Shown piece by piece: positions 1 through 64,000 of a DNA stretch of 64,000 nt. The stretch is from assembly GCA_022566215.1 (NCBI GenBank), contig JADFJJ010000003.1:2445-66444 (forward strand). The letters are read 5' to 3'. Origin of the DNA: Pseudomonadota bacterium (GTDB lineage: Bacteria; Pseudomonadota; Alphaproteobacteria; Sphingomonadales; SMXR01). Every line of letters starts with the position of its first letter. Position 1 is the stretch's first letter. The position numbers and the translations under genes are program-made. The notes under the pieces were generated by a model. The model worked only from the letters and a program-made list of their open reading frames with translations. It was not told the origin of the DNA and searched no databases.

Positions 1-127
1 TGCCGGCGCCGTTGGCGCCGATCACGCCGACAATGCGGCCCAGCGGAATTTCAAAGCTGATGCCGTCAAGCGCCCGGAACTTCCCGTAGGATTTCCCTAA
101 ATTTCTTGCCTCGATAACGGTTGTCAT
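1..127 (-). CDS. ABC transporter ATP-binding protein, N-terminal fragment (continues beyond window start)
   Basis: Minus-strand translation from the ATG at 125-127 reads MTTVIEARNLGKSYGKFRALDGISFEIPLGRIVGVIGANGAG. This is an ABC ATPase N-terminus up to Walker A. It starts 14 nt after the GntR gene stop (YtrA/YtrB-type pairing). Confidence 0.8.
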   Translation of the reverse strand, partial: MTTVIEARNLGKSYGKFRALDGISFEIPLGRIVGVIGANGAG

Positions 128-141
128 TGGTTACTCCCGTC

Positions 142-501
142 CTATTTCTTTTTTAAATTTTTGATGAGATCCTTAACGTCAAGACCAAGCGCCTGAACGC
201 GGGCCTGAATTTCCGGCCATTCTTCTTCCAGGAACTTCTTCTTCTCTAACGTTAAGAGTTTGCTGCGCGCGCCCTTCAGGACATACATGCCAAGACCGCG
301 TTTCTTTTCGACCAGGTGCTCATCGACCAGCTCCTGATAGGCCCTGGAGGCGGTCAGCGGGTTGATCTGCAGATCAACCGCGACGTTGCGCACCGAAGGA
401 AGCGGCTCGCCCTCTTTTATTGATCCTTTTATGATCTGGGCGGCCACCTTGTCCCTCAGCTGCCGGTAGATGGGCTGGTCTTCTTTCCATTCTAATGTCA
501 T
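142..501 (-). CDS. GntR-family transcriptional regulator (short YtrA-like type)
   Basis: ORF 142..537, with the likely start MTLEWK at 501. Winged-helix signature PLPSVRNVAVDLQINPLTASRAYQELVDEHLVEKKRGLGMYV. Confidence 0.8.
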   Translation of the reverse strand: MTLEWKEDQPIYRQLRDKVAAQIIKGSIKEGEPLPSVRNVAVDLQINPLTASRAYQELVDEHLVEKKRGLGMYVLKGARSKLLTLEKKKFLEEEWPEIQARVQALGLDVKDLIKNLKKK

Positions 502-769
502 TGCTTCTTCACCACTTTTCTTATCGTTGCCTCTCAAGCTTTAGTGGTTTCAATCCTGGCGCCTTAAGCCGCCAGAGCCGTTACCGAACTGTAGTAATAA
601 ACACGGGTTCTTGAATTGCGGCGGGCATAACGGCGCGAACGCCTCAAGACCCTTTCGGTCGCTTTGCTGTTTGAATTCCCGGTGATCATGTTTATTCTCC
701 TCTTTGGTTGCTGTCGTGTCTTGTTCTTTTACCAAATCTTTTCAGAGCATTTTACTGTTTTAATGTCTT

Positions 770-793
770 GGTGTACTACTCATGTAATACACC
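770..793. promoter_or_regulatory. Imperfect inverted repeat GGTGTACTA-N6-TAATACACC, candidate GntR-type operator
   Basis: 9-bp arms with one mismatch and a GT..AC core as in GntR-family operators. It lies about 270 bp upstream of the regulator start, so the assignment is weak. Confidence 0.25.
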
Positions 794-833
794 CAATCAG
801 TAAGGTCAAGGGCAAAAGGTCATTTTTTTGTAG

Positions 834-864
834 AAAAAACCAAAAACCCCGCAAAACTGCGGGG
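834..864 (-). terminator. Rho-independent terminator downstream of hemN
   Basis: 7-bp GC stem CCCCGCA/TGCGGGG (847-864) with a 4-nt loop, followed on the minus strand by TTTTTGGTTTTTT. Confidence 0.75.
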
Positions 865-897
865 TTTAGGGGGGAAATTTTAAATATTTTTTTAAAT

Positions 898-2247
898 CTA
901 CACCACTTTGGAATGGCGGGAGGTGTTGTCCTGCAGGTGCTGGTCAAAGATGGCGGCGATTGAGCGGACATAGGGACGCCCCTTCCTGGTCACTTCAAAG
1001 GTTGCGCCGCGGTGTTTGACAAGGCCATCGTCCTCTAACTCCTTAAGGGCAAAAATCTCCGGCGAAAAACTGTCGGGCGGGATCTCCAGCTTTTGGCAAA
1101 CTTTTTTCAGGTCGACCCTCATCTGGCACATCAATTGCTCGATCACGGCCCAGTGCCAGTGGTCTTCGCGGGTAACATGGACGCCTCTCGCGGTGGCCAG
1201 GTCACCGTTGTCAATGGTGTTGGCATAGTCTTTCATCGAAGTGGTGTTCTGGACAAATCCTCTGGGCAGCCGGCTGATCGAAGAGGCCCCCAAAGCGATC
1301 AATGTGGTGGCGTCATCGGTGGTGTAACCCTGGAAATTACGGTGCAGTGTGCCCGCCAGATAGGCCCTGGTCAGGGGATCGCCGGGCTTGGCATAATGAT
1401 CGAGCCCGATCTGGATATAACCGTGCTCCACTAGCCGCTTTGAGAGCGCATCGGCCATTTTCAGGCGCGCCCCGGAGGTTGGCAGGTCTTGCTCATTGAT
1501 CATTTTCTGGTGGGATTTCATCCACGGCACGTGGGCATAGCCAAATACCGCCAGGCGGTCGGGCCACAATTCCACCGCCCGATCGACATTGCGGATCACA
1601 TCCTCCAGGGTTTGCTTCGGCAGCCCGTACATCAGATCAAAATTAATACCCCCGATGCCGGCGCCGCGCAGCCAGCCGACGATGTCGCGGGTCATCTCAA
1701 ACGGCTGGATCCGGTTGATCGCCTTTTGCACATGGGGGTTAAAGTCCTGGACGCCCAGACTGACCCGGTTGATCCCGGCCTTGATATAGCTCTCGGCCTT
1801 TTCCCGGGTCATCGAACGGGGATCCACTTCCATGGCGTTCTCGACCGTCCCGGAGATTTTAAAATTCTTATTTATCGCCACCATCAGGCCCCTGAAGTCC
1901 TCAGCTGAGAGCATATTGGGCGAGCCCCCGCCCCAATGGATGAACGAGACTTTGGGGCGCACTTTCAGGCGCCTGGAGACCAGCTCCATTTCCTTCTTCA
2001 AGAGATCAACATAACGGGCGATCGGAGAATACTTGGCAGTGATGTTGGTATGGCAGGCGCAGTACCAGCACAGTTTGTGGCAATAGGGGATGTGCAGGTA
2101 AAGCGAGACCGGCTCAGCACCATCGATTTCCCCCAGCCAGGCGGCATAATGATCCGCGCTAACCCAGTCGCCAAACTGGGCGGCGGTAGGATAGCTAGTG
2201 TAGCGCGGAACGTTGCCGCCGTATTTTGCAAGCAAATCCTGGTTCAT
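898..2247 (-). CDS. hemN: Oxygen-independent coproporphyrinogen III oxidase (radical SAM)
   Basis: N-terminal PRYTSYPTA motif, radical-SAM cluster YCHKLCWYCAC, HemN-typical length. Start taken at MNQDLL (ATG 2247). The ORF extends to a TTG at 2277. Confidence 0.9.
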   Translation of the reverse strand: MNQDLLAKYGGNVPRYTSYPTAAQFGDWVSADHYAAWLGEIDGAEPVSLYLHIPYCHKLCWYCACHTNITAKYSPIARYVDLLKKEMELVSRRLKVRPKVSFIHWGGGSPNMLSAEDFRGLMVAINKNFKISGTVENAMEVDPRSMTREKAESYIKAGINRVSLGVQDFNPHVQKAINRIQPFEMTRDIVGWLRGAGIGGINFDLMYGLPKQTLEDVIRNVDRAVELWPDRLAVFGYAHVPWMKSHQKMINEQDLPTSGARLKMADALSKRLVEHGYIQIGLDHYAKPGDPLTRAYLAGTLHRNFQGYTTDDATTLIALGASSISRLPRGFVQNTTSMKDYANTIDNGDLATARGVHVTREDHWHWAVIEQLMCQMRVDLKKVCQKLEIPPDSFSPEIFALKELEDDGLVKHRGATFEVTRKGRPYVRSIAAIFDQHLQDNTSRHSKVV

Positions 2248-2282
2248 ATGGGAAATCCTAGAACTTTCCCGGCTCAATAACT

Positions 2283-2296
2283 TTGACTTCGATCAA
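2283..2296. promoter_or_regulatory. FNR/FnrL/FixK-type box TTGAC-TTCG-ATCAA upstream of hemN
   Basis: One mismatch to TTGAT-N4-ATCAA, centred about 42 nt upstream of the hemN ATG. hemN is a classical FNR-family target. Confidence 0.55.
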
Positions 2297-2320
2297 AAAC
2301 CGGGAATTTTTTTGACCCGG
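2294..2320 (-). terminator. Weak hairpin plus T-run after the cytochrome c genes
   Basis: CCGGG/CCCGG 5-bp stem (2300-2320) with an 11-nt loop, followed on the minus strand by TTTTTGATC. The short stem makes this tentative. Confidence 0.35.
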
Positions 2321-2370
2321 GTTTTAGTTACTTCCTCCCCCTTTAAGCTGAACTTAAAAGAAGCCTCCCA

Positions 2371-2754
2371 TCACTTCTTCCCGAATTCCTCCCTGAGAAA
2401 GGACACGACATCCAGCGCATCCTGCTCAGTCAAATCCGGGTTGCCGCCCCTGGCCGGCATCTCCATAAAGGATCCCGGACTTTGGAAACCGTGCAGAATG
2501 TTTTGAACCAATTCACCGTCTGATTTGCTAAGAGGGCTCTTTTTCTTGGTAAAATTCGGAACCCCCGGGATCGTCCCCTTGCCGTTTTCCCCATGACAAG
2601 CCACACAGGTTGTCTCATAGACAGCAACGCCGTTAGCGAACTGCGGGGTGTGGCTGGCCAAGACATAGCTGGCCGGGCCAAGGGCAAGAGCGCCAACAAC
2701 TCCAGCAATACCAAGAACCTTTAATTCTTTGGAAATAAACATATTTTTCTCCAT
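2371..2754 (-). CDS. Class I monohaem c-type cytochrome, exported
   Basis: Hydrophobic N-terminus, a single CVACH haem-binding motif, and a distal Met context MEMPARGGNP. Confidence 0.8.
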   Translation of the reverse strand: MEKNMFISKELKVLGIAGVVGALALGPASYVLASHTPQFANGVAVYETTCVACHGENGKGTIPGVPNFTKKKSPLSKSDGELVQNILHGFQSPGSFMEMPARGGNPDLTEQDALDVVSFLREEFGKK

Positions 2755-2762
2755 TTATTTTG

Positions 2763-3056
2763 CTACTTTTTTTTGTTGCTGGCCATCAGGAAGGCCTGAA
2801 TATCGCGGATCACGTCGCCTGGGATATTGCCCCGGACCCGCATATGAGCAACTGCGACATACCAGTCCTCGTCGTTAAACTCAGCCGGCGCCCGCACATT
2901 GTGGCAACGCCCGCATTGGTCCGCCCAGGCTTTGGCGCCTCTTGCGATCTGGGCCGGATCTGTCTGGTCTGGCGCTGCTTGGGCATAGGCCAGCCCGGGT
3001 CCGGCAATCATCCCTGAAAGCGCCGCTGTCAAAATCAGATTTTTTAGAGTGTTCAT
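2763..3056 (-). CDS. Small monohaem c-type cytochrome, exported
   Basis: Signal peptide ending GLAYA-QA and a single CGRCH motif. 97 aa, 8 nt upstream of the next cytochrome gene. Confidence 0.7.
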   Translation of the reverse strand: MNTLKNLILTAALSGMIAGPGLAYAQAAPDQTDPAQIARGAKAWADQCGRCHNVRAPAEFNDEDWYVAVAHMRVRGNIPGDVIRDIQAFLMASNKKK

Positions 3057-3083
3057 GGTCTTGTCCTTTTCTTGTCTATTAGA

Positions 3084-4451
3084 TTAAAATCCGTAGGCGG
3101 CCTGCAGCAGGATGATTTTTTCAACCAGCCCTTCTTCCAGGAACTTCCGCCGTTCATAACCAATCCGGGCGACAAGCGAAGGCGCTATCCAGTAGTTCAG
3201 CCCAATGTTCAGCCTTGTCTGGGCGTTCGCTTCCTCCAGGTGGTGATTGCCAGAGATGTTGAACTTGCCGTAGCGCACCACCGGCTCAAATTTATGCAGG
3301 AAAGATGAATTGCCAATTTCTGACAAACGGTAGGCCAGCTGCACATACCAGGCCGTCAAAGTCATTTCAGGCAACAGGGCGACTTCCCCTTCCTCTTCAT
3401 CAAAACTGTAGATAGGATCACGGACCGATTTCAGATATTCGAACCGGAAGTCCCAGGGGCCTCTGGTGTAGGCCGCATCCGCCCCCCAAAGCTTGACGGT
3501 GGCGGTGGATGGTTCGAACTCGAAACTATCAAGGCTGATCGATTCAGGATGCGCGTCCCCTTCTTCTTCCCCGTGAAGGCCATCAATCTTGCCCTTGAGA
3601 AACGAAAAACCAAGTTCCAGATAGGGAACCGGAAGGAAACCGATCCGGCCTCCGAAGGCCTTGTTCTGGTTGTCATCCTTGCCAAAGCCTTCAAAGGAAA
3701 TATTGCCTTCATGACCCATGCGGGGGCCGTTTCCGACCATCAATGAATAGGTAAACATGCTCCGTTTCCCAACCGGAACCCCGCCTCTTACCATAATACC
3801 GACATCTCCTCCCGGCTGGACCCCGTCATGGCCGAAGCCGGCCGGGGCGTATCCGATCTTGTTGATCCAGGTGGGATGGAGGCGTTCCTTGAACTGGCCG
3901 ATCGGGCTTAAAAATTTGCCGACCACCAGCGTGATATTGTCATGGAGGAAAAAATCAAGCTGCGCGTATTCCAGAGCAACCTCGGTATTTCCATCTTCGT
4001 CAATTTCAAATTCCAGCTCCCCTTCAAACATCACGATATCCTTGTACTGGAAAAGGAAAACCGGGTTGAAATGGCCGAACGCAAAGGTATCATCGCCACC
4101 GTTGGTCCGGAACATCGCCCCGGCGTCGGCATAGCCCGCCAAATGCCACTTGGTGTCGGGCAATGGCGCAACCGCGCTGGCCGTGTTTACCGCATTTTCC
4201 GCGGTACGGGCCGCTGCCTCGGCCTTGATCTCGGCGGCCTCGGCGCGCTCTTCAGCTTGCTCGCTCCTGGCGGTATTGGTGGCCAGCGATTCTCTGAAAT
4301 ATTGCAGTTCCTGTTCCAGTGTCTCGATACGATCAAGAAGCTCCTGGTTGGTCGGCTCTTGCGCCCGGACGCTGTTGATGCTCAAGAAAAAAGCGAGAGC
4401 GATAAATGTCAGAGTGCTTAGAAATATTCGATTTGGTTTTAATCCCATCAT
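3084..4451 (-). CDS. Outer-membrane beta-barrel porin with N-terminal coiled coil (OprO/P-like architecture)
   Basis: Signal peptide (start taken at MMGLKPNRIF, 4451), then an E/A-rich coiled coil, then alternating beta-strand-like segments. The C-terminal ...AAYGF ends in the aromatic residue typical of OMPs. No Cys. Confidence 0.65.
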   Translation of the reverse strand: MMGLKPNRIFLSTLTFIALAFFLSINSVRAQEPTNQELLDRIETLEQELQYFRESLATNTARSEQAEERAEAAEIKAEAAARTAENAVNTASAVAPLPDTKWHLAGYADAGAMFRTNGGDDTFAFGHFNPVFLFQYKDIVMFEGELEFEIDEDGNTEVALEYAQLDFFLHDNITLVVGKFLSPIGQFKERLHPTWINKIGYAPAGFGHDGVQPGGDVGIMVRGGVPVGKRSMFTYSLMVGNGPRMGHEGNISFEGFGKDDNQNKAFGGRIGFLPVPYLELGFSFLKGKIDGLHGEEEGDAHPESISLDSFEFEPSTATVKLWGADAAYTRGPWDFRFEYLKSVRDPIYSFDEEEGEVALLPEMTLTAWYVQLAYRLSEIGNSSFLHKFEPVVRYGKFNISGNHHLEEANAQTRLNIGLNYWIAPSLVARIGYERRKFLEEGLVEKIILLQAAYGF

Positions 4452-4524
4452 GGAATTACCCTTTCCTGGCCTGATGAGTTGAAGGACTGTGCCCCCCATA
4501 TAAACCAAAGCCTTTTTGTTTTAT

Positions 4525-4538
4525 TTGATTTAAATCAA
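4525..4538. promoter_or_regulatory. Perfect FNR-type box TTGAT-TTAA-ATCAA upstream of the porin/cytochrome operon
   Basis: Exact match to TTGAT-N4-ATCAA, centred about 80 nt upstream of the porin ATG, at the edge of a strongly AT-rich tract (4509-4660). Confidence 0.6.
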
Positions 4539-5027
4539 TTTCTATTAGATAAATTATAATTAAATTTGTCGTTCGTGGTTTATTATTTGTTCGTTCTGAT
4601 TTATTATATTTGTTTTTAATTATTTTTTATAATTTTATTACCTAAGAGTGGAGGGTGCTATGGTATTTATGCTCTCGTGTTAAATATATAACGAAAAATC
4701 GCGGAAAACTGGCAATAATTCTCTGGATTCTTGATTTATATCAACTTTATTTAGAAAATAACAATTTAATTCCTTGGACAATTTGCTTGCCTTGGGGTTT
4801 GGGAAGGAAAGACCAGGTGCTTACCTTTGCAGGGATGACGTCCGGGTGTGCTTTCTAATACCCACTCTCATTTTTTGGAAAGCAACGGGGTTAAGATGAT
4901 CTTTTCAATTGTGTAGGGTGAATATGCCTGGATCGGTTTTCGATTGCTGTCTGGTGTTTTTCCCGGAATATCTGATTCCTGCGAGCCCCAGTCCTCAATA
5001 TCAAATTTGCTTGCCCTTCGCCCTGGT

Positions 5028-5149
5028 AAGGCTTAAATTCCGCCCAATTGATTTATACAGTGAAATGCCGGATTAGCTCAGCTGGTAGAGCAGCCGCCTT
5101 GTAAGCGGCAGGTCGTCTGTTCGAGTCAGACATCCGGCACCATTTTTTT
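5028..5149 (+). repeat. 122-bp direct repeat, copy 1 (39-bp flank + tRNA-Thr + T-run)
   Basis: Identical in length to 8858-8979 and differs at only 7 positions, all inside the tRNA T-arm. Confidence 0.95.
5067..5142 (+). tRNA. tRNA-Thr (anticodon UGU)
   Basis: Fold: GCCGGAT-TA-GCTC-AGCTGGTA-GAGC-A-GCCGC-CTTGTAA-GCGGC-AGGTC-GTCTG-TTCGAGT-CAGAC-ATCCGGC-ACCA. All four arms pair, the T-loop is canonical, and CCA is encoded. Confidence 0.95.
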
Positions 5150-6194
5150 AAGCAGCTTTTTCCTGTTTCCCGGAAATATTAATTTTAATACCCATGGCAT
5201 CGCCAATCCGCCTCAGGTCCTCCATCAATCGGCCGAAAGTCTCAATGCTGATGGTTTGCCGGGAATCCGAGACAGAGGCATCGGGGTCCGTATGTGTCTC
5301 GATCATAACGGCGTCCGCGCCAACCGCTAATGCGGCTTTTGACATCGGGGCTATCAGGTGACGCAACCCGGTCCCGTGACTGGGATCAACCAGAATCGGC
5401 AGATGGGTTAATTCACGCAAAACCGGGACAGCGGCAAGATCCAGTGTGTTGCGGGTATGGGTTTCAAATGTTCGAATACCGCGCTCGCAAAGGATCACAT
5501 TAGCGTTGCCAAAGCTTAGAATATATTCAGCCGCCATCAAAAGCTCAGTATAAGTGGCGGCCCAGCCGCGCTTCAAAAGAACCGGTGTTGTGGAAGTGCC
5601 TGCTTCCTTCAGAAGGGCAAAGTTTTGCATGTTGCGGGCGCCAATTTGCAGAATATCCATATAATCCGCAACCAGCGGAACATCTTCGACTGTCATTACT
5701 TCCCCCACGGCCAGCAACCCATGAGTATCCGCGGCGTTTCGCATGTACTTGAGGCCCTGTTCGCCCAAACCCTGAAAAGCATAAGGGGAAGTCCGGGGTT
5801 TAAAGGCCCCGCCGCGCAACACACTCGCCCCGGACTTTGCCACGGCCTCGGCAATTTCGTGAATCTGAGTTTCAGACTCGATCGCGCATGGACCCGCAAA
5901 AACAGTAAGTGAACCATCTCCAATCTTAACGTTTCCAAGGTCTATAACCGTTTGTTCCTGGCGGAAATCCTTACTGGTGAGTTTGAATTTGTCAGGAAAA
6001 GGCGTCACCTTTTCTACCAGTGGAAGATGGGAAAATAATTCAGCCCTAGTGAAATTATCCACACCACGGACCAGCGCCAGGCTCGTTCCAACCCCATCTT
6101 TTCCAAGTGACACCTGAAAGCCCATGGTTTCCAATTTATCAATCAGCAAATGTATGTCCGCACTTGAGGCATTTTTATCCAAATTCAAAATCAT
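5148..6194 (-). CDS. 3-deoxy-7-phosphoheptulonate (DAHP) synthase, type I-beta with N-terminal ferredoxin-like regulatory domain
   Basis: Motifs GPCAIES, KPRTSPY, IGARNMQN, LLKRG, CERGIRTF and DPSHGTG, preceded by an approximately 90-aa extra domain. Confidence 0.9.
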   Translation of the reverse strand: MILNLDKNASSADIHLLIDKLETMGFQVSLGKDGVGTSLALVRGVDNFTRAELFSHLPLVEKVTPFPDKFKLTSKDFRQEQTVIDLGNVKIGDGSLTVFAGPCAIESETQIHEIAEAVAKSGASVLRGGAFKPRTSPYAFQGLGEQGLKYMRNAADTHGLLAVGEVMTVEDVPLVADYMDILQIGARNMQNFALLKEAGTSTTPVLLKRGWAATYTELLMAAEYILSFGNANVILCERGIRTFETHTRNTLDLAAVPVLRELTHLPILVDPSHGTGLRHLIAPMSKAALAVGADAVMIETHTDPDASVSDSRQTISIETFGRLMEDLRRIGDAMGIKINISGKQEKAA

Positions 6195-6209
6195 GTCATT
6201 TTTTCCTGT

Positions 6210-6845
6210 TTAGTAGGATGTGAGCGGGGCACTAGCAAACCCCCGGTAGGGCTGAAATGTACACCCGGTTGCAAAGCCGTCACATTGATCCAGATAGTTT
6301 TTGAACAACCTCTCGCCGGCCGGGGTCAGCACAGATTCCGGATGGAATTGAATCCCGTAAGTCTGGTGCTCACAGTGACGTATACCCATCAGCACACCAT
6401 CGAAGCTTTCAGCCTCAATAATCAGTTCCTTCGGCAAACTTTCCCGGTCGACGATCAATGAATGGTAGCGCGCCCCCTCAAAAGGCAATGGCATATTGAG
6501 GTAAAGGCCGGTCCGGGTATGAAAAATGATGGTTTTCTTGCCATGTACCACTTGGTCCGCCGGGATAACCTTGCCGCCAAAAGCGAGTGAAATGGCCTGA
6601 TGTCCCAGGCAAATCCCTAAAATGGGGATTTTCCCCGAAAAAGTGCGAACCACATCCAAACAAATCCCCGCATTTTCCGGCCGCCCGGGTCCGGGAGAGA
6701 GAACAATGCCCAATGGCTGCATCTGCTCAATTTCAGCCAGTGAAATTTTGTCGTTTCGTATAACCTTTACAGCAACCCCAAGTTTGGCGATGCCCTGGAA
6801 GATGTTGTATGTGAAACTGTCGTAGTTATCGATCAGTATAATCAT
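6210..6845 (-). CDS. trpG: Anthranilate synthase component II / aminodeoxychorismate synthase glutamine amidotransferase
   Basis: Class I GATase: ILGICLGHQ (catalytic Cys) and GIQFHPES (His/Glu). Overlaps the trpE stop by 4 nt. Confidence 0.9.
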   Translation of the reverse strand: MIILIDNYDSFTYNIFQGIAKLGVAVKVIRNDKISLAEIEQMQPLGIVLSPGPGRPENAGICLDVVRTFSGKIPILGICLGHQAISLAFGGKVIPADQVVHGKKTIIFHTRTGLYLNMPLPFEGARYHSLIVDRESLPKELIIEAESFDGVLMGIRHCEHQTYGIQFHPESVLTPAGERLFKNYLDQCDGFATGCTFQPYRGFASAPLTSY

Positions 6846-8332
6846 GCCAGTCCCCCTTCAGCCAACGCAATCGCCTCAATGACCGAACGCGCTTTGTGAC
6901 GCGTTTCGTCGGCCTCACACTGGGGGTCGGAATCGGCGACGATGCCGGCGCCCGCGCGTACGCTGGCGATACCGTCAGCAAAAACTGAGGTTCGAATGAT
7001 GATGCAGCTGTTCAGGTTGCCATTAATGTCAATGGCGCAAACCGCCCCTCCATAGACATTGCGCCGCGCCGTTTCCAATTCATCAATAATTTCCATGGCG
7101 CGAATTTTTGGAGCGCCGCTGAGTGTACCCGCCGGAAAAGTGTGCCTAAGGGCGTCAAAAGCATCACGGCCCTGTTCCAATGAGCCTGTAACGGTGGACG
7201 AGATATGCATAACATGGGAAAAGCGCTTAATCTTCATCAGTTCATTTACCTTGACGCTGCCTGGCTTTGAAATAACCCCCAGATCATTTCTGGCAAGATC
7301 AACCAGCATCATGTGCTCGGCGCGTTCCTTGTGGTCATTAAAGAGCTCCGTTTCCAGCGCAAGGTCATGGCCGCCCTCGCCGCGCGGACGGGTGCCGGCA
7401 AGCGGGCAGCTTTCCAGGACACCGGCCTCCAAACTCACCAGCTTTTCAGGCGAAGCGCCAATAATAACCTGATCACCCAGATCCAGATAGAACATGAACG
7501 GTGACGGGCTGATCAGGCTTAACGCCCGGTAAACATCAAAGGGTTCGGCTGTGAACGGAACTTCAAAGGTGCGTGACAACACCACCTGAAAAACATCTCC
7601 GGCGCGGATATAGCGCTTGGCCTTATCGACAATTTCCTTGAACGCCTGATCGTCCATCGTTTCCTGAATGTCCAGTTTAACGGCCTGGTTGCTGATCCTG
7701 TCATTTCCGTTTCGGGCAGGCGTATCCATCAGGGAGCCTACAATGGCATCGATCCGCGTCATGGCGTCATTATAAGATTTGTCATGGTTGCCGCCGGCTT
7801 GCACCAGGGTAGAGACCACCGCTTTCCCGGTCTGGTGGTCAAAAGCAACGGTATCCTGGTAACTGCGGAACACGATCTCCGCCGGGCTGTCTTTTTGGAG
7901 ATGGCGGTCGGGGATATTTTCGAACAGCCGGACACTGTCATACCCCATATACCCGATTAAGCCGCCGGTATACCTGGACAGAAAATGTGAAGATACCGGA
8001 GCCCTGTCCGTCTGCAGCTTGCGTAACAGATCAAAAGGGACGCCTTCCACAGTCCGGGTTTCGCCCCTTTCGTTTATGGTCAACTTGCGATTCTCGGCCC
8101 TGACCTCAAAAACAGGGTTGAAATGCAAAAAGCTGTAGCGGCCCAGATGGCCGACCAGACCGGATTCGAGGAGGGCCGCCCCTTTGGCCTGGCCGCCCAA
8201 GGAGCGGAACGCCCCGGTTGGGGTAATACGGTCACCTGGAATTTCACGGTAAACCACAACCGCCCGGTTATCGCCGGCAAGTTTTTCATATTCCTTTTGG
8301 GATAAAAAATTAAGCATCACTTTTTCCACCAA
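6842..8332 (-). CDS. trpE: Anthranilate synthase component I
   Basis: Chorismate-binding family motifs: LLES near the N-terminus, PLAGTRPRG, GTLSGAPK, GGAVCAID...IIRT. Start could also be MLNFLS at 8317. Confidence 0.9.
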   Translation of the reverse strand: MVEKVMLNFLSQKEYEKLAGDNRAVVVYREIPGDRITPTGAFRSLGGQAKGAALLESGLVGHLGRYSFLHFNPVFEVRAENRKLTINERGETRTVEGVPFDLLRKLQTDRAPVSSHFLSRYTGGLIGYMGYDSVRLFENIPDRHLQKDSPAEIVFRSYQDTVAFDHQTGKAVVSTLVQAGGNHDKSYNDAMTRIDAIVGSLMDTPARNGNDRISNQAVKLDIQETMDDQAFKEIVDKAKRYIRAGDVFQVVLSRTFEVPFTAEPFDVYRALSLISPSPFMFYLDLGDQVIIGASPEKLVSLEAGVLESCPLAGTRPRGEGGHDLALETELFNDHKERAEHMMLVDLARNDLGVISKPGSVKVNELMKIKRFSHVMHISSTVTGSLEQGRDAFDALRHTFPAGTLSGAPKIRAMEIIDELETARRNVYGGAVCAIDINGNLNSCIIIRTSVFADGIASVRAGAGIVADSDPQCEADETRHKARSVIEAIALAEGGLA

Positions 8333-8368
8333 TGCCCTGAAGGTCCAGCGGAGGTGGATAAAAGTTTG

Positions 8369-8656
8369 TTAATCCATTGCCTCCTGAAGAAAAGCACGGA
8401 GCTCTTCGCTGATGGTTTTCAGACTGTTTGACCCCCGCGTTATTTTTGAAATACTCACTTCAAAATCTCGCGACATGTCTCTTTGGTTTTTCTCTCCTTC
8501 CAGCAAGCCCTTTATAATCAAATACCGTTTGGCAAGGGCCTCCCGTTCTTCAAATGTCAGAAAAAGGTCGAAATATTCACTCAGTCTTTCAGGGTTTTTA
8601 ACCCTGCCTGTTAACGCCAGAAAGCGCCGCCAATCGTCTTCCTTTTTCTCGGTCAT
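8369..8656 (-). CDS. YerC/YecD-like (TrpR-fold) DNA-binding protein
   Basis: 95 aa. FLTFEEREALAKRYLIIKGLL...QRDMSRDFEVSISKITRGSNSLK matches the Trp-repressor-like YerC family pattern. Confidence 0.75.
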   Translation of the reverse strand: MTEKKEDDWRRFLALTGRVKNPERLSEYFDLFLTFEEREALAKRYLIIKGLLEGEKNQRDMSRDFEVSISKITRGSNSLKTISEELRAFLQEAMD

Positions 8657-8735
8657 GTTACCCTCCCAAGGGTCTGCCAGCCTGCCATGCCCTCACCATA
8701 CACTCATTTGAAGGGTCTCACCGGCTTAATGCTAC

Positions 8736-8753
8736 GTACCGTTACATCAGTAC
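8736..8753. promoter_or_regulatory. GTAC-N10-GTAC element upstream of the yerC-like/trpE operon
   Basis: GTACCGTTACATCAGTAC has the same GTAC spacing as the E. coli trp operator GTACTAGTTAACTAGTAC and overlaps a CGTTA/TAACG inverted repeat. It lies about 80 nt upstream of the ATG at 8656. Confidence 0.3.
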
Positions 8754-8857
8754 ATAACGCGAGTCAATAAGTTAAAATCCGGTCAGCCTTCAAAAGACCT
8801 GATTCTTTTACCTGCTGGGGATTGGAAACGAGTTGCTCGCGGATATTATGTGAGCGG

Positions 8858-8979
8858 AAGGCTTAAATTCCGCCCAATTGATTTATACAGTGAAATGCCG
8901 GATTAGCTCAGCTGGTAGAGCAGCCGCCTTGTAAGCGGCAGGTCGCTTGAACGGTTAAGACATCCGGCACCATTTTTTT
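8858..8979 (+). repeat. 122-bp direct repeat, copy 2
   Basis: Same flank AAGGCTTAAATTCCGCCCAATTGATTTATACAGTGAAAT plus tRNA body as 5028-5149. Confidence 0.95.
8897..8972 (+). pseudogene. tRNA-Thr(UGU)-derived pseudo-tRNA with disrupted T-arm
   Basis: Identical to 5067-5142 except that the T-arm reads GCTTGAACGGTTAAGAC. The stem no longer pairs and the TTCRA loop is lost. Confidence 0.7.
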
Positions 8980-9094
8980 TGAGGAATTTACTTTTGGCTC
9001 CCGAGTGTGTTCTGGTTTTTCAAGAAGACCAGCTTTAACAATAAAAAGATGGGTGAGCGATCTTTGGCGACGCTCGCCGCCAAGCCCGGTGAGA

Positions 9095-9979
9095 TTAACA
9101 AGGCCGGCCGAATTTTACGAAACGGGAGGTTCGTATTAAGCAACACTGTGAATCAGTGATTTGATCCGCCGATCCACCGGGTTGGTCGGTCATCACGTTA
9201 TCCGGGTCTTCCGAATGCCCCCATATATCTGCAAGGTGAGCAATCTCCTGAACGACGACGCCTCCATCACCGCCACGGTCTACGGTAACCCAGTCTGTCC
9301 CGGGGTAAGCGCACCCGCTGGCGTCGATGATATCTTCAACGAAGTAGATTGTTACAGTGGAACAGCATCTGCAAGTGTTGGCGGAGAACCAGGTGAAGAA
9401 CCGTCTGAACATCCCTCCGGGTTCGCAGGTCGTTGAAGTGAGATATTCTGGTTTAACGACGATTTCGAGGTTACATACCACCAAAATAATATTGCACCGC
9501 CTGAAGATTTCAGCTGCTTTTTTCATCATTGCTTCCACGTCTGGTATGGAAATTGCCGGATTTGCAGTATCCTCTGCCAAAATCTTGACGCAAACGCCGA
9601 TATATTTGGTGGGTTTTATGCCGGCCCGGCAAAGCAGTAATGCCGGAAGCCGAATTATCCAGTCGATGACCCAACATATCCATTTAAGAATGTAGATTAC
9701 GTATTCGACTATGACTTCAATCCATTCAAAAATTCTCCGAATGACTTCTTCGCAGACCCAATCCCAGACTGTTTTCACAACCTCAATGAGTTTTGTAACC
9801 AATTTGCAAAGTTTATTAAAAGGCCAAGGCAGCCACCCACAAATTTTATTAACCACCTCTATGATGACCGTCAGGAGGGAGCTCACCCATTCACAGACGG
9901 TTTCAACGATCGTTCGGACAATGAGGATCAGAGTCCGAACCAGTGTAACGATTGGGGATAGGATTGCAGCACAAAACAT
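9095..9979 (-). CDS. Cys/Trp-rich hypothetical protein: repetitive hydrophobic N-terminal half plus metzincin-like C-terminal domain with a degenerate zinc motif
   Basis: 294 aa, with 18 Cys and about 12 Trp by my count. Repeated V-x-x-[VI]-C-x-W-[VI] units in residues about 25-120. C-terminal GCAYPG ... QEIAHLADIWGH ... NVM resembles HExxHxxGxxH plus a Met-turn, but with Q in place of the first His. Confidence 0.6.
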   Translation of the reverse strand: MFCAAILSPIVTLVRTLILIVRTIVETVCEWVSSLLTVIIEVVNKICGWLPWPFNKLCKLVTKLIEVVKTVWDWVCEEVIRRIFEWIEVIVEYVIYILKWICWVIDWIIRLPALLLCRAGIKPTKYIGVCVKILAEDTANPAISIPDVEAMMKKAAEIFRRCNIILVVCNLEIVVKPEYLTSTTCEPGGMFRRFFTWFSANTCRCCSTVTIYFVEDIIDASGCAYPGTDWVTVDRGGDGGVVVQEIAHLADIWGHSEDPDNVMTDQPGGSADQITDSQCCLIRTSRFVKFGRPC

Positions 9980-10061
9980 GGGAGGTTTCCTTGGTTGGCC
10001 GTTTATGCTCTTGTTAATTGATTTACTATTGGCGTAATTAAATTAATAATTGTGTTTTATC

Positions 10062-10144
10062 AAGGCTTATTTTGAAAACAGGCTGGTAGAGCAGCCGCCT
10101 TGTAAGCGGCAGGCCGTCTGAACGGTTAAGACATCCGGCGCCAC
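10062..10144 (+). repeat. Truncated copy 3 of the tRNA-Thr repeat
   Basis: Starts with the same AAGGCTTA as copies 1 and 2, then GCTGGTAGAGCAGCCGCCTTGTAAGCGGCAGGCCGTCTGAACGGTTAAGACATCCGGCGCCA. The acceptor and D-stem 5' half is missing. Confidence 0.85.
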
Positions 10145-10152
10145 TCAAATCT

Positions 10153-11154
10153 TCAAACCGTCACGACAATCTTGCCGATCTGCTGGTTGGATTCCATATA
10201 TTCATGGGCTTTTTGAATGTCTTCAAATTTAAAAACCCTGTCGATCACCGGAACCAGGCTTTTGGATTTCAGCCCTTCAAGGATAAACTCTTTGGCCTTG
10301 GCCAGCCGGGCTGGATCCAGGGTCACCTCGGCCAGCGTATAGCCATGGATCGTCAAACCTTTGATGAGCGAAGCAAACAGAGGAAAGATCGCCGGCCGTC
10401 CATCCAGGGCGCCGTAAACTATAATTTTTCCGCCCCGCGCCGCAGCCTCCGCCGATTGCTCCAAAAATGGCCCGGCGACCGGATCAAAGATCAGGCCGGC
10501 ACCCCGGCCTTTGGTAATTTCCATGACCCGGCCGGCAAAATTTTCATTGTCGGTTTGAATGACGTGGTCCGCCCCGGCGTCTAAAAGCGCCTGCACTTTT
10601 TTAGCCCCGCGGGTGGTGGCGATGATTTTTGCCCCCAAAATTTTTGTAATCTGGATCGCGGCCAGGCCAACGCTGCTGCTGGCCGCCGTGATCACCACCG
10701 TCTGGCCCTTCTTAAGCCCGCCGACATCAACCAAAGCCCCGTAAGCGGTGATATATTGCATCCAGATCGAGGCCCCTTGCCGGGCGCTGAAATGTTCCGG
10801 GTATCTGGCGACCAACATGGCCGGCACCACCGCGCTTTCGCCGTAAACCCCGTACCTGCTCATGGAAAATCCGGGAATGGTGCTGACCCGGTCGCCGGGC
10901 TTGAACTCGGTGACGTCCTTGCCGACCGCATCGATAATCCCCGCCGCCTCATAGCCCAGCTTAGATGGCAATTGAGGCGTCTCGAGATAAGCGCCCCTCC
11001 GGAACATCACCTCGGCGCGGTTGAGGCCGATCGCCTCGACATTAATGCGAACCTCGCCGTCTCCCGGGTTTTGCACCGGCTCCAGTTCGATTTTCAGGAC
11101 CGAGGCATCGCCGGTCTCATGGAAACGAACTACTTTTGCTTGAGATGCTGTCAT
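10153..11154 (-). CDS. Zinc-type alcohol dehydrogenase/quinone oxidoreductase family (MDR) protein
   Basis: 333 aa. GEVRINVEAIGLNRAEV and the nucleotide-binding AASSSVGLAAIQ pattern are typical of NADPH:quinone reductase-like MDRs. Confidence 0.8.
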   Translation of the reverse strand: MTASQAKVVRFHETGDASVLKIELEPVQNPGDGEVRINVEAIGLNRAEVMFRRGAYLETPQLPSKLGYEAAGIIDAVGKDVTEFKPGDRVSTIPGFSMSRYGVYGESAVVPAMLVARYPEHFSARQGASIWMQYITAYGALVDVGGLKKGQTVVITAASSSVGLAAIQITKILGAKIIATTRGAKKVQALLDAGADHVIQTDNENFAGRVMEITKGRGAGLIFDPVAGPFLEQSAEAAARGGKIIVYGALDGRPAIFPLFASLIKGLTIHGYTLAEVTLDPARLAKAKEFILEGLKSKSLVPVIDRVFKFEDIQKAHEYMESNQQIGKIVVTV

Positions 11155-11285
11155 TTTCTGCTCCCTGGCTAAATCCTATACTCCGTCACTTACCAATCAT
11201 ATAATCCATCACCCCCCTTAAAGCAGGCTTAATGGCCTTGGTGTTAGAAAATATTGCAGTGATTTTTAGTATTTTCCAGGCAAGT

Positions 11286-11603
11286 TTAATTGCTCTGCTG
11301 GCGCAGGTGATAGCGTTCGCCATCGAAACCCTTGAAAATCCGCTCGGCATCAGGGTGGACGATCCGCCTGGGCGTTTCTGCGGCTTCGAGGTTTTGCTCG
11401 GCCACATAGGTGGTGTGAAGCGCATTGTTGACCAGCACGTGATACCAGGGTTCATCCTTCGGCGGCCGGGAAAGCGCCACCTCGCGGTACCATTGCCCGG
11501 TCCCTTGAAAGCCGGGATCGACGTCGAAAATAACCCCAACATACTCAAACAGCCGGTGGTGAATGATTTGCCCGATCTGGAATTTTGCTTGGCTTTTTAA
11601 CAT
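11286..11603 (-). CDS. hspQ: Hemimethylated-DNA-binding / heat shock protein HspQ (YccV family)
   Basis: KFQIGQIIHHRLFEYVGVIFDVDP...PWYHVLV pattern. Start taken at MLKSQAKF (11603). Confidence 0.75.
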   Translation of the reverse strand: MLKSQAKFQIGQIIHHRLFEYVGVIFDVDPGFQGTGQWYREVALSRPPKDEPWYHVLVNNALHTTYVAEQNLEAAETPRRIVHPDAERIFKGFDGERYHLRQQSN

Positions 11604-11651
11604 AGCGGCCGCCAGGGCCATTCTATCATAGTCCTGGCCGGAGGGGAAACC

Positions 11652-11685
11652 GCAGCCGTCTGAGCGCTTAAGACACCCGGCGCCA
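11652..11685 (+). repeat. Copy 4: 3'-terminal fragment of the variant tRNA-Thr repeat
   Basis: GCAGCCGTCTGAGCGCTTAAGACACCCGGCGCCA aligns to the variable-loop/T-arm/acceptor 3' part of copy 3. Confidence 0.7.
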
Positions 11686-11698
11686 TTTCTTAACCTGC

Positions 11699-12250
11699 CT
11701 ATCTCACCAGTTTCAGCTTGGCCCCCTGGTGGTAATAAACCCGCCTCAGGCTGACGCTGCCGTCTTCCATCACATCGAACTTGTCGTGCATGACCTGGCG
11801 CACCACCAGGATGATCACACCCGGGGTGTCCGGCAATTGCACCCGGGCTTCAAAAATATTGGTGTCCTCGGGGTCGGGGACCGGGCCTTTATATAAGAGA
11901 TTATAGTGCGGAATCTCAGCGCCCTGATCGGGGATCGACCATGCCGGCTCGATATCGCCGCCCGCAAGGTCGGTGGTGTACAGCACCACGATTTCGCCCG
12001 GATGATAGACATAAACCTCGGCCCTGACCTCAATGACCGAGCCGGCCTTGACGGTCGCCGCCGGGGCGGCCCGGACATCAACCCCGGGCGCTCCGAAGGG
12101 GGGACTTTTCAGGGCCTTGTAATCCATTGCCTTGCCATCCAGCAGCGGGGCCGGGGTCAAAAGATCGATATGGGCGGATGCGGGAACGCTGATCAGCATC
12201 CCGGCCATTGCCGCCATGGGAAAAATAAATTTCAAAGATTTAAGAACCAT
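11699..12250 (-). CDS. Secreted protein with N-terminal His after the signal peptide; histidine-brace (LPMO-like / SCE4755-like) candidate
   Basis: Signal peptide ...SVPASA followed directly by HIDLLTPAP. Also has an internal YVYHPGEIVV and a C-terminal VYYHQGAKL, a pattern I associate with the polysaccharide-monooxygenase-like family. Confidence 0.55.
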   Translation of the reverse strand: MVLKSLKFIFPMAAMAGMLISVPASAHIDLLTPAPLLDGKAMDYKALKSPPFGAPGVDVRAAPAATVKAGSVIEVRAEVYVYHPGEIVVLYTTDLAGGDIEPAWSIPDQGAEIPHYNLLYKGPVPDPEDTNIFEARVQLPDTPGVIILVVRQVMHDKFDVMEDGSVSLRRVYYHQGAKLKLVR

Positions 12251-12360
12251 CGGAAATCCTCCTAAAACGTCCTGGGCCCACCTTACCCATTTCCGCCTGC
12301 CAGAGAAAGGCCGATAAAATTAATTATCGTCCCTGCCCCCATAAATGCTAAAATACCACT

Positions 12361-12891
12361 ATGGCTCTGGAAATTATCGAGGCGGTATTGAAAGCGGCGC
12401 TGCCGCTCGGCGTACTGTCTTATTTCTTGTTCCGCTGGTCGCTGAAAGCCGGACGGCTGGAGGGGATAAGCGGCCAGAAGGCGTTCAAGGCCGAAATGAA
12501 GGCGATGAAAAAAAGCGCGAAGAAAAAGAAAACCAGGTCCGGCAACCCGATCCATAACAAGTGGATGAAGTTCGGCGGCGGGTTTTACGGGCTGGTCGGC
12601 ATGTGGACCTTCCTGGTGATCGAGGCCCTTGAGGTTTACGACTTCGCCACCGGCTATCAGGGGATGGACGGCCTGATGAATACCCTTAACACCACATCGT
12701 TCACGGGCCTCGCGGTGGAATTTTTGGTCAATTCCATCAAAAATTTCATCACCGCCATCGTCTGGCCGGGTTACTGGCCGGGTGTGCTGGACAGCCAGCG
12801 AATTTGGATTTGGCTGATCGCCGCTTACGCCGGCTATTGGATTGGCATGAAAATCGCCCGTGGCCAGACAAACACAGGAAAAACCCTTTAG
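12361..12891 (+). CDS. Hypothetical membrane protein
   Basis: 176 aa with several hydrophobic helices and a Lys-rich loop (KKSAKKKKTRSG). Its composition is far more protein-like than the overlapping minus-strand ORF 12283..13023. Confidence 0.55.
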   Translation: MALEIIEAVLKAALPLGVLSYFLFRWSLKAGRLEGISGQKAFKAEMKAMKKSAKKKKTRSGNPIHNKWMKFGGGFYGLVGMWTFLVIEALEVYDFATGYQGMDGLMNTLNTTSFTGLAVEFLVNSIKNFITAIVWPGYWPGVLDSQRIWIWLIAAYAGYWIGMKIARGQTNTGKTL

Positions 12892-12983
12892 AACAGGAAA
12901 CACCCGCCACCAATTCTGGCAGCAGGTGTTTTCAGGAGGTGTTTTTATCGGGCAAGCGCCGTTACACAACCATCTTGCCGGGA

Positions 12984-14018
12984 TTAATCCGGATAAAGGA
13001 ACCTGACCTCGTAATCCAAACATTGCTCACTGTTCTCAGCGTTCACACAACGGCCGCCAAGGGGTAAATCGCAATGGTAAACTTGGCCCGCATCCTGCCA
13101 GTCCACTCCATCCAGTGTCCGGCACTGGATGCAGATCGGATCGGGCTCTTGCGGTAAAACCCCTTCCTTGATGAAATCACTCACGGTCTCGTAGTCACCC
13201 TTACCGCTCGGATTGTCCCGGTCAAGCCAGGATGTCCAGGCGCCGGCATAGGTCACCACAGTGAGAATCATATAATCCACCGCGGTATCGTCCTGAATAT
13301 AAACATCCAACAAATTACCGGCGTTGATACTTGAGATAATTGTCTTTCCGCTTCCGCTTGGCGGCAGATCGGCCAGATCAAGCCTGGTCACGGCGGTCTG
13401 CCCCTTTTCCCAGGTCCCGTTTGCCTCTGGCAGGTCCTTGATTGAAATTCCCCAGGCAAAGGTTGGGGATCCATTTTGGTTAAAATTGAGATGGAGCTGG
13501 TCGTTGGACGGAAGGTCCGGCCGGGCCTTGAGGCCGATTTCAAGCATGGCGCAGGTGATATCCGCCGGCAAATCGCTAAAGGTGTGCCCAAACACCCGAT
13601 TGCTGGCTGGATCATCAAACTGCCGGTTCGGGAACGCGCCATTGTTGTACTGGTCCATATGAGTCTGAAGGGCCGGACTTGGAGACGTTGCCTCAGTGCC
13701 ATCGCTGGTAACGAAATTGTCCGGATTGCCCGCATAAAAAACATTGAGCAGCTGTTCTCCGCCGCAAGACTCATCACAACAGGCAGGCAATGCGATCTCC
13801 AGCGGTCCGCGGTAGTAAGACCCATCTATATCGGCCTTGTCATTTTTGCCGCGGCGCTCGCCCTTTTTCATTTTTTGCTTTTTTTCTTTGGCGAAAGCCG
13901 GTTTTTCCACTTGTTGCTGACTGGCGCGTTCTTGAGCGCTTGCAAATTGATACGCCCCACCCAACAGCATGGATGCGGCGAGCACAGTACAAGACAGTGT
14001 AAGTAAACGTATTCTCAT
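12984..14018 (-). CDS. Secreted protein with C-terminal mucin-type WxxW (CysD-like) domain
   Basis: Signal peptide (start taken at MRIRLLTL, 14018). The C-terminal 87 aa read WTSWLDRDNPSGKGDYET...ICIQC...GGRCVNAENSEQCLDYEVRF, matching the WxxW-repeat domain pattern as I remember it. Confidence 0.65.
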   Translation of the reverse strand: MRIRLLTLSCTVLAASMLLGGAYQFASAQERASQQQVEKPAFAKEKKQKMKKGERRGKNDKADIDGSYYRGPLEIALPACCDESCGGEQLLNVFYAGNPDNFVTSDGTEATSPSPALQTHMDQYNNGAFPNRQFDDPASNRVFGHTFSDLPADITCAMLEIGLKARPDLPSNDQLHLNFNQNGSPTFAWGISIKDLPEANGTWEKGQTAVTRLDLADLPPSGSGKTIISSINAGNLLDVYIQDDTAVDYMILTVVTYAGAWTSWLDRDNPSGKGDYETVSDFIKEGVLPQEPDPICIQCRTLDGVDWQDAGQVYHCDLPLGGRCVNAENSEQCLDYEVRFLYPD

Positions 14019-14099
14019 TGGAACCTCCCCCAGGGTATGGACCAAAATACTTTTATTAGAGTGTATTTATGGTTGTTTTACTTGCGTAGTACTCTCATA

Positions 14100-14125
14100 A
14101 TAGTATATATTTGTCAATATACTAT
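14100..14125. promoter_or_regulatory. Inverted repeat ATAGTATAT-N8-ATATACTAT upstream of the WxxW-domain gene
   Basis: Perfect 9-bp arms, about 80-105 nt upstream of the ATG at 14018, in an AT-rich intergenic region. Confidence 0.3.
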
Positions 14126-14314
14126 CGAACAGCGGTTGTGTTTAGAAATCGGCGGTAGGGCAGGTTTTTGCAAGAAGTAGCAAGAAGTAGATTGTATCCC
14201 GCTGCCAGAAAAAATCTCCTGGCTGCAGGTTAACGTTTTGATGGCCAGCCGGAATACTGCGCCTCAGGACCAAGGCTTTAGCTAAATCATCATCAGGAAG
14301 TTTTATTGACCTAA

Positions 14315-17020
14315 TTATGATTTCTTGCGTGGTTTCCGGTCGATTATAATGGCATCAATCCGCTCAAACAACTCCTCCAGATCATAGGGTTTGGAAAGCA
14401 GTTCATCGCTTTTGATATTGAAACCCTTTTTTTCGATGCTTTTTCCGGTATAGCCGCTGGTATAAAGAATTCCACCGTCCGGAAATTTCTCCCCATACAC
14501 CTTCCCTATTTCAGGGCCGATAATCCCTCCTGGCAAAACCACATCACACAAGAGAAGATCAATGACCTTGTTCTTTTTGATGATTTTCAGGGCCGCCGGG
14601 CCGTTCATAGCCAGCAAAATATTATAGCCTTCGCCCTTCAGGGCCTTGGCTGTGAATTCCCTGACCTCCGCGTTGTCCTCTACAATAAGTATAGACAGGT
14701 TTTCCTTTGTTTTTGCCCCTGCCAGTGCTTTCTTTTTGGGGGCAGGTTTTTTTCTGGTTTTGGCGGCCTGAAAATAAAGCCTGAAGGTGGTTCCCTTGGC
14801 GGGTTCGCTGTAAACGGCGACCGCACCCTCCATTTGCTTCATAAAACCAAAGACGGTACTTAAGCCCAATCCAGAGCCATGCCCGGGTTCACGGGTGGTG
14901 AAAAACGGCTCAAATATCTGTTCCATTATCTCCGGGGTCATCCCGACCCCGTTGTCGGAGACGGAAATAACCACATATCTTCCCGGCCGGATCAGTTTTT
15001 CACTGGCCATTTTCTCGCTCATATCCTGTACCGCAACTTCAATGGTCAGGTGGCCGCCCTTGGGCATCGCCGCCCGGGCATTGTCGGCCAGGTTCAAAAG
15101 CGTATTTTTCAGTTCTCCGGTATCAACTTCCATGAATATTTTACCGGGTGACAGCTCAAATTCAATTTCGATGGTCTCATCTATTGCCGCCCTCAGCAGC
15201 GGCTGAAATTCCTGCAGGAATGCATTCACATCAATGGCCGCCCATTTGAGGCGCTGTCTTTCTGAAAAGGCCAGCAGGGCGCGCAGGAGGTGAGCACAGC
15301 GTTCAGACGATTGAATGGCCAGATCAAGGCTTTCCTGGTCTTCTTTTTTCATTGTGCCGTAAGAACTCTGCAACAGCATCAAACTGCCCATAATCGCCGT
15401 AATATGATTGTTGAAATCGTGCGCAAAATCACCGGTCAAATTGCCGATGGTTTTCATTTTTTGGGCATGCTCGGCCTTTTCGGCGATCGCCATTTTCTCA
15501 GTAACATCATCAACATAGGCGAATAAAACAGGGGGATCTTCATTGCGCAGGGCGTAAATCAGGATATCAGCATCGTAAGTGGTACGGTCTTTTCTAAGGT
15601 GTTTGGTTAGAATCCTGACATGATCTTTTTCCCCAGTTATCAAAGGTTCTGTTAATTCGGCATGATGTTTCCTTAATTCCTTGGGTTTTAAATCCAGGGG
15701 TGTCATTTTTTTCAATTCTTTCAGAGAATAACCCAGGTTTTCCCTGGCCCCACGGTTGACGTTGAGAAATTTCAGGGTTTTCAAATCGGTCATATAAATT
15801 TCGTGGGGGGAATCCTCAATAATCCTGCCTAGACGCAGTTTTTCGGATTCCTCGGCCAGCTGGGCGGTAATGTTCCTGCAGGCGGTGACAGCGGTTTTCA
15901 CAGTTCCATCTTGTTCTATCACGGGCTCGGAAATTTGATCAAACCAGACATAATGGCCGTCAGCATGTCTTAGCCGCATGCGTGATTTGTGTAATTTTTT
16001 TTCACTAAATACTTTGGGCGTCCATTTTTCAATTATCCCTTTTTTGTCTTCAGGATGTAGCAAAAAAAAGGAGGGTTTTCTCAACAACGCCGCAGGATTA
16101 TGGCCTAGGTGTTTTTTCACAGACGGTGAAATATACAGATTGTTTCCCTTCAAATCATGGAGAAAAATGATGTCGTTGCCGTGCTCGGCCAGCAGTTTGT
16201 ATTGCGCTTCGGCGGCTTTGGCCTGGGCTTGCATCCTGTTTCTTTTGGTGATGTCGCGCATCGAAGCGATGAAAAGCCTTTGCCCGTCTATTTCCAGTTC
16301 GCTAACCACGGCCTCCAGGCTGAGGTGTTTTCCGGCCTTGCTGCGGCCAACCACTTCCACCGGCCCCTTGCCCATAATGGCCGCCGCCCCGCCAGCCAGA
16401 AAGGTTGCAAAATGAGTTTTTTGCTTACCTGTTTTTTCCTGCATCAGCAGGGAGGAAAAATCTTTTCCAATGATTTCTTTTTCCTGATACCCGAAAATAT
16501 CCTGTCCGGCTTTGTTAATGGAACGGATTTTGCCCTTGATATCCACTTCGATTATGGCATCCCCGACCGTGTCCAGAACCGACTGGAAATGGGCCTTTTC
16601 ATCTCTTAGTTCATTTTCGGCCTTTTGGCTCTGGACCCTCAGTTCATGACGCTCCCTGGCGTTGATAACGATGCGCGCCAGCTGGGCCGGGGTCATGTCT
16701 TCCTTTCTCATAAAATCCTGGGCGCCGGCGCGAAGAACTTCCAAGGCCATCTTATCATCCGCAAACCCGGTCAACATCACCACCGGGATGGTTTCCCCCT
16801 GGGAGGTTTTGAGCAGTTCTTTAAGAAATTGCAGCCCGTTCATGTCGGGCAAGGAATAATCCAAAAGGATGCAGTCAAATTCGCCCGTCAGGGCGAGCTC
16901 AAGGCCTTCCCTGGCGCTTGCGGCCTCAACCAGTTCGGCCTCCAGTTTTGTTTTCTGTAAAGCCCTTTTGAGCGACCGGCGGTCGGCAGCGTTGTCTTCT
17001 ATCAGCAGCAATTTTATCAT
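14315..17020 (-). CDS. Hybrid sensor histidine kinase (REC-PAS-PAS-HisKA-HATPase-REC)
   Basis: N-terminal receiver (ILLDYSLPDMNG), PAS-like repeats, H-box FAHDFNNHITAI, N/G boxes LADNARAAM, DNGVGM and GSGLGLS, and a C-terminal receiver (LLLCDVVLPG). Confidence 0.85.
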   Translation of the reverse strand: MIKLLLIEDNAADRRSLKRALQKTKLEAELVEAASAREGLELALTGEFDCILLDYSLPDMNGLQFLKELLKTSQGETIPVVMLTGFADDKMALEVLRAGAQDFMRKEDMTPAQLARIVINARERHELRVQSQKAENELRDEKAHFQSVLDTVGDAIIEVDIKGKIRSINKAGQDIFGYQEKEIIGKDFSSLLMQEKTGKQKTHFATFLAGGAAAIMGKGPVEVVGRSKAGKHLSLEAVVSELEIDGQRLFIASMRDITKRNRMQAQAKAAEAQYKLLAEHGNDIIFLHDLKGNNLYISPSVKKHLGHNPAALLRKPSFFLLHPEDKKGIIEKWTPKVFSEKKLHKSRMRLRHADGHYVWFDQISEPVIEQDGTVKTAVTACRNITAQLAEESEKLRLGRIIEDSPHEIYMTDLKTLKFLNVNRGARENLGYSLKELKKMTPLDLKPKELRKHHAELTEPLITGEKDHVRILTKHLRKDRTTYDADILIYALRNEDPPVLFAYVDDVTEKMAIAEKAEHAQKMKTIGNLTGDFAHDFNNHITAIMGSLMLLQSSYGTMKKEDQESLDLAIQSSERCAHLLRALLAFSERQRLKWAAIDVNAFLQEFQPLLRAAIDETIEIEFELSPGKIFMEVDTGELKNTLLNLADNARAAMPKGGHLTIEVAVQDMSEKMASEKLIRPGRYVVISVSDNGVGMTPEIMEQIFEPFFTTREPGHGSGLGLSTVFGFMKQMEGAVAVYSEPAKGTTFRLYFQAAKTRKKPAPKKKALAGAKTKENLSILIVEDNAEVREFTAKALKGEGYNILLAMNGPAALKIIKKNKVIDLLLCDVVLPGGIIGPEIGKVYGEKFPDGGILYTSGYTGKSIEKKGFNIKSDELLSKPYDLEELFERIDAIIIDRKPRKKS

Positions 17021-17582
17021 CTAATTCTCATTTTCGAACAAAAACCCGCTAAGGTTTGTGTTGAATTCCTAGCGCTGGCGACCTTCTCGAAAGTCCTCAT
17101 CACCAGCCCCAGCTGACCCCAAAGCCAAAACCGGACTAAATCCACCCGGTCACAGGCAAGTCACTGACTGGCCCAAGGAATTACTTTTAAATGTAAACTG
17201 TAAAAATACCTTTACCAATGCAAAATTCGGCCTTGCCTAGTGTTTAAGGATTGCACCAATATCGTGCAAACAATAAAAAAATTAAATAAGATTATTTTCT
17301 TTTTTATAAGTGCAGTACAATATTATTGTATATTAATAATCATAATTAGTATTATTATTGTTGTATCTCTATTTTATTACTATTTATCCAGTGCACTCAC
17401 AATAAAAATTCCTGGCGGTTTTTTCCCCGGTAATATTTTTGATAAAATCCGGATATGCCGGATAAATTCCGTCTAACGGCTTTGGGCCATCGCCGTCCCT
17501 GCCATTTTTCCCTTGGGCAGAATAACCCTCCAAGGACAGACGGCTCTCTGAAAAACGCTTCACAGCGTGTCCAGAAAAGACC

Positions 17583-18935
17583 CTAAACCACCCCGTAAGC
17601 GAGCATGGCGTCGGCAACCTTCTTGAAACCGCCGATGTTGGCGCCCTTGAGGTAGTTGATATAATTGTTGCTTTCCACTCCGTATTCCATGCATTTGCCG
17701 TGAATGTCGCTCATAATGGTGCGCAGATTTTTCTGCAGAACTTCCTCTTTCCAGGTCAGGCGGGCGGCGTTCTGGCTCATCTCCAGCCCCGAGACCGCGA
17801 CCCCACCGGCGTTGGCCGCCTTGGAGGGCGCGAACATGATTTTCGCATCCTGGAAGACCTGCACCCCTTCCAGGGTGGCTGGCATATTGGCCCCTTCCGA
17901 AACCCCGATGCAGCCGTATTTAACCAGCATTTCGGCATCCTTTTTCGAGATTTCGTTTTGAGTGGCGCACGGGAACGCCAGATCACACGGGATCCCCCAG
18001 GGTTTTTTGTTCTTGTGGAATTGGTAGCCGAACTCCTTGGCGAATTCGGCAATGCGCCCGCGCCGGACGTTCTTCAACTCCTTGATATAGGCCAGTTCGT
18101 CCCTGGAAATGCCGTTTGGGATATGAACAAAACCAGCGGAATCAGACGTGGTCACCACCTTGGCGCCCAGCTGCAGGGCTTTTTCACAGGCGTACTGCGA
18201 CACGTTGCCAGAACCGGAAATCACACAGGTTTTGCCCTCCAGGCTGTCCTTTTTCTCTTTCAGCATGTCTTCCATGAAATAGACGGTGCCATAGCCAGTC
18301 GCCTCGACCCGGATGTGGCTGCCGCCGTACTGCAGCGCCTTGCCGGTCAGCGCGCCGGTAAATTCGCGCTTCAGGCGCTTGTACTGGCCGAACAGGTAGC
18401 CGATCTCGCGCGCGCCGACGCCGATGTCACCGGCCGGGATATCCAAATTGGGGCCGATGTAGTTGAACAGCTCGCTCATGAAGGCCTGGCAGAAACGCAT
18501 CACCTCCCGGTCCGACTTGCCCTTCGGGTCGAAATCCGATCCGCCCTTGGCGCCGCCCATCGGCAGGCCGGTGAGCGAATTCTTGAAGGTCTGCTCAAAG
18601 GCCAGGAATTTCAGGATCGACAGGTTAACGCTGGGGTGAAAGCGCATGCCCCCCTTGTAGGGGCCGATCGCGTTGCTGTTTTGAACCCGGTAGCCGCGGT
18701 TGACCCGGATATTGCCCTGGTCGTCCTCCCAGCACACCCGGAACATGAACACCCGGTCGGGTTCCGCCAGGCGCTCCATGATGCGCATCTTGTGGTAAAT
18801 CGGTTTGTCTTCAATATAGGGGAAAATTTGTTCGGCTACTTCCTGGACGGCGTTGTGAAATTCAGTCTGTCCAAGGCTGTTCCTTTTGATTTTTTTCATG
18901 AAGACTTCAAGCTTGCCAGCGACCGAACTGTCCAT
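17583..18935 (-). CDS. gdhA: NADP-specific glutamate dehydrogenase
   Basis: GLPMGGAKGGSDFDPKG active-site motif and Rossmann GSGNVSQYA. Start at MDSSVAG (18935), preceded by GGAGG. Confidence 0.92.
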   Translation of the reverse strand: MDSSVAGKLEVFMKKIKRNSLGQTEFHNAVQEVAEQIFPYIEDKPIYHKMRIMERLAEPDRVFMFRVCWEDDQGNIRVNRGYRVQNSNAIGPYKGGMRFHPSVNLSILKFLAFEQTFKNSLTGLPMGGAKGGSDFDPKGKSDREVMRFCQAFMSELFNYIGPNLDIPAGDIGVGAREIGYLFGQYKRLKREFTGALTGKALQYGGSHIRVEATGYGTVYFMEDMLKEKKDSLEGKTCVISGSGNVSQYACEKALQLGAKVVTTSDSAGFVHIPNGISRDELAYIKELKNVRRGRIAEFAKEFGYQFHKNKKPWGIPCDLAFPCATQNEISKKDAEMLVKYGCIGVSEGANMPATLEGVQVFQDAKIMFAPSKAANAGGVAVSGLEMSQNAARLTWKEEVLQKNLRTIMSDIHGKCMEYGVESNNYINYLKGANIGGFKKVADAMLAYGVV

Positions 18936-19049
18936 AAAAATTCCTCCGGGCCAGGTTTTCCAAAAAGCCAAGGCAACCCAAACAGGATTTTTATCAAAGG
19001 TCAATTATTTCTTTGGGTGTCCAGAGGAAATCGTTAAAGTTAGATGCGG

Positions 19050-19430
19050 CTACTCTTTAAACTTTGCAAACGTGATGAAATGCCCGCCTGGCTCCTTGTA
19101 GCCGATTTCATCGGCGCCGTAGAAGGTTTGGCGGCGTTCGGTCACGATCTCGAAGTCTTCCAGGTTTTTTATCATCTCATCCAGATCGTCGACCTTGATA
19201 TAGAGGAAATTGGGGCTGCCCTTGGCCTCCTTGGCAATTTTGGGCAGGTCTTCCTCCAGGCTGGCATAGTTCTGGTACATCACTTCAATGTTACCCTGTT
19301 TCAGCATGACAAAGGCTAGGCCGCCCTCGCCCGGGACCTCCATGACCTGTTCAAAACCAAGTCCCCTTACCCAAAAATCCAGCGACGGTTCGATTTTTTC
19401 CACAAACAAGACCGGTGTCAGTGAAATCAC
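19050..19430 (-). CDS. VOC (glyoxalase/bleomycin-resistance fold) family protein
   Basis: 126 aa. PVLFVEKIEPSLDFWVRGLGFE...GNIEVMYQ...YIKVDDLDE pattern of paired beta-alpha-beta-beta-beta modules. Confidence 0.6.
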   Translation of the reverse strand: MISLTPVLFVEKIEPSLDFWVRGLGFEQVMEVPGEGGLAFVMLKQGNIEVMYQNYASLEEDLPKIAKEAKGSPNFLYIKVDDLDEMIKNLEDFEIVTERRQTFYGADEIGYKEPGGHFITFAKFKE

Positions 19431-19852
19431 GCTGATCTCCTTTTATCCACGATGTCCTTTATTTTCCAGCCAACCTCAATGCCGGAGCCGATGAAATAAC
19501 CCCCCGCTCCGGCGAACGCGACATAAGCGCCGATATAAATTTCATCGAACATGATCATGAGCATAATCATATAGGCCGTGCCCGCCGCCAGCAGCGGCTC
19601 CAGAAAGTTGAGGACGGTTTTGACCCTGGCCCTTCTGCCCCTCCTGGCATAGGCCAGAAAAGCCCAGGGCCAGAAAAAGATAACCGGGATCAACAGTGAA
19701 CCCGGGTCTTCAAAGCCGATATTTTCATAGGCGTAGTAATAATCGTAAACTTTTTCAGCCCCAGGGATTTCCTGAACCGCTTCCCGGTCCGCCGCCGGAG
19801 TGGTGCTGGTAATCTCGCACCGGGAAAGCGGCAGGAAAAAGGCTAACGCCAA
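19427..19852 (-). CDS. Hypothetical membrane protein
   Basis: 141 aa with three hydrophobic segments. Overlaps the downstream VOC gene start by 4 nt. The start codon is uncertain (non-ATG). Confidence 0.45.
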   Translation of the reverse strand: MALAFFLPLSRCEITSTTPAADREAVQEIPGAEKVYDYYYAYENIGFEDPGSLLIPVIFFWPWAFLAYARRGRRARVKTVLNFLEPLLAAGTAYMIMLMIMFDEIYIGAYVAFAGAGGYFIGSGIEVGWKIKDIVDKRRSA

Positions 19853-19935
19853 AAGGGCGGCGCCAAGCGTTTTCAGGCGCCTGGTAAGGGACCAAGATCC
19901 GGGTTTATCCGGCTGGAGCTTTATAAGCTCTTGCC

Positions 19936-20277
19936 CTATTTATCCCTTTCTTTTTTCTTTTTGTGGGAATCGTCATCTTTATCGCCGTCATCGGGCTTAT
20001 TAACTGTAGGACACTTGCCCTTAGGATAGTTTTTACAAGATGTGACGTTCAACCCCTTCAAGGGATCGCCAGAGCCTTGAACATCGTCACCTCCACCGCC
20101 ATCATCGCCGCCTGTTTTGACGGCCGTGGATTTATTGCTAAGGCTGCTGTTATAGTCTTCAGCCAGGACCTCATCCTCATTCTTTGGATCGTCTTTCTCT
20201 CCGCCGAGGGCAACCCCCGAAAGGCCGATGACAGAGGCGAGGGATGCCCCCGCGACAATATAAAGAAGTTTTTTCAT
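19936..20277 (-). CDS. Hypothetical secreted low-complexity protein
   Basis: Signal peptide MKKLLYIVAGASLASVIGLSGVALG, then Asp/Gly/Lys-rich low complexity with two Cys. Confidence 0.45.
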   Translation of the reverse strand: MKKLLYIVAGASLASVIGLSGVALGGEKDDPKNEDEVLAEDYNSSLSNKSTAVKTGGDDGGGGDDVQGSGDPLKGLNVTSCKNYPKGKCPTVNKPDDGDKDDDSHKKKKERDK

Positions 20278-20397
20278 TTTGCTCCTCCTGTAAATGAAAA
20301 CCGGAAAATTATCTCCGAACGTTAATTATACTCCCAAACTTCCTGCTTCGCAAATAGGGTCTTTTTAAACCCTCCATGAAGCCCTATCCTTAAGGGC

Positions 20398-21042
20398 ATG
20401 GGAGGATTTGCAAAAGAACGCGGGCGGATGGTGGAGCGCCATCTGAAGGCCCGTGATATTTCCGACCCAAAAGTCCTGGCCGCCATGGGCAAGGTCAGGC
20501 GCGAGGTCTTTATCCCGGAACAATTCCGGATAAATGCTTATGCCGACCGGCCGCTGCCGATCGGCGAGGGCCAGACCATTTCCCAACCCTATATCGTCGC
20601 CCTGATGACCCAGGCGCTGGAGCTGAAGGGGGGCGAGACGGTGCTCGAGATCGGCGCCGGCTCCGGGTACGCGGCGGCTATTTTAGGCAAGATCGCAGAT
20701 CAGGTGTTCACCATCGAGCGTCACCAGCCGCTGGCGGATTTGGCAAGAAAGACCCTGAAGGCCGAAGGCATTAAGAACGTCACTGTTATTTGTGGCGACG
20801 GCACCAAAGGTTTGGAAAAAGAGGCCCCGTTTGATGCCATTGTCGCCACCGCCGCCGGGCCGAAGGTGCCAGAAACCCTCAAAAAACAGCTTAAAATCAG
20901 CGGCCGGCTGGTGGTGCCGGTGGGCGGCGCCGGGTACTTCCAAAGGCTGATAAAAATTACCCGGACGGCTGAGGATAAATTTGAACAAGCTGACCTCGGC
21001 GGGGTCTCGTTCGTGCCGCTGATCGGCGAGGAGGGGTATTAG
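20398..21042 (+). CDS. pcm: Protein-L-isoaspartate O-methyltransferase
   Basis: ISQPYIVALM and SAM motif VLEIGAGSGYAAA. 214 aa. Confidence 0.92.
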   Translation: MGGFAKERGRMVERHLKARDISDPKVLAAMGKVRREVFIPEQFRINAYADRPLPIGEGQTISQPYIVALMTQALELKGGETVLEIGAGSGYAAAILGKIADQVFTIERHQPLADLARKTLKAEGIKNVTVICGDGTKGLEKEAPFDAIVATAAGPKVPETLKKQLKISGRLVVPVGGAGYFQRLIKITRTAEDKFEQADLGGVSFVPLIGEEGY

Positions 21043-21045
21043 GCC

Positions 21046-22440
21046 CTATTCCACGTATTCCGCGCCTGCCAATTCCGGAAGCGCCCGGATTTGCTTCTCG
21101 ACCAGCGCCATATCACCGACCACCACCAGGGTCATTTGATCCAGCGGCAGCTGGGAATTGGCCAGCGCCGTAACCTCTTCATCGGTCACCTCAAGCACCC
21201 GTTCGACAAAGGTATTGAGGTAAGAGGCATCCAGCCCCTGCAAATCGAGCGCCGCCAGCTGGCCGATAATGCCGCCTCTGGAGCCGTTCTGCAGGACAAA
21301 AATCCCGGCCATATAATTCTGCACCTTGTCAACTTCCTCGGGCGGCGGCACGCTGGCCTGCAGGTTCCTGATTTCATAGAATATTTCAGTCAGCGCCGCA
21401 CCCGTAACATCGGTGGTAATATCCGCCACCTGAACCCAGTAGGCGGTGCCTTTGCGGTGGGCGATCGAGGCGCGCGGAGAGTAGGTGTAGCCCTTATCCT
21501 CGCGGATATTCTGGGTAATGCGCGAAGAGAATGAGCCGGAAAGCAGCGTGTGCATGACCCGGAATTTCACATAATCCGGATCGCGCATGTCTTTGACCGG
21601 CAGGCCTAAATAAATGGTCGATTGTTCCGATCCCGGCCGGTCGATCAGCTTGACCCGGAGCGAACTGTGAGGGTCGGGCGGAAGGTCAAGCGGCGCCGGG
21701 CCCGCCTGCCAATCACCAAAGGCGCCGCGGATGGCCGCCTCCATCTCCCCGGGATCAAACTGGCCGACCACGTAAATCCGGGTCCGGGCCGCTCCGAAAT
21801 TCTCACTGTAATATCCTTTGATGTCCTCAATCGTATAGGCTTCCAGCTGCTCTTCGCCCGCGAACAGGACGCCGTACGGGTGATCGCCGTAAAGCAGCTT
21901 GGCGAACGCTTCCGAGGCGAGGCTTCTCGGGGTGGTTTTGGCGATGCTTAAATTTCGCAGGAAATTCTGCTTGATGCGCGGAATTTCGCTCGAAGGAAAG
22001 GCCGGGTTTTGCAGGATATCGGCCATCAGCCGGATGGCGTCACCGCCAAACTCACTCAAAACATCCATCGAGACGCTGGTCTGGTCCAGGCCGACGCCGA
22101 TATTAACTCCGCCCCCCATGTCGGCCGCCGCGTTGACGATATCGAGGGCCGAGCGCGAAGCGGTGCCTTCCTTCATCAGCTCACCGGTCAGGTCGGAAAG
22201 CCAGGTATCGGCGCCTTCGTTCTTGTTGCCGGTCTCGACCACCACGCTGATCGTGACCTTGGGCACAATGCCGAAATAAACCAAGGTGACCCGAAGCCCG
22301 TTATCCAGCTGAAATGTGACCGGCTCGGCCAGCTCAAAGGGCTTGGGCTGGCCGGGCGGCGGCGGCAACTCACGGGCCAGCGCCGGCAGTGCAAAGATGC
22401 CGATCAGGATCAGGACAAGGGTTTTGCCTAAGTGTCTCAT
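21046..22440 (-). CDS. M16 family peptidase, non-catalytic-type subunit (no HxxEH)
   Basis: Signal peptide and M16 fold-like repeats. Overlaps the upstream M16 gene by 4 nt. Lacks the inverted zinc motif. Confidence 0.75.
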   Translation of the reverse strand: MRHLGKTLVLILIGIFALPALARELPPPPGQPKPFELAEPVTFQLDNGLRVTLVYFGIVPKVTISVVVETGNKNEGADTWLSDLTGELMKEGTASRSALDIVNAAADMGGGVNIGVGLDQTSVSMDVLSEFGGDAIRLMADILQNPAFPSSEIPRIKQNFLRNLSIAKTTPRSLASEAFAKLLYGDHPYGVLFAGEEQLEAYTIEDIKGYYSENFGAARTRIYVVGQFDPGEMEAAIRGAFGDWQAGPAPLDLPPDPHSSLRVKLIDRPGSEQSTIYLGLPVKDMRDPDYVKFRVMHTLLSGSFSSRITQNIREDKGYTYSPRASIAHRKGTAYWVQVADITTDVTGAALTEIFYEIRNLQASVPPPEEVDKVQNYMAGIFVLQNGSRGGIIGQLAALDLQGLDASYLNTFVERVLEVTDEEVTALANSQLPLDQMTLVVVGDMALVEKQIRALPELAGAEYVE

Positions 22441-23825
22441 GATGCGTCTCCTTCCTCAGGTTGGGCCGGAAGCCGCCGGATCACCGTCCGGTTGGTGGAG
22501 CGCAGGTATTCGGCCGCGGTTGCTTTGATCAGCTCCGGCGTCACCTGGTCGAAATCACCCTCAAGCGCATTGATGCGCGCGGGGTCGTCATCGAACAGCG
22601 CGAACGAGGCCAGCAGGTCGACCAGCCCGAAGCGGGTGGTCGAGCCGACCGTGTCATAAAGGGATGAGCGGACTTTTCTCAAGGCCCTGTCCACCTCTTC
22701 CTGGCTGACGCCATCGCTTTTGATCTCTTCAATCACCTCATCGACCGCAGCCATGATCGCTTCGTGGGAATTTTCGGAGCTGTGGATCAAGCCCACCGCC
22801 CACAGCATCGGGCCGGAATAGTTGTACATATTGCCGATCATGTTGATGCCGCCGAAAACGCTGTCAGTGACCCCCATCTCCTTGACCAGTTTCTGGTACA
22901 GGCGGCTGTCTTCACCCTGCAGCAGGATCAGGTCGATCAGCGCCATGGCGTAGTATTCAGGTGTGCCCCGCTCGGGCATGTGATAGCCGAAAGCGAGCGC
23001 CGGCTGGGGCGCGAACGGATCCACTTTTTCAGCGAATTTCTCAACCTCCTGGCGGGGCTCGGAAATATCCACCTCAGGGATCGGATCGCCGGCCGGGATG
23101 ACGGCGAAATATTTCTCGATCCAGCGTTTGGCGTCCGCAACCTCAAAATCCCCGGCCACCACCAGCACTGCGTTGTTGGGCCGGTAATAGGTGTAGAAAA
23201 AGCTTCTGACGTCCTCCAGCGTGGCCGCTTCCAGATCCTCAAGATCACCATAGAAATTGTGGGCGTTGTACCAGTTCTCATTGGCCGCTTGCGGCAGATC
23301 CAGCCACGGGAAGCCGCCGTAGGGCCGGTTCAGGACATTGACCTTGACCTCGTTCGAGACCACGCCCTTCTGGTTTTCCAGCGTTTCCTCGAGGAAATTG
23401 ATCTCGGTCATGCGGTCGGCCTCGACCCACAGGATCGGCTCCAGCTGGTGGGAAGGCATAATCTCGAAATAATTGGTGTAATCAAAGCGGGTCGAGCCGT
23501 TGTTGACGCCGCCCCCGCCCTCGATCATTTTATCGAACTCGCCTTCCGGCATGTTGGGGGTGCCCTCGAACATCAGGTGCTCGAAAAGATGGGCGAAACC
23601 GGTGCGCCCCTTGGGTTCGATGCGAAAACCGATGTTGTAATAAACCGCCACGGTGACGGTCGGAACCGACCTCTCGGGCGCCAAAATCACCCTGAGACCG
23701 TTATCCAGCCGGTAATAATCGACCTCGACGTGAAGGCCGGGCGCTCTCGCCTCTTCCGGCTGGCCGCAGCCGGCCAGGGCCAAAATAAATATGATGCTGA
23801 AAAATTTCAGGAAGGTGCGTTTCAT
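22437..23825 (-). CDS. M16 family zinc peptidase (pitrilysin-like), catalytic-type subunit
   Basis: Lipoprotein-like signal (LALAGCG) and the inverted zinc motif HLFEHLMFEG. Confidence 0.85.
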   Translation of the reverse strand: MKRTFLKFFSIIFILALAGCGQPEEARAPGLHVEVDYYRLDNGLRVILAPERSVPTVTVAVYYNIGFRIEPKGRTGFAHLFEHLMFEGTPNMPEGEFDKMIEGGGGVNNGSTRFDYTNYFEIMPSHQLEPILWVEADRMTEINFLEETLENQKGVVSNEVKVNVLNRPYGGFPWLDLPQAANENWYNAHNFYGDLEDLEAATLEDVRSFFYTYYRPNNAVLVVAGDFEVADAKRWIEKYFAVIPAGDPIPEVDISEPRQEVEKFAEKVDPFAPQPALAFGYHMPERGTPEYYAMALIDLILLQGEDSRLYQKLVKEMGVTDSVFGGINMIGNMYNYSGPMLWAVGLIHSSENSHEAIMAAVDEVIEEIKSDGVSQEEVDRALRKVRSSLYDTVGSTTRFGLVDLLASFALFDDDPARINALEGDFDQVTPELIKATAAEYLRSTNRTVIRRLPAQPEEGDAS

Positions 23826-23890
23826 GATCTATCCCCGCTGTTAGCTCTTGAAATATGTGTAACGGGGGATTGGCGGCGCCGCAAGGGCGG

Positions 23891-24940
23891 TCAGGCTTTC
23901 TCACCCTTTTTTGATAACGTGGGTGCGGTATGGATGGCGGGTTTGGGCGTCTCATCGACGGTCAGTTTGAAAATATCGGGGCGTGAGTAATGGCCGACCG
24001 GGTCAAAATCAAAGCGCGCCCGGGGCAACTCTCCAAGGTCGATCTCGGCGGTCACCACCACTTCATCGCCAAATACCGGCCCGGCCAGGTATTCGCCGAA
24101 CGGATCGACAATACAGCTGCCGCCGTTGATCAGCACGGTTCCGGGGTTGGCCGGGACGTCGCCCGGGTAATCGTCGGGCCAGTCGGAACGAAGCGAATAC
24201 TGCACCGGTGAGAGCACGAAACAGCGCCCCTCGAAAGCGATGTGGCGCATCGACGGGCCCCACACCTCGCGGTCGTCAACGGTCGGCGCCAGGTACAGCT
24301 CGATCCCCTTGGCGTACATCGCGGTGCGCAGCAGCGGCATATGGTTTTCCCAGCAGATCACCGCCCCCATTTTGCCCAATGGGGTGTCGAGCACCGGCAT
24401 GGTCGAGCCATCGCCCTGGCCCCACAGGCAGCGCTCGAGAACGGTTGGCATTAATTTCCGGTGCTTGCCGAGGTATTTTCCCTGGTCATCGAAAAAGAGA
24501 ACCGTGCAATAGAGCGTACTGCCGCCGCGCTCGATCACCCCGGCCGCCAGATACAGTTTGTTGGCCCTTGCGATCTTGCCGATTGCTTGCGTTTCCGGCC
24601 CCGGCACTTCGATTGCGCTCTCGAAGTATTTCCGGAACCAGTCGCGCCCTTCTTCGGTGCGCGAGCCGAGCCGGATGCCAAAATCCATGCCCTTGGGATA
24701 GCCGCCGACAAAGGCCTCGGGGAAGACCGCCAGTTTGGCCTTCTCAGACGCCGCCCGGGCGGCCAGGTCGGCCATTTTCTCGAGCGTTTTCGGGGTGTCA
24801 AAGCCCACCGTCCCGGCCTGGACCAGCGCGGCGGTGAAGGGTTTGGGGGGTTTTGACTTGTTAATCACTCCAACTAGATAGCCCGTTCCTCCATCAATGC
24901 CAAGGTGTGGCCGTCGGGGTCCTTGAAAAAGGCCAGCCAC
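23891..24940 (-). CDS. Nitrilase-superfamily carbon-nitrogen hydrolase (nitrilase/cyanide hydratase branch)
   Basis: Catalytic E-K-C contexts FPEAF, HRKLMPT and CWENHMPL. The true start is probably downstream (GTG near 24868), because the ORF start overlaps the upstream VOC gene by 67 nt. Confidence 0.8.
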   Translation of the reverse strand: MAGLFQGPRRPHLGIDGGTGYLVGVINKSKPPKPFTAALVQAGTVGFDTPKTLEKMADLAARAASEKAKLAVFPEAFVGGYPKGMDFGIRLGSRTEEGRDWFRKYFESAIEVPGPETQAIGKIARANKLYLAAGVIERGGSTLYCTVLFFDDQGKYLGKHRKLMPTVLERCLWGQGDGSTMPVLDTPLGKMGAVICWENHMPLLRTAMYAKGIELYLAPTVDDREVWGPSMRHIAFEGRCFVLSPVQYSLRSDWPDDYPGDVPANPGTVLINGGSCIVDPFGEYLAGPVFGDEVVVTAEIDLGELPRARFDFDPVGHYSRPDIFKLTVDETPKPAIHTAPTLSKKGEKA

Positions 24941-25251
24941 AGCTCTGTATCGTCGGTCTTGTGGGTCATCTGGGGTTCGCGGATCATCTCGGCCCCGGCG
25001 GCGGTCAGGTCTTTCCAGGCGGCCGCAATATCCGGGGTTGAAAAATACAGGATCGGGCCACTTGGACCAATGGGGGAGACCTCCTCAGCCTCGCTCAGCA
25101 TCAAGCGGAGGCCTTCGATATCAAAAAAGGCCATTCCCGGATCGGCCCTGAACAACAGCGGCAGGCCCAGCGTCTTTCCGTAAAAGGCCATCGATGTCTC
25201 GAGATTACTGACCGGGATGGCGATTTGACTGATTTTTCCAATTTTCATCAT
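24874..25251 (-). CDS. VOC (glyoxalase) family protein
   Basis: 125 aa. IAIPVSNLETSMAFYGKTLGL ... FKDPDGHTLALME, typical of the glyoxalase fold. Confidence 0.65.
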   Translation of the reverse strand: MMKIGKISQIAIPVSNLETSMAFYGKTLGLPLLFRADPGMAFFDIEGLRLMLSEAEEVSPIGPSGPILYFSTPDIAAAWKDLTAAGAEMIREPQMTHKTDDTELWLAFFKDPDGHTLALMEERAI

Positions 25252-25311
25252 TTCCTCCCGTTATTTGTCATTTTCTCTTCCAATTTCCCTGATGAAATGA
25301 TATATACTTTT

Positions 25312-25355
25312 ATTAGCTAACCTAATTCATATATATTTTCATTAGCTAAGCTAAT
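25312..25355. promoter_or_regulatory. Two MarR-type palindromic boxes in a divergent promoter region
   Basis: ATTAGCTAACCTAAT (25312-25326, one mismatch) and the perfect 7-1-7 palindrome ATTAGCTAAGCTAAT (25341-25355), 29 bp apart, between the VOC gene and the MarR gene. Confidence 0.6.
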
Positions 25356-25394
25356 TGTATAGATGAAAATACTATTTAGAGGAACCAGAGTCAA

Positions 25395-25853
25395 GTGACA
25401 ACGCAACCCATGAAGTCCAAACCCGACCCGCAGGCGGTCGCCGACCACATCCATTCGGCCGCAATCCACCTGCTGCGCGCGCTCAAGGGCAAAGACAAGA
25501 GGCTCGGCATCAACCCGGCTCAGCTTTCGGCCCTGTCGGTGCTCTATTTCCTCGGGCCGCTGACCATCAGCCGCCTGGCCGCCGCGGAAGGGGTCAAGCT
25601 GCCGACCATCTCGCGGCTGGTCAAAGACATGGCGCGGGGCCAGCTGGTGATGCGCGAGAAAGCCGAAAACGACGCCCGCTCGACCTATATCTCGATCACC
25701 CCGAAGGGCAAGGCGCTGTTCGAGCGGGGCCGGGTCAACCGCCTGATGGCGATCACCACCGCGCTGGAAAACCTGACCGATGAGAACCTGGAAACCTTAG
25801 GAAAAGCCGCAACCCTGATGGAAAACGCCGCCAAGGCAGTGCGCGAGGCCTAA
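25395..25853 (+). CDS. MarR family transcriptional regulator
   Basis: 152 aa. Winged HTH LTISRLAAAEGVKLPTISRLVKDMARGQLV...DARSTYISITPKG. Start may be ATG at 25410. Confidence 0.85.
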   Translation: MTTQPMKSKPDPQAVADHIHSAAIHLLRALKGKDKRLGINPAQLSALSVLYFLGPLTISRLAAAEGVKLPTISRLVKDMARGQLVMREKAENDARSTYISITPKGKALFERGRVNRLMAITTALENLTDENLETLGKAATLMENAAKAVREA

Positions 25854-25875
25854 AGAATTCCTTTGGTTTTTAGCT

Positions 25876-27630
25876 CTAATACCCGATTGCGGCGCCGTCC
25901 TTGCGCATCTCAGAGGCGCCATAGTAAACCCCGGTCTCAGGATCGCGCCAGATCGCCTGATAGCCGCCGAACGGCCCGGAGGTGACCTCGACCACATGGC
26001 CTCTCGCCTCCAGTTCGGCGATCACCTCAGGCGCAATCCCTGATTCCAGCTGCAGAATACCGCCGTCGGTCATTTTGCCGCCAACGATATAGGGCTCGGT
26101 CGAGCCGCTATGGTGGTAGCGCGCGGCATCGCCGGCCTCTTGCAGGTTCAAGCCAAAATCGATGATGTTGATGACGATCTGGGCGTGGCCCTGGGGCTGC
26201 ATGCCGCCGCCCATCAGGCCGAAGCTCATAACCGGCACCCCGTCCTTCATCATAAAAGCCGGGATAATGGTGTGGAACGGGCGCTTGCCGGGCGCATAGG
26301 CGTTGGGATGCGCGGGATCGAGGCTGAACAGCGCGCCGCGGTCCTGCAGGATAAAGCCGAGGCCATCTGGAACCAGCCCGGAGCCCATGCCGCGGTAGTT
26401 CGACTGGATTAATGACACCATCATGCCGTCCGCATCGGCCACCGTCATGTAGATGGTGTCGCCCTCGATCAGTTTCGGATCGCCGTGATCGACCTCGCTG
26501 GCGGCCGCCTCCATATCGATCAGGGCACGGCGCTGGGCGGCGTAATCCTTGGACAGCAGATAGTCGATATTGATGTCATAATAAGCGGGATCGGCATAAA
26601 ACCGGGCCCGGTCCTCGAACGCCAGCTTTTTGGCCTCGACCTGGACATGCAGGTAATCGGCCGAGTTCAGCCCCATCGCGGCCAGATCATAGCCTTCCAG
26701 GATGTTGAGCATCTGGAGCGCCGCGATCCCCTGCCCGTTGGGCGGCAGCTCGAAGATATCATAGCCGCGGTAGTTGACCGAGACCGGTTCGACCCAGGTG
26801 GAGGTGTGGGCTGCAAAATCCTCTTTTCTCAAGGGCCCGCCGATGCGCTTCATATAAGCGTCAATCACGTCGGCGATTTCCCCCTTATAAAAAGCATCGC
26901 GGCCGTCACGGCCGATCATCTCAAGGGTATTGGCCAGATCCGGGTTGGTGAACACCTGGCCCTCCTCCGGGGTCCAGCCGTCGATCAGGTAAGTGGCACG
27001 GAAATTGTCAATCTCCTCGATCTCGCCGGTTGCGGCAAGCTCTTGATAGCGCTCCTGGTAAATGCGCATGTAATGGGCGATCACTTGCGTCACGGGAAAG
27101 CCTTCGCGGGCGTATGAAACCGCTGGCGCCAGGATCTCCGCCATTGCCATTGAACCGAATTTCTGATGCAGCTCGAACCAGCCATCGACGGTTCCCGGGA
27201 CCGAGACGCTGAGTGAGCCATAGTTGGGAATCTCGGTGGCGTCGTCACCGATCCGGGCCTTTAATTCCGCCAATGTCTGGCCCTTGGGGGAGCGCCCGGA
27301 GGCGTTCAGCCCATAAAGCTTGCCGGAATAGGGATCCCAGACAATCACGAACAGATCGCCGCCGATCCCGTTGGCGGTCGGCTCCATCAGGCCCAGCGCG
27401 GCGTTGGCGGCGATCGCCGCATCGACCGCGTTGCCGCCGCCTTTCAGGATATCGATGGCGATCTGGGTCGCCAGCGGATGGCTGGTGGCGGCCATGCCGC
27501 TCCTGCCCAAAACCACGCTGCGGCTGGCATAGGGCTCGCCGATAATCCTGTCTCCCCCGCCTTCTCCGGCCTTAACGCCGCCCATAACAATGACCCCCGC
27601 CAAAACCAGCAAAAAAGATAGGATTTTCAT
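25876..27630 (-). CDS. ggt: Gamma-glutamyltransferase
   Basis: 584 aa with a signal peptide and family motifs GGNAVDAA, GIGGD, GDTIYMTV (autoprocessing Thr region) and MGGGMQPQ. Confidence 0.9.
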   Translation of the reverse strand: MKILSFLLVLAGVIVMGGVKAGEGGGDRIIGEPYASRSVVLGRSGMAATSHPLATQIAIDILKGGGNAVDAAIAANAALGLMEPTANGIGGDLFVIVWDPYSGKLYGLNASGRSPKGQTLAELKARIGDDATEIPNYGSLSVSVPGTVDGWFELHQKFGSMAMAEILAPAVSYAREGFPVTQVIAHYMRIYQERYQELAATGEIEEIDNFRATYLIDGWTPEEGQVFTNPDLANTLEMIGRDGRDAFYKGEIADVIDAYMKRIGGPLRKEDFAAHTSTWVEPVSVNYRGYDIFELPPNGQGIAALQMLNILEGYDLAAMGLNSADYLHVQVEAKKLAFEDRARFYADPAYYDINIDYLLSKDYAAQRRALIDMEAAASEVDHGDPKLIEGDTIYMTVADADGMMVSLIQSNYRGMGSGLVPDGLGFILQDRGALFSLDPAHPNAYAPGKRPFHTIIPAFMMKDGVPVMSFGLMGGGMQPQGHAQIVINIIDFGLNLQEAGDAARYHHSGSTEPYIVGGKMTDGGILQLESGIAPEVIAELEARGHVVEVTSGPFGGYQAIWRDPETGVYYGASEMRKDGAAIGY

Positions 27631-27685
27631 GATAACTCATCTCCCGAATAACTCCCCTCAGCCAGGGCCATTACTGTGCCACCCT

Positions 27686-28399
27686 TTAAGGTTTTACTTC
27701 AAGGCAAAAGACGCATTTGGAATGGGGCTTGTGTCTGGCGTGGCGGACCGTGGTGCGCTTCAGGGTCACCGGATAACTCCGGAACAGGGCTTGCCAGCCC
27801 TTGACGCTTCTGAAGGTGAGCGGCATCGGGATCGACAACAGCCCCTTGCCGGCCTCCCCTTTGACAACCCTGACGGCGCCGAACAGGATGTTGGTGTAAA
27901 AATCGTTCCACACCACGAACGCCCACTGCCAGGGCGAAAAATAGACGTCCTCGAAAATAATCACCTTATCCCTGGAGCAGCGGATCGCTTCCGCCAACAG
28001 TTCTTCCTGGTGTTCGACGTGATGCAGCATGAAGGCCAGGATAATGACGTCAAAAGCGCCGTCCCGGTGGGGGATTTTATGGCCGTCATAGAACTTCACC
28101 GGGATCTCGGCATGCTGGTAATCGACCACATCGACGCCCGAGACTTTGGCTTTGAGGCGATCAGCCACCGCCTTGCCGAAATGGCCGTTGCCGCAGCCGA
28201 CATCCAATACTTTATCGCCGGATTTGATCAGGCCTTCTACCGATTTCAGGCGCTCGCTAATCTCATTTTGCTGAGCCCGGCGCTGGATTTCGATGAATTT
28301 CTTTCTGGGGATAAAAAGGTTCACCACCAACGCAATGAGCGAGATGAAGAAAAAAATGATTGCGAACGGTAAATTCAGTATGTTTCTTATGATACTCAT
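27686..28399 (-). CDS. Membrane-anchored class I SAM-dependent methyltransferase
   Basis: Start taken at MSIIRNIL (28399). One N-terminal TM helix, then motif I VLDVGCGNGHFG and motif post-II DVIILAFMLHH. Confidence 0.7.
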   Translation of the reverse strand: MSIIRNILNLPFAIIFFFISLIALVVNLFIPRKKFIEIQRRAQQNEISERLKSVEGLIKSGDKVLDVGCGNGHFGKAVADRLKAKVSGVDVVDYQHAEIPVKFYDGHKIPHRDGAFDVIILAFMLHHVEHQEELLAEAIRCSRDKVIIFEDVYFSPWQWAFVVWNDFYTNILFGAVRVVKGEAGKGLLSIPMPLTFRSVKGWQALFRSYPVTLKRTTVRHARHKPHSKCVFCLEVKP

Positions 28400-28476
28400 G
28401 TTAGGCCGGGTTTTTAGCACAAGGAACAGAGAGAGGCACGTCCTTTTTCGCCCCAAATGCTTGAGGGAACTTTTGA

Positions 28477-30003
28477 GTGAAAACACCCCTGATTGATCAC
28501 AAATTCAAGGACCTCACCGACGTCCTGAGAGGAGCCGCGGCGTCGCTCGCCGGTTTTGCCGGACGAACCGCCGCCAGGGTCCTGTTCCTGTTTTTCGCCG
28601 GCAATTTTTACGGTGCGGTCAGGCTTGGCGAACTGGCCTCGGTGATCGCCGTGATTGAGATTCTGGTGATGCTGGGCATTTTCGGTTTCCGCCGCTCACT
28701 GCTGGAATTCCTGGAGGGGGCCAAGGGCAAGCCGGAACGGCAATATACCCTGGTGCTGACCGCCATGACGATCGTGTTTGCAATCGGCGCCACGCTGGCC
28801 GGAACCCTGGCGCTGCTGTGGGATTACATCGGCCTGAATATGAAAACCCCGCTTTACCCGCTGTTCGCCTTCCTGATCCCGTTTGTCGCTGTGATGGATG
28901 TGATCTTGACCACCACCCGGTTCAAGCGGATTGTCCGCCACGAAGTGTTCGCCCGGTCGCTGGTGGAACCGTGGACCCTGGCCCTGACAGCGGTGGCGTT
29001 TTATTTCTCAGGGGTCAGAGAATCCGGATTGCTGTTGGCCTACAGCGCCTCGCTGATCGCCGCTTTTATATATGCGCTCTATGCCTTCGGGCGGGTGTAT
29101 GAATGGAAAAAGCTGTTTAAATCCCGTGTCGACTTCAGCCTGGTTAAAAAAATGGCCTCGTTCAGCGGGCCGACCGCCCTGGTGGACGCCATCGGCGTGG
29201 CTTTCCGGCGCGCCGATATCATAGCGCTCAGTTTTTTCACCCCGGACGCGATCGTCGGCATTTACTATGGGGTCCAGAACCTGGCGACCGTGATCCAGAA
29301 GACCCGCCATGTGTTCGACCCGATCCTCTCACCGGTGCTCAACCAGACCTTGAGCCAGCGCGGCGTCAAGGACGCCGGCCAGCAACTGAGCCAGGTGTGC
29401 CGCTGGATCTTGACCCTGCTGGCTTTGCAGCTGGCGATCATGGCGTTTTACGCCGCCCCCTTGCTGGGCCTGATCGGCACCGGCTTTGCGGTTGGCGCCA
29501 TGGCGCTGATCATCATTCTCGCGGCGGAGGCGCTGGAAGGCACCCTGGCCAGCGCCGAACTGCCGTTCGTTTTCAAGAAACCGCTACTGAACCTCAGCCT
29601 GACCGCCACCGCCTTTGGCATTCATTTAGTGGGCCTGACCCTCCTGACCCCGCGCTTCGGGATGGTCGGCACAGCCTCGTCATTCCTGCTGGCGCTGTTC
29701 TGCCTCAATGGCCTGAGGCTGATTTTTATCAAGAAAAAGTTCGATATCTCGCTGCTGGCGTGGCGCTACCTGAAACCGATCGCTGCCGGAACGCTGGCTT
29801 ATCTGGCGCTTTATCAGGCGGGCAAGGTAATCGACCTGACCGCTGTTTATTTTGTTCCGGCCGGGATTGCCTTGGGGGTCGGGGTGTACGTGGCGGCCTT
29901 CTGGCTGATGGGGGCCAGCCAGGAAGACAGGGATTTTGTTGCTTATCTGAAAAGCCGTAAAAAACCGAAAATGGCGGTCGACAAGGATTTCGACCAAGTT
30001 TAG
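28477..30003 (+). CDS. MOP-superfamily (Wzx/polysaccharide-biosynthesis type) flippase-like membrane protein
   Basis: 508 aa (GTG start) with about 12-14 hydrophobic helices throughout and a composition typical of oligosaccharide/lipid flippases. No catalytic motif. Confidence 0.5.
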   Translation: MKTPLIDHKFKDLTDVLRGAAASLAGFAGRTAARVLFLFFAGNFYGAVRLGELASVIAVIEILVMLGIFGFRRSLLEFLEGAKGKPERQYTLVLTAMTIVFAIGATLAGTLALLWDYIGLNMKTPLYPLFAFLIPFVAVMDVILTTTRFKRIVRHEVFARSLVEPWTLALTAVAFYFSGVRESGLLLAYSASLIAAFIYALYAFGRVYEWKKLFKSRVDFSLVKKMASFSGPTALVDAIGVAFRRADIIALSFFTPDAIVGIYYGVQNLATVIQKTRHVFDPILSPVLNQTLSQRGVKDAGQQLSQVCRWILTLLALQLAIMAFYAAPLLGLIGTGFAVGAMALIIILAAEALEGTLASAELPFVFKKPLLNLSLTATAFGIHLVGLTLLTPRFGMVGTASSFLLALFCLNGLRLIFIKKKFDISLLAWRYLKPIAAGTLAYLALYQAGKVIDLTAVYFVPAGIALGVGVYVAAFWLMGASQEDRDFVAYLKSRKKPKMAVDKDFDQV

Positions 30004-30716
30004 GGCTTCTTGCTCAGGTATTTTTCCGCCAGATGGTACATCTCGGGGCTGTCGACATCGATCCAGACATGGTCGCCAATGGTATGGGTGAGCGCCCTGC
30101 CCGCTGCCGCCAGCTTCATCATGCCGCCGGAAATACTGAAGTCGTTCCCTTCGCGGCCGCTTTCAGCCAGGGCCTCAAACAAGGCATGTGAGGCCAGAAA
30201 GAGGCCGGTATCATAGGCGTTATAATTTTCCATTCCCTTGCCGATCGCCTTGATGCGGCCATCCTCGCTGAGCACCCGGGTGACATCTTCCAGATCAACA
30301 TATGGGTTATCAAGGCGGGTATCGATGGCCAGCATAACCTGGTCATCGGCAATCTCCCGGGCGGCCATTTCCCGGACCATTTCCGGGGCCATCAGGTGAT
30401 CGCACATGGACAGCAGGAAACGCTGGCCCATTTCCTGTCTGGCGGCAAAAACCGAAAGGCCGTTGGGTTTTTCGTAATCGGGATTGTAAACGGTGCGGAT
30501 CGAGACACCAATCCGGGGAGCAAGATTTTTCAGATAGGCATCAAGGACACTCGCCTCATACCCGGTGACCACCACAAATTCTGCCACCCCGGCTTTCGCT
30601 GCGTTTTCAATGACGTATTGGATCAGCGGTTTGCCGGCCAGCTCCACCAGCGGCTTGGAATTGCCGTGCCGGCGCAGACGCAGACCCTTGCCGGCGGCGA
30701 CGATCAAACATTGCAT
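30000..30716 (-). CDS. Sugar/inositol-phosphate nucleotidyltransferase (NTP_transferase fold); candidate CTP:inositol-1-phosphate cytidylyltransferase
   Basis: Canonical N-terminal signature LIVAAGKGLRLR...SKPLVELAGKPLI. 238 aa, immediately downstream of the inositol-phosphate synthase gene. Confidence 0.7.
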   Translation of the reverse strand: MQCLIVAAGKGLRLRRHGNSKPLVELAGKPLIQYVIENAAKAGVAEFVVVTGYEASVLDAYLKNLAPRIGVSIRTVYNPDYEKPNGLSVFAARQEMGQRFLLSMCDHLMAPEMVREMAAREIADDQVMLAIDTRLDNPYVDLEDVTRVLSEDGRIKAIGKGMENYNAYDTGLFLASHALFEALAESGREGNDFSISGGMMKLAAAGRALTHTIGDHVWIDVDSPEMYHLAEKYLSKKP

Positions 30717-30737
30717 GGTAGAAAATTCCTAAGATAC

Positions 30738-31874
30738 TTATTCAGCTGCTTCGGCTTCCAGCGCCGCCAGCTGGCTTTCCGGGCCCTGGATAAAGGCTTC
30801 GGTCATCTGGCGGGCTTCACTATCCGTGTACTGGTAGGGCGGATGCTTGCAGAAGTACGCGCTGGGCCCTTCGATAATTCCGGAAAGACCGCGGTCCAGC
30901 GCCAGCTTGCAGCAGCGGATGGTGTCAATCGCCACCCCCGCCGAATTGGGGCTGTCCTCGACGCTGAGGCGCAGTTCAATATTCATCGGCACGTCACCGA
31001 ACAGGCGCCCTTCCATGCGGATAAAACAGACCTTGTTGTCGTTCTGCCAGGCGACGTAATCGGACGGGCCAACGTGAATATTTTCATCATCCAGCCGGGA
31101 TGCAGCCACGCTCTGGACCGCCTCGGTCTTGGAAATCTTCTTGGAGGCGAGGCGCTTTTGGTTGCGCATGTTAAGAAAATCGGTATTGCCGCCGGTGTTC
31201 AGCTGGTAGGTGCGGTCCAGCGGCACCCCGCGCATGTTGAACAGATCGGTCAGCACCCGGTGAACAATGGTGGCCCCCAACTGGGCCTTGATGTCATCAC
31301 CGATGACCGGCAGGTTCTTGGCCTTGAAGCGGGCCGCCCATTCCGGATTGGAGGCAATAAAGACCGGGATGTTGTTGATAAAACCAAGGTTGGCTTCCAA
31401 AGCGCATTCAGCATAAAATTCGGTCGCCTTCTGGCTGCCCACCGGCAGGTAATTCAAAAGCATTTCAGCGCCGGAGCTTTTCAGGATCTCAACAACTTGT
31501 TCAAAAGTAGGCTGTTTGGCATCTGCCTTGATAAAGGTGCGGTGGGCGGGTTCGTCGGCCATGTGTTCGGAAAACCCGTCGAGGATTTTGCCCATGCGGA
31601 CCTTAACGCCGGCCTTCGGGACGTCCGGGCAGAAAACCTCGGTACAGTTCGGCAGCTCGAAAATAGCCTCTGAGACATCTTTGCCGACCTTGCGCTTGTC
31701 GATATCAAAAGCTGCCACCACTTCGATATCGGTTGGCAGGTAGCCGCCCAGGTCCCAGTGCATAAGACCGGCCGCATCACCGCCGCGTTTCCCCTTGTAG
31801 TAGTGAATACCCTGAAGGAGAGAGCTTACGCAATTGCCGACGCCAACAATTGCCACTTTGATTTTTCCGCTCAC
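30738..31874 (-). CDS. ino1: myo-Inositol-3-phosphate (inositol-1-phosphate) synthase, short archaeal/bacterial type
   Basis: KIKVAIVGVGNCVSSLLQGIHYY N-terminal NAD-binding motif. 378 aa, with conserved ...GDDIKAQLGAT... and SYQLNTGGNTDF-like segments. Confidence 0.85.
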   Translation of the reverse strand: MSGKIKVAIVGVGNCVSSLLQGIHYYKGKRGGDAAGLMHWDLGGYLPTDIEVVAAFDIDKRKVGKDVSEAIFELPNCTEVFCPDVPKAGVKVRMGKILDGFSEHMADEPAHRTFIKADAKQPTFEQVVEILKSSGAEMLLNYLPVGSQKATEFYAECALEANLGFINNIPVFIASNPEWAARFKAKNLPVIGDDIKAQLGATIVHRVLTDLFNMRGVPLDRTYQLNTGGNTDFLNMRNQKRLASKKISKTEAVQSVAASRLDDENIHVGPSDYVAWQNDNKVCFIRMEGRLFGDVPMNIELRLSVEDSPNSAGVAIDTIRCCKLALDRGLSGIIEGPSAYFCKHPPYQYTDSEARQMTEAFIQGPESQLAALEAEAAE

Positions 31875-32030
31875 TTTTTTACCTTTTTATTTCTAAAGGA
31901 CTTTCGCCCCGTTTACCCCGGCCAGCCTTTCAGGGCCCAACGAGGTGCTGATACAATATTTCGCCCGCTTCGTGAAGGGATTTTCCCTAAAAAAAGCGCT
32001 TGATAACAAAATTCCGAAAGATATTAATTT

Positions 32031-33383
32031 CTAAAAATAAGCCGTATCTTCGAAATTTTTCTTAATTTCAAGGCTTTTTTCACTTCCATAATCACGGACG
32101 CGAATAAAAAACCTGACCTGTGCCACAAAAAATGTGACCGCCGCATAAAATGCGACAAACCCAAATCCCCACAGCCAGGCATCCATCAAGGCAAAAGGAA
32201 TAAACATCCAAATTTGTGTATTTCGTCTCGCCCCGATAATCCTGAACTTGCGCTCAAAATCCCCGGCATCGTCCAGCTGTTTTCCGGTCAGCCGCCTGAA
32301 AAATTCCCCCTGAGCCACTTCGGCCCAGGCGAAAGCTACGATAATTATGGAGAGTGCCCACGGAAGAGCGTTCCCCTCAACGCCACTCAGATACCAGGCG
32401 ATGCCAAAGTACCATGAATATTCCACAATTTTGTCGAGAATGTGTTCAAATTCGCCAATCCGGGTTTGCATCATCTTGGTCCGGGCCAGTTTGCCGTCAA
32501 CCCCGTCCAGCACCCCGATCACCAGGGCGCCGGCTACGCCTAAGAGCATATCCCCGGTGGCGAACAGGTAAGTGATCCACATCCCCAAAACAAACGTGAC
32601 CAGCGTGATAAAATTTGGAGAGACCGGAGTTGGGCAAAGCTGTTCAACCAGAAAATTCTCAAATGGCGGGTGGACCCAGCGGGCGGGCCAGTCCAGCACA
32701 CCCTTCTGGGCGGTAGAGATCAATGCCCTGGTGGCCTTATCGGTCTCGGACTTTTCCGCCACCGGACGCCACATAACCTTTACCTCCCGGCGCCGGTCCG
32801 GCAAATAGGTAGGCATTTTGCTGATGTCCTTCAAGACCGCTTTTCCCTTGCCGATCGCCTCTTTCAGGATGGCCTTCAAAGGTTCCCGCCCAAAATCAAT
32901 GTAATTTGCGGCGGCCAGGACGTCCGTGCCAAGCACCGCCGCCGCGGAGGCGAACAGCACCTCCTGTCCCCCGCCCTTCAATTTCAGGCCAAGGCCTTTG
33001 CCGTAAATGACCGTGTTGGCGGGAAAGACGGCGACACACCGTTTTGATTTTGTGGAGGAGCCAAGAACCGCCTTCATGATCCTCTGGTCAATCAACACCC
33101 CCTCTTCCAGCACCAGGACTTTTTCATCAGCAATCCAGGGGCTGGCGGCAATGTCTTTCGGTGAGATAACCTCAACCGTCTTGGGAGCATTTTTGAAACG
33201 GGTCTTTTCCAGCAAATCGGCATGGCTCCGGGTCACCAGCCTGACGGTCTCAATTCCCAACTGTTTGATCTGGCGCAGCTGGCGCTCCAGCAGGGTAATG
33301 CCCCCCGCCTTGAGGAACGAGCGCGAAAGGTCATTATCCCCTTTGGCCTTGGCGTTTACGATTATCAGGGCGGAAATGTTCAT
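32031..33383 (-). CDS. Fusion protein: NTP-transferase-like N-domain + CDP-alcohol phosphotransferase membrane domain (IPCT/DIPPS-like architecture, both motifs atypical)
   Basis: The N-domain lacks GxGxR (it reads LIIVNAKAKGDNDLS). The C-domain has DGVDGKLAR-x8-G, but then EFEHILDK instead of x3-D-x3-D. The C-terminal half has 5-6 TM helices. Confidence 0.7.
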   Translation of the reverse strand: MNISALIIVNAKAKGDNDLSRSFLKAGGITLLERQLRQIKQLGIETVRLVTRSHADLLEKTRFKNAPKTVEVISPKDIAASPWIADEKVLVLEEGVLIDQRIMKAVLGSSTKSKRCVAVFPANTVIYGKGLGLKLKGGGQEVLFASAAAVLGTDVLAAANYIDFGREPLKAILKEAIGKGKAVLKDISKMPTYLPDRRREVKVMWRPVAEKSETDKATRALISTAQKGVLDWPARWVHPPFENFLVEQLCPTPVSPNFITLVTFVLGMWITYLFATGDMLLGVAGALVIGVLDGVDGKLARTKMMQTRIGEFEHILDKIVEYSWYFGIAWYLSGVEGNALPWALSIIIVAFAWAEVAQGEFFRRLTGKQLDDAGDFERKFRIIGARRNTQIWMFIPFALMDAWLWGFGFVAFYAAVTFFVAQVRFFIRVRDYGSEKSLEIKKNFEDTAYF

Positions 33384-33543
33384 ATCTAAAGATCAAACGT
33401 TGATGTTCTTTCCAAACAGGTGCAAGTAAAGGCACAAGGCCCGATGTGCAAGGAAAAACATTAATCCTTGAAATTCCTACGCCGGTTCCTTAAGCCAGTG
33501 TTCGGATGAATGTAACGGATATTCCGCCGCTTTGGAATTTTTA

Positions 33544-36018
33544 ATGGCAAAAAAAGAAGACCCGCAAAATCCTTTTATCAAAAAAATCGCCAGGTTTTAC
33601 CTGCGGTTTTGCGGACTGATTTTAGTGCTGACCCTGGCGTTGGCCTATGGCGCCTTTTCCAAAATTACCCAGCTTAAGATCGACACCAACATCCAGGCGC
33701 TGATGCCGGAAAATATTCCCAGCATCAAAAACCTGGAAAAAGTCCTCGAAAAAACCGGCAGTTTTTCCAGCGCCATGGTGGTTATCTCCTCCCCCGATCC
33801 GGATGCCGCGGTACGCTTTGCCCGCGCCATGCAGGCCAAGATCATGCTTGAGCTGGATTGGGTTGCATCGGCCGATTACGCTGAAGATTTCACTCTCTTT
33901 AACAACAACAAGCTGTTGTATATGGAGGAACAGGACCTCCTGAACCTGAAGGATTGGGTTAGTGACCAGGTCATCAAGAGGCGCGATGAAATCCTCGAAC
34001 AACTGACCGGGCTGCCGATCAACATTACCCTCAGGACCCAGCCCGGCCCAAGGCTTTTGACCGACCAACAAATCGAAGATATCCGCAGCCGGATCGAAGA
34101 CCCTGACAGCCCGATCCTCAGCAAGGGAACCCAGCGCCTGTTCCAGAGTGACGATAAGGAAGTGACCCTGCTGGTGGTCTGGCCCAGGGATTCGTCAATG
34201 AGCCTTGAGACCTCGAAAATAATAATCGAGGACCTTGAGGCTGCGGCTGAACAATTGAACCCGGCCGCCTTTCACCCCGAAATGACGGTCGGGATTGGCG
34301 GGCGCATCTACAATCGGGTGGTGCAATATAACGCCATCATGGATGATGTGAAATCAAGCAGCCTCATTTCCGGAGTGCTGATTTTGGTTTTGCTGACCCT
34401 TTATTTCCGCAGCTTGAGAGCGATTTTTTTCCTGGTCATTCCGCTGGCAACCGGGATTATCTGGACGTTGGGAGTAACCCAGATGGTGATTGGCGGGCTC
34501 AATTTGATCACCATATTCCTGGTGCTGATTCTGTTCGGGCTGGGGATTGACTTTGGCATCCACGGCCTTTCCCGATACCGCGAGGCGCGCATTTCCGGCG
34601 CTTCGGTTGAGGAAGCGATTTGTATTATCATCAGCCGCACCGGGGCCGCCTCGCTGATGGCCGGGGTCACCACAGCGGTCGGGTTTTTTGCCCTCCTTAT
34701 CACTGATTTCAGGGCCTTTTACGAATTCGGGTTCATTGCCGGAACCGGGATCATCCTCACTTATATTTCCACCTACACGATGCTGCCGGCGATGTTGGCG
34801 CTGGCGGAAAAATACGGCCTTTACAAAACCGGCAAGGTGTTCGTTTCCCCGTTCAGGTTCAAAGGCAAGAAATACCCGCGCCCGTGGCGTACCATTATCG
34901 GCATAGGGGTTCTTCTGGTCATCAGCGCCGGGCTGGCGACCCTGGTCTCCTTTGAAAACGATTTCGGCAAGCTGCAGGCTGAACGCAACCCCGAACACCA
35001 GGCGATTGGAGCCAAAATCGCCAAGGTGTTCCCGGATGGCACCGACCGGGCAGTGTTGATTGTCGACACTCTGCAGGAGATCAAGGCGATCACTGACTAT
35101 TTCAACGACTACATCGAAAAAGACACAGAAACTCCAACCATCCGAAAGATTGACAGCATTTTCTCCTACCTTCCGGAGGAGGCTGAGCAGGAGAAAAAAC
35201 TGAAGATCATCAACGACATCAAGGATGCCCTGGGCGGTTTTGACGTTTCGCTGGAAGAAGAGGGTCTCGGCGAGGGCATGCTGCAGACCTATCTCGATAT
35301 CGGCAAGCTCAGCCCGGATGACCTGCCCGAAGGCCTGAAACGCGTCTACAAGGGCCTTCCCGGCACCCCCGGTTATCTTCTGTATATTTTTAATTCGGTG
35401 TCCATGTACCAGGCCGACAAGGCGCGCCAGTTCGCCGACGACATCCGTGAGTTTACGGTCGAAGGCAAAACCTATTATCCGGCCACCGAAGCGCTTATTT
35501 TTGTCGACATGCTGAGCCTGATGAAGAAAGAGGCGGGGTGGGCCATCCTGGCGGTCTCGGTCGTCACCCTGATGATGCTGTTCCTGTTCTTCCGCAATCT
35601 CAAATGCGCCTTTCTGGTTCTTTCCCCAACGCTGGCGGGGCTGTTGATCCTGTTCGGCGCCATGGGCCTGTTTGATATCCGGCTTTCGATTTTCAATATG
35701 GTGATCCTGCCCACCATCATCGGCATCGGGGTTGATAACGGCATTCATATTTACCACCGCTACCGCGAGGAACGCGGCAACGTTATGAAGGTGCTGTTTA
35801 CCACCGGCGGCGCGGCGGCGGTCACCACGGTGACCACCGCGCTCGGCTTTTCCGGCATGCTGACCGCGCAGATGGGCGGGTTGCAATCGCTGGGGATTTT
35901 GGCGACCATCGGCCTGGCGGCCTGTCTCTTCACCAGCTGGACCCTGCTGCCAGCGCTCCTGCAAAATAAAAAATTAATTCTGGAGCCTGAGCATATTGTG
36001 TTTGAAGCGGACACTTGA
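33544..36018 (+). CDS. MMPL/RND-superfamily exporter (HpnN/COG1033-like)
   Basis: About 825 aa with two 6-TM bundles, each followed by a large soluble loop. Duplicated motif GLGIDFGIHGLSRYREAR / GIGVDNGIHIYHRYREER. The ORF begins at TTG 33532, and ATG 33544 is taken as the start. Confidence 0.75.
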   Translation: MAKKEDPQNPFIKKIARFYLRFCGLILVLTLALAYGAFSKITQLKIDTNIQALMPENIPSIKNLEKVLEKTGSFSSAMVVISSPDPDAAVRFARAMQAKIMLELDWVASADYAEDFTLFNNNKLLYMEEQDLLNLKDWVSDQVIKRRDEILEQLTGLPINITLRTQPGPRLLTDQQIEDIRSRIEDPDSPILSKGTQRLFQSDDKEVTLLVVWPRDSSMSLETSKIIIEDLEAAAEQLNPAAFHPEMTVGIGGRIYNRVVQYNAIMDDVKSSSLISGVLILVLLTLYFRSLRAIFFLVIPLATGIIWTLGVTQMVIGGLNLITIFLVLILFGLGIDFGIHGLSRYREARISGASVEEAICIIISRTGAASLMAGVTTAVGFFALLITDFRAFYEFGFIAGTGIILTYISTYTMLPAMLALAEKYGLYKTGKVFVSPFRFKGKKYPRPWRTIIGIGVLLVISAGLATLVSFENDFGKLQAERNPEHQAIGAKIAKVFPDGTDRAVLIVDTLQEIKAITDYFNDYIEKDTETPTIRKIDSIFSYLPEEAEQEKKLKIINDIKDALGGFDVSLEEEGLGEGMLQTYLDIGKLSPDDLPEGLKRVYKGLPGTPGYLLYIFNSVSMYQADKARQFADDIREFTVEGKTYYPATEALIFVDMLSLMKKEAGWAILAVSVVTLMMLFLFFRNLKCAFLVLSPTLAGLLILFGAMGLFDIRLSIFNMVILPTIIGIGVDNGIHIYHRYREERGNVMKVLFTTGGAAAVTTVTTALGFSGMLTAQMGGLQSLGILATIGLAACLFTSWTLLPALLQNKKLILEPEHIVFEADT

Positions 36019-36070
36019 TTGGGCTATGAAGCAGGCCCGAATTAAATTTCAAGAGCATTAATATATACTG

Positions 36071-36928
36071 ATGTCCTCGCGCGCCCCGGAAATTGAAGAT
36101 TACAGCAATCTGTGGCTGTTTCACCCGATCAGCCACCGGCTGGCGAAAGCTTTGAGCAAGACCCCTGTTCACCCCAACATGGTATCCTTTGCCGGGGCTG
36201 TTTTCGGAGTTTTGGCGGCCATCAATTATTATCATTATGATCAGGGGAATTCAGCTCTCTTGGCTTTTTTCTATATGTTGGTCTGGCACGTCCTGGATGG
36301 CACCGACGGCCAACTGGCTCGACTTACAGGCAAGGCCACCACGGCAGGCCGGGCGATCGACGGAATGGCCGATCATCTGGTTTATATTTCTGTTTATGTC
36401 GCCCTGGGTCTGGCGCTAACCGAGCAGATGTCAGGTTTTGTTTTCATTTGGGCGCTTGTCGCCGGGGCCTCCCACGCACTTCAAGCATCGCTCCTGGACC
36501 GGCAACGGCAAGTCTATCTGTTTTGGGTATACAGCGGAAAGGCGGGGGGAAAACCGTCCCGGCCGATCCCGCCAAAGTCAAAATTCTTAAGAGGTTTGCA
36601 CATGTATTTTCAGATAACAGCCGATTATTTTGACAGCAGCGACACCCCCAGACAACTGGCGTATGACCTGAAAATTGGCAAATCCGGGAGTGAACTGGCT
36701 TCCGCCTATTATAGAAAAAATTATGTCAATTACCTTCATACCTGGTCGCTGGTCAGCCCCAATGCGCACACCGCCGCAATTTTCATTTTCGCCTACCTGG
36801 GCCAGCCGCTTTATTATTTCCTGTTTGAAATTTTCGTCATGAACGCTATCGTTTTCATTCTGCTGCGGTTCAAAAAGCATAAGGACGCCGCTTTTTGTGA
36901 CTGGATGAAAAACGTGAAACGCAAATAG
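36071..36928 (+). CDS. CDP-alcohol phosphotransferase family membrane protein (canonical motif)
   Basis: DGTDGQLAR-LTGKATTA-G-RAI-D-GMA-D fits DGx2ARx8Gx3Dx3D exactly. 285 aa, multi-TM. Confidence 0.8.
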   Translation: MSSRAPEIEDYSNLWLFHPISHRLAKALSKTPVHPNMVSFAGAVFGVLAAINYYHYDQGNSALLAFFYMLVWHVLDGTDGQLARLTGKATTAGRAIDGMADHLVYISVYVALGLALTEQMSGFVFIWALVAGASHALQASLLDRQRQVYLFWVYSGKAGGKPSRPIPPKSKFLRGLHMYFQITADYFDSSDTPRQLAYDLKIGKSGSELASAYYRKNYVNYLHTWSLVSPNAHTAAIFIFAYLGQPLYYFLFEIFVMNAIVFILLRFKKHKDAAFCDWMKNVKRK

Positions 36929-37039
36929 GCTTTAAAAAATAAAACATAACCGGGCCGATGTTTATTATCAATTTTCCGAGAGGTTTAATATATTCTTTAT
37001 CCCTTCCATTTAAACAATATGGTAAGAAGATAAGAACTT

Positions 37040-39415
37040 ATGTTTAGGATCCGCTTATTTGGTTTAATTCTTGCGGCCTTTGCATGCCTTGCCTTGAGCG
37101 CATGTGGCGGGCCGGCAAAACCGTCACCGGGAGGAGGTACGGTTGCGCCGCCTCCTCCGCCGCCGCCGCCCCCTCCTCCGCCGCCGCCGCCCCCTCCTCC
37201 TACGGACAACACCCCCATGCCGGCCGCCGGTACGGGTGCTTTTGCAACTAATGAATACCGGGCCAACTGGGGCCTGAATGCGGTCAACCCGATACCCGCC
37301 TACGAGGCCGGGGCAACCGGGTTGGGGGTTTCAGTGGCGGTGATTGACACCGGCCTTAACGTTGACCACACCGATCTTGACGACAACGTAGATCCCAACA
37401 GCATCGATATAGTTGGCCACGGAGATTCAGACGTGTTTGGCCCGGATTTACATGGTACCCAGGTAGCTGGAATCATAGCGGCTGAGAAAAACAACAGCGG
37501 AATGCACGGGGTTTCTTTTGAATCCCTGATCATGGCCATCAGGATTGATTTCGCAGATTCCTGTTCTAACGAAACCGATTGTATTTTTTTTACAAGTGAT
37601 ATTGTTCGCGCCATAGATTATGCCGTCGCCCATGGCGCCCGGGTCATAAACCTCAGCTTAGGCGGAGATGGCGCCAGCAGCGATTTGATTGCCGCGCTGG
37701 CGGCCGCGGTTGATGCCGGTGTGTTTGTTGTCATTTCCGCCGGCAACGATAGCGAAGGTAACCCCAGCGCCACCGCCCAGGTCGCCTTGTCCGCCGGAAT
37801 TTCCGGCGGCATGTTGATCGTCGGCGCGATTGGCGCCAACGGCACTCTTGCCTCTTTTTCCAACCGGGCGGGTAATTCCCGGAATGTCTTTGTGGTCGCC
37901 CCCGGAGTGAATATTTTCACGACCTCCAATAATAATATTTACGCCCGGGTCAGCGGAACCTCTTTCGCCGCTCCCCATGTGTCCGGCGCCGCGGCGCTGT
38001 TGTTTTCCCTTTTCCCCAATCTGGTGGGAACCGATATATTTGATATCCTGACCCAAACAGCTACCGATTTCGGCGCCAACGGGGTCGACAACGTCTACGG
38101 CTTTGGGCTGATCGATATCGGCGCCGCGCTTCAGCCGCTGGGGCCGCAGTCGATTGTCACCATGTCCTTAACCAGTGATGAGATGATCGACATTTCCATG
38201 GACGACACCGGCGGCGGGTTCTCGATCGCCTTTGGCGACGCCATATTCAATGCTCAGGGGTTTTCCTCGGTCATGATGCTGGACGGTTTCAGGCGCTCCT
38301 ACATGGTCGATTTAAGCTCCCGGATGGAGGCCCTGTACCGGCCCAGCCTGTCACTGGCCGATGCCATCGAAAGCCGCCGCCAGCGCCAGTCGCTGTTTAT
38401 TCCGCTCTCCGGCGCCGGCAGCCTGTCATTTTCCTTCTACGACCGCTACCGGCTGATCCGCGACCTGGCCCCGGCGCTCAGCATGGCGACCCAGGACCTG
38501 CTCAGGCAGGAAGCCCCGGCGACCTTTTTCCAGTCCACGCTCAAGGATGATCTGACTTTAAGTTTTGCCTTCGGCTTTAGCCCCGGTGATGTTCTGATGC
38601 GCCAGGGGGATTTGAACACTGCCGGATATGGGTTTCTGACCGCCAATTTCGGCGGCGCCACGCATCTTTCCCTGGCCAGTTCGCCCAAGACCGTCAATTT
38701 GAAGAAAACCACGGATGGCAAGATTTCGCTGCTGTTCGGGGTTTCCACGGGCACCTATAACGTTGCCGAATTCCTGCCCTATGCCAGCAATCTCCCGAAA
38801 GCCACCGTCACCTCTACCTATATCCGCGCCGCCCGCAAATCGGGGGCGCTGATGTTGAACCTGACGGCCGGGGTGATGGAAGAGAAAAACGCCGTCCTGG
38901 GCAGCATTTCAACCGGGGCGCTGACACTTGGCGACGGGGCCGCCACTGCCTTCCTCGGGGTCCAGGGGGAAGTGGATCTGGGCCGGGGGTTTTCCCTGTT
39001 CGGCCAGTATGAGGCCGGCTGGACCTCGGTCAAGGGAGCGGAGTTTAGCCTGATCGGGAATGTTTCCAGTTTCCGCACCTCCAGCTTTACCGCGGCGCTG
39101 ACCAAAAACCGGGTGTTCGGGAAACGCGACCGGATCGGGATCGCCGTCCACCAGCCGCTGCGGGTGGAAAACGGGACCCTGTCGCTGGTCTTGCCGACCG
39201 GGCGCGATTATGCCATCGACCGGATTCTCTTCAGCAATGACCGGGCCGGGCTGAGCCCCTCCGCGCGCGAGATTGATGTCGAGATCAGCTACCGCCTGGT
39301 CACCCGCGCCGGGTTCACCTTCGAGGCCAACCTGGTGCACCAGTTCAACCCCGGCCACACCATCAACCTCAGCCACGCCAGCGCGGTCCTGTTCCGCCTC
39401 ACCAAGGTTTATTAA
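37040..39415 (+). CDS. Lipoprotein-type subtilisin (S8) autotransporter (NalP/SphB1-like architecture)
   Basis: Lipobox LALSAC-GG, an 18-residue poly-Pro linker, and the S8 triad contexts VAVIDTGL, HGTQVAGII and GTSFAAPHVSGAAALL. The C-terminal approximately 270 aa form a beta-barrel-like translocator. Confidence 0.85.
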   Translation: MFRIRLFGLILAAFACLALSACGGPAKPSPGGGTVAPPPPPPPPPPPPPPPPPPTDNTPMPAAGTGAFATNEYRANWGLNAVNPIPAYEAGATGLGVSVAVIDTGLNVDHTDLDDNVDPNSIDIVGHGDSDVFGPDLHGTQVAGIIAAEKNNSGMHGVSFESLIMAIRIDFADSCSNETDCIFFTSDIVRAIDYAVAHGARVINLSLGGDGASSDLIAALAAAVDAGVFVVISAGNDSEGNPSATAQVALSAGISGGMLIVGAIGANGTLASFSNRAGNSRNVFVVAPGVNIFTTSNNNIYARVSGTSFAAPHVSGAAALLFSLFPNLVGTDIFDILTQTATDFGANGVDNVYGFGLIDIGAALQPLGPQSIVTMSLTSDEMIDISMDDTGGGFSIAFGDAIFNAQGFSSVMMLDGFRRSYMVDLSSRMEALYRPSLSLADAIESRRQRQSLFIPLSGAGSLSFSFYDRYRLIRDLAPALSMATQDLLRQEAPATFFQSTLKDDLTLSFAFGFSPGDVLMRQGDLNTAGYGFLTANFGGATHLSLASSPKTVNLKKTTDGKISLLFGVSTGTYNVAEFLPYASNLPKATVTSTYIRAARKSGALMLNLTAGVMEEKNAVLGSISTGALTLGDGAATAFLGVQGEVDLGRGFSLFGQYEAGWTSVKGAEFSLIGNVSSFRTSSFTAALTKNRVFGKRDRIGIAVHQPLRVENGTLSLVLPTGRDYAIDRILFSNDRAGLSPSAREIDVEISYRLVTRAGFTFEANLVHQFNPGHTINLSHASAVLFRLTKVY
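37148..37201 (+). repeat. Poly-proline coding microsatellite (18 Pro codons, 21-nt unit duplicated)
   Basis: CCTCCTCCGCCGCCGCCGCCC occurs twice in tandem (37151-37192), flanked by further CCN codons. Confidence 0.9.
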
Positions 39416-39423
39416 ACACCCCC

Positions 39424-40815
39424 TCAAGGGGTCGCCACCGGCAGCTGTAATTCGACCTTGAGGCCGCCCATCTTGGACCTTTTGAGGTGCGCCTTGCCGC
39501 CATAAATCTGGGTAATGTCGCGGACAATCGCCAGCCCCAGGCCTGAGCCGGGAACCCCTTCATCCATTTTTTTGCCACGCCGGTAAAGCGAGGGCCGCTG
39601 GTTGCGGTCGACCCCCGGGCCGTCATCCTCAACAATCAAAATCATGGCGACCGGGGCGCCGTTTACCCTTTTGCATTTGGCGGTGACGCGAATTTTCGAG
39701 GCGGCCCATTTGGCGGCGTTGTCCAGCAGGTTGCCAAGGATTTCCTCCAGGTCCTGTTTTTCGCCGTGGAACATCAGTCCCGGCTCGATTTCCACCGTTA
39801 GCTCCAGGTTTCGTTTCTGGTAGAGGCGCTGGATGGTGCGCCCGACGTTGATGATCGAAACCTCCACCTCTGTCTTGGCCTTGATGTGCCGGGAATGGCC
39901 GATCGCCCGGGCGCGCGCCAGCTGATGGTCGACATTGCGGCGGATGATGGTGGTCTGTTTGCCCACCAGCTCTGAAAACCGGGTTTTCTTATGTGAGGCA
40001 ATTTCATTGGAAATAATCGACAGGGGTGTTTTCAGTGAGTGGGCCAGGTTGCCCATCTGGGTCCGGGCCCGCTCGACCAGGGTTTCATTCTGGGCCAGCA
40101 CTGCGTTCATTTCATCCACCAGCGGCTTGATCTCGGGCGGACAGTCCTGGGGCAGGCGCTTGCGGTTGCCCTCGCGAATCTCCGACAGGCCGGTTTTGAC
40201 ATCCCTGAGCGGGGACAGGCCGAAAGCCACCTGCAAAACCATCGCCACCACGATACCGAAACCCAGCCCCCCCAGCGACCATATAACAATCCGGTTAAAG
40301 TGGGCGATGTGGCTAAGCATTTCGCTGACGTCGCTGGCCATCATAAAGATGAAGGTCTGGTCGGTTCCGGGGAGCAATATTTCCCTTTCAAGAATCCGCA
40401 GCGTCTGGCCTTCGGGTCCCGGAGCCTCATAGGTTCTGCGCACCAGGCCAGCATTGCTGAAATCTACCGTCAGCTCCTGGTCCCAAAGCGACCGCGAGCG
40501 GATGCTTTCTTGCCCAACCGCCGAGATTTGCCAATACCAGCCTGAATATGGTTCGTTAAAACGCTGGTCGCTCAAGGGGCGGGAAAAGATGATCGTCCCG
40601 TCATCGCCAATGTCGCTGACGCCGATCATGCTGTCCATGGTCTGGCTGAGGCGGTCATCGGTTTCGGTTTCGACGTGATCGCGAAACGCCGCCGAAAGCA
40701 ATATGCCCCCCACTGTCAGGGCCAGCATCAGCCACAGCAGGGAAGCCAGCAATAGCCGGCCGGTCAGGGACTTCGGGTTGGCCCAGGGGAATTTCGATGC
40801 TTTATTCGCCCTCAT
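39424..40815 (-). CDS. Sensor histidine kinase (periplasmic sensor, HAMP, HisKA, HATPase)
   Basis: H-box NLAHSLKTPLS, N box LGNLLDNAAKWA, G boxes VEDDGPGV and GSGLGLAIV. Start taken at MRANKAS (40815), overlapping the regulator gene by 14 nt. Confidence 0.85.
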   Translation of the reverse strand: MRANKASKFPWANPKSLTGRLLLASLLWLMLALTVGGILLSAAFRDHVETETDDRLSQTMDSMIGVSDIGDDGTIIFSRPLSDQRFNEPYSGWYWQISAVGQESIRSRSLWDQELTVDFSNAGLVRRTYEAPGPEGQTLRILEREILLPGTDQTFIFMMASDVSEMLSHIAHFNRIVIWSLGGLGFGIVVAMVLQVAFGLSPLRDVKTGLSEIREGNRKRLPQDCPPEIKPLVDEMNAVLAQNETLVERARTQMGNLAHSLKTPLSIISNEIASHKKTRFSELVGKQTTIIRRNVDHQLARARAIGHSRHIKAKTEVEVSIINVGRTIQRLYQKRNLELTVEIEPGLMFHGEKQDLEEILGNLLDNAAKWAASKIRVTAKCKRVNGAPVAMILIVEDDGPGVDRNQRPSLYRRGKKMDEGVPGSGLGLAIVRDITQIYGGKAHLKRSKMGGLKVELQLPVATP

Positions 40816-41473
40816 CCGGATCCGCCAGACGATAGCCCAGGCCGCGCTTGGTTTGAATGATATTGACGCCAAGTTTTTTGCGGATGCGATTAATAAATAC
40901 CTCGATAGTATTTGAATCCCGGTCAAAATCCTGGTCGTAGATATGTTCGGTCAGTCCGGTCCTGGAAATAATCTCGTCCCGGTGGTGCATCAGGTAAGAA
41001 AGCAGTTTGTATTCCAGTGCCGTCAGCTTGATCGCCTGGCCATCGACCGTGACTTTTGAATTTTTGGTGTTCAGGGTCACCGGGCCGCAGGAAATATCGC
41101 TGGTCGCCAAGCCCGAGGAGCGCCTGATCAGGGCGCGCACACGGGCCAACAGCTCTTCCATCTTGAACGGCTTGGTCAAATAATCATCGGCGCCGGCGTC
41201 AAGCCCGGCGACCTTTTCGCTCCAGGTGTCCCTTGCGGTCAGGATCAAAACCGGAAAGATGTGTCCGGCGCCGCGCCATTTTTCCAGAACGCTGACCCCA
41301 TCCATGATCGGCAGTCCGAGATCAAGGATTATCACATCATAAGGCTCGGTATCGCCCAGGAAGTGCCCTTCCTCGCCGTCCCCCGCACAATCCACCACAT
41401 AGCCCGAATCAATCAGGGCCTTTTTGATCTGCCGCGATAGATCCGGTTCGTCTTCGACCAGTAAAACGCGCAT
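40802..41473 (-). CDS. OmpR/PhoB-family response regulator
   Basis: Receiver MRVLLVEDE...DVIILDLGLP...LILTAR, and a winged-helix output LTALEYKLLSYLM...GLGYRL. Confidence 0.9.
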   Translation of the reverse strand: MRVLLVEDEPDLSRQIKKALIDSGYVVDCAGDGEEGHFLGDTEPYDVIILDLGLPIMDGVSVLEKWRGAGHIFPVLILTARDTWSEKVAGLDAGADDYLTKPFKMEELLARVRALIRRSSGLATSDISCGPVTLNTKNSKVTVDGQAIKLTALEYKLLSYLMHHRDEIISRTGLTEHIYDQDFDRDSNTIEVFINRIRKKLGVNIIQTKRGLGYRLADPDEGE

Positions 41474-41475
41474 TC

Positions 41476-41790
41476 CTATCTCCCGCTGGTTTTAATGACG
41501 TTGCCGGTTTTTGCGTCCATGACCACCGACATGACCTTGCCGTCCTCGTTAAGCAGTTTTAATTCATAGACCCATTTTCCGGGGCCGGTCTGGCGGAGTT
41601 TCTGTCCGACCACCCGGCCGCCGAACCGCTGCTCGGCCTGCCGGGCGATTTGCCCGTAGGGAATAAGATCACCTTTCTTCCTGCCCTTCAGGGCTTCATC
41701 CTGATCCGGACGGGCAACCCCGGCCCCGGGCACGGCGGCAAGGAAGAAAAGGCATACAAGGCCTGACAATATGGTGCGCATGATGTTCAT
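41476..41790 (-). CDS. PepSY-domain periplasmic protein
   Basis: 104 aa with a signal peptide. ...GRVVGQKLRQTGPGKWVYELKLLNEDGKVMSVVMDAKTG is PepSY-like. It sits first in the operon with the two-component pair. Confidence 0.6.
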   Translation of the reverse strand: MNIMRTILSGLVCLFFLAAVPGAGVARPDQDEALKGRKKGDLIPYGQIARQAEQRFGGRVVGQKLRQTGPGKWVYELKLLNEDGKVMSVVMDAKTGNVIKTSGR

Positions 41791-41923
41791 AGTGTTTATG
41801 AGTCTGCGGTCTAGTGTTACATACCCCTAGTGAACCATATATGAACAGAAAATTTATTCAGTATTAAGATTTTTCAGCAAGTTGGGGCTGTAAAAATCCC
41901 TCAATTAGAGGCTATAAGAAGCC

Positions 41924-43042
41924 ATGCATTTTAAACACTACATTTTATTTGCCGTTTTGGGTTTTACGCTTTTGTTTATTTTGCTTCCTGAAAAAACCGA
42001 TCAGGTGGTTGATACCACGCTTTCCGGCGGGATTGTCGCCCACCTCCCGGACCCCACCAGCAACAATGCCGCAGCGGGAGTGATGGTTGAAGGTGAGCCT
42101 TATCTATTTTCCTTTTCCGGCCTGGGTGAAGGCAAGGAACGGAGCGATATCCACTCCCGGGCCTACCTCATTAACATCAACGAACAGTGGGCGCGCGAGC
42201 TGCCCCCGCTCCCGGGCGGGAAAAACCGGCTGGCCAGCATTGCGGTTGCGGTTGCCGGTACGGTTTATGTGATCGGCGGCTATACCGTGGCGGAAGATGG
42301 CCATGAGCTGTCCACCCCGGAAGTTTACGCTTTTGACCCGGCCCGTGAAAGCTACGCTGAATTGGCGCCGATGCCGGTTCCGGTGGATGATACCGTGGCT
42401 TTTGTTTATCAGGACCGCTACATTTATCTGGTCAGCGGCTGGCATGATAAAGGTAATGTTTCCGAGGTTCAGGTTTATGACACGGTTGAAGACATTTGGT
42501 TCAAAGCCACGCCCTACCCCGGCTCACCTGTTTTCGGCCATGCCGGGGGGATTGCCGGCAATCGCTTTGTGATCGCCGACGGGGTTAAGATGCTGGAGGG
42601 TGTCGAGGGCGCCGGCCGTTTCAAAGCCAGCGAAGAAGTTTATCTCGGGACCATCGATGCGGATGATCCGGCGCTCATTTCATGGCGGCAGTTGCCGCCC
42701 CATCCCGGCAATCCGCTCTTCCGCATGGCCGCCACCGGGGTGGCGGATAAAAACCTGGTGATTTTCGCCGGCGGTTCGGATAATCCCTACAATTTCGACG
42801 GGATCGGTTATGACGGAGCGCCGAGCGCGCCCTCGGCCTCGGTTTTCGGCTTTGATATCGCCGCCAAGGAATGGCGTCTCTACGGGGAAAAGCCTTATCC
42901 CACCATGGACCACCGCGGGCTGGTGGAATTGGACGGGCGTTTTTATATCATCGGCGGCATGACCAAGGGCCAAGAGCCCTCGGACGCCGTCAGCTGGTTT
43001 GAATTGCCGGACAGGAGTAAGAACGACCACGGGAATGATTGA
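41924..43042 (+). CDS. Kelch-repeat beta-propeller protein (NanM/galactose-oxidase-like), membrane-anchored or secreted
   Basis: N-terminal hydrophobic helix followed by repeated ...YVIGGY..., ...IYLVSGW..., ...FVIADG..., ...LVIFAGG..., ...FYIIGGM... blades. Confidence 0.55.
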   Translation: MHFKHYILFAVLGFTLLFILLPEKTDQVVDTTLSGGIVAHLPDPTSNNAAAGVMVEGEPYLFSFSGLGEGKERSDIHSRAYLININEQWARELPPLPGGKNRLASIAVAVAGTVYVIGGYTVAEDGHELSTPEVYAFDPARESYAELAPMPVPVDDTVAFVYQDRYIYLVSGWHDKGNVSEVQVYDTVEDIWFKATPYPGSPVFGHAGGIAGNRFVIADGVKMLEGVEGAGRFKASEEVYLGTIDADDPALISWRQLPPHPGNPLFRMAATGVADKNLVIFAGGSDNPYNFDGIGYDGAPSAPSASVFGFDIAAKEWRLYGEKPYPTMDHRGLVELDGRFYIIGGMTKGQEPSDAVSWFELPDRSKNDHGND

Positions 43043-43089
43043 AACCCAAAAAATATTAAAAACGATGCTAATATTTTCCTGCTTATAAA

Positions 43090-44880
43090 TTATTCACTTT
43101 CCTCTTTTTCCCGCTCGATAAAGGCATCTATCTTGGCCTCCAGGATGGTCAGCGGGATCGAGCCGTTTTCCAGCACCGCGTCGTGGAAAGCGCGGATGTC
43201 GAAGTCCTCGCCGAGCGCTTCTTCGGCGCGTTCTCGAAGCTCGATAATTTTCAGTTCGCCCATTTTGTAGGCCAGCGCCTGGCCCGGCCAGGAAATGTAG
43301 CGGTCGACCTCGGTATTGATATTGTGGGTGGAAAGCGCCGAATTTTCGACAAACAGGGCCACCGCCTGATCGCGGCTCCAGCCAAAGGCGTGGATGCCGG
43401 TATCGACCACCAGCCTGCCGGCGCGCCACATCTCATAGCTCAGCCGCCCGAAGTTCTGGTAATCGTCTTCGTAAATCTCCATCTCGATGCCGAGCTTTTC
43501 AGAATAAAGCCCCCAGCCCTCGCCAAAGGCGGAGAGATAAAAATTCTTCCTGAACATCGGCACGTTTTCCTGTTCCTGAGCCAGGGAGATTTGATGATGA
43601 TGGCCCGGCACCCCTTCGTGCAGGGTCAGGGATGGTAAATTATAAAGCGGGCGTTTGTCGAGCGCATAGGTGTTGACCATGTAATTCCCGGCGCGGCCGT
43701 TTTCATAGGAGCCGCCCCAGTACCTGCCGGTGGTATAGGCCGGGGCGATCTCATCGGGCACCGCGCGGACACCGTAGGAGAGACGCGGCAGTTTGCCAAA
43801 AAATTCCGGCATCTTGCCGTCGATCCGCTTGGCGTGATAGGAGGCCTCGGCCAGAAGCTGGCGCGCCGTTTTGGCGTAAAATTGCGGATCGGTTCTGAGG
43901 AATTCCAGAAACTCGGCAAAGCTGCCCTCAAACTCCACTTTTTCGATGATCGCCTCCATCTCGGCGCGGATCCGCGCCACTTCATCAAGACCGATCTGGT
44001 GCACTTCTTCCGGGGTGATGTCGAAGGTGGTGTAATAGCGGACCAGGGCGGCGTAATACTCACGCCCCTCCGGCGTCCCGGAAATGCCGATCGCCTCCCG
44101 GGTTGCGGGCTGATATTCGTCTACCAGAAACGCATGAAGGCGGGCGAACGCAGGCAGAACGGAACCCTCAATGGCTTTCAGCCCCGCTTTGATAAGCCGC
44201 GCCCGGTCCTGTTCGGAGAAAAAATCCGGCATTTCATTGAACGGCTCAAAATAGGCGGTCTCTTCGGGATTATCGGAGAGCTGGCTGGCGACCACCGGAA
44301 TGATCCGGCCAAGGATCACTTTCGGCTGGGTGAAGCCGTCCGCCAGGCCGGCGCGCATGTTGGCAATCTGTTCATTAAAATAGCGCGCCACGTCGTTCAG
44401 CCGGGCGATGTAGTTTTCATAATCCTTGACGGTCTTGAATGGCATCGATTCAGAAAGCGACATGATGGAAGAGTAAAAGCCGAAATCCGCCAGGAACGGG
44501 ATCCGCCAGGTGGCGAAATCCGCCTGGACAATCCGGGCCTCCAGCTCAAAGGCGAACAAATCGTAATTGAGCTGGTCCTCCTCACTGAGGATGGTGCGGT
44601 CAATGCCTCTCAGCCGCCCTAAGAAGGCCCGATCTTCGCCCTGTTGCTCCAGATAACAGTCTTCGGTGACGCACGCCAGGCGGTGGTTGTAATCCGCAAC
44701 GCCGGCATAGGTAGCCGCCAGCGGTTCGTCTTTCATGCGTTCCGCCCATTCGTCCTCAAACAGCTGATGAAGCTTTTTCGCCTCCCCGTTGATTTCGGCG
44801 GTATCGGCGGTATCGGCAAAGGCCGGCTGGCCGCCAATCAGAAAAATTGCCACCAGGAGTGTCTTCAAAAATTCTGTCAT
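43090..44880 (-). CDS. DUF885 family protein (metallopeptidase-like)
   Basis: 596 aa with a signal peptide. HEGVPGHHHQ motif and the overall pattern I associate with DUF885. Confidence 0.7.
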   Translation of the reverse strand: MTEFLKTLLVAIFLIGGQPAFADTADTAEINGEAKKLHQLFEDEWAERMKDEPLAATYAGVADYNHRLACVTEDCYLEQQGEDRAFLGRLRGIDRTILSEEDQLNYDLFAFELEARIVQADFATWRIPFLADFGFYSSIMSLSESMPFKTVKDYENYIARLNDVARYFNEQIANMRAGLADGFTQPKVILGRIIPVVASQLSDNPEETAYFEPFNEMPDFFSEQDRARLIKAGLKAIEGSVLPAFARLHAFLVDEYQPATREAIGISGTPEGREYYAALVRYYTTFDITPEEVHQIGLDEVARIRAEMEAIIEKVEFEGSFAEFLEFLRTDPQFYAKTARQLLAEASYHAKRIDGKMPEFFGKLPRLSYGVRAVPDEIAPAYTTGRYWGGSYENGRAGNYMVNTYALDKRPLYNLPSLTLHEGVPGHHHQISLAQEQENVPMFRKNFYLSAFGEGWGLYSEKLGIEMEIYEDDYQNFGRLSYEMWRAGRLVVDTGIHAFGWSRDQAVALFVENSALSTHNINTEVDRYISWPGQALAYKMGELKIIELRERAEEALGEDFDIRAFHDAVLENGSIPLTILEAKIDAFIEREKEESE

Positions 44881-44923
44881 TTTCTCCTCCCTGCCGGAAA
44901 ACTGCTGATTTTTTAAGAGATAT

Positions 44924-45607
44924 TTAACCCTTGTCCCTTTTTTTCATCCTGGCTTTTACGAATCCCGCCACCTGTTTGTTGCGCAGCTCATTGGACGAGC
45001 TGAAAAGGGGTTTCTCCTTCATCCCTTCATACCAGGCTTTCAGTTTCGGGCGATAGGCGAAATAGTCCAGGCCAAAACCGGGCGCAAAAGTTTGGCCCAG
45101 GAAGATGGAAGCAAACAAGGTAGTATCCGCCAGGGTCATTTTGCCGCCAATGATAAATTGACCGCCACTGGCCAGGCCCTCCAAAACATCCAGCGCCTGA
45201 TTGGCGCCAGCCATATGGCGGTCGACGAATTTCTGGTTGCGCTCCTTGACCATCACCTGGCTCAACAGGGCGACGGTGTGAACATGATAATACATATCCA
45301 GAACCCGGATCACCAGCCGAACTCGGGCGCGCTCCTTGATATCTTTGGGGAGCATCGGCTTTTGCGGGAACTGGTCTTCCAGGAATTCCATGATCACGGT
45401 CGATTCATAGAGCGTAAAATCCCCCCACTTGAGGGCCGGCATTTTGCCATAGGGATTTATTTTCAGATATTCCGGGGTTTTAATCTGGTCCCAGTCGGCG
45501 CCCGGAAAATCTATCCTGTTCCCCAGGCCCTTGGCCTGGACCTGCAGGTAAACCCGTTCGACAAAAGGCGACAGGCGCTCCCCCAGAATTTGAATTTTTG
45601 ATTCCAT
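44924..45607 (-). CDS. Glutathione S-transferase family protein
   Basis: N-terminal thioredoxin-like domain (SPFVERV..., KMPAL..., ESTVIMEFL) plus an alpha-helical C-domain. Confidence 0.7.
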   Translation of the reverse strand: MESKIQILGERLSPFVERVYLQVQAKGLGNRIDFPGADWDQIKTPEYLKINPYGKMPALKWGDFTLYESTVIMEFLEDQFPQKPMLPKDIKERARVRLVIRVLDMYYHVHTVALLSQVMVKERNQKFVDRHMAGANQALDVLEGLASGGQFIIGGKMTLADTTLFASIFLGQTFAPGFGLDYFAYRPKLKAWYEGMKEKPLFSSSNELRNKQVAGFVKARMKKRDKG

Positions 45608-45635
45608 TTCCCAGCTTCCGCAATTCTCGAATAAG

Positions 45636-46286
45636 CTAGCTCAACACCTTAAACTGTTCAAAAGCCAGATATCCGGCGGCCCCCCACATGATAATCCCGA
45701 CAAATATGTCCAGGATGCGCCAGGCCTTCGGATTCTCAAAAGTTTTCGAGAAAAAGCCGGCCCCATACCCGATACCGTAAAACCAAACGGCCGAGCCGAT
45801 TATGGCGCCGGCGACAAAATACAGTCTGGCGGGCATTTCATACTGCGCCGAAAGACCCCCCAGAATTACCAGCGTGTCTATATATACATGAGGGTTAAGG
45901 TAGGTAAAGGCCAGAACCGTCAGCACCACAATGCCCCAACCTTTTCCTTGCGCTTGCTTGCCGGCCTCCTTGATGTCTTCCTTTGTCATTGTTGTTGGGT
46001 GAAATGCATCCTTGAAGCTTTTCGCCCCGTACCAGAACAGGAACAGAACCCCGGCCCCGGTTATGACCAGTGAGAGTATTCCCCCGTCCTGCAGCAATGC
46101 CCCGACCCCGGCGGCGCCTAGCGCAATCAGCAGGGCATCGCTCAAAAAACACAGGGTGGTGACCAGGAAAACGTGGCGTTTTTTAAGACCCTTGCGGATC
46201 ACATAGGCGTTCTGGGGGCCGATCGCGAGGATCAAGCCCAACGAGATCAAAAAACCCGCATATAGCGCCGCCCAGGTAGATTCCAT
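45636..46286 (-). CDS. LysE/ArgO family amino-acid exporter
   Basis: 216 aa, 6 TM. N-terminal GLILAIGPQNAYVIRKGL is typical of LysE/ArgO. Confidence 0.78.
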   Translation of the reverse strand: MESTWAALYAGFLISLGLILAIGPQNAYVIRKGLKKRHVFLVTTLCFLSDALLIALGAAGVGALLQDGGILSLVITGAGVLFLFWYGAKSFKDAFHPTTMTKEDIKEAGKQAQGKGWGIVVLTVLAFTYLNPHVYIDTLVILGGLSAQYEMPARLYFVAGAIIGSAVWFYGIGYGAGFFSKTFENPKAWRILDIFVGIIMWGAAGYLAFEQFKVLS

Positions 46287-46292
46287 CTTGCT

Positions 46293-47675
46293 TTATCCCC
46301 CCGCCAGGAAAAGGTTGGTTAACAACAGCGCCAGCACCCCGGCCGGAACAACAAAACGAACCACAAAAAGCCAGATATTGAAATAGATTTTTTTACCCAA
46401 ACCAAGCTCATCGATGCTGATCCCTTTCGGGATCACCCACCCGGCAAACAGCGATATTAATATCCCGGCAACCGGAAGAAGGATATTCCCGACCAGGCCA
46501 TTGATCAGGGCGAACGGGGTCATGCCGGCAAAGATTTTGATAAAGCCTAACGGGTGAACATCGCTCCAGAGATTGAACGAAAGAACGCTCAATATCCCCA
46601 CCGCCCAGAACGCAACCCCTAGCGCATTAGCGATGGCCGGGCGCGAAAATCTTGTTTTTTCAATGAAATAAGACACCACGGTTTCCAGCAAACCGATAGT
46701 CGAGGTGACTGCGGCAAAAACGAACAGGGTAAAAAACAACACCGCAACCAAATTGCCATAAGGCATTTGACCGAAAGCGATCGGCAGCGTCGTAAAAACA
46801 AAATTCTGGGCGTTCTCCATGCCCAGGCCATAGCCAAAAACAATCGGGAAAATAGCAAAGCCAGCCAGCAGCGCTACGATGGTATCGCCAATGGCGATGA
46901 TCGCGGTGGTTTTGCCAATCTGGATTTTTTTCCCGACATAGGCGGCGTAGGTCAGCATCCCGCAACTGCCGACCGACATGGTAAAGAACGCCTGGCCAAA
47001 GGCGGACAAGGCCACCTGCGGGCTCAGGGCCTCCCATTGGAAGGTGAAAAGGTATCTGAAGGCGGCCCCAAAATCACCAATAATGCTGGCGAACACCACC
47101 AGAAAAATCAAAATCAGCAGCAGCAGAGGCATCATAATCTTGGCCGCCCGCTCAATCCCTGAACGGATGCCGCGGCCGACGATCAAAGCGGTCATGGCGG
47201 CTATCACCGAATGCCACAGCAACAATGTGTAGGGATTGCCGGTAAATTCCCTGAACAGCGCGCTCACCGCAGCCGGGTCGCTGGTGGAAAAAGCGCCGCC
47301 CAGGGCTTTGAAAACATAGCCGATTGAAAACCCGGCGATGACGCTGAAAAAGCTCAACACCAGGATCGAAATAAACAGCCCGAGAAAACCAACCCCGGCC
47401 CAAAGTCCGGTGCCGCCATATTTCTCCCTGAGCGCCTTGAAGCTCATTGGCGCGCTTTTGCGTCCCAGCCGCCCGATCAGGGTTTCCGCCATGAACAGCG
47501 GCGAGACCAGAAAAAACACCGCGAACAAATAGATCAGGACAAACACCCCGCCGCCGTTTTCCCCGGCGGCAAACGGGAAGCGCCACAGGTTGCCCAGTCC
47601 AATGGTGGCGCCGATCGCGACGATGATATAGGCCGCCCGGCTGGTCCAGCTTTCATGCGTTTGAGTTTTCGGCAC
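46293..47675 (-). CDS. Sodium-dependent transporter, SNF (neurotransmitter:sodium symporter) family
   Basis: GLGNLWRFPFAAGENGGGVF signature. 460 aa, about 11-12 TM. Confidence 0.88.
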   Translation of the reverse strand: MPKTQTHESWTSRAAYIIVAIGATIGLGNLWRFPFAAGENGGGVFVLIYLFAVFFLVSPLFMAETLIGRLGRKSAPMSFKALREKYGGTGLWAGVGFLGLFISILVLSFFSVIAGFSIGYVFKALGGAFSTSDPAAVSALFREFTGNPYTLLLWHSVIAAMTALIVGRGIRSGIERAAKIMMPLLLLILIFLVVFASIIGDFGAAFRYLFTFQWEALSPQVALSAFGQAFFTMSVGSCGMLTYAAYVGKKIQIGKTTAIIAIGDTIVALLAGFAIFPIVFGYGLGMENAQNFVFTTLPIAFGQMPYGNLVAVLFFTLFVFAAVTSTIGLLETVVSYFIEKTRFSRPAIANALGVAFWAVGILSVLSFNLWSDVHPLGFIKIFAGMTPFALINGLVGNILLPVAGILISLFAGWVIPKGISIDELGLGKKIYFNIWLFVVRFVVPAGVLALLLTNLFLAGG

Positions 47676-47775
47676 TACCTACCCCCTTCAAGTTATGGTC
47701 ATGGGACCGTGTTATGTCTTGCACTTCAAGTCAAGTTCCTTAAAGTGCTAAAAAACAAGTTTCTTGGGGGGAACA

Positions 47776-49320
47776 ATGACGTTGAATTTACCTGTGTTCC
47801 AGAAATATGCCAGGTGGATTTTTTCCGGCCTGGGAATATCGCTTTTGCTTTGGTTTTTGATCGTCCTTTTCTCCAAAGACCTCTCAATCGAGGGATTGGA
47901 TTCTGCTTTTGCGGCTGTTCTGGGACCAATTAGCGACTGGCTTTTTGCCCTGGTTTTTTATGAATTTTCTTTAAATCAAACTCCCGTCCAGGTGATCGTT
48001 CTGTGGATGGCCTTGCCAATGATTATCCTGACGGTTTACTTCGGTTTTATAAATTTCCGGGGGTTTGGCCATGCCTACGACATTATCAGGGGTAAATTTT
48101 TCGATCCGAAGGCGCCCGGCGAGGTCAGTCAGGCGCAGGCGCTGGCGACCGCCCTTTCGGGCACGGTTGGGATTGGCAATATCGCAGGCGTTGCTTTTGC
48201 TATTTCAATCGGTGGGCCGGGAGCCGCTTTTTGGATGCTGTTGATCGGGATCATGGCGATGGCGGTAAAATTCGCCGAATGTACGCTGGCCGTGAAATAC
48301 CGAATCTATAATAAGGACGGCACGGTTTCCGGTGGGCCGATGTATTACCTTTCGGGGGGTTTGAAAAACCGGGGTTGGCCGACCCTTGGCGTCATTCTGG
48401 CCGTCATGTATGCCGCGTTTACCCTTCCCTCAATAATCCAATGGGTTCAGATTAACCAGGCCTATAGCCAGTTTAACGCTGCAACCGGGATAGACGCCAA
48501 ACTCTTCTTCGGCATTTTTATCGCGGTCCTGACCGGCTTCGTGATCATCGGCGGCATCAAAAGCATTGCCAAAGTGACCATCCGGCTGGTGCCCCTGATG
48601 GCAGCCATTTATCTTTTAGCGTCGCTGGTAATTCTGTTTCACCAATTCACTGAAATTCCGGCGGCAATTTCAACAATATTCCTGGAGGCGTTTGATCCGC
48701 AAAGCGTAAAGGGCGGCATCATGGGAGCAATAATTATTGGCATGCGAAGGGCGGTTTATTCCACCGAAGCGGGACTGGGGTCTTCCAGTATCGCGCACGC
48801 TGCAGCCAAAACCAAAGAACCTGTAAGCGAGGGTTACGTAGGGTTAATGGAGCCTTTTATTGATGTTATGATCGGCACAATAACAGCTTTGATTATTGTC
48901 ATTACCGGGGCATATCTGCAAGAGGGCCTGGGCGATATTCAGATGACCTCCTACGCGTTTGCCACTGTTATAGAATGGTTCCCGATAGTCCTGGCAATTG
49001 CGGTTTTTCTGTTTGCCTTTTCAACCATCATATCGTGGTCCTATTATCTGGAAAAAGTCTGGACCTTTTTATTCGGGGGACAAAAAAAATCTATCATCGT
49101 TTTCAAGACCGTCTTTATTCTGATGTTAATTCCCGGGGCCGTTTTAACTCCTGAAAAAGTCTTTAATTTGATGGACAGTATTTTCTTCCTTTTGGCCATT
49201 CCGAACATCATAGGCCTTTATTTCATGGCCCCTGAGATCAAGGCCGATTTGAAGGATTACCTGGCGCGCCTCAAAGCCGGGAAAATCCCGATGACGAATA
49301 CGGTGACCAAAAAGGCTTAG
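47776..49320 (+). CDS. Alanine/glycine:cation symporter (AGCS) family transporter
   Basis: GTVGIGNIAGVAFAISIGGPGAAFWM and YSTEAGLGSSSIAHAAAKT motifs. ATG 47776 is preceded by GGGGGGA. Confidence 0.88.
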   Translation: MTLNLPVFQKYARWIFSGLGISLLLWFLIVLFSKDLSIEGLDSAFAAVLGPISDWLFALVFYEFSLNQTPVQVIVLWMALPMIILTVYFGFINFRGFGHAYDIIRGKFFDPKAPGEVSQAQALATALSGTVGIGNIAGVAFAISIGGPGAAFWMLLIGIMAMAVKFAECTLAVKYRIYNKDGTVSGGPMYYLSGGLKNRGWPTLGVILAVMYAAFTLPSIIQWVQINQAYSQFNAATGIDAKLFFGIFIAVLTGFVIIGGIKSIAKVTIRLVPLMAAIYLLASLVILFHQFTEIPAAISTIFLEAFDPQSVKGGIMGAIIIGMRRAVYSTEAGLGSSSIAHAAAKTKEPVSEGYVGLMEPFIDVMIGTITALIIVITGAYLQEGLGDIQMTSYAFATVIEWFPIVLAIAVFLFAFSTIISWSYYLEKVWTFLFGGQKKSIIVFKTVFILMLIPGAVLTPEKVFNLMDSIFFLLAIPNIIGLYFMAPEIKADLKDYLARLKAGKIPMTNTVTKKA

Positions 49321-50528
49321 TCGACCACCCCTTGGTCGCGGAAGGCTTTGATCTCGCCCCCGTGAAAACCGAGCTCGGCCAGAATTTCGTCGGTGTGCTG
49401 GCCAAGAAGCGGCGGCGGGATTTTATATTCAAGACCGGTTTTGGAATATTTGATCGGGGTGGTCACCTGCGGCACGGTTCCGGCCAGGGGGTGGTTCAAA
49501 GTCCTGACCAGTTCGCGGTGAACAATCTGCGGGTCGGAATAGGTCTCGGCCAGATCATTGATCGGCCCGGCGGGAATTTTCAGATCCTTCAGCAAACCCA
49601 GCCATTCCGCCACGGTTTTTTTCTTGAAGGCTTCGGTCAGGACCGGGATCAATGCTTCACGCTTTTCCACCCGCTGGCGGTTGGTTTTATAGCGCCCCGC
49701 CTGCGCCAGGCCGGGTTGGCCGATCAGCTTGGCCAGTTTCCTGAACTGGCCGTCGTTGCCGACCGCAACAATTACATGCCCGTCTTTGGTCTTGAAATCC
49801 TGGTAGGGGACAATGTTGGGGTGGGAATTGCCGCGCCGCTTGGGCTGATAGCCGCCGATCAGATGATTCATCCCCTGGTTGGCCAGCCATGAGGCCTGGA
49901 CATCCAAAAGCGCCAGGTCGATATACTGGCCCTGTCCGGTCTGGCCCCGGTGATGCAGGGCGCCGAGGATGGCGATCACCGCATACATCCCGGTGGTCAG
50001 GTCCGCGACCGCGGTCCCGACCTTGAGCGGCCCGCCCTCATCGGTTCCGGTAAAGCTCATCAAGCCGCCCATGCCCTGGATTATGAAATCGTATCCGGCC
50101 TCGTCCGCCCTCGGCCCGGTTTGGCCGAACCCGGTGATCGAGCAATAGATGATGGCGGGATTGATTTTGGCCAGGCTTTCGTAATCGAGGCGATATTTCT
50201 TGAGGCCGCCAACCTTGAAATTCTCCAGCACGATATCGGCATCCAGAGCCAGTTTCTTGATAATCTCCTGGCCCGCGTTCGACTTGATATCGATGGCGAT
50301 CGAGCGTTTACCCCGGTTGGTGGAAAGGTAATAAGCGCTCTCGGAGGTCTCAACGCCATCCCTGTCCTTCAGGTAGGGCGGCCCCCAGCCGCGGGTATCG
50401 TCGCCGCTGCCGGGGCGCTCGACCTTGGTCACATCGGCGCCCAGGTCGGCCAGGATCTGGCTCGCCCACGGGCCCGCCAGCACACGGCTGAGATCGAGCA
50501 CTTTGATATTCTTCAGGGGTCCTGCCAT
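49317..50528 (-). CDS. CoA-transferase family III (CaiB/BaiF) protein
   Basis: LKNIKVLDLSRVLAGPWASQILADLGADVTKVE, the N-terminal hallmark of family III CoA transferases. 403 aa. Confidence 0.88.
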   Translation of the reverse strand: MAGPLKNIKVLDLSRVLAGPWASQILADLGADVTKVERPGSGDDTRGWGPPYLKDRDGVETSESAYYLSTNRGKRSIAIDIKSNAGQEIIKKLALDADIVLENFKVGGLKKYRLDYESLAKINPAIIYCSITGFGQTGPRADEAGYDFIIQGMGGLMSFTGTDEGGPLKVGTAVADLTTGMYAVIAILGALHHRGQTGQGQYIDLALLDVQASWLANQGMNHLIGGYQPKRRGNSHPNIVPYQDFKTKDGHVIVAVGNDGQFRKLAKLIGQPGLAQAGRYKTNRQRVEKREALIPVLTEAFKKKTVAEWLGLLKDLKIPAGPINDLAETYSDPQIVHRELVRTLNHPLAGTVPQVTTPIKYSKTGLEYKIPPPLLGQHTDEILAELGFHGGEIKAFRDQGVVD

Positions 50529-50642
50529 GCCATCCGCTTTAGCTTACGCCGCGCCCAAGCGCAATCCGTGGTTACGTTTTTTATGGCTTTGGGGGTAAAT
50601 GCCTAGTAGACTGCAGCTAAGTGTAAAGGGGGGAATTTGGTT

Positions 50643-51506
50643 ATGCCGGACACACGCATTTCAGCAATTGGCACACTTAGCGAAGCATTATCAATTGTTT
50701 GGCAGGGGAGGCAGTTGGTTCTTTTGCTGATCGCATTTCTTTCGGTGGTTTCACTTATTTACATGTGGCCAATGCTGGACTGGTATGTGCCCTTGATGAC
50801 GGATTTTTCTCCTGAAGCCGGACTTGACCCAGCTACAACCCAGCAAATTATGGATGATATGTCCTACCTGTTTGTGGGGCTTATTCCTTTTCTTTTCTTT
50901 TTGTCGGCGCCATTTGTTATCTGGTCACGAGCTTCCATCGGCGGGACCGGGGTTGCCATGGAGGGCGGCATCGGGGCGCTTTTGAAGCGAACATTATGGC
51001 TGGTGTGGCGCTTTATCTGCATGTTCGGCTGGATGATCCTTCTTGTCTTTGCTTTAAGTATTGTCCTAATGGTGATCGAAATATTCACGGGAATTTCAGC
51101 CACCCTGACCGCCCCCGGCGACCCTTCGCAAATGTGGGATGTCCTTCTTGTTATGATCCCGTTCTATATCATTTTGATGGGCGCATTCCTTGCCTTGAGT
51201 CTCTTGTATTCAATTTCAATGCACGGTGAGGCCCGGGATTTTCGCCTCCCCATTTATAAAAGTTTTCGCGCCATGAAGGGAAATCTTGTGCGCGCCACCG
51301 GCGCACTTATGGCAACAATGGTGGTTTTCTATGTGGTCAATTTTTTGGTCGCTTTGCTGTTTATCGGGACAATCACAGCAGCCTCAACCTGGCTGAACAT
51401 CATCGGCCTGTTTTTCCTGTTTGCGTTCAGCAACATTTACTATTTCATTTGGATCACTTACGGCGCGCTCTACGCCTCGAAACTGGTGCCGGAATTGAAG
51501 GGATAA
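50643..51506 (+). CDS. Hypothetical multi-pass membrane protein
   Basis: About 287 aa with 6-7 hydrophobic helices. ATG 50643 is preceded by AAGGGGGGAA. No recognisable motif. Confidence 0.5.
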   Translation: MPDTRISAIGTLSEALSIVWQGRQLVLLLIAFLSVVSLIYMWPMLDWYVPLMTDFSPEAGLDPATTQQIMDDMSYLFVGLIPFLFFLSAPFVIWSRASIGGTGVAMEGGIGALLKRTLWLVWRFICMFGWMILLVFALSIVLMVIEIFTGISATLTAPGDPSQMWDVLLVMIPFYIILMGAFLALSLLYSISMHGEARDFRLPIYKSFRAMKGNLVRATGALMATMVVFYVVNFLVALLFIGTITAASTWLNIIGLFFLFAFSNIYYFIWITYGALYASKLVPELKG

Positions 51507-51528
51507 CAGTAATCAATATTTGAAATGA

Positions 51529-51549
51529 GAGCCCCCCGGGGGCTTTTTT
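51529..51549 (+). terminator. Rho-independent terminator after the membrane protein gene
   Basis: GAGCCCCCCGGGGGCT GC hairpin followed by TTTTTT. Confidence 0.7.
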
Positions 51550-51665
51550 CATTGTTCATTTCCGGTTCAGGAAAGATCAGCAATACTCAAAAACACGGCA
51601 ACGTGTTTTCATGCGTTTGGATGACGTTTCCGGACGAGTAAAGTGGTACTTTCAGTTTTTTAGTG

Positions 51666-51696
51666 GAGGGGGTGCCGTTTGGCATCCCCTCTTTTT
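51666..51696 (+). terminator. Strong plus-strand Rho-independent terminator with no annotated plus-strand gene upstream
   Basis: 11-bp stem GAGGGGGTGCC/GGCATCCCCTC with loop GTTT, followed by TTTTT. On the minus strand there is no U-tract. Confidence 0.6.
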
Positions 51697-52373
51697 CAAA
51701 CCGGCAACTCCGGGGTATCCGGCGGGCGCTCCCCGATCAACGAGGGATTATCGTTCTGGACGTTGTTGACCGCCCGTGACACCGGATAATACGAAAACTC
51801 GATCTTGTTATCCAGCACCTCCCTGGCGCTGATCCCGGCCCGAAGCCAGGCGTCAAAGTGGGCCTTGGGCACAATCACCGGCATGCGGTTGTGGAGCGCC
51901 CGGATCGAGGGCGCGGCATCGGCGGTCAGGATCGCCGCGGTCTCGACCTCGGCGCCGTCCGGGCCCTGCCAATGTTCCCAGATGCCGGCGAAAGCAAAAA
52001 CACGCGTATCTTCCAGGTAAATGTAATAGGGCTGCTTGTTCGGCGCTTCGCCGCGCCATTCATAAAACCCGGTGGCGGGAATCAGACAGCGGCGGCGGCG
52101 GTAAGCGTCCCTGAACGAAGGTTTCTGACCGATCGTTTCAACGCGCGCATTGATCATGGTGACGGTCTTGGGCGCTTCTTTCATCCACGCGGGGATCAGG
52201 CCCCATCTAAAGTGCGCCAGCTCCCGGGCGACCCGCTCAGGATGATTGCGAAGCGCCAGAACCGGCTGGCCCGGGGCGATGTTGTAGCGCGGCTGCAGGT
52301 TGAACCGGGCCCTGATTTTCAGGGCTATGTACAAATCTTCCAGCGTCGCATCCAGTGAAAATCGCCCGCACAT
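51696..52373 (-). CDS. yedK: SOS response-associated peptidase (SRAP/YedK family, abasic-site sensor)
   Basis: N-terminal MCGRFSL (catalytic Cys2), plus NIAPGQPV, RWGLIPAW and FYEW motifs. Confidence 0.88.
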   Translation of the reverse strand: MCGRFSLDATLEDLYIALKIRARFNLQPRYNIAPGQPVLALRNHPERVARELAHFRWGLIPAWMKEAPKTVTMINARVETIGQKPSFRDAYRRRRCLIPATGFYEWRGEAPNKQPYYIYLEDTRVFAFAGIWEHWQGPDGAEVETAAILTADAAPSIRALHNRMPVIVPKAHFDAWLRAGISAREVLDNKIEFSYYPVSRAVNNVQNDNPSLIGERPPDTPELPV

Positions 52374-52387
52374 GTTCTCTTATCCCT

Positions 52388-52425
52388 TAGAGCATACTAA
52401 CTCCATATGGAGTTAGTATGCTCTA
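52388..52425. promoter_or_regulatory. 38-bp perfect palindrome in the yedK / NUDIX divergent intergenic region
   Basis: TAGAGCATACTAACTCCAT|ATGGAGTTAGTATGCTCTA. It occupies 38 of the 70 intergenic bp, 15 nt from the yedK ATG and 19 nt from the NUDIX ATG. Confidence 0.9.
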
Positions 52426-52443
52426 GTCTGCTATAACCCTATC

Positions 52444-52869
52444 ATGATCAGGCAATATCCAAAACGGCCAATTTTCGGCGTCGGCGCGATCGTTTTCAAA
52501 GGCGATGATGTGCTGCTGGTCCGTCGCGGACGGCCGCCCGGCAAGGGGGATTGGTCGCTGCCCGGCGGCGCGGTCGAGTTGGGGGAAAGCGCCAAAGCGG
52601 CTTTGGTCCGCGAGGTGCGGGAGGAAACCGGGCTTGAGGTTGCGCCTGAAAAACTGATCGCCGTAGTGGATATTATCGTCCGGGACGGGGACGGGGCGGT
52701 GCGTCACCACTACGCGGTAGCGGATTATAAGTGCGAGGTTGCCGGGGGAACCTTAAAAGCCGGCGGCGATGCCGCCGAGGCCCGCTGGGTTCCCTTGAAG
52801 GATTTGAAAAAATACCGCCTGACCCCGAAGGCCCAAGAAGTGATACTAGGGTCTGAACCCAAACCCTAA
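52444..52869 (+). CDS. NUDIX hydrolase
   Basis: Nudix box GGAVELGESAKAALVREVREETGL (GX5EX7REUXEEXGU). Confidence 0.9.
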   Translation: MIRQYPKRPIFGVGAIVFKGDDVLLVRRGRPPGKGDWSLPGGAVELGESAKAALVREVREETGLEVAPEKLIAVVDIIVRDGDGAVRHHYAVADYKCEVAGGTLKAGGDAAEARWVPLKDLKKYRLTPKAQEVILGSEPKP

Positions 52870-54488
52870 CTCTCATCCGGCCATTTGTGATCCTTGAAGG
52901 TTTCGCGCAATCCGGTTTTCTTGACCTTGCCGGTGCCCGATAAGGGCATCTCATCGACCGTGACGATGTCATTGGGCAGCCACCACTTGGCGACCTTGCC
53001 GGTCAGGAATTTCAGGATGCTGTCCTTGTCGAGCACTGCCCCCTCTTCCAGAACCACAATCAACAGCGGCCGTTCGCGCCATTTTTTGTGCGGCCGGCCG
53101 ATCACCGCGGCGCGGGCGATGTCTTTGTGGCCCATGGCCGCGTTCTCCAGATCGATCGAGGAGATCCATTCGCCGCCCGATTTGATCACGTCCTTGGCCC
53201 GGTCGGTGATCTGCATGTAGCCAAATTCATCAATGGTCGCGACATCGCCGGTGTCGAACCAGCCGTCCTCATCCAGCGCGCTGTCATTGGCGCGGTAATA
53301 GCGCTTGAGCGTCCACGGGCCCCTGACATAAAGCGCGCCGAAGGTTTTACCGTCCCACGGCGCTTCGCTCCCGTCCGCCACAACAATTTTCATTTCCACC
53401 CCGAACAGACCGCGTCCCTGTTTTTGTTTTAATTTCTGCTGCTCTTCCAGCGGCCACCGGGCGGTGATGGAATTCATCGACCCCATGGTGCCGACCGGGC
53501 TGATCTCGGTCATGCCCCAGGCATGGTGAACATTGACGCCAAAGTCCTCAAAAGCCTTGATCATAAAGGCCGGGGCCGCCGCGCCGCCGATCCCCAAGCC
53601 CTCCAGGGGCTCCAGGTCCTGTCCGGTTTCCTTGAGATAATCCAGCAGCCCCAACCAGATGGTCGGCACTGCGGTGGTAATGTGGACCTGTTCTTCCTTG
53701 ATCAGGGTGTGGATGCTTTTGCCGTCAAAATGCGGGCCGTTGAGGACAATCTTGCAGCCGACAATCGCCGCGGTATAAGGATAGCCCCAGGCATTGGCGT
53801 GGAACATCGGGATAATCGGCAAAATGGTGCGGGTCGAAAGGTTAAAGGCATCCGGGACAATCACCGCCATGGCATGGAGGACAGTCGAGCGGTGGGAATA
53901 CAAAACCCCCTTGGGGTTCCCGGTGGTGCCGGAGGTGTAGCAGAGACTGGCGGCGTCATTTTCATCCAATGCCGGCCAGGCGTAGTTGCCGTCCCCGCCA
54001 TCGATCAGGTCTTCATAGCACAGGTAATTGGCGGGCAGGCTTTTCGGCATGTTGGATTGGTCGGTCAGCATCACGAAGGTCTTGACCGTCTTAAAGTGCT
54101 CCTCAAGCTCCCGCACCAGGGGCAGGAAGGTCAGGTCGAAAAACAGCACCTGGTCTTCGGCGTGGTTGGCGACCCAGGCGATATCCTTCGGAAACAGCCT
54201 GGGGTTCAGGGTATGGCACACCGCGCCCATACCGGAGATGCCGTAGTACAGTTCAAAATGGCGGTAGGTGTTCCAGGCCAGGGTTCCGACCCGGTCGCCC
54301 TTTTTGATGCCTAATCTTTCAAGCGCCTGAGCCAATTTGCGGGAGCGAACGGCGCATTCGGCATAGGTATAACGGTGGCGGCCGGCTTCAACCGTTTCAG
54401 TGACGATCTCGACCTGTGAATGAAAACGCTCGGCATGGTCTATCAAGCGTGAAATCAACAGCGGCCAGTCCTGCATTAAGCCTTGCAT
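52866..54488 (-). CDS. AMP-dependent acyl-CoA synthetase/ligase (long-chain fatty-acid-CoA ligase-like)
   Basis: AMP-binding motif [12 protein letters not shown], plus WFDTGD and ...SGGEWIS... motifs. 540 aa. Confidence 0.9.
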
Positions 54489-54673
54489 ATAGTTCCCCCG
54501 GAGAGTGATAATTTTGTTACTTAATCATATACACCGGGGCTTGGAATTAAAAGCGGGATAAGGTAAAAGCGTTAAGAAATTTTTTGCGCCTGGGGGGCCA
54601 TATTCCGGCCAAAAAGTTCTGTAACCCTGGGCCGGGGAAATGACCTCCGCCGTTTTGATCGAAAGGTGACAGC

Positions 54674-55261
54674 ATGCATTATAAAACCCTCCCTGCTTTT
54701 TTTGGAATTTTTGCCCTTCTGGTGATGTTCGCCCTGCCCGCCCAGGCCCAGGATGACGCCCCCGGCGATGCCGACAGCGGCACCTTTAACGAAAAGGAAA
54801 TCGCCGCCGCCGCCGGTAACTTTTTCGGTGAAGTTTCCGAAGGGTTGGCATCGGTGATAGAAAAAGCCTTTGCCGACCTGGGCCGCCCCAACGCCTATAT
54901 CGCCGGCACTGAGGGTTCGGCCGCAGTCGGTGTTGGTCTCCGCTATGGCTCAGGCACGCTTTATCACAAGCTGGAAGGGGACAGCAAAATCTACTGGCGC
55001 GGCCCCTCGATCGGCTTTGACCTGGGCGGCGACTTTTCCAAAGTCTTTATCCTGGTCTATAACCTGCATGATTTTCGCAGCATGTACAAACGCTTCCCCT
55101 CGGGTGAGGCCGGATACTATTTCGTCGCCGGGGTCGGCATCAGCTACAAACAGCGCAAGGACATTATCCTGGCGCCGATCCGCACCGGGGTTGGCTTGCG
55201 CGCCGGGATTAACATCGGCTGGGTGAAGTTCAGCAAAAAGAAGAGTATCGTTCCCTTTTAA
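54674..55261 (+). CDS. DUF1134 (EipA-like) periplasmic protein
   Basis: Signal peptide ...ALPAQA. GRPNAYIAGTEGSAAVGVGLRYGSGTL...WRGPSIGFDLGGD...PIRTGVGLRAG pattern, recalled from alphaproteobacterial DUF1134. Confidence 0.65.
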   Translation: MHYKTLPAFFGIFALLVMFALPAQAQDDAPGDADSGTFNEKEIAAAAGNFFGEVSEGLASVIEKAFADLGRPNAYIAGTEGSAAVGVGLRYGSGTLYHKLEGDSKIYWRGPSIGFDLGGDFSKVFILVYNLHDFRSMYKRFPSGEAGYYFVAGVGISYKQRKDIILAPIRTGVGLRAGINIGWVKFSKKKSIVPF

Positions 55262-55303
55262 GGGAGCGCTGATTTCTGAATCCGGAATTTCAGGAATCTT
55301 CCG

Positions 55304-55510
55304 TTAAACGGCTTTAAGGTCAGCGGCGATGGTTTTGCCGTTTGGCCCTTCCTTCAATTCAAATTCAACCTTTTGGCCTTCTTCCAGGGTTTCCAAGCCT
55401 GCTTCCTGGACCGCCGTAATGTGCACAAAGACGTCACTGTCACCCTCGTCAGGGACAATAAATCCGTAGCCCTTGCGTCCATTAAACCACTTTACCGTAC
55501 CGGTTGCCAT
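55304..55510 (-). CDS. cspA: Cold-shock protein (CspA family)
   Basis: [28 protein letters not shown] contains the RNP1 and RNP2 motifs. 68 aa. Confidence 0.93.
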
Positions 55511-55550
55511 TCGGGGGATCTCCCATTCATATTAGCAGTGGAAAAAAAGC

Positions 55551-55985
55551 TTAAGCTACAAATCGCGCTATTTGCAAGAGATTCTCATCAAAGGGTCGTG
55601 ACTTTGAGCCGCTTTTTCCCCTTAAATGCCCGAAAAGGCGGGTTTGGGGGGGGTGGCTCTCGCTTAACGCCGTGATCATCCAGACTAAATTCTGGTCGTT
55701 TAAGCTTATCCGGTCTTTTTCCGAGGGGAGTGAGTCTCCCGAGGGGTGTGAATGATAAATCCCGATCACCGCCTGCCCCTTTTCCCTGAGAGTCCGCTGC
55801 AATTTCAGGTGCAGCGCGGCATCAATCAGGAATTCCTGCTTGCTTCCGGCCCGGTTCGGACTGGGGATGGCGTCAAGAATGATGTCATCCCCCGCCCGGC
55901 CGGTCAAAAAACCGCAACTCTCACCGGGAAAGGCTTCCGCGGCATGGCTCTCAATCCGCTCCAGAAGGTGTTGAGAGATTTGCAT
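55551..55985 (-). CDS. MPN/JAMM-domain (Mov34) metalloprotease-like protein
   Basis: Upstream Glu (PGESCGFL) and the JAMM motif HSHPSGDSLPSEKD. Confidence 0.78.
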   Translation of the reverse strand: MQISQHLLERIESHAAEAFPGESCGFLTGRAGDDIILDAIPSPNRAGSKQEFLIDAALHLKLQRTLREKGQAVIGIYHSHPSGDSLPSEKDRISLNDQNLVWMITALSESHPPQTRLFGHLRGKSGSKSRPFDENLLQIARFVA

Positions 55986-56308
55986 CAGGGCTTCTCCAAA
56001 ACCAGTTCTCCCAGAAATTCTCCGGTCCTGCTGTCATAGGCCAGCCTTTGCTCGACCCCTTGTTTATTTTTTATATGGACAATCGTTACCGCCATATTGT
56101 GTGAAATGCCAATCAGCTCCGCCCCCTTAGGGGTAGGAAAAGAAACCGACGGGGAAGAAACGGCTTCATAAACAACGCTCGCTACCTCAACCTCCTGAAC
56201 CGGGTTGATCGAGCGGTAGATAATCGTCCCGGCAATACCAAAAAATCCCGTCACCAGCAGGACGCCGAGGATAATGACTATTCTTTTTAATGTTTTTTCA
56301 GATGGCAT
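55985..56308 (-). CDS. Small membrane-anchored hypothetical protein
   Basis: Only the last 107 codons of ORF 55985..57253 are credible: MPSEKTLKRIVIILGVLLVTGFFGIAGTIIY (TM helix) plus a soluble tail. Its stop overlaps the MPN gene start (ATGA). Confidence 0.5.
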   Translation of the reverse strand: MPSEKTLKRIVIILGVLLVTGFFGIAGTIIYRSINPVQEVEVASVVYEAVSSPSVSFPTPKGAELIGISHNMAVTIVHIKNKQGVEQRLAYDSRTGEFLGELVLEKP

Positions 56309-56356
56309 GGCGCTATCCTGCCCCAGGTTAATTTTAGAGGCTAAACATAGCAGAGC

Positions 56357-57355
56357 ATGAGCGAAGAAAAAACAATAGAAATTATCATCCCTGAAACCCT
56401 GGGCGGGGAACGCCTCGACAAGGCCTTGGCCGTGCTTATGCCAGAGCTGTCGCGCACCCGCCTGAAGGCCCTGATGCTGAAAGGCCATATTATCCGGGAC
56501 CGCCAGGCGGCTGCAGATCCCGCCGCAAGAGCCAAAGCGGGCGAGATTTATCAGATTACCATCCCGCCCCCGGAGGATGCGGCGCCCAAGGGGCAGGACT
56601 TGCCGCTCAATATCCTGTTCGAGGATGACCACCTGATCGTGATCGACAAGCCCGCCGGCCTGGTGGTCCACCCCGGCGCGGGAAACCCCGACCGCACCCT
56701 GGTCAACGCCCTGATTTACCATTGCGGCGACAGCCTGTCGGGGATCGGCGGGGTTCGCCGGCCGGGGATCGTGCATCGGCTCGACAAGGATACCTCCGGG
56801 GTCATGGTCGCGGCCAAGAACGACACCGCGCACCGGGCATTGTCGGAGCAATTCAGCGCCCACACCATCGAGCGCAGGTATCTCTCGGTGGTGATCGGCT
56901 GCCCGCTGCCGCTCAAGGGGAGGGTAGCGACCCTGATCGCCCGCAATCCCCGCCACCGGAAAAAAATGGCGGTCTCTAAAAACAAGGGCAAGGAGGCCCG
57001 AACCGGCTATTCGGTCAGGGAGGTTTTCAGGGCCAAAGGCCAGCCGCTGGCCAGCCTGGTGGAATGCACGCTGGAGACCGGCCGCACCCATCAGGTCCGG
57101 GTCCACATGGCCCATCTCGGCCATCCGCTGATCGGCGATCGGCTCTACGGGCGCGGCAAAACGCCCAAGGCGGCCGCCGGCACCGCCGCTGGCGAGGCGA
57201 TCAAGGCCTTCCCGCGCCAGGCGCTGCATGCCGCCCACCTGGGGTTCAGCCATCCCTTGACCGGCAAGGCGCTGGCTTTTGACAGCCCGCTGCCGGAGGA
57301 CATGAAAACCCTTGTCAAAATCCTGAAAAGTAGTAAAAGACAGAGAGAAACCTGA
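56357..57355 (+). CDS. rluD: 23S rRNA pseudouridine synthase, RluD/RluA family with S4 domain
   Basis: Catalytic motif GIVHRLDKDTSGVMV, plus TGRTHQVRVHMAHLGHPLIGD. 332 aa. Confidence 0.9.
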   Translation: MSEEKTIEIIIPETLGGERLDKALAVLMPELSRTRLKALMLKGHIIRDRQAAADPAARAKAGEIYQITIPPPEDAAPKGQDLPLNILFEDDHLIVIDKPAGLVVHPGAGNPDRTLVNALIYHCGDSLSGIGGVRRPGIVHRLDKDTSGVMVAAKNDTAHRALSEQFSAHTIERRYLSVVIGCPLPLKGRVATLIARNPRHRKKMAVSKNKGKEARTGYSVREVFRAKGQPLASLVECTLETGRTHQVRVHMAHLGHPLIGDRLYGRGKTPKAAAGTAAGEAIKAFPRQALHAAHLGFSHPLTGKALAFDSPLPEDMKTLVKILKSSKRQRET

Positions 57356-57420
57356 ATTTATATCAATTCGATATATTCAAAGGACGCCGATGCGTCCCCA
57401 TATGAAGGCACTGTGGTTTT

Positions 57421-58332
57421 TTGAAAAGGGACAATGACGTGGCTGGGAGAAACCTACCAACCTTAACCCCCGATGCATCGCTTTCGCGGTATCTTCAGGA
57501 TATCCGCAAATTCCCGATGCTGGAAAAGGAAGAGGAATACATGCTGGCCAGGGCCTGGCAGGAACATGGCGACCGTGATTCCGCGCACAAGCTGGTCACC
57601 AGTCACCTGCGCCTGGTGGCCAAGATCGCGATGGGCTACCGCGGCTACGGCCTGCCGGTGGCCGAGCTGATCTCGGAAGGGAATCTGGGCATGATGCAGG
57701 CGGTCAAGCGCTTTGACCCGGAACGCGGTTTTCGGCTTTCGACCTACGCCATGTGGTGGATCAAGGCGGCGATCCAGGAATATATCCTGCGCTCCTGGTC
57801 GCTGGTGAAAATCGGCACTACGGCGGCGCAAAAGAAGCTCTTTTTCAACCTTCGGCGCATCAAGGGCAAACTGAAGGCGATCGATAGCAACAGCCTGCAT
57901 CCTGACGACGTCAAGAAAATCGCCCATCAGCTTAACGTTTCGGAAGCCGATGTGGTGAGCATGGACCAACGCATGGCGGGCGGCGATCATTCGCTCAACG
58001 CCCCTCTCAAAATGGATGGCGAGGGCGAATGGCAGGACTGGCTGGTGGATGAAGAGCCGGATCAGGAAACCGCCTATGCCGAGAGCGAGGAGTTGTCCGT
58101 GCGCCGCGGTCTGATGCTTGAGGCGATGAAAAGCCTGAATGAGCGGGAACAAAACATTCTGACCGAGAGACGTCTCCGCGACAACCCGAAAACCCTCGAG
58201 GATCTCAGCAAGGTTTACAAGATCAGCCGTGAGCGGGTGCGCCAGATCGAGGTCCGCGCCTTTGAAAAACTGCAAAAAGCGATGCTGACGCTTTCAAAAG
58301 AAGCCGGTCTTCCGGTGACTGAGGATTCCTGA
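57421..58332 (+). CDS. rpoH: RNA polymerase sigma-32 factor
   Basis: Sigma-70 regions 2-4 plus the RpoH box AQKKLFFNLRR. The annotated start is TTG, so the exact start is uncertain. Confidence 0.9.
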   Translation: MKRDNDVAGRNLPTLTPDASLSRYLQDIRKFPMLEKEEEYMLARAWQEHGDRDSAHKLVTSHLRLVAKIAMGYRGYGLPVAELISEGNLGMMQAVKRFDPERGFRLSTYAMWWIKAAIQEYILRSWSLVKIGTTAAQKKLFFNLRRIKGKLKAIDSNSLHPDDVKKIAHQLNVSEADVVSMDQRMAGGDHSLNAPLKMDGEGEWQDWLVDEEPDQETAYAESEELSVRRGLMLEAMKSLNEREQNILTERRLRDNPKTLEDLSKVYKISRERVRQIEVRAFEKLQKAMLTLSKEAGLPVTEDS

Positions 58333-58379
58333 TTAAATATCATTTCTGCGACCGGGCTAATTCAAACTGTTGATGGTCT

Positions 58380-58413
58380 TGCCCGTGAAAACGGGCATCC
58401 ATGTTTTCTTTTT
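58380..58413 (+). terminator. Possible rpoH terminator hairpin
   Basis: TGCCCGT-GAAA-ACGGGCA stem-loop, followed after 6 nt by TTTTCTTTTT. The gap between stem and T-run weakens the call. Confidence 0.35.
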
Positions 58414-58469
58414 AAGGGTATGGGCCTTTATGGATTCCTGCTTCCGCAGGAATGACTATTTTTCTATTA

Positions 58470-58536
58470 CCCCCTCACCCGGCTCGCTTTGCTCGCCACC
58501 CTCTCCCCTACGAGGGAGAGGGGTGGGGTGAGGGGG
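58470..58536. repeat. REP-like nested inverted repeat between convergent rpoH and purA
   Basis: Outer arms CCCCCTCACCC / GGGTGAGGGGG are perfect. The inner arms CTCTCCCCT-ACG-AGGGAGAG are imperfect. The element is GC- and polypurine/pyrimidine-rich. Confidence 0.7.
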
Positions 58537-58555
58537 TCAAATAAAAAGGGAGAAT

Positions 58556-59866
<1,311 letters not shown>

Positions 59867-59904
59867 CTATTACTTATTAAAACTTTTTAGACCAGAAAAC
59901 CATA

Positions 59905-61491
59905 TCAAAACTGGAGCGGCTTGACGGTTCTGACATGTTCCAGATGCGAGACCTTGTCAACCACCTCAGGGGCAATCGCCTCATCGACCGAGACCAGGGC
60001 GATCGCGGTTTTACGCTCCTTGTCGCGGCCCAGATTAAAGGTGCCGATGTTGACCCCGCTTTCCCCCAGTGCGGTCCCCAGCGCGCCGATAAAGCCCGGT
60101 TTGTCTTCATTCGTGATGTACAGCATGTGCTCGGTCAACTCGGCCTCGATCTCGACCCCGTGGACCGAGACAATCCGGGGCCTGGTATTGGCGAACAGGG
60201 TTCCGGCGATCGAGCGCACCCCCTTGTCGGTCTCGATCACCAGCCGCAGCAGGGTGTGATAGTCTCCTTCGCGGTCGTGGATCAGCTCGGAAATGTCAAT
60301 ATTGCGCTCTTTCGCCACCACCGGGGCGTTGACCATATTGACCCCGCTGAGGAGCGGTTTCAACAGCCCTTCCAGGACAATCGCGGTCAATGGCCGGGTG
60401 TTCAGCTCAGCAACCGCGCCTTCGTATTCCACTCTTACCTTCTGGATCGCGGCGTCGGCGATCTGGCCGGCGAAGCTGCCGACCTGGTGGGCGAGCGCCA
60501 TGTAGGGTTTCAGCTTGGGCGCCTCCTCGGCCGAGATCGAGGGCATGTTCAGGGCGTTCGAGACTGCCCCGTGCAGCAGAAAATCAGACATCTGTTCGGC
60601 CACCTGGACCGCCACCTTTACCTGGGCCTCGGTGGTCGAGGCCCCGAGATGCGGCGTGGCGATGATGTTTCCTTGCTTGAACAACGGGTTGTCGGTGGCC
60701 GGTTCAACCGCAAAAACATCCAGCGCGGCGCCGGCGATCAGCCCTTCATCCAGCGCTTCCCCGAGGGCCGCTTCATCGACCAGCCCGCCGCGCGCGCAGT
60801 TGATCAGAAAGGCGCTTTCTTTCATCAGGGAGAGCGCATCGTAATCGATAATGTTCTCGGTGGCGGAGGTTTTGGGAGCGTGCAGCGAAACAAAATCCGA
60901 TGACTGCAGCAGTTCCGTCAGGTCAACCTTCTTGATGCCGAGATCATAGGCGCGTTCCGCGCTCAGGTAGGGATCGTAGGCCTGGACCTTCATGCTCAAG
61001 CCCTGGGCGCGGGAAGCTACGATTGAGCCGATATTTCCGCAGCCGATAATCCCGAGCATTTTGCCGTTGACTTCAACCCCCATGAATTTTGATTTTTCCC
61101 ATTTGCCGTCCTTGGTCGAAGTATTGGCGCGGGGGATATTCCGGGCCAGCGACAAAAGCATTGCGATGGCATGCTCAGCAGTTGTGATGGAATTGCCGAA
61201 GGGGGTGTTCATCACCACAATGCCGCGTTCGGTGGCCGTTTCCAGGTCGATATTGTCGACCCCGATCCCGGCCCGGCCGATCACCTTGAGGTTTTTGGCC
61301 TGGTTCAGGATATCGGCGGTAACTTTTGTCGCCGAACGCACCGCCAGGCCGTCATACCCACCGATGATTTTCGCCAGCGCTTCCGGCTTCAGGCCGATTT
61401 TCTGGTCCACCTTGATCCCGGCCGCCTCGAATATTTTTTTTGCCTCGGGGCTCAACTTGTCACTGATCAGAACTTTGGTCATGTTATTCAA
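59905..61491 (-). CDS. serA: D-3-phosphoglycerate dehydrogenase (long form with ACT domain)
   Basis: [16 protein letters not shown] motif, catalytic-region NCARGG...TPHLGAST, and a C-terminal ASB/ACT region. 528 aa. Confidence 0.92.
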
Positions 61492-62638
61492 CTTCTTCCT
61501 TGATGTTCATAAAAGCCCAGTCCAGCCACGGGAACAAGGCCTCAAGATCGGCCGTCTCCACGGTCGCCCCGGCCCAGATGCGCAGGCCCGGCGGAGCCGC
61601 CCGGTAGGCGCCGATATCATAGGCCGCCTCTTCGGCTTCCAGCAACTTGACCATTTTACCGACAAAGGCGCGCCGCTCAACCTCTGCCAGCCCTTCAAAC
61701 CACTCATCGATAATCTTCAGACACACCGAGGTGGTGGAACGCACTTTCCTCTCCCGGGCCAGGAAATCAACCCAGGGGGTGTCCGCAACCCAGGCGCCAA
61801 TCGCCGCGGCGTTCGCTTCAGTGCGCCTGATCAGTCCGGCCTTTCCGCCGACACTTTCCGCCCATCTGAGGGCGTCCAGGTAATCCTCCAGGCACAGCAT
61901 CGAGGGGGTGTTGATGGTGCTGCCCTCAAACAGCGCCGGATTGACCTTGCCGTCCTTGACCAGGCGGAACAATTTCGGCAGCGGCCAGGTTGGGCGATAG
62001 CTCTCGAGCCGCCCGATCGCCCGGGGGCTCAGGATCATGGTGCCGTGCTGGGCCTCACCGCCCAGAACCTTCTGCCATGAATAGGTCACCACATCCAGTT
62101 TTTCGAACGGCAGGTCCATGGCGAATATGCCCGAGGTGGCATCGCAAATGGTCAACCCTTCTCTGGCTTCGGAAATCCATTCCCCGTCCGGCACCCGCAC
62201 ACCAGAAGTGGTGCCGTTCCAGGTAAACACCACGTCATGGCCGGGGTTGACCTGGCCGAGGTCCGGCAATTCCCCGTAGGGGGCTTCAATAATCCGGACA
62301 TTTTCCAGTTTCAGCTGATCAGTAATGTCGACCGCCCAGCCCTGGCCGAAACTCTCCCAGACCAGAACGTCGACCGGGCGCGGGCCCAGCATCGACCACA
62401 GCGCGGTCTCCATCGCCCCGGTGTCGGAAGCCGGGGTGAAGATTATTTGATAACCCTCTGGAAGGCCGAGAATTTCCTTGGTCTTTTGGATCGCTTGCTT
62501 GAAGATCTTTTTGCCGTCGGCGGAACGGTGGGAACGTCCCACCAAAGCCCCTTTAAGGGCGTCCAGCGTCCAGCCCGGACGTTTGGTGCACGGCCCGGAA
62601 GAAAATCTTGGATTGGCGGGTCGTTGGCTCGGTTTCAT
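61484..62638 (-). CDS. serC: Phosphoserine aminotransferase (alphaproteobacterial/archaeal-type)
   Basis: [19 protein letters not shown]-terminus and the PLP-lysine context [10 protein letters not shown]. Overlaps the serA start by 8 nt. Confidence 0.85.
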
Positions 62639-62648
62639 GCAATAATTT

Positions 62649-63458
62649 TCAGTTTGTCAGGTTGCGCCCAAAATTGTGTCCCAGGGGGCCTTGGCCCTCC
62701 CCCAGTCGGGGGGCTGAGACCATCGCCTTTACCACATATTCCCGTGCCAAAGCGACCGCTTTTTTAAGAGGCAGGCCCGAGGCCAGAAAGACCGCAATTG
62801 CCGATGAAAGGGTGCAACCTGTGCCGTGGCTGTGGCGGGTTTTGATTCGCTTCCCGGTGAAAATTTCATCGCCCCTTTGATCCACCAGCAGATCGGTTAT
62901 CTGCTCCCCTTCCAGATGCCCGCCTTTCACGAGAACCGCGCGGCATCCCAGCTTCAGGAGTACGGAGGCGGCCTTTTTCATATCGTCCAGGCACGTGATG
63001 GAAAGCCCGGTCAGGGTTTCGGCCTCGGGAATATTGGGGGTTAAAAGTTCAGCCTTGGGAATCAGGTGAGCTTTCAGGGCTTCCAACCCTTCCGGACCGA
63101 TAAGCCGGTCCCCGCTGGTGGCTGCCATCAAAGGGTCCAGAACCACCGGGATGTCCGGGTATTTTTCCAAAACAGCAGCGACCGCCAATATGACATCCGC
63201 CGCCCCCAGCATACCTATCTTTATGGCGTCGGCGCCGATGTCCTCTAAAACCGCTGTCATCTGTCTCGCCACAAACCCGGCCGGGACGGTGGATATTTCC
63301 CAAACCCCCAATGAGTTTTGCGCGGTCAGCGCCGTGATAGCGGAAGATGCATACCCCCCCAGAACAGTAATGGTTTTGATGTCGGCCTGAATGCCGGCGC
63401 CGCCCGAGCAATCGGAACCGGCGACGGTCAGGACCCGGGGCTGGTTGTTTTGAGCCAT
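62649..63458 (-). CDS. thiD: Hydroxymethylpyrimidine/phosphomethylpyrimidine kinase
   Basis: [21 protein letters not shown] and C-terminal [12 protein letters not shown] motifs. Start at MAQNNQ (63458). Confidence 0.88.
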
Positions 63459-63469
63459 GTTTTCCGGGA

Positions 63470-64000
63470 TCAGGCGGCCTTGACAGCCGTGCAAATATCA
63501 TCGACCAGCTTTTTAATCAGGCCCTCGTCTTCACCCTCGGCCATCACCCGGATCACATCCTCGGTCCCGGATTGACGCACCAGAATGCGTCCGGTTCCGT
63601 CCAGTTGTTTGGTGGCGGCCGCCATAGCGTCCTTGACGATTGGGTTTTCAAGCGGTTTTGCGGTTTTGTATTTAACGCTTTTCAGGCATTGCGGAACCGC
63701 CTCGAACACCGGTAACAGTTCTGAAGCGGGTATTTGTCTGGAAACCAGTTCGCTTAAAACCTGCAGGGCTGCGATCAGGCCGTCACCGGTTGAAACATAG
63801 TCGGTAAAAATTATGTGGCCGGATTGTTCGCCGCCCAGGTTCAGCCCTTTGTCGCGCAAGGCTTCCAGAACGTAACGGTCGCCCACTTTGGTGCGGATCA
63901 GGTCGATCCCCTGGCCCTTCAGGTAATGCTCTAGACCCAGGTTGGACATGACCGAAGCAACCACAGCGTTACCCTTGAGTTTGCCTTTTTCCTGCCATGA
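63470..64000 (-). CDS. glmM: Phosphoglucosamine mutase, C-terminal part (continues beyond window end)
   Basis: GGEQSGHIIF... and RQSGTEDVIRVMAEG are C-terminal motifs of the alpha-D-phosphohexomutase family. The reading frame stays open to 64000. Confidence 0.85.
   Translation of the reverse strand, partial: SWQEKGKLKGNAVVASVMSNLGLEHYLKGQGIDLIRTKVGDRYVLEALRDKGLNLGGEQSGHIIFTDYVSTGDGLIAALQVLSELVSRQIPASELLPVFEAVPQCLKSVKYKTAKPLENPIVKDAMAAATKQLDGTGRILVRQSGTEDVIRVMAEGEDEGLIKKLVDDICTAVKAA

Follow-up and report, generated by a model that had tools for sequence, protein, structure and literature searches.

The gene at positions 9095 to 9979 of the window (the whole 64,000-nucleotide stretch of DNA that was analysed) probably encodes a two-module metallopeptidase, a working enzyme of a rare and unnamed bacterial family in the metzincin clan that is horizontally mobile. 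Few proteases have been studied as closely as the metzincins, whose three-histidine metal site is regarded as invariable. Here, over 100 natural sequences were found with glutamine at the first metal ligand and the other catalytic residues intact.

The gene, its family and its surroundings

The features of the gene and of its immediate flanks are as follows.

9095..9979, minus strand: complete gene for the 294-aa protein, with its stop codon at 9095-9097 (ORF list, homologs)
9980..10081, minus strand: AT-rich upstream spacer of 102 nt, GC 0.43–0.45 (sequence)
8897..8972, plus strand: degenerate full-length tRNA-Thr copy with a broken T arm, copy 2 (Rfam, ARAGORN, folding)
10082..10143, plus strand: 62-nt 3' fragment of the same tRNA-Thr, copy 3 (repeat comparison)

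The ORF starts with ATG and is a real gene. Its low GC content and isolated position are what would be expected of a spurious ORF in an AT-rich spacer among tRNA remnants, and an earlier note, made from the sequence, had named a complete lack of homologs combined with poor coding statistics as the sign of this. Instead, 168 homologs were found at E≤1e-3, all full length and with 50–74% identity. Their alignment contains 28 invariant columns, and the fold prediction is confident, so that the spurious-ORF reading is already refuted and its probability is negligible. The residue strings quoted in the earlier note (VETVCEWV, VNKICGWL, FNKLCKLV, WDWVCEEV, LKWICWVI, IYFVEDI..SGCAYPG and VVVQEIAHLADIWGHSEDPDNVM) are every one present in the protein, and a recount of its 18 Cys and about 12 Trp gives exactly 18 and 12. 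The only two histidines are H248 and H255.

The family comprises 131 representative clusters out of the 1.84 billion searched. All 168 homologs come from metagenomes or metagenome-assembled genomes (MAGs) of many phyla; they are unnamed wherever the source supplies a name, and a precomputed Pfam tag (PF28501) is attached to one only. The identical protein is present on 13 contigs, among them one of NCBI GCA_022567935.1. Twenty-one MAG loci, at ≤71% identity, belong to Gamma-, Beta- and Alphaproteobacteria, Gemmatimonadota, Chloroflexota, Bacteroidota and Actinomycetota. Most close homologs have a basic C-terminal tail of ~30 aa (...GEPFxRKERG) that is absent from the 294-aa protein. A C-terminal frameshift or truncation was rejected as the reason for its absence, since no remnant of the tail follows the gene in any frame and certain homologs likewise end in ...PC. 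In a few homologs the C-terminus is extended by a TM helix and an Arg-rich end.

The 5' half is AT-rich, as had been noticed, with GC of 0.42–0.43 over 9450-10050 against 0.52–0.57 in the flanks; within the gene the first 120 codons have a GC of 0.444 and the remaining codons 0.496. The GC comparison that had been proposed makes the gene a compositional outlier. Its overall GC of 0.475 is the lowest among the 45 long ORFs of the window (mean 0.56, sd 0.04), and its GC3 of 0.517 compares with 0.677 (sd 0.082) for these ORFs. The gene appears monocistronic. A terminator-like hairpin with a T-run (minus strand, 10096-10081) separates it from the upstream QOR gene, and the spacer contains a presumed ribosome-binding site, AAGGAA, 8–9 nt 5' of the ATG, and presumably the gene's own promoter.

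The gene had been placed between two tRNA copies. There are tRNA-derived repeats on both sides, but copy 2 is degenerate and copy 3 is a fragment. Copy 2 scores 45 bits with Rfam, with no ARAGORN call and no cloverleaf fold; among the tRNA-like copies of the window only 5067-5142 resembles a functional tRNA-Thr(TGT). Copy 2 lies in a 122-nt direct repeat (8858-8979 repeating 5028-5149). A fourth tRNA-Thr fragment is at 11655-11685, and a derived version of the T arm is common to 10082..10143, 8947-8972 and 11660-11685. In the source genome the gene sits in a 1.1-kb islet between tRNA-Thr-derived direct repeats. This frame is specific to that genome. Of 23 homolog loci scanned, 22 have no tRNA beside the gene and the exception (L027) has a tRNA-Gly ~120 nt away; flanking direct repeats are absent at the 11 homolog loci checked. 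A metagenome scan with a 20-mer of the derived T arm gave two chance matches, both inside unrelated coding regions.

Horizontal acquisition, as suggested in the earlier note, fits the patchy spread across phyla, the outlier composition, the tRNA-derived flanking repeats and the mobile-element neighbours at other loci, which are T4SS genes or an IS1595 element. The gene would travel as single-gene cargo. No family member was found among 72,556 plasmids and 50,697 phages or in IMG/VR. Across ~27 independent loci, all-against-all ORF BLAST at 1e-8 and 1e-4 found no neighbour conserved between lineages, and no gene common to different lineages emerged when 130 neighbours were scanned with Pfam. 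The sole recurring neighbours, a tyrosinase and a 415-aa ORF, are restricted to Chitinophagaceae. Some neighbours are linked to copper or other metals: the tyrosinase (L018/L022), a multicopper oxidase and Nramp (L031), DUF411 (L033) and Metal_resist/CusB-like genes (L001). A copper theme was not accepted from these, because the tyrosinase, multicopper oxidase and DUF411 genes occur in only three lineages and such genes are common on mobile elements.

The metzincin-type domain and its putative metal site

The AlphaFold2 model (pLDDT 90.5, pTM 0.78) has two modules, residues 1-118 and 119-294. The second contains the following features.

9098..9625, minus strand: predicted metzincin-fold catalytic domain, residues 119-294 (AlphaFold2, Foldseek, profiles)
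9215..9250, minus strand: variant motif Q244-E245-I-A-H248-L-A-D251-I-W-G-H255, with the Q244 codon CAG at 9248-9250 (sequence, alignment)
9191..9193, minus strand: Met263 of the Met-turn, N-V-M (conservation)

The predicted topology of this domain is beta-alpha-beta-(alpha)-beta-beta-beta-alpha...alpha, with strands at 125-135, 164-175, 208-214, 222-224 and 230-234 and helices at 145-160, 239-249 and 276-283. The model has the five-stranded sheet with an antiparallel edge strand and the backing, active-site and C-terminal helices of the metzincin fold. Foldseek returned 61 matches in the PDB at E≤0.001, and the top 50 are all metzincins; the best are snake-venom metalloproteinases, ADAM8 and fragilysin (E 2e-5, TM 0.6 on target). 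The best match in BFVD is a phage matrixin-family protease. A profile of the family matches fragilysin, karilysin and the MMPs at the zinc helix and Met-turn with E ~1e-4. Among 21 diverse relatives, Pfam identifies Peptidase_M10 in seven (best E 1.3e-8) and Reprolysin_5 in five. Relatives at 22–30% identity to the query match Peptidase_M10 and Reprolysin_3/4/5, and one relative, P0199, exceeds the Pfam cut-offs. The metzincin assignment is made through transitive homology to established metzincin families and through predicted structure; searches of Pfam, NCBIfam and PDB sequences with the 294-aa protein itself gave noise (CNNM, PSM-delta, a designed repeat protein). The C-terminal half had been proposed to be of metzincin type, and fold, Foldseek matches and canonical-motif relatives agree on this. 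The pappalysin/ulilysin likeness suggested at the same time gives way to adamalysin, fragilysin and matrixin types, which are nearest in both fold and profile.

In place of the literal HExxHxxGxxH/D, the protein has QEIAHLADIWGH, with Gln at ligand 1, Asp for Gly and the third His at +11, a pattern of QExxHxxDxxxH...M. Aligned with its relatives (alignment A3), this is HExxHxxGxxH with the first His changed to Gln, Gly changed to Asp and one residue inserted. Distant homologous relatives keep the literal motif, as P0199 does (HELGHACGLTH), and have the Met-turn as well; against these both the Gln and the one-residue shift of the third His, pointed out from the start, are visible.

Across 207 sequences the first ligand is Gln in 121 and His in 86. 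Position 244 is His or Gln and nothing else, and a neighbour-joining tree implies no fewer than 10 changes of its state. The Gln codon is CAG or CAA, differing by lineage, and Gln is found whether the turn residue is Gly or Asp and whichever the spacing. Asp251 was considered as the change that made His244 unnecessary, and was rejected because sequences with Gln can have Gly, Leu or Glu there, and can have canonical spacing. Glu245, the catalytic Glu, is invariant in 162 aligned sequences. The Met-turn is N261-V-M263, and its Met is invariant in a 56-sequence alignment and present in 161 of 162 sequences overall (49 of 50 H-type and all Q-type).

Is the C-terminal domain then a pseudo-protease, in which catalysis was lost with the change from His to Gln, the domain serves for binding or as a scaffold and any activity lies in the hydrophobic hairpin? 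The first zinc ligand is missing, the zinc-turn Gly is replaced and the third His lies one residue out of place, and no Pfam peptidase model recognises the 294-aa protein. Among the PII homologues of snake venom, loss of activity accompanies Gln in place of the third His, and likewise Glu to Asp combined with Gly to Cys (PMC5086652). However, Glu245, His248, His255 and Met263 are each kept in 112 of 112 Q-type sequences, which argues that a dead enzyme is unlikely. Positions of the catalytic site normally drift in dead enzymes, and here position 244 alternates between two residues while H-type and Q-type proteins are near-identical elsewhere in the site. Furthermore, VMP3 of Volvox, with QEXXHXXGXXH, is described as an active, Cu-preferring metzincin (Heitzer & Hallmann 2002, as cited in PMC7717551), and a stabilisation of Cu(II) has been computed for MMP8 H197Q (PMC7717551). 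The pseudo-protease reading, and with it the earlier suggestion of an inactive homolog, is judged unlikely from the pattern of conservation.

If the second module (residues 119-294) is a working metzincin, Glu245 would serve as general base towards a water bound to the metal. The metal would be coordinated by His248 and His255, with Met263 supporting the site from below, and Gln244 would stand in for the first His; Asp251 might add a further ligand. On the model of VMP3, the swap from His to Gln would retune the affinity or preference for metal, perhaps towards Cu(II), and not kill the enzyme.

The predicted helical hairpin, its cysteines and the export question

Residues 1-118 are modelled as one long antiparallel helical hairpin.

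9833..9976, minus strand: helix 1, residues 2-49, with C3, C29 and C47 (AlphaFold2, block pLDDT 75–93)
9821..9832, minus strand: hairpin turn L50-P51-W52-P53, part of a W-L-P-W-P motif (AlphaFold2 helix break at 50-53)
9626..9820, minus strand: helix 2, residues 54-118, with C58, C76, C102 and C117 (AlphaFold2)

The hairpin is 66% hydrophobic with a narrow polar stripe. Pfam and NCBIfam searches gave no match to this module, in line with the earlier view that it belongs to no named family. In the 56-sequence alignment C3, C29, C47 and P53 are invariant, and W49, L50, P51 and W52 are each at least 90% conserved. The cysteines are mirror-symmetric about the turn (3+102 = 29+76 = 47+58 = 105), with a spacing that can be described as a "twin CX17C" (29-47 / 58-76) plus a CX25C (3-29 / 76-102). 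True sequence repeats were rejected as an explanation of the Cys units, not being significant within the single sequence; by our own arithmetic, a hydrophobic residue before each of seven Cys has p ~0.05 given 66% hydrophobic residues. What exceeds chance is the invariance across 56–162 homologs and the mirror symmetry at the turn.

Cysteines 29 and 76 co-vary with a phi of 0.98, and 47 and 58 with a phi of 0.81. For 29/76, 117/280 and 185/223, both members of the pair come and go on the same branches of the tree, and C117, C162, C279 and C280 co-vary as a group. Pairs that behave in this way resemble disulfides, as the earlier suggestion of a secreted or membrane-embedded, disulfide-rich protein would have it. 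For C3/C102 the geometry is suggestive but without support from co-variation, and the co-occurrence of 169 and 294 is mostly one clade-level event. Cysteines that face each other across the hairpin would form disulfide staples. By eye and from hydropathy, no Sec, Tat or lipoprotein signal was seen at the N-termini of aligned members, and the hydrophobic N-terminus has no basic n-region. The lack of a recognisable export signal and of a basic n-region fits poorly with disulfide formation, and a Cys-rich protein without a visible signal peptide raises the question of export.

One answer to this question is that the protein stays inside, as a cytoplasmic or inner-leaflet metalloprotease resembling the archaemetzincins. 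The amphipathic hairpin would then rest against the membrane from the cytoplasmic side and the cysteines would be metal ligands or a reduced core, with a Cys4 structural site at C117/C162/C279/C280 and bis-thiolate Cu(I) sites across the hairpin as candidates. We regard this as possible, if doubtful. It is consistent with the absence of recognisable export signals at the N-termini of the aligned members, which derive from monoderms and diderms alike, with the mutual co-variation of the four cysteines, with distant relatives that begin with cationic amphipathic helices and have few Cys, and with copper-related neighbours at a few loci. There is also a precedent, as cysteines of archaemetzincins once taken for disulfides form a Cys4 zinc site (PMC3427221). 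On the other hand, the isolated cross-helix pairs 29/76 and 47/58 (~18–26 residues apart), lost together, carry the signature of disulfides and not of a tetrahedral site, and a C-terminal TM helix with an Arg-rich end, as in a few homologs, would put the bulk of the protein outside. The closest structural relatives, of the adamalysin and fragilysin types, are also all secreted enzymes. It is very improbable that the protein is a membrane-attacking toxin, whose Trp-tipped hairpin inserts like a fusion loop or a colicin-type hairpin and whose protease is delivered or accessory. The hydrophobicity of the hairpin, its invariant aromatic tip WLPWP and the standalone, mobile gene would suit such a toxin. 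So would weak matches of the N-terminal region to phage tape-measure proteins (PHROGs, E ~1e-3; FtbJ, E 3e-6), but these were rejected as compositional, low-complexity helical similarity. No immunity-like or secretion-system gene conserved across lineages is adjacent, PADLOC gave no matches, and the absence from the plasmid, phage and IMG/VR collections also argues against a toxin.

In the favoured reading of a two-module, working metallopeptidase, the hairpin would serve as a stalk, either tethering the enzyme to a membrane or making it oligomerise. With its mirror cysteines and no named relative, it may be a new device for membrane anchoring or oligomerisation. The boldest version of this reading combines an adaptive His/Gln switch between Zn and Cu, a disulfide-stapled "giant CHCH-like" hairpin with its WLPWP tip in membranes, and export without a classical signal. 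We consider the combination quite unlikely. If true, the enzyme would be the first metzincin from a prokaryote to prefer copper, and would amount to a natural experiment on how the metal is selected. To our knowledge, the role of the first ligand in metal selectivity has so far been addressed with one algal enzyme only, VMP3. The natural H/Q variants offer a ready series for testing the effect of this ligand on metal affinity and selectivity, and the unnamed family could receive a family definition.

Comparison with known systems

The best structural matches are the adamalysin/reprolysin family (M12B; snake-venom metalloproteinases and ADAMs) and fragilysin (BFT-3), with E 2e-5 to 2e-4 and TM ~0.6. 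The five-stranded sheet, active-site helix, Met-turn and C-terminal helix are shared, and distant members of the family pass Pfam Reprolysin_5/_3. In contrast, identity is 8–16%, the Cys pattern differs, the signal peptide and prodomain of those families are lacking, and the N-terminal hairpin and the Gln for the first His are particular to the protein described here. The 294-aa protein has no Reprolysin match at E≤10, and H255 is followed by Ser and not Asp.

In matrixins the third His is followed by Ser, and the family resembles them in having Ser/Thr there. It also resembles the matrixins and karilysin (M10A) in the alignment of its profile to their zinc helix and Met-turn and in the Peptidase_M10 matches of seven of the 21 relatives. 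The turn is one residue longer than in matrixins, with Asp for Gly, and the 294-aa protein lacks both a Peptidase_M10 match and the PRCG string of the PRCGxPD cysteine switch.

Volvox carteri VMP3 (gametolysin family, M11) shares the Gln for the first zinc His, and one member of the present family, P0129, has the same QExxHxxGxxH. VMP3, however, is a eukaryotic, modular, hydroxyproline-rich extracellular-matrix protein. Neither the 294-aa protein nor the 21 relatives match Peptidase_M11, and the likeness lies in Gln at ligand 1 only. With no specific relationship detectable, the Gln is taken to be convergent. The archaemetzincins (M54) resemble the present protein as small, Cys-rich metzincins without signal peptides, but have no hairpin. 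Their signature HEXXHXXGXXHCX4CXMX17CXXC is not found here, where H255 is followed by SEDPDNVM, a stretch without Cys.

Pappalysins and ulilysin (M43) have the metzincin fold, and PAPP-A appears at Foldseek ranks 36 and 46 (E ~3e-4), below the adamalysin and fragilysin matches. Peptidase_M43 was matched neither by the 294-aa protein at E≤10 nor by the 21 diverse relatives at E≤0.01. For the N-terminal module, a parallel can be drawn with the CHCH (twin CX9C) proteins, disulfide-stapled helical hairpins in which Cys at equal spacings pair across the helices. The hairpin modelled here is likewise an antiparallel helix-turn-helix with equally spaced Cys, but it has about four times the length, comes from bacteria, is joined to a protease and has no sequence relationship to CHCH proteins. 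The protein is a new family or variant inside the metzincin clan, and not a new kind of system.

The metzincin gene and its tRNA-Thr frame

The gene of the Cys/Trp-rich metzincin stands within a series of direct repeats, in a 1.1-kb segment framed by tRNA-Thr-derived sequence.

9095-9979, minus strand: metzincin ORF, 294 aa
5067-5142: copy 1, intact tRNA-Thr(TGT), cloverleaf, within repeat 5028-5149
8897-8972: copy 2, full-length tRNA duplicate with a broken T arm
10082-10143: copy 3, tRNA 3' fragment with derived T-arm sequence
11655-11685: copy 4, tRNA 3' fragment with derived T-arm sequence

An earlier note on this DNA had described tRNA copies on either side of the gene. The four direct copies or fragments (5028-5149, 8858-8979, 10082-10143 and 11655-11685) do derive from tRNA-Thr(TGT), but only the first is intact and only 5067-5142 folds as a cloverleaf. 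The duplication that generated copy 2 took in 40 nt of upstream sequence, giving a 122-nt repeat (8858-8979) of 94% identity. The derived T-arm sequence AACGGTTAAGAC is common to copies 2-4. Every copy has its CCA end close (6-120 nt) to where a gene or operon on the minus strand has its stop codon; these are aroG-trpG-trpE-trpR-like, the metzincin, QOR with YccV, and a 183-aa ORF. The array looks like small cassettes in tandem, with the tRNA as integration site; within about 20 kb of the array or the metzincin segment no integrase was found.

In the window the metzincin gene is monocistronic. It is separated from the upstream QOR gene by a terminator-like hairpin made by the tRNA fragment, and directly 5' of its ATG is an AT-rich spacer of 102 nt. 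The AT-rich 5' half reported earlier is present (GC 0.42-0.43 over 9450-10050 versus 0.52-0.57 in the flanks), as is each peptide string then quoted. Gene GC, at 0.475, is the lowest among 45 long window ORFs (mean 0.56, sd 0.04), and GC3 is 0.517 versus 0.677 (sd 0.082) for the long ORFs. Low GC3 extends across the window genes of 5148-9979. At other homolog loci there is no frame of this kind: a tRNA near the gene was absent at 22 of 23 loci scanned, the exception being L027 with a tRNA-Gly about 120 nt away, and no flanking direct repeats were found in 11 loci. The repeat frame and the outlying composition of the gene together support the earlier proposal of horizontal acquisition.

No neighbouring gene conserved across lineages was found at the homolog loci. 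At L031 (1-10990) the homolog P0076 lies between a multicopper oxidase with an AbiEii toxin-antitoxin pair and Nramp with T4SS conjugation genes (TrbI, CagX, VirB8, TrbL), apparently as cargo that a conjugative element carries. At L034 the homolog adjoins an IS1595 transposase, and at L033 a DUF411 gene is close by. In Chitinophagaceae MAGs a 306-aa tyrosinase gene (L018 4046-4963, L022 4016-4933) on the same strand ends 38 nt upstream of the homolog. Tyrosinase is a type-3 copper enzyme; this one has no obvious signal peptide, and in the Chitinophagaceae only, the two genes could form an operon of protease plus copper oxidase. The copper-related neighbours are noteworthy, yet too few to count as evidence for a copper link.

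Elsewhere in the window, a 353-aa bacterial ORF (12984-14045, minus strand) has a C-terminus matching Pfam Mucin2_WxxW (E 9e-16), a domain named from animal mucin-2. Two M16 (insulinase-type) peptidase genes lie side by side at 21046-23825 (minus strand); they appear ordinary and without relation to the metzincin.

An unnamed family with a predicted helical hairpin

The window protein has no match above noise in Pfam, NCBIfam or PDB sequences, and a cluster look-up gave no further names. Nevertheless, it belongs to a real, conserved family. A large protein collection contains 168 full-length homologs of 50-74% identity, all 'hypothetical' or unnamed and nearly all metagenomic; one carries a Pyrinomonadaceae label and one the precomputed tag PF28501, which may already cover part of the family. 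The family is rare, since an exhaustive HMMER search of 1.84 billion cluster representatives matched just 131 clusters at E<=1e-3. One genome per species in GTDB (185,579 species) gave 21 loci, every one in a MAG, in Gamma-, Beta- and Alphaproteobacteria, Gemmatimonadaceae, Dehalococcoidia, Flavobacteriaceae, Chitinophagaceae, Lentimicrobiaceae and Acidimicrobiia, with cross-phylum identity up to 71%. No member was found in PLSDB plasmids, GenBank phages or IMG/VR contigs. A 56-sequence alignment has 28 invariant columns, including 14 Cys, E245, H248, H255, N261 and M263.

Most close homologs carry an additional basic tail of ~30 residues (...GEPFxRKERG) that is absent from the window protein, P0090 and P0082; downstream of the window gene no remnant of it was found in any frame. 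In P0087, P0089, P0101, P0111 and P0121 the C-terminus is 70-90 residues longer, ending in a TM-like hydrophobic helix and then an Arg-rich cluster, an extension that the window protein does not have. The giant SdrD_B/CarboxypepD_reg repeat protein P0185 (3093 aa) has 13 separate stretches matching query residues about 168-233 (E 2.7e-14), a similarity that may reflect low complexity or a common segment rich in Cys and Thr.

An AlphaFold2 model built on the 56-sequence alignment (mean pLDDT 90.5, pTM 0.78) has two unbroken helices, residues 2-49 and 54-118, linked by a conserved W-L-P-W-P turn, followed by an alpha/beta domain (125-294) whose elements are ordered as in metzincin catalytic domains. 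Hydrophobic residues make up 66% of the hairpin, whose amphipathic periodicity (100 degrees) is strong and whose polar stripe is narrow. Two helices alone cannot bury so much hydrophobic surface; if modelled correctly, the hairpin must form part of an oligomeric bundle, pack onto the catalytic domain, or sit at or within a membrane.

The protein has 18 Cys, 12 Trp and two His (H248 and H255). Six of the Cys are mirror-placed in the hairpin (3+102 = 29+76 = 47+58 = 105), the register expected of residues facing across the modelled antiparallel hairpin with its turn at 50-53. Among 162 sequences the presence or absence of Cys co-varies (phi) for 29/76 (0.98), 117/280 (0.95), 185/223 (0.88), 162/279 (0.83) and 47/58 (0.81). 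In Fitch counts, 29/76, 117/280 and 185/223 change on the same branches, C3/C102 show no joint change, and the co-occurrence of 169/294, though striking, is mostly a single clade-level gain. The pairing argues for disulfides, which would in turn imply an oxidising compartment. No signal peptide, lipobox or Tat motif is visible by eye in the aligned N-termini, from monoderm and diderm phyla, or in the hydropathy of the window protein. Caution on the cysteine chemistry is warranted because C117/C162/C279/C280 co-vary as a group and archaemetzincin cysteines, at first read as disulfides, proved to bind zinc as a Cys4 site (PMC3427221).

Glutamine at the first metal ligand

The window motif is Q244-E-I-A-H248-L-A-D251-I-W-G-H255...M263. 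The earlier QExxH reading is borne out: this is the canonical motif with the first His replaced by Gln, the turn Gly by Asp, and one residue inserted before the third His. The motif is recognisable in 207 family sequences, and its first ligand is Q in 121 and H in 86 of them, never another residue. In a neighbour-joining tree H is the deep state and Q predominates in the window's clade; H recurs in several nested groups and Q is also on deep branches. At least 10 H/Q changes were counted at position 244 (Fitch, 162 sequences), an approximate figure given the underlying distance tree. Both CAG and CAA encode the Gln. The turn position of Q-type sequences is G, D, L or E, and both spacings occur.

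Is the Q-type protein a working enzyme or a dead one? The earlier note had allowed for an inactive homolog, and activity is indeed lacking in snake-venom PII homologues that carry Gln in place of the third His, or both Glu->Asp and Gly->Cys (PMC5086652). Against such a pseudo-protease, E245, H248, H255 and M263 are kept in 112 of 112 full-length Q-type sequences, a conservation to be expected if purifying selection maintains a metal site that works, and not in a relaxed pseudo-enzyme. There is also a functional precedent in Volvox VMP3 (QEXXHXXGXXH, copper preferred; Heitzer & Hallmann 2002, as cited in PMC7717551), and MMP8 H197Q is computed to stabilise Cu(II) (PMC7717551). With the counter-examples weighed, the Q-type conservation and VMP3 lead us to favour, by sequence and analogy, an enzyme that is probably active, its metal site retuned; loss of activity is unlikely.

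Comparison with known metzincins

A Foldseek search of the PDB gave 61 matches at E<=0.001. The best 50 of the 61 are metzincins without exception; snake-venom metalloproteinases, ADAM8 and fragilysin rank first and PAPP-A further down. E-values start at 2e-5 and TM on target is about 0.6. The best viral structural match is a phage 'matrixin family metalloprotease'. The family profile aligns with fragilysin, karilysin and MMPs over their zinc helix and Met-turn. Distant members (22-30% identity to the query) bear the textbook motif, among them P0199 (HELGHACGLTH...NLM), which is above the Pfam cut-offs for Reprolysin_5 and Reprolysin_3. Among 21 diverse members, Peptidase_M10 is matched by seven (best E 1.3e-8) and Reprolysin_5 by five, with other matches to Reprolysin_3/4, Astacin, M7 and M57.

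The metzincin-like reading of the C-terminal half thus stands, with the predicted fold, the catalytic Glu and the Met-turn present, the literal clan motif absent, and distant members canonical. Judged from sequence and model, the window protein is homologous to metzincins and would work like them. A pappalysin/ulilysin type (M43), as suggested earlier, is not borne out, since neither the window protein nor the 21 diverse relatives match Peptidase_M43. The window protein likewise gives no HMM match to M11, M12B or M10A; unlike M12B it has Ser, not Asp, after the third His, unlike M10A it has no cysteine-switch prodomain, and the M54 signature is missing. It belongs to none of these families and is best described as a member of a new metzincin family, distinguished by a novel hairpin module at the N-terminus and by a first ligand that varies naturally between H and Q.

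Follow-up and report, generated by a model that had tools for sequence, protein, structure and literature searches.

The locus at positions 27686 to 36928 of the window (the whole 64-kb stretch of alphaproteobacterial DNA analyzed) joins genes for inositol-phosphate synthesis, activation, and transfer to genes for membrane export. The initial annotation described seven open reading frames (ORFs) in two divergent operons. We found all seven at the positions given or a few codons off, Pfam and NCBIfam profile searches upheld the domain names for every gene, and the divergence of two operons from 33384-33543 was borne out. The cluster observation as a whole is confirmed. With the fused transferase called FUSED and the second CDP-alcohol transferase called CDPOH2, the features are as follows:

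27686..28399, minus strand: membrane-anchored class I SAM methyltransferase (Pfam Methyltransf_23, 53.5 bits; also Methyltransf_11/25)
28477..30003, plus strand: MOP-superfamily flippase, Wzx-like, Polysacc_synt (Pfam PF01943, 43.6 bits, cutoff 28.2)
30000..30716, minus strand: CTP:L-myo-inositol-1-phosphate cytidylyltransferase (IPCT), stand-alone (NTP_transf_3, 60.9 bits)
30738..31874, minus strand: myo-inositol-3-phosphate (= L-myo-inositol-1-phosphate) synthase (MIPS), short prokaryotic type (Inos-1-P_synth PF01658, 120.9 bits)
32031..33383, minus strand: FUSED, a pseudo-IPCT plus a DIPPS-like CDP-alcohol phosphotransferase (CDP-OH_P_transf at residues 255-350)
33384..33543, no strand: divergent intergenic region common to both operons (ORF map)
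33544..36018, plus strand: MMPL / HAE3-type RND lipid exporter (Pfam MMPL, 155 bits)
36071..36928, plus strand: CDPOH2, a CDP-alcohol phosphotransferase (Pfam PF01066, CDP-OH_P_transf, 49.4 bits)

The cytidylyltransferase and MOP genes are convergent, and their stop codons overlap. On the ORF map, the methyltransferase frame can be extended to a GTG at 28486 and the MMPL frame has an alternative start, TTG, at 33532. Translation of the methyltransferase more likely begins at the ATG at 28399, which gives the protein a hydrophobic N-terminal segment. Within the intergenic region 33384-33543, promoter-like matches were weak only, and no Rfam family was detected.

The stand-alone cytidylyltransferase retains an intact AAGKGLRLR...KPL signature. 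Among solved structures, the best match was 2xme, the CTP:inositol-1-phosphate cytidylyltransferase of Archaeoglobus fulgidus (E 1.8e-22), followed by the 4mnd IPCT domain, each at full length, and the NCBIfam IPCT/DIPPS model NF041135 was matched in its N-terminal half at 124 bits. The synthase scored 419 bits against TIGR03450, under the equivalog cutoff of 638. The domain calls and the match to 2xme uphold the proposed enzyme steps, from synthesis of inositol phosphate through its activation with CTP to transfer by CDP-alcohol enzymes. By family-level homology, the synthase would convert glucose-6-phosphate to L-myo-inositol-1-phosphate, from which the cytidylyltransferase would form CDP-L-myo-inositol.

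To place FUSED, we compared its family profile and its AF2 model (pLDDT 89.6) with solved structures. The top Foldseek match, over the whole length, was the IPCT-DIPPS structure 4mnd (TM 0.64/0.69), and profile positions 3-415 align to 4mnd residues 41-442 (E 1.4e-17). FUSED is therefore a homologue of archaeal IPCT-DIPPS along its full length, and the match over both domains in fold and profile upholds its description as a fused NTP-transferase-like/CDP-alcohol transferase. The N-terminal domain is degenerate: Pfam found no match in residues 1-200, and the profile alignment to 4mnd places there (residues ~1-200) a pseudo-IPCT domain with the GxGTR...K catalytic loop replaced. The GxGxR/K loop is absent from 29 of 29 aligned members and from 135 of 138 distant representatives. 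The six-helix transferase domain carries the motif DGVDGKLAR-x8-G-x2-E313-H314-x2-D317, in which the third catalytic Asp has become Glu, lies nearer the Gly by a one-residue deletion, and is followed by a conserved His; this altered motif holds across a family of hundreds. The family around FUSED is undescribed and large, with 320 representatives at E<1e-30 by sequence.

CDPOH2, modeled by AF2 with a pLDDT of 92.9, has the canonical motif D-x2-DG-x2-AR-x8-G-x3-D-x3-D and a family-specific C-terminal half (H135, R146, N231). CDPOH2 and its family align end to end with the Bacteroidales protein P0214 (27% identity to CDPOH2, E 2.6e-20), and invariant residues outside the family motif are common to both; the composition of the P0214 locus matches the "alternative" inositol-lipid cluster (PMC9246714). 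CDPOH2 is thus a family member of the "alternative" inositol-lipid enzyme of Bacteroidota, itself unconfirmed. The best PDB match of the CDPOH2 family profile was AF2299 (4o6m; 60.7 bits). Among NCBIfam models, both transferases matched only DIPPS, archaetidylinositol-phosphate synthase, and PIP synthase, all far under cutoff, alongside a weak, sub-cutoff match of CDPOH2 to PssA; neither matched PgsA or Pcs. These searches set both transferases apart from housekeeping phospholipid synthases.

The annotation also proposed testing whether the seven genes occur together across genomes. Across the species-genome set, 376 stretches contain a FUSED relative, and we counted gene neighbors at the best 80 of these loci. 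MIPS adjoins FUSED in 76 of the 80, CDPOH2 is divergent from FUSED in 68, and IPCT is next to MIPS in 65. The widely conserved unit is therefore a set of four genes: CDPOH2, divergent FUSED, MIPS, and IPCT. Co-conservation of the genes is upheld, but MMPL (4 of the first 80 loci), MOP (5), and the methyltransferase (1) lie outside this widely conserved unit, as accessories of the clade to which the window belongs. Carriers are mostly Sphingomonadales, including glacier and freshwater members, plus Emcibacter and Kordiimonas. The cassette is rearranged yet clustered in Kordiimonas (L023), and Glacieibacterium-type loci (L042, L060, L070) keep only FUSED and MIPS locally. Three loci (L094, L095, L096) hold all seven genes with changed flanks and a relocated methyltransferase. 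The presence of the core in most of the 80 loci and the recurrence of all seven genes in these three argue that the grouping is not due to chance, and retention amid different flanks, with the methyltransferase moved, indicates that the accessory genes are truly linked.

The accessory genes occupy recurrent positions. MMPL sits between FUSED and CDPOH2 in five loci (L003, L004, L094, L095, L096); in Kordiimonas L023 it comes immediately after FUSED. It scored 305 bits against TIGR03480 HpnN (cutoff 752) and 209 bits against BstA (cutoff 1400), which by sequence makes it HpnN-like, not an HpnN equivalog. MOP accompanies the cassette in L001, L002, L004, L006 (Emcibacter), L023, and L094-L096; the Polysacc_synt genes beside transferase relatives in L089, L090, L091, L093, L122, and L138 are non-orthologous to it. 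The methyltransferase adjoins MOP in L001, L094, and L095, lies inside the FUSED-MIPS-IPCT operon in L096, and is absent from all other loci. The annotated link with export of lipids or glycans holds up and recurs: in other lineages transferase relatives again occur with exporters, of different types (MOP, LptFG, and MacB-TolC); in L122, a FUSED-like gene is last in a TolC-HlyD-MacB-ABC operon.

Relatives in other lineages point to a lipid. In proteobacterial metagenome-assembled loci L089 and L092, MIPS, IPCT, and a CDPOH2 homologue occur with GNAT (bCerS-like), acyl ligase, and epimerase genes, joined in L092 by an acyl carrier protein and an alpha-oxoamine synthase (Spt-like); L089, L091, and L092 each have an LptF/LptG pair, glycosyltransferases, and a MOP flippase. 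Spt-like and bCerS-like genes flank CDPOH2 relatives in L093, L138, L140, L149, L156-158, and L169. All of these except L093 are soil-metagenome loci in which the Spt-like, CDPOH2-like, and bCerS-like genes are divergent from a FUSED-like gene, and L138 additionally has IPCT-like, MOP, KDS-reductase-like SDR, and sphingolipid-desaturase-like genes. Against a sphingolipid, neither the 64-kb window nor the 10 kb around each alphaproteobacterial locus contained a ceramide-synthesis gene. Sphingomonadales are sphingolipid producers (PMC11324152), an argument that covers the Sphingomonadales carriers, not Emcibacter or Kordiimonas. Bacteroidota species with the "alternative" cluster have been shown to make inositol phosphoryl-dihydroceramide (PMC9246714). 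Novosphingobium acidiphilum, the sole alphaproteobacterium reported to have an inositol-phosphoceramide-like lipid, was reported to show no homology to either Bacteroides cluster (Heaver et al.; PMC9246714) and is not among the named homologues of the cassette proteins.

Taking these data together, we consider it probable that the cluster synthesizes the head group of an inositol-phosphate membrane lipid by way of CDP-inositol and exports that lipid. The transfer steps past CDP-inositol we infer. From comparative genomics, CDPOH2 would move inositol phosphate from CDP-inositol to a membrane lipid alcohol, most likely ceramide, giving inositol phosphoceramide, or alternatively diacylglycerol, giving phosphatidylinositol. 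FUSED, a DIPPS-derived paralogue with a presumably dead cytidylyltransferase domain, may draw on the same CDP-inositol for a further transfer; most economically, it would add a second phospho-inositol to the lipid's inositol-1-phospho head group, not to free inositol-1-phosphate. In the window's clade, the product would cross the inner membrane through MOP and be handed on by the MMPL pump in the direction of the outer membrane, with modification by the membrane methyltransferase. The best reading of the product is an exported inositol-phospho(sphingo)lipid, not a thermophile solute. The first interpretation is partly supported: of the exported "lipid or polymer" it proposed, the ceramide-gene context favors the lipid, so that the likely anchor is lipidic and probably ceramide, and a free polymer is less likely.

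An unlikely alternative is that phospho-inositol is added to an undecaprenyl-linked oligosaccharide, capsule, or LPS-like polymer flipped by MOP. Undecaprenyl- or other polyprenyl-linked glycans are the usual cargo of such Polysacc_synt flippases. In 35 Sphingomonadales loci, a gene for a Wzi-like capsule-assembly protein comes after the cassette, and GT4, GT9, GT32, and PMT_2 glycosyltransferases lie beside relatives, although the latter are equally compatible with glycosylation of inositol-phosphoceramide. However, the window cluster has no glycosyltransferase or polyprenyl-phosphate transferase, the MMPL partner and ceramide-gene context indicate a lipid, and known class I CDP-alcohol phosphotransferases use lipid or small soluble alcohols (PMC4634129).

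The annotation invoked the logic of di-myo-inositol-phosphate (DIP) synthesis. On such a reading, FUSED would act as DIPP synthase, joining CDP-inositol to inositol-1-phosphate, and with MIPS and IPCT would yield a soluble compatible solute, while CDPOH2 and the transporters would have a separate task. MIPS, IPCT, and DIPPS are reportedly the gene set of this pathway; here one operon holds MIPS, IPCT, and a DIPPS-like gene, and IPCT-DIPPS is the nearest characterized relative of FUSED in sequence, profile, and fold. FUSED also shares the six-helix build and a conserved Arg aligned to an Arg of AfDIPPS, and a role in adaptation to pressure has been proposed for DIP genes in deep-sea archaea. 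A six-helix build, as in both transferases, has been tied to soluble acceptors by Clarke et al. (PMC4634129), a point against a lipid acceptor for either. Nevertheless, FUSED scores only 62.5 bits against the NCBIfam IPCT/DIPPS cutoff of 580, its family of hundreds has the Glu and shortened spacing, and the carriers from glaciers and fresh water are not thermophiles. FUSED is nearly always divergently paired with a membrane-lipid-type paralogue, and its relatives lie in ceramide clusters or close a MacB-TolC exporter operon, where a cytoplasmic-solute role makes little sense. Given these relatives, the degenerate N-terminal domain, and the mesophilic or psychrophilic carriers, the DIP logic holds as a signal of ancestry, and we regard it as quite improbable as the function.

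In mycobacteria and Bacteroides thetaiotaomicron, phosphatidylinositol (PI) is made by the PIP-synthase route. That one or both transferases act in this way (CDP-diacylglycerol plus inositol-1-phosphate to PIP, then PI, with the cytidylyltransferase serving another purpose) is very improbable: the weak PIP synthase and archaetidylinositol-phosphate synthase matches (31-51 bits, cutoffs 170-180) and the Arg residues conserved in both families at the TM4 end and TM5 start, near the PIP-synthase phosphate-binding place, are set against an IPCT that has no role in this route yet shares the operon in 65 of the best 80 loci, the lack of a PIP phosphatase (PgpA, HAD, or PAP2 type) in the conserved cassette, and a CDPOH2 profile that fits users of soluble CDP-alcohols (AF2299, DIPPS, CEPT1) no worse than it fits PIP synthases.

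The proposed inositol-lipid module resembles several known systems in part. FUSED shares with A. fulgidus IPCT-DIPPS (4mnd), of the hyperthermophile DIP pathway, an alignable two-domain build (nucleotidyltransferase fold, juxtamembrane helix, six-helix CDP-alcohol phosphotransferase) and genomic linkage to MIPS and IPCT. It differs in lacking the GxGTR...K loop, with a separate IPCT, predicted active, encoded alongside; in its Glu one residue closer to the Gly and the His that follows; in its hosts, mesophilic or psychrophilic Alphaproteobacteria and soil bacteria; and in its pairing with a second transferase and lipid exporters or, elsewhere, ceramide genes. The second-best fold match of FUSED is AF2299 (4o6m), a CDP-alcohol phosphotransferase from an archaeon whose cytoplasmic domain is non-catalytic. 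This enzyme is a precedent for a soluble-CDP-alcohol donor pocket with an extramembrane domain; to our knowledge its physiological substrates are not established, and we know of no inositol or ceramide gene context for it. With the HpnN, MmpL, and BstA pumps, the window MMPL shares the family signature of twelve helices and two periplasmic domains; HpnN and BstA, its best-scoring models, both far under their equivalog cutoffs, serve hopanoid and sterol, whereas the window MMPL is linked to inositol genes.

The annotation matched the cluster to no described pathway, but partial precedents exist. The "alternative" cluster of Bacteroides (Phocaeicola) vulgatus and Prevotella likewise combines MIPS, a nucleotidyltransferase, and a CDP-alcohol transferase (a CDPOH2 homologue), with chemistry proposed via CDP-inositol (Heaver et al. 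2022, PMC9246714) and functionally unconfirmed. Its nucleotidyltransferase is 565 aa long and is accompanied by a HAD hydrolase and an LPG_synthase_TM protein but by no FUSED, MMPL, or MOP; the window cluster has neither HAD nor LPG_synthase_TM. In the phosphosphingolipid cluster of Caulobacter crescentus (CC_1152-CC_1168; Olea-Ozuna et al. 2024, PMC11324152), an anionic head group for a sphingolipid is built by nucleotidyltransferases together with CC_1159, which has a CDP-alcohol-transferase domain, and export has been proposed via a dedicated flippase and second LptC/F/G copies. Its logic and layout parallel those of the window, CC_1159 being likened by description, but its head group is phosphoglycerate, not inositol, its ceramide genes are adjacent, and its exporter is Lpt2 instead of MMPL. 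In L089, L091, and L092, a Caulobacter-like sphingolipid layout is joined to MIPS, IPCT, and CDPOH2.

Open reading frame (ORF) mapping and profile searches bore out every gene that the initial annotation had placed in the cluster.

Genes of the cluster (coordinates, strand, product, and basis of the call)
27686-28399/28486, minus strand: class I SAM methyltransferase with a hydrophobic N-terminus (ORF map, profile search)
28477-30003, plus strand: Polysacc_synt protein, predicted MOP flippase (ORF map, profile search)
30000-30716, minus strand: nucleotidyltransferase, predicted CTP:inositol-1-phosphate cytidylyltransferase (IPCT) (ORF map, profile search)
30738-31874, minus strand: myo-inositol-phosphate synthase (MIPS), short prokaryotic type (ORF map, profile search)
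32031-33383, minus strand: FUSED, 450 aa, with a CDP-OH_P_transf match in the C-terminal half only (profile search)
33532/33544-36018, plus strand: MMPL-family RND pump (ORF map, profile search)
36071-36928, plus strand: CDPOH2, a 285-aa CDP-alcohol phosphotransferase with a textbook motif (ORF map, profile search)

The MMPL protein scored 155 bits against the Pfam MMPL model (cutoff, 20.5). Its identification as an HpnN hopanoid transporter was rejected, with 304.7 bits against TIGR03480 (cutoff, 751.85) and 187.4 bits against NF052374 (cutoff, 1100). At 43.6 bits against Pfam Polysacc_synt (cutoff, 28.2), the product of 28477-30003 is predicted to be a MOP-type flippase; an NCBIfam search with this protein returned no equivalog. 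Membership of the cytidylyltransferase and the methyltransferase in the DVU_1551 and DVU_1556 families was also rejected, the scores lying far under cutoff.

The remainder of the window is ordinary chromosome. The flanking genes, of housekeeping or regulatory type, are unrelated to the cluster: on one side they encode gamma-glutamyltranspeptidase, MarR, glyoxalase, nitrilase, and M16 peptidases, and on the other an S8 protease and a PhoQ-like two-component system. Rfam matches in the window were to tRNAs alone, none of them inside the cluster, where scans for promoters and terminators yielded no interpretable signal above expectation. Both Rfam and ARAGORN called a tRNA-Thr at 5067-5142; a second tRNA-like Rfam match (45 bits; 8897-8969, plus strand) had no ARAGORN call. 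G+C content was 0.46-0.49 at 4001-6000 and 14001-18000, versus 0.53-0.60 elsewhere, and a 901-aa hybrid PAS histidine kinase/response regulator lies inside the second of these stretches. An unusual domain for bacteria, the Mucin2_WxxW repeat (58.7 bits), lies at the C-terminus of the ORF at 12984-14045 (minus strand).

On the CDPOH2 side, the minus strand at 39424-41790 encodes a set made up of a PepSY protein with an OmpR-type response regulator and its neighboring PhoQ-like histidine kinase. Histidine kinase matches also lie on this side in two related loci (L002 and L004), a response regulator and histidine kinase adjoin CDPOH2 in L095, and the complete set does so in L096, where the outer flank is different; the set may regulate the lipid module. 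In the S8 serine protease 3' of CDPOH2 (37040-39415, plus strand), the N-terminus is lipoprotein-like, a 27-residue run of proline is present, and the C-terminal region is long, beta-rich, and autotransporter-like in appearance. It is kept at this position in L002 to L004 and not elsewhere. A 783-aa Sphingosinicella protein beside CDPOH2 has no similarity to it, and each is regarded as local synteny.

Among solved structures, the best relative of the 30000-30716 product was Archaeoglobus fulgidus IPCT (2xme; E = 1.8e-22 across residues 1-230), followed by the IPCT domain of the A. fulgidus IPCT-DIPPS structure 4mnd (E = 9.6e-22), DIPPS being the di-myo-inositol-phosphate enzyme, and by the nucleotidyl transferase 4jd0. 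The signature loop AAGKGLRLR...SKPL is intact. By its full-length similarity and intact loop, we assign this protein, on sequence grounds, as an IPCT. Against the NCBIfam IPCT/DIPPS model NF041135 (curated cutoff, 580 bits), the stand-alone IPCT scored 124 bits in the N-terminal half only and FUSED scored 62.5 bits in the C-terminal half only, below the cutoff.

The AF2 model of FUSED, made from a 29-sequence alignment, reached a pLDDT of 89.6, and its top Foldseek match was the whole bifunctional 4mnd (TM, 0.64/0.69 over 457 columns). For its membrane half, the archaeal CDP-alcohol phosphotransferase AF2299 and PIP synthases ranked next; the N-terminal half matched many nucleotidyltransferases. 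Positions 3-415 of the FUSED family profile aligned with 4mnd residues 41-442 (E = 1.4e-17). Model, Foldseek, and profile agreed on the two-domain build of an IPCT/DIPPS, a nucleotidyltransferase joined to a six-helix CDP-alcohol phosphotransferase. In the N-terminal domain of FUSED, however, the catalytic loop G-x-G-T/S-R ... K is missing: profile alignment set IIVNAKAKGDNDLSRSF against ILAAGLGTRLGGVPKPL of A. fulgidus IPCT and placed the FUSED segment 'vdqeaedesdearal' opposite the catalytic 'AAGLGTRLGGVPKPL' of 4mnd. The loop was absent from all 29 members of the family alignment, from nine further genome loci inspected, and from 135 of 138 distant representatives. From this alignment, the FUSED N-terminal domain is an IPCT homolog whose catalytic loop has been lost. 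Three distant representatives retain GxGxR and thereby show a family whose ancestor was, judging from these sequences, truly bifunctional.

The transferase half of FUSED matched Pfam PF01066 at 35.1 bits (cutoff, 22). Its motif is altered throughout the family, which comprises 320 representatives (50% identity) at E<1e-30, to DG-x-DGK-x-AR-x8-G-x2-E-H-x2-D: the third Asp is replaced by Glu, one residue nearer the Gly, and an extra conserved His follows the Glu. CDPOH2, in contrast, scored 49.4 bits against PF01066 and carries the exact D-x2-D-G-x2-A-R-x8-G-x3-D-x3-D motif (LDGTDGQLARLTGKATTAGRAIDGMAD); its model (pLDDT, 92.9) has an insertion of ∼70 residues that separates helices 4 and 5. The two proteins are paralogs (30% identity over 129 residues; hhalign probability, 98.5%), and both have kept conserved arginines and the six-helix build typical for soluble-acceptor enzymes.

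Both transferases were placed against housekeeping phospholipid synthases and DIPPS by HMM and profile scores, and neither reached any NCBIfam cutoff. Against the PIP synthase/archaetidylinositol-phosphate synthase models NF045883, NF052561, and NF040950 (cutoffs, 170, 350, and 180 bits), FUSED scored 31.1, 32.3, and 46.1 bits, respectively; CDPOH2 scored 35.5 bits against the first and 51.4 bits against the last, with no match to NF052561. FUSED had no match to PgsA, PssA, Pcs, or ClsA models at E<=0.01. CDPOH2 had none to PgsA or Pcs models and weak, subcutoff scores against pssA (22.8 bits; cutoff, 107) and ClsA (21.3 bits; cutoff, 240). The best match of the CDPOH2 family profile was AF2299 (60.7 bits), and DIPPS and eukaryotic choline/ethanolamine phosphotransferases were matched about as well as PIP synthases.

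In a scan of one genome per species, FUSED relatives were detected in 376 stretches, and neighbors were counted in the best 80. These were nearly all from Alphaproteobacteria, including Sphingosinicella, Polymorphobacter, Sandaracinobacter, Sandarakinorhabdus, Novosphingobium, Glacieibacterium, Emcibacter, Paremcibacter, and Kordiimonas as well as metagenome-assembled genomes (MAGs). MIPS lay beside FUSED in 76 of the 80 loci, CDPOH2 in 68, and IPCT in 65, nearly always with CDPOH2 divergent from FUSED-MIPS-IPCT. On the basis of these counts and this near-constant layout, the conserved unit is four genes: CDPOH2, FUSED, MIPS, and IPCT. The co-conservation of seven genes raised in the initial annotation therefore holds for this core across the best 80 loci but not for MOP, MMPL, and the methyltransferase, which were found beside FUSED in 5, 4, and 1 of the 80, respectively. 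Within the window's own clade, these three are genuine partners. All seven genes occur in L094, L095, and L096 (FUSED, 63, 53, and 52% identical), although the outer flanks differ in L095 and L096 and the methyltransferase has been relocated into the FUSED-MIPS-IPCT operon in L096. Six genes are clustered in Kordiimonas marina in a changed order, with MMPL directly after FUSED, and the Glacieibacterium loci keep FUSED and MIPS alone among unrelated neighbors, a pattern uninformative about function.

The nuoN, birA, coaX, and RNase J genes in the flanks of Sphingomonadales loci were rejected as members of the system because they are housekeeping genes. A Wzi-like capsule-assembly outer-membrane protein is encoded 3' of the cassette in one Sphingomonadales locus (L015, 13123-14685) and in 34 others from this order. 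A DUF2141 gene occupies the 3' side in Novosphingobium loci (e.g., L048, 13454-13825).

More distant relatives place the transferases beside genes for ceramide synthesis and export. Three proteobacterial MAG loci (L089, L091, and L092) each encode MIPS, a 238-aa IPCT, a CDPOH2 homolog, and an LptF/LptG pair, together with a GT4 glycosyltransferase, a PIG-L-family deacetylase, a radical-SAM protein, and a MOP flippase. Both L089 and L092 further encode a GNAT of 376 aa along with an AMP-binding ligase and an epimerase-type reductase; L092 also has genes for an ACP and for an alpha-oxoamine synthase, and GT32 (Gly_transf_sug) and DUF2141 genes are present in L091 and L092. This layout is that of the Caulobacter sphingolipid region, where ceramide genes lie with those for a CDP-alcohol-transferase-domain protein, for nucleotidyltransferases, for LptC2/F2/G2, and for a putative flippase (PMC11324152). 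In gene content, the three loci resemble a bacterial version of glycosyl-inositol-phosphoceramide or GPI-like chemistry.

In soil metagenomes, distant FUSED relatives are divergent from an operon of an Spt-like alpha-oxoamine synthase, a CDPOH2-like transferase, and a 380-aa GNAT. The Spt-like protein scored 318 bits against a serine palmitoyltransferase model whose cutoff is 500, and the related BioF/Kbl-family models gave it marginally more (326-338 bits). One such locus, L138, also encodes an IPCT-like protein, a radical-SAM protein, a MOP flippase, a Lipid_DES/FA_desaturase protein, and an SDR whose several SDR-model matches include 3-ketodihydrosphingosine reductase. A ceramide set (Spt-type synthase, bCerS-type GNAT, and reductase) accompanies CDPOH2 and FUSED relatives in L092, L093, L138, L140, L149, L156-158, and L169. 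A third kind of exporter is tied to the family in L122 (1890-9254), from a soil subgroup, where a FUSED-like gene closes a TolC-TolC-HlyD-MacB-ABC operon beside GT-C, GT9, MOP, SDR, and IPCT-like genes, with MIPS 7 kb off. Because such contexts recur across lineages in unrelated gene orders, the FUSED/CDPOH2/IPCT/flippase set is repeatedly tied to ceramide synthesis and envelope-spanning exporters. The cluster of a Verrucomicrobiota MAG (L090, 215-11720) combines two nucleotidyltransferases with two CDP-alcohol transferases and also encodes a HAD hydrolase, a class III aminotransferase, a GFO/IDH/MocA oxidoreductase, a MOP flippase, and a bCerS-like GNAT; it has no MIPS, and the head group made there may be another one, perhaps an aminocyclitol.

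We lean toward the view that the cluster makes a CDP-inositol-dependent, exported inositol phospholipid. MIPS and IPCT would supply CDP-inositol, a step with strong homology behind it. CDPOH2, whose homolog is the sole transferase in the Bacteroidales and proteobacterial versions, would most likely join inositol phosphate to the lipid; context suggests ceramide as the acceptor, and diacylglycerol is possible. Whether the anchor in the window's organism is ceramide is close to an even call, tilting slightly against. An inositol-phosphoceramide-like lipid has been reported from Novosphingobium acidiphilum; the best 120 homologs of N. aquae FUSED include N. aquae and Novosphingobium spp. MW5, TH158, and NPDC080210, and N. 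acidiphilum is not among them. Searches of the window and of the alphaproteobacterial flanks for an Spt-type synthase, a bCerS-type GNAT, and a reductase found none; ceramide genes are known to be scattered in Sphingomonadales (PMC11324152). In the window's clade, MOP would flip the product, MMPL would export it, and the methyltransferase would modify it.

FUSED would be an extra, DIPPS-derived enzyme where a second transfer is needed. DIPPS couples CDP-inositol with the inositol ring of inositol-1-phosphate, and in the simplest neofunctionalization FUSED would run this reaction on lipid-bound inositol-1-phosphate to give a di(inositol-phosphate) head group, an assignment that we consider doubtful. 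Possible roles for its dead IPCT domain are binding of CDP-inositol and docking of the free IPCT. Equally speculative is the fuller proposal of FUSED as a new enzyme class, of IPCT-DIPPS descent with a dead cytidylyltransferase domain and a G-x2-E-H-x2-D variant, that would add a second phospho-inositol to CDPOH2-made inositol phosphoceramide, the resulting di(inositol-phosphoryl)-ceramides being exported to the outer membrane by MOP and MMPL in the window's clade. The fungal M(IP)2C head group is an analog of these proposed lipids. Were this fuller proposal right, Sphingomonadales and many soil bacteria would have inositol sphingolipids as a widespread part of the envelope that has been overlooked.

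A glycan rather than a lipid as the target would fit the usual cargo of MOP flippases, polyprenyl-linked glycans, and the Wzi-like gene 3' of the cassette in many Sphingomonadales, and we judge it quite improbable. The altered active site, the pseudodomain, the nonthermophilic hosts, and the operon contexts make an operon for di-myo-inositol-phosphate as a solute, the reading suggested by IPCT-DIPPS descent, less likely.

Inositol lipids are regarded as rare in bacteria. To our knowledge, only one bacterial route, that through PIP synthase in Actinobacteria and Bacteroides thetaiotaomicron, is genetically proven; a CDP-inositol route has so far been a hypothesis for some Bacteroidota. The hypothetical CDP-inositol transferase family is here conserved with bona fide IPCT and MIPS in Alphaproteobacteria and partnered by FUSED; our full-text literature search found no description of the cassette, of the FUSED family, or of a FUSED link to ceramide clusters. 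These loci provide candidate genes for inositol-headed sphingolipids, for the unexplained lipid of the Novosphingobium, and for sphingolipid export by MOP, MMPL, LptFG-like, or MacB-type systems, and they point to an enzyme-to-pseudoenzyme transition inside a membrane enzyme, from IPCT to a docking or regulatory domain. Several carriers are cultured (Sphingosinicella xenopeptidilytica, S. soli, Polymorphobacter arshaanensis, Sandaracinobacter neustonicus, Novosphingobium aquae, Kordiimonas marina, and Luteithermobacter gelatinilyticus), making the prediction directly testable.

A related cluster occurs in Bacteroidota. CDPOH2 aligned over its full length with a Bacteroidales homolog, P0214 (E = 2.6e-20), sharing invariant residues outside the family motif. 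The P0214 locus (CarboxypepD_reg, NTP-transferase, CDP-OH transferase, LPG_synthase_TM, HAD hydrolase, and MIPS) has the composition of the "alternative" inositol-lipid cluster proposed for B. vulgatus and Prevotella, which make inositol-phosphoryl-dihydroceramide (Heaver et al., PMC9246714). The window shares MIPS, a nucleotidyltransferase, and a homologous transferase with that cluster but lacks the HAD hydrolase and LPG_synthase_TM, and similarity between the nucleotidyltransferases is limited to the N-terminal 80 residues. The kind of system, a bacterial inositol (sphingo)lipid head-group pathway by CDP-alcohol chemistry, is already known; what is new here is a widespread variant with a new enzyme family.
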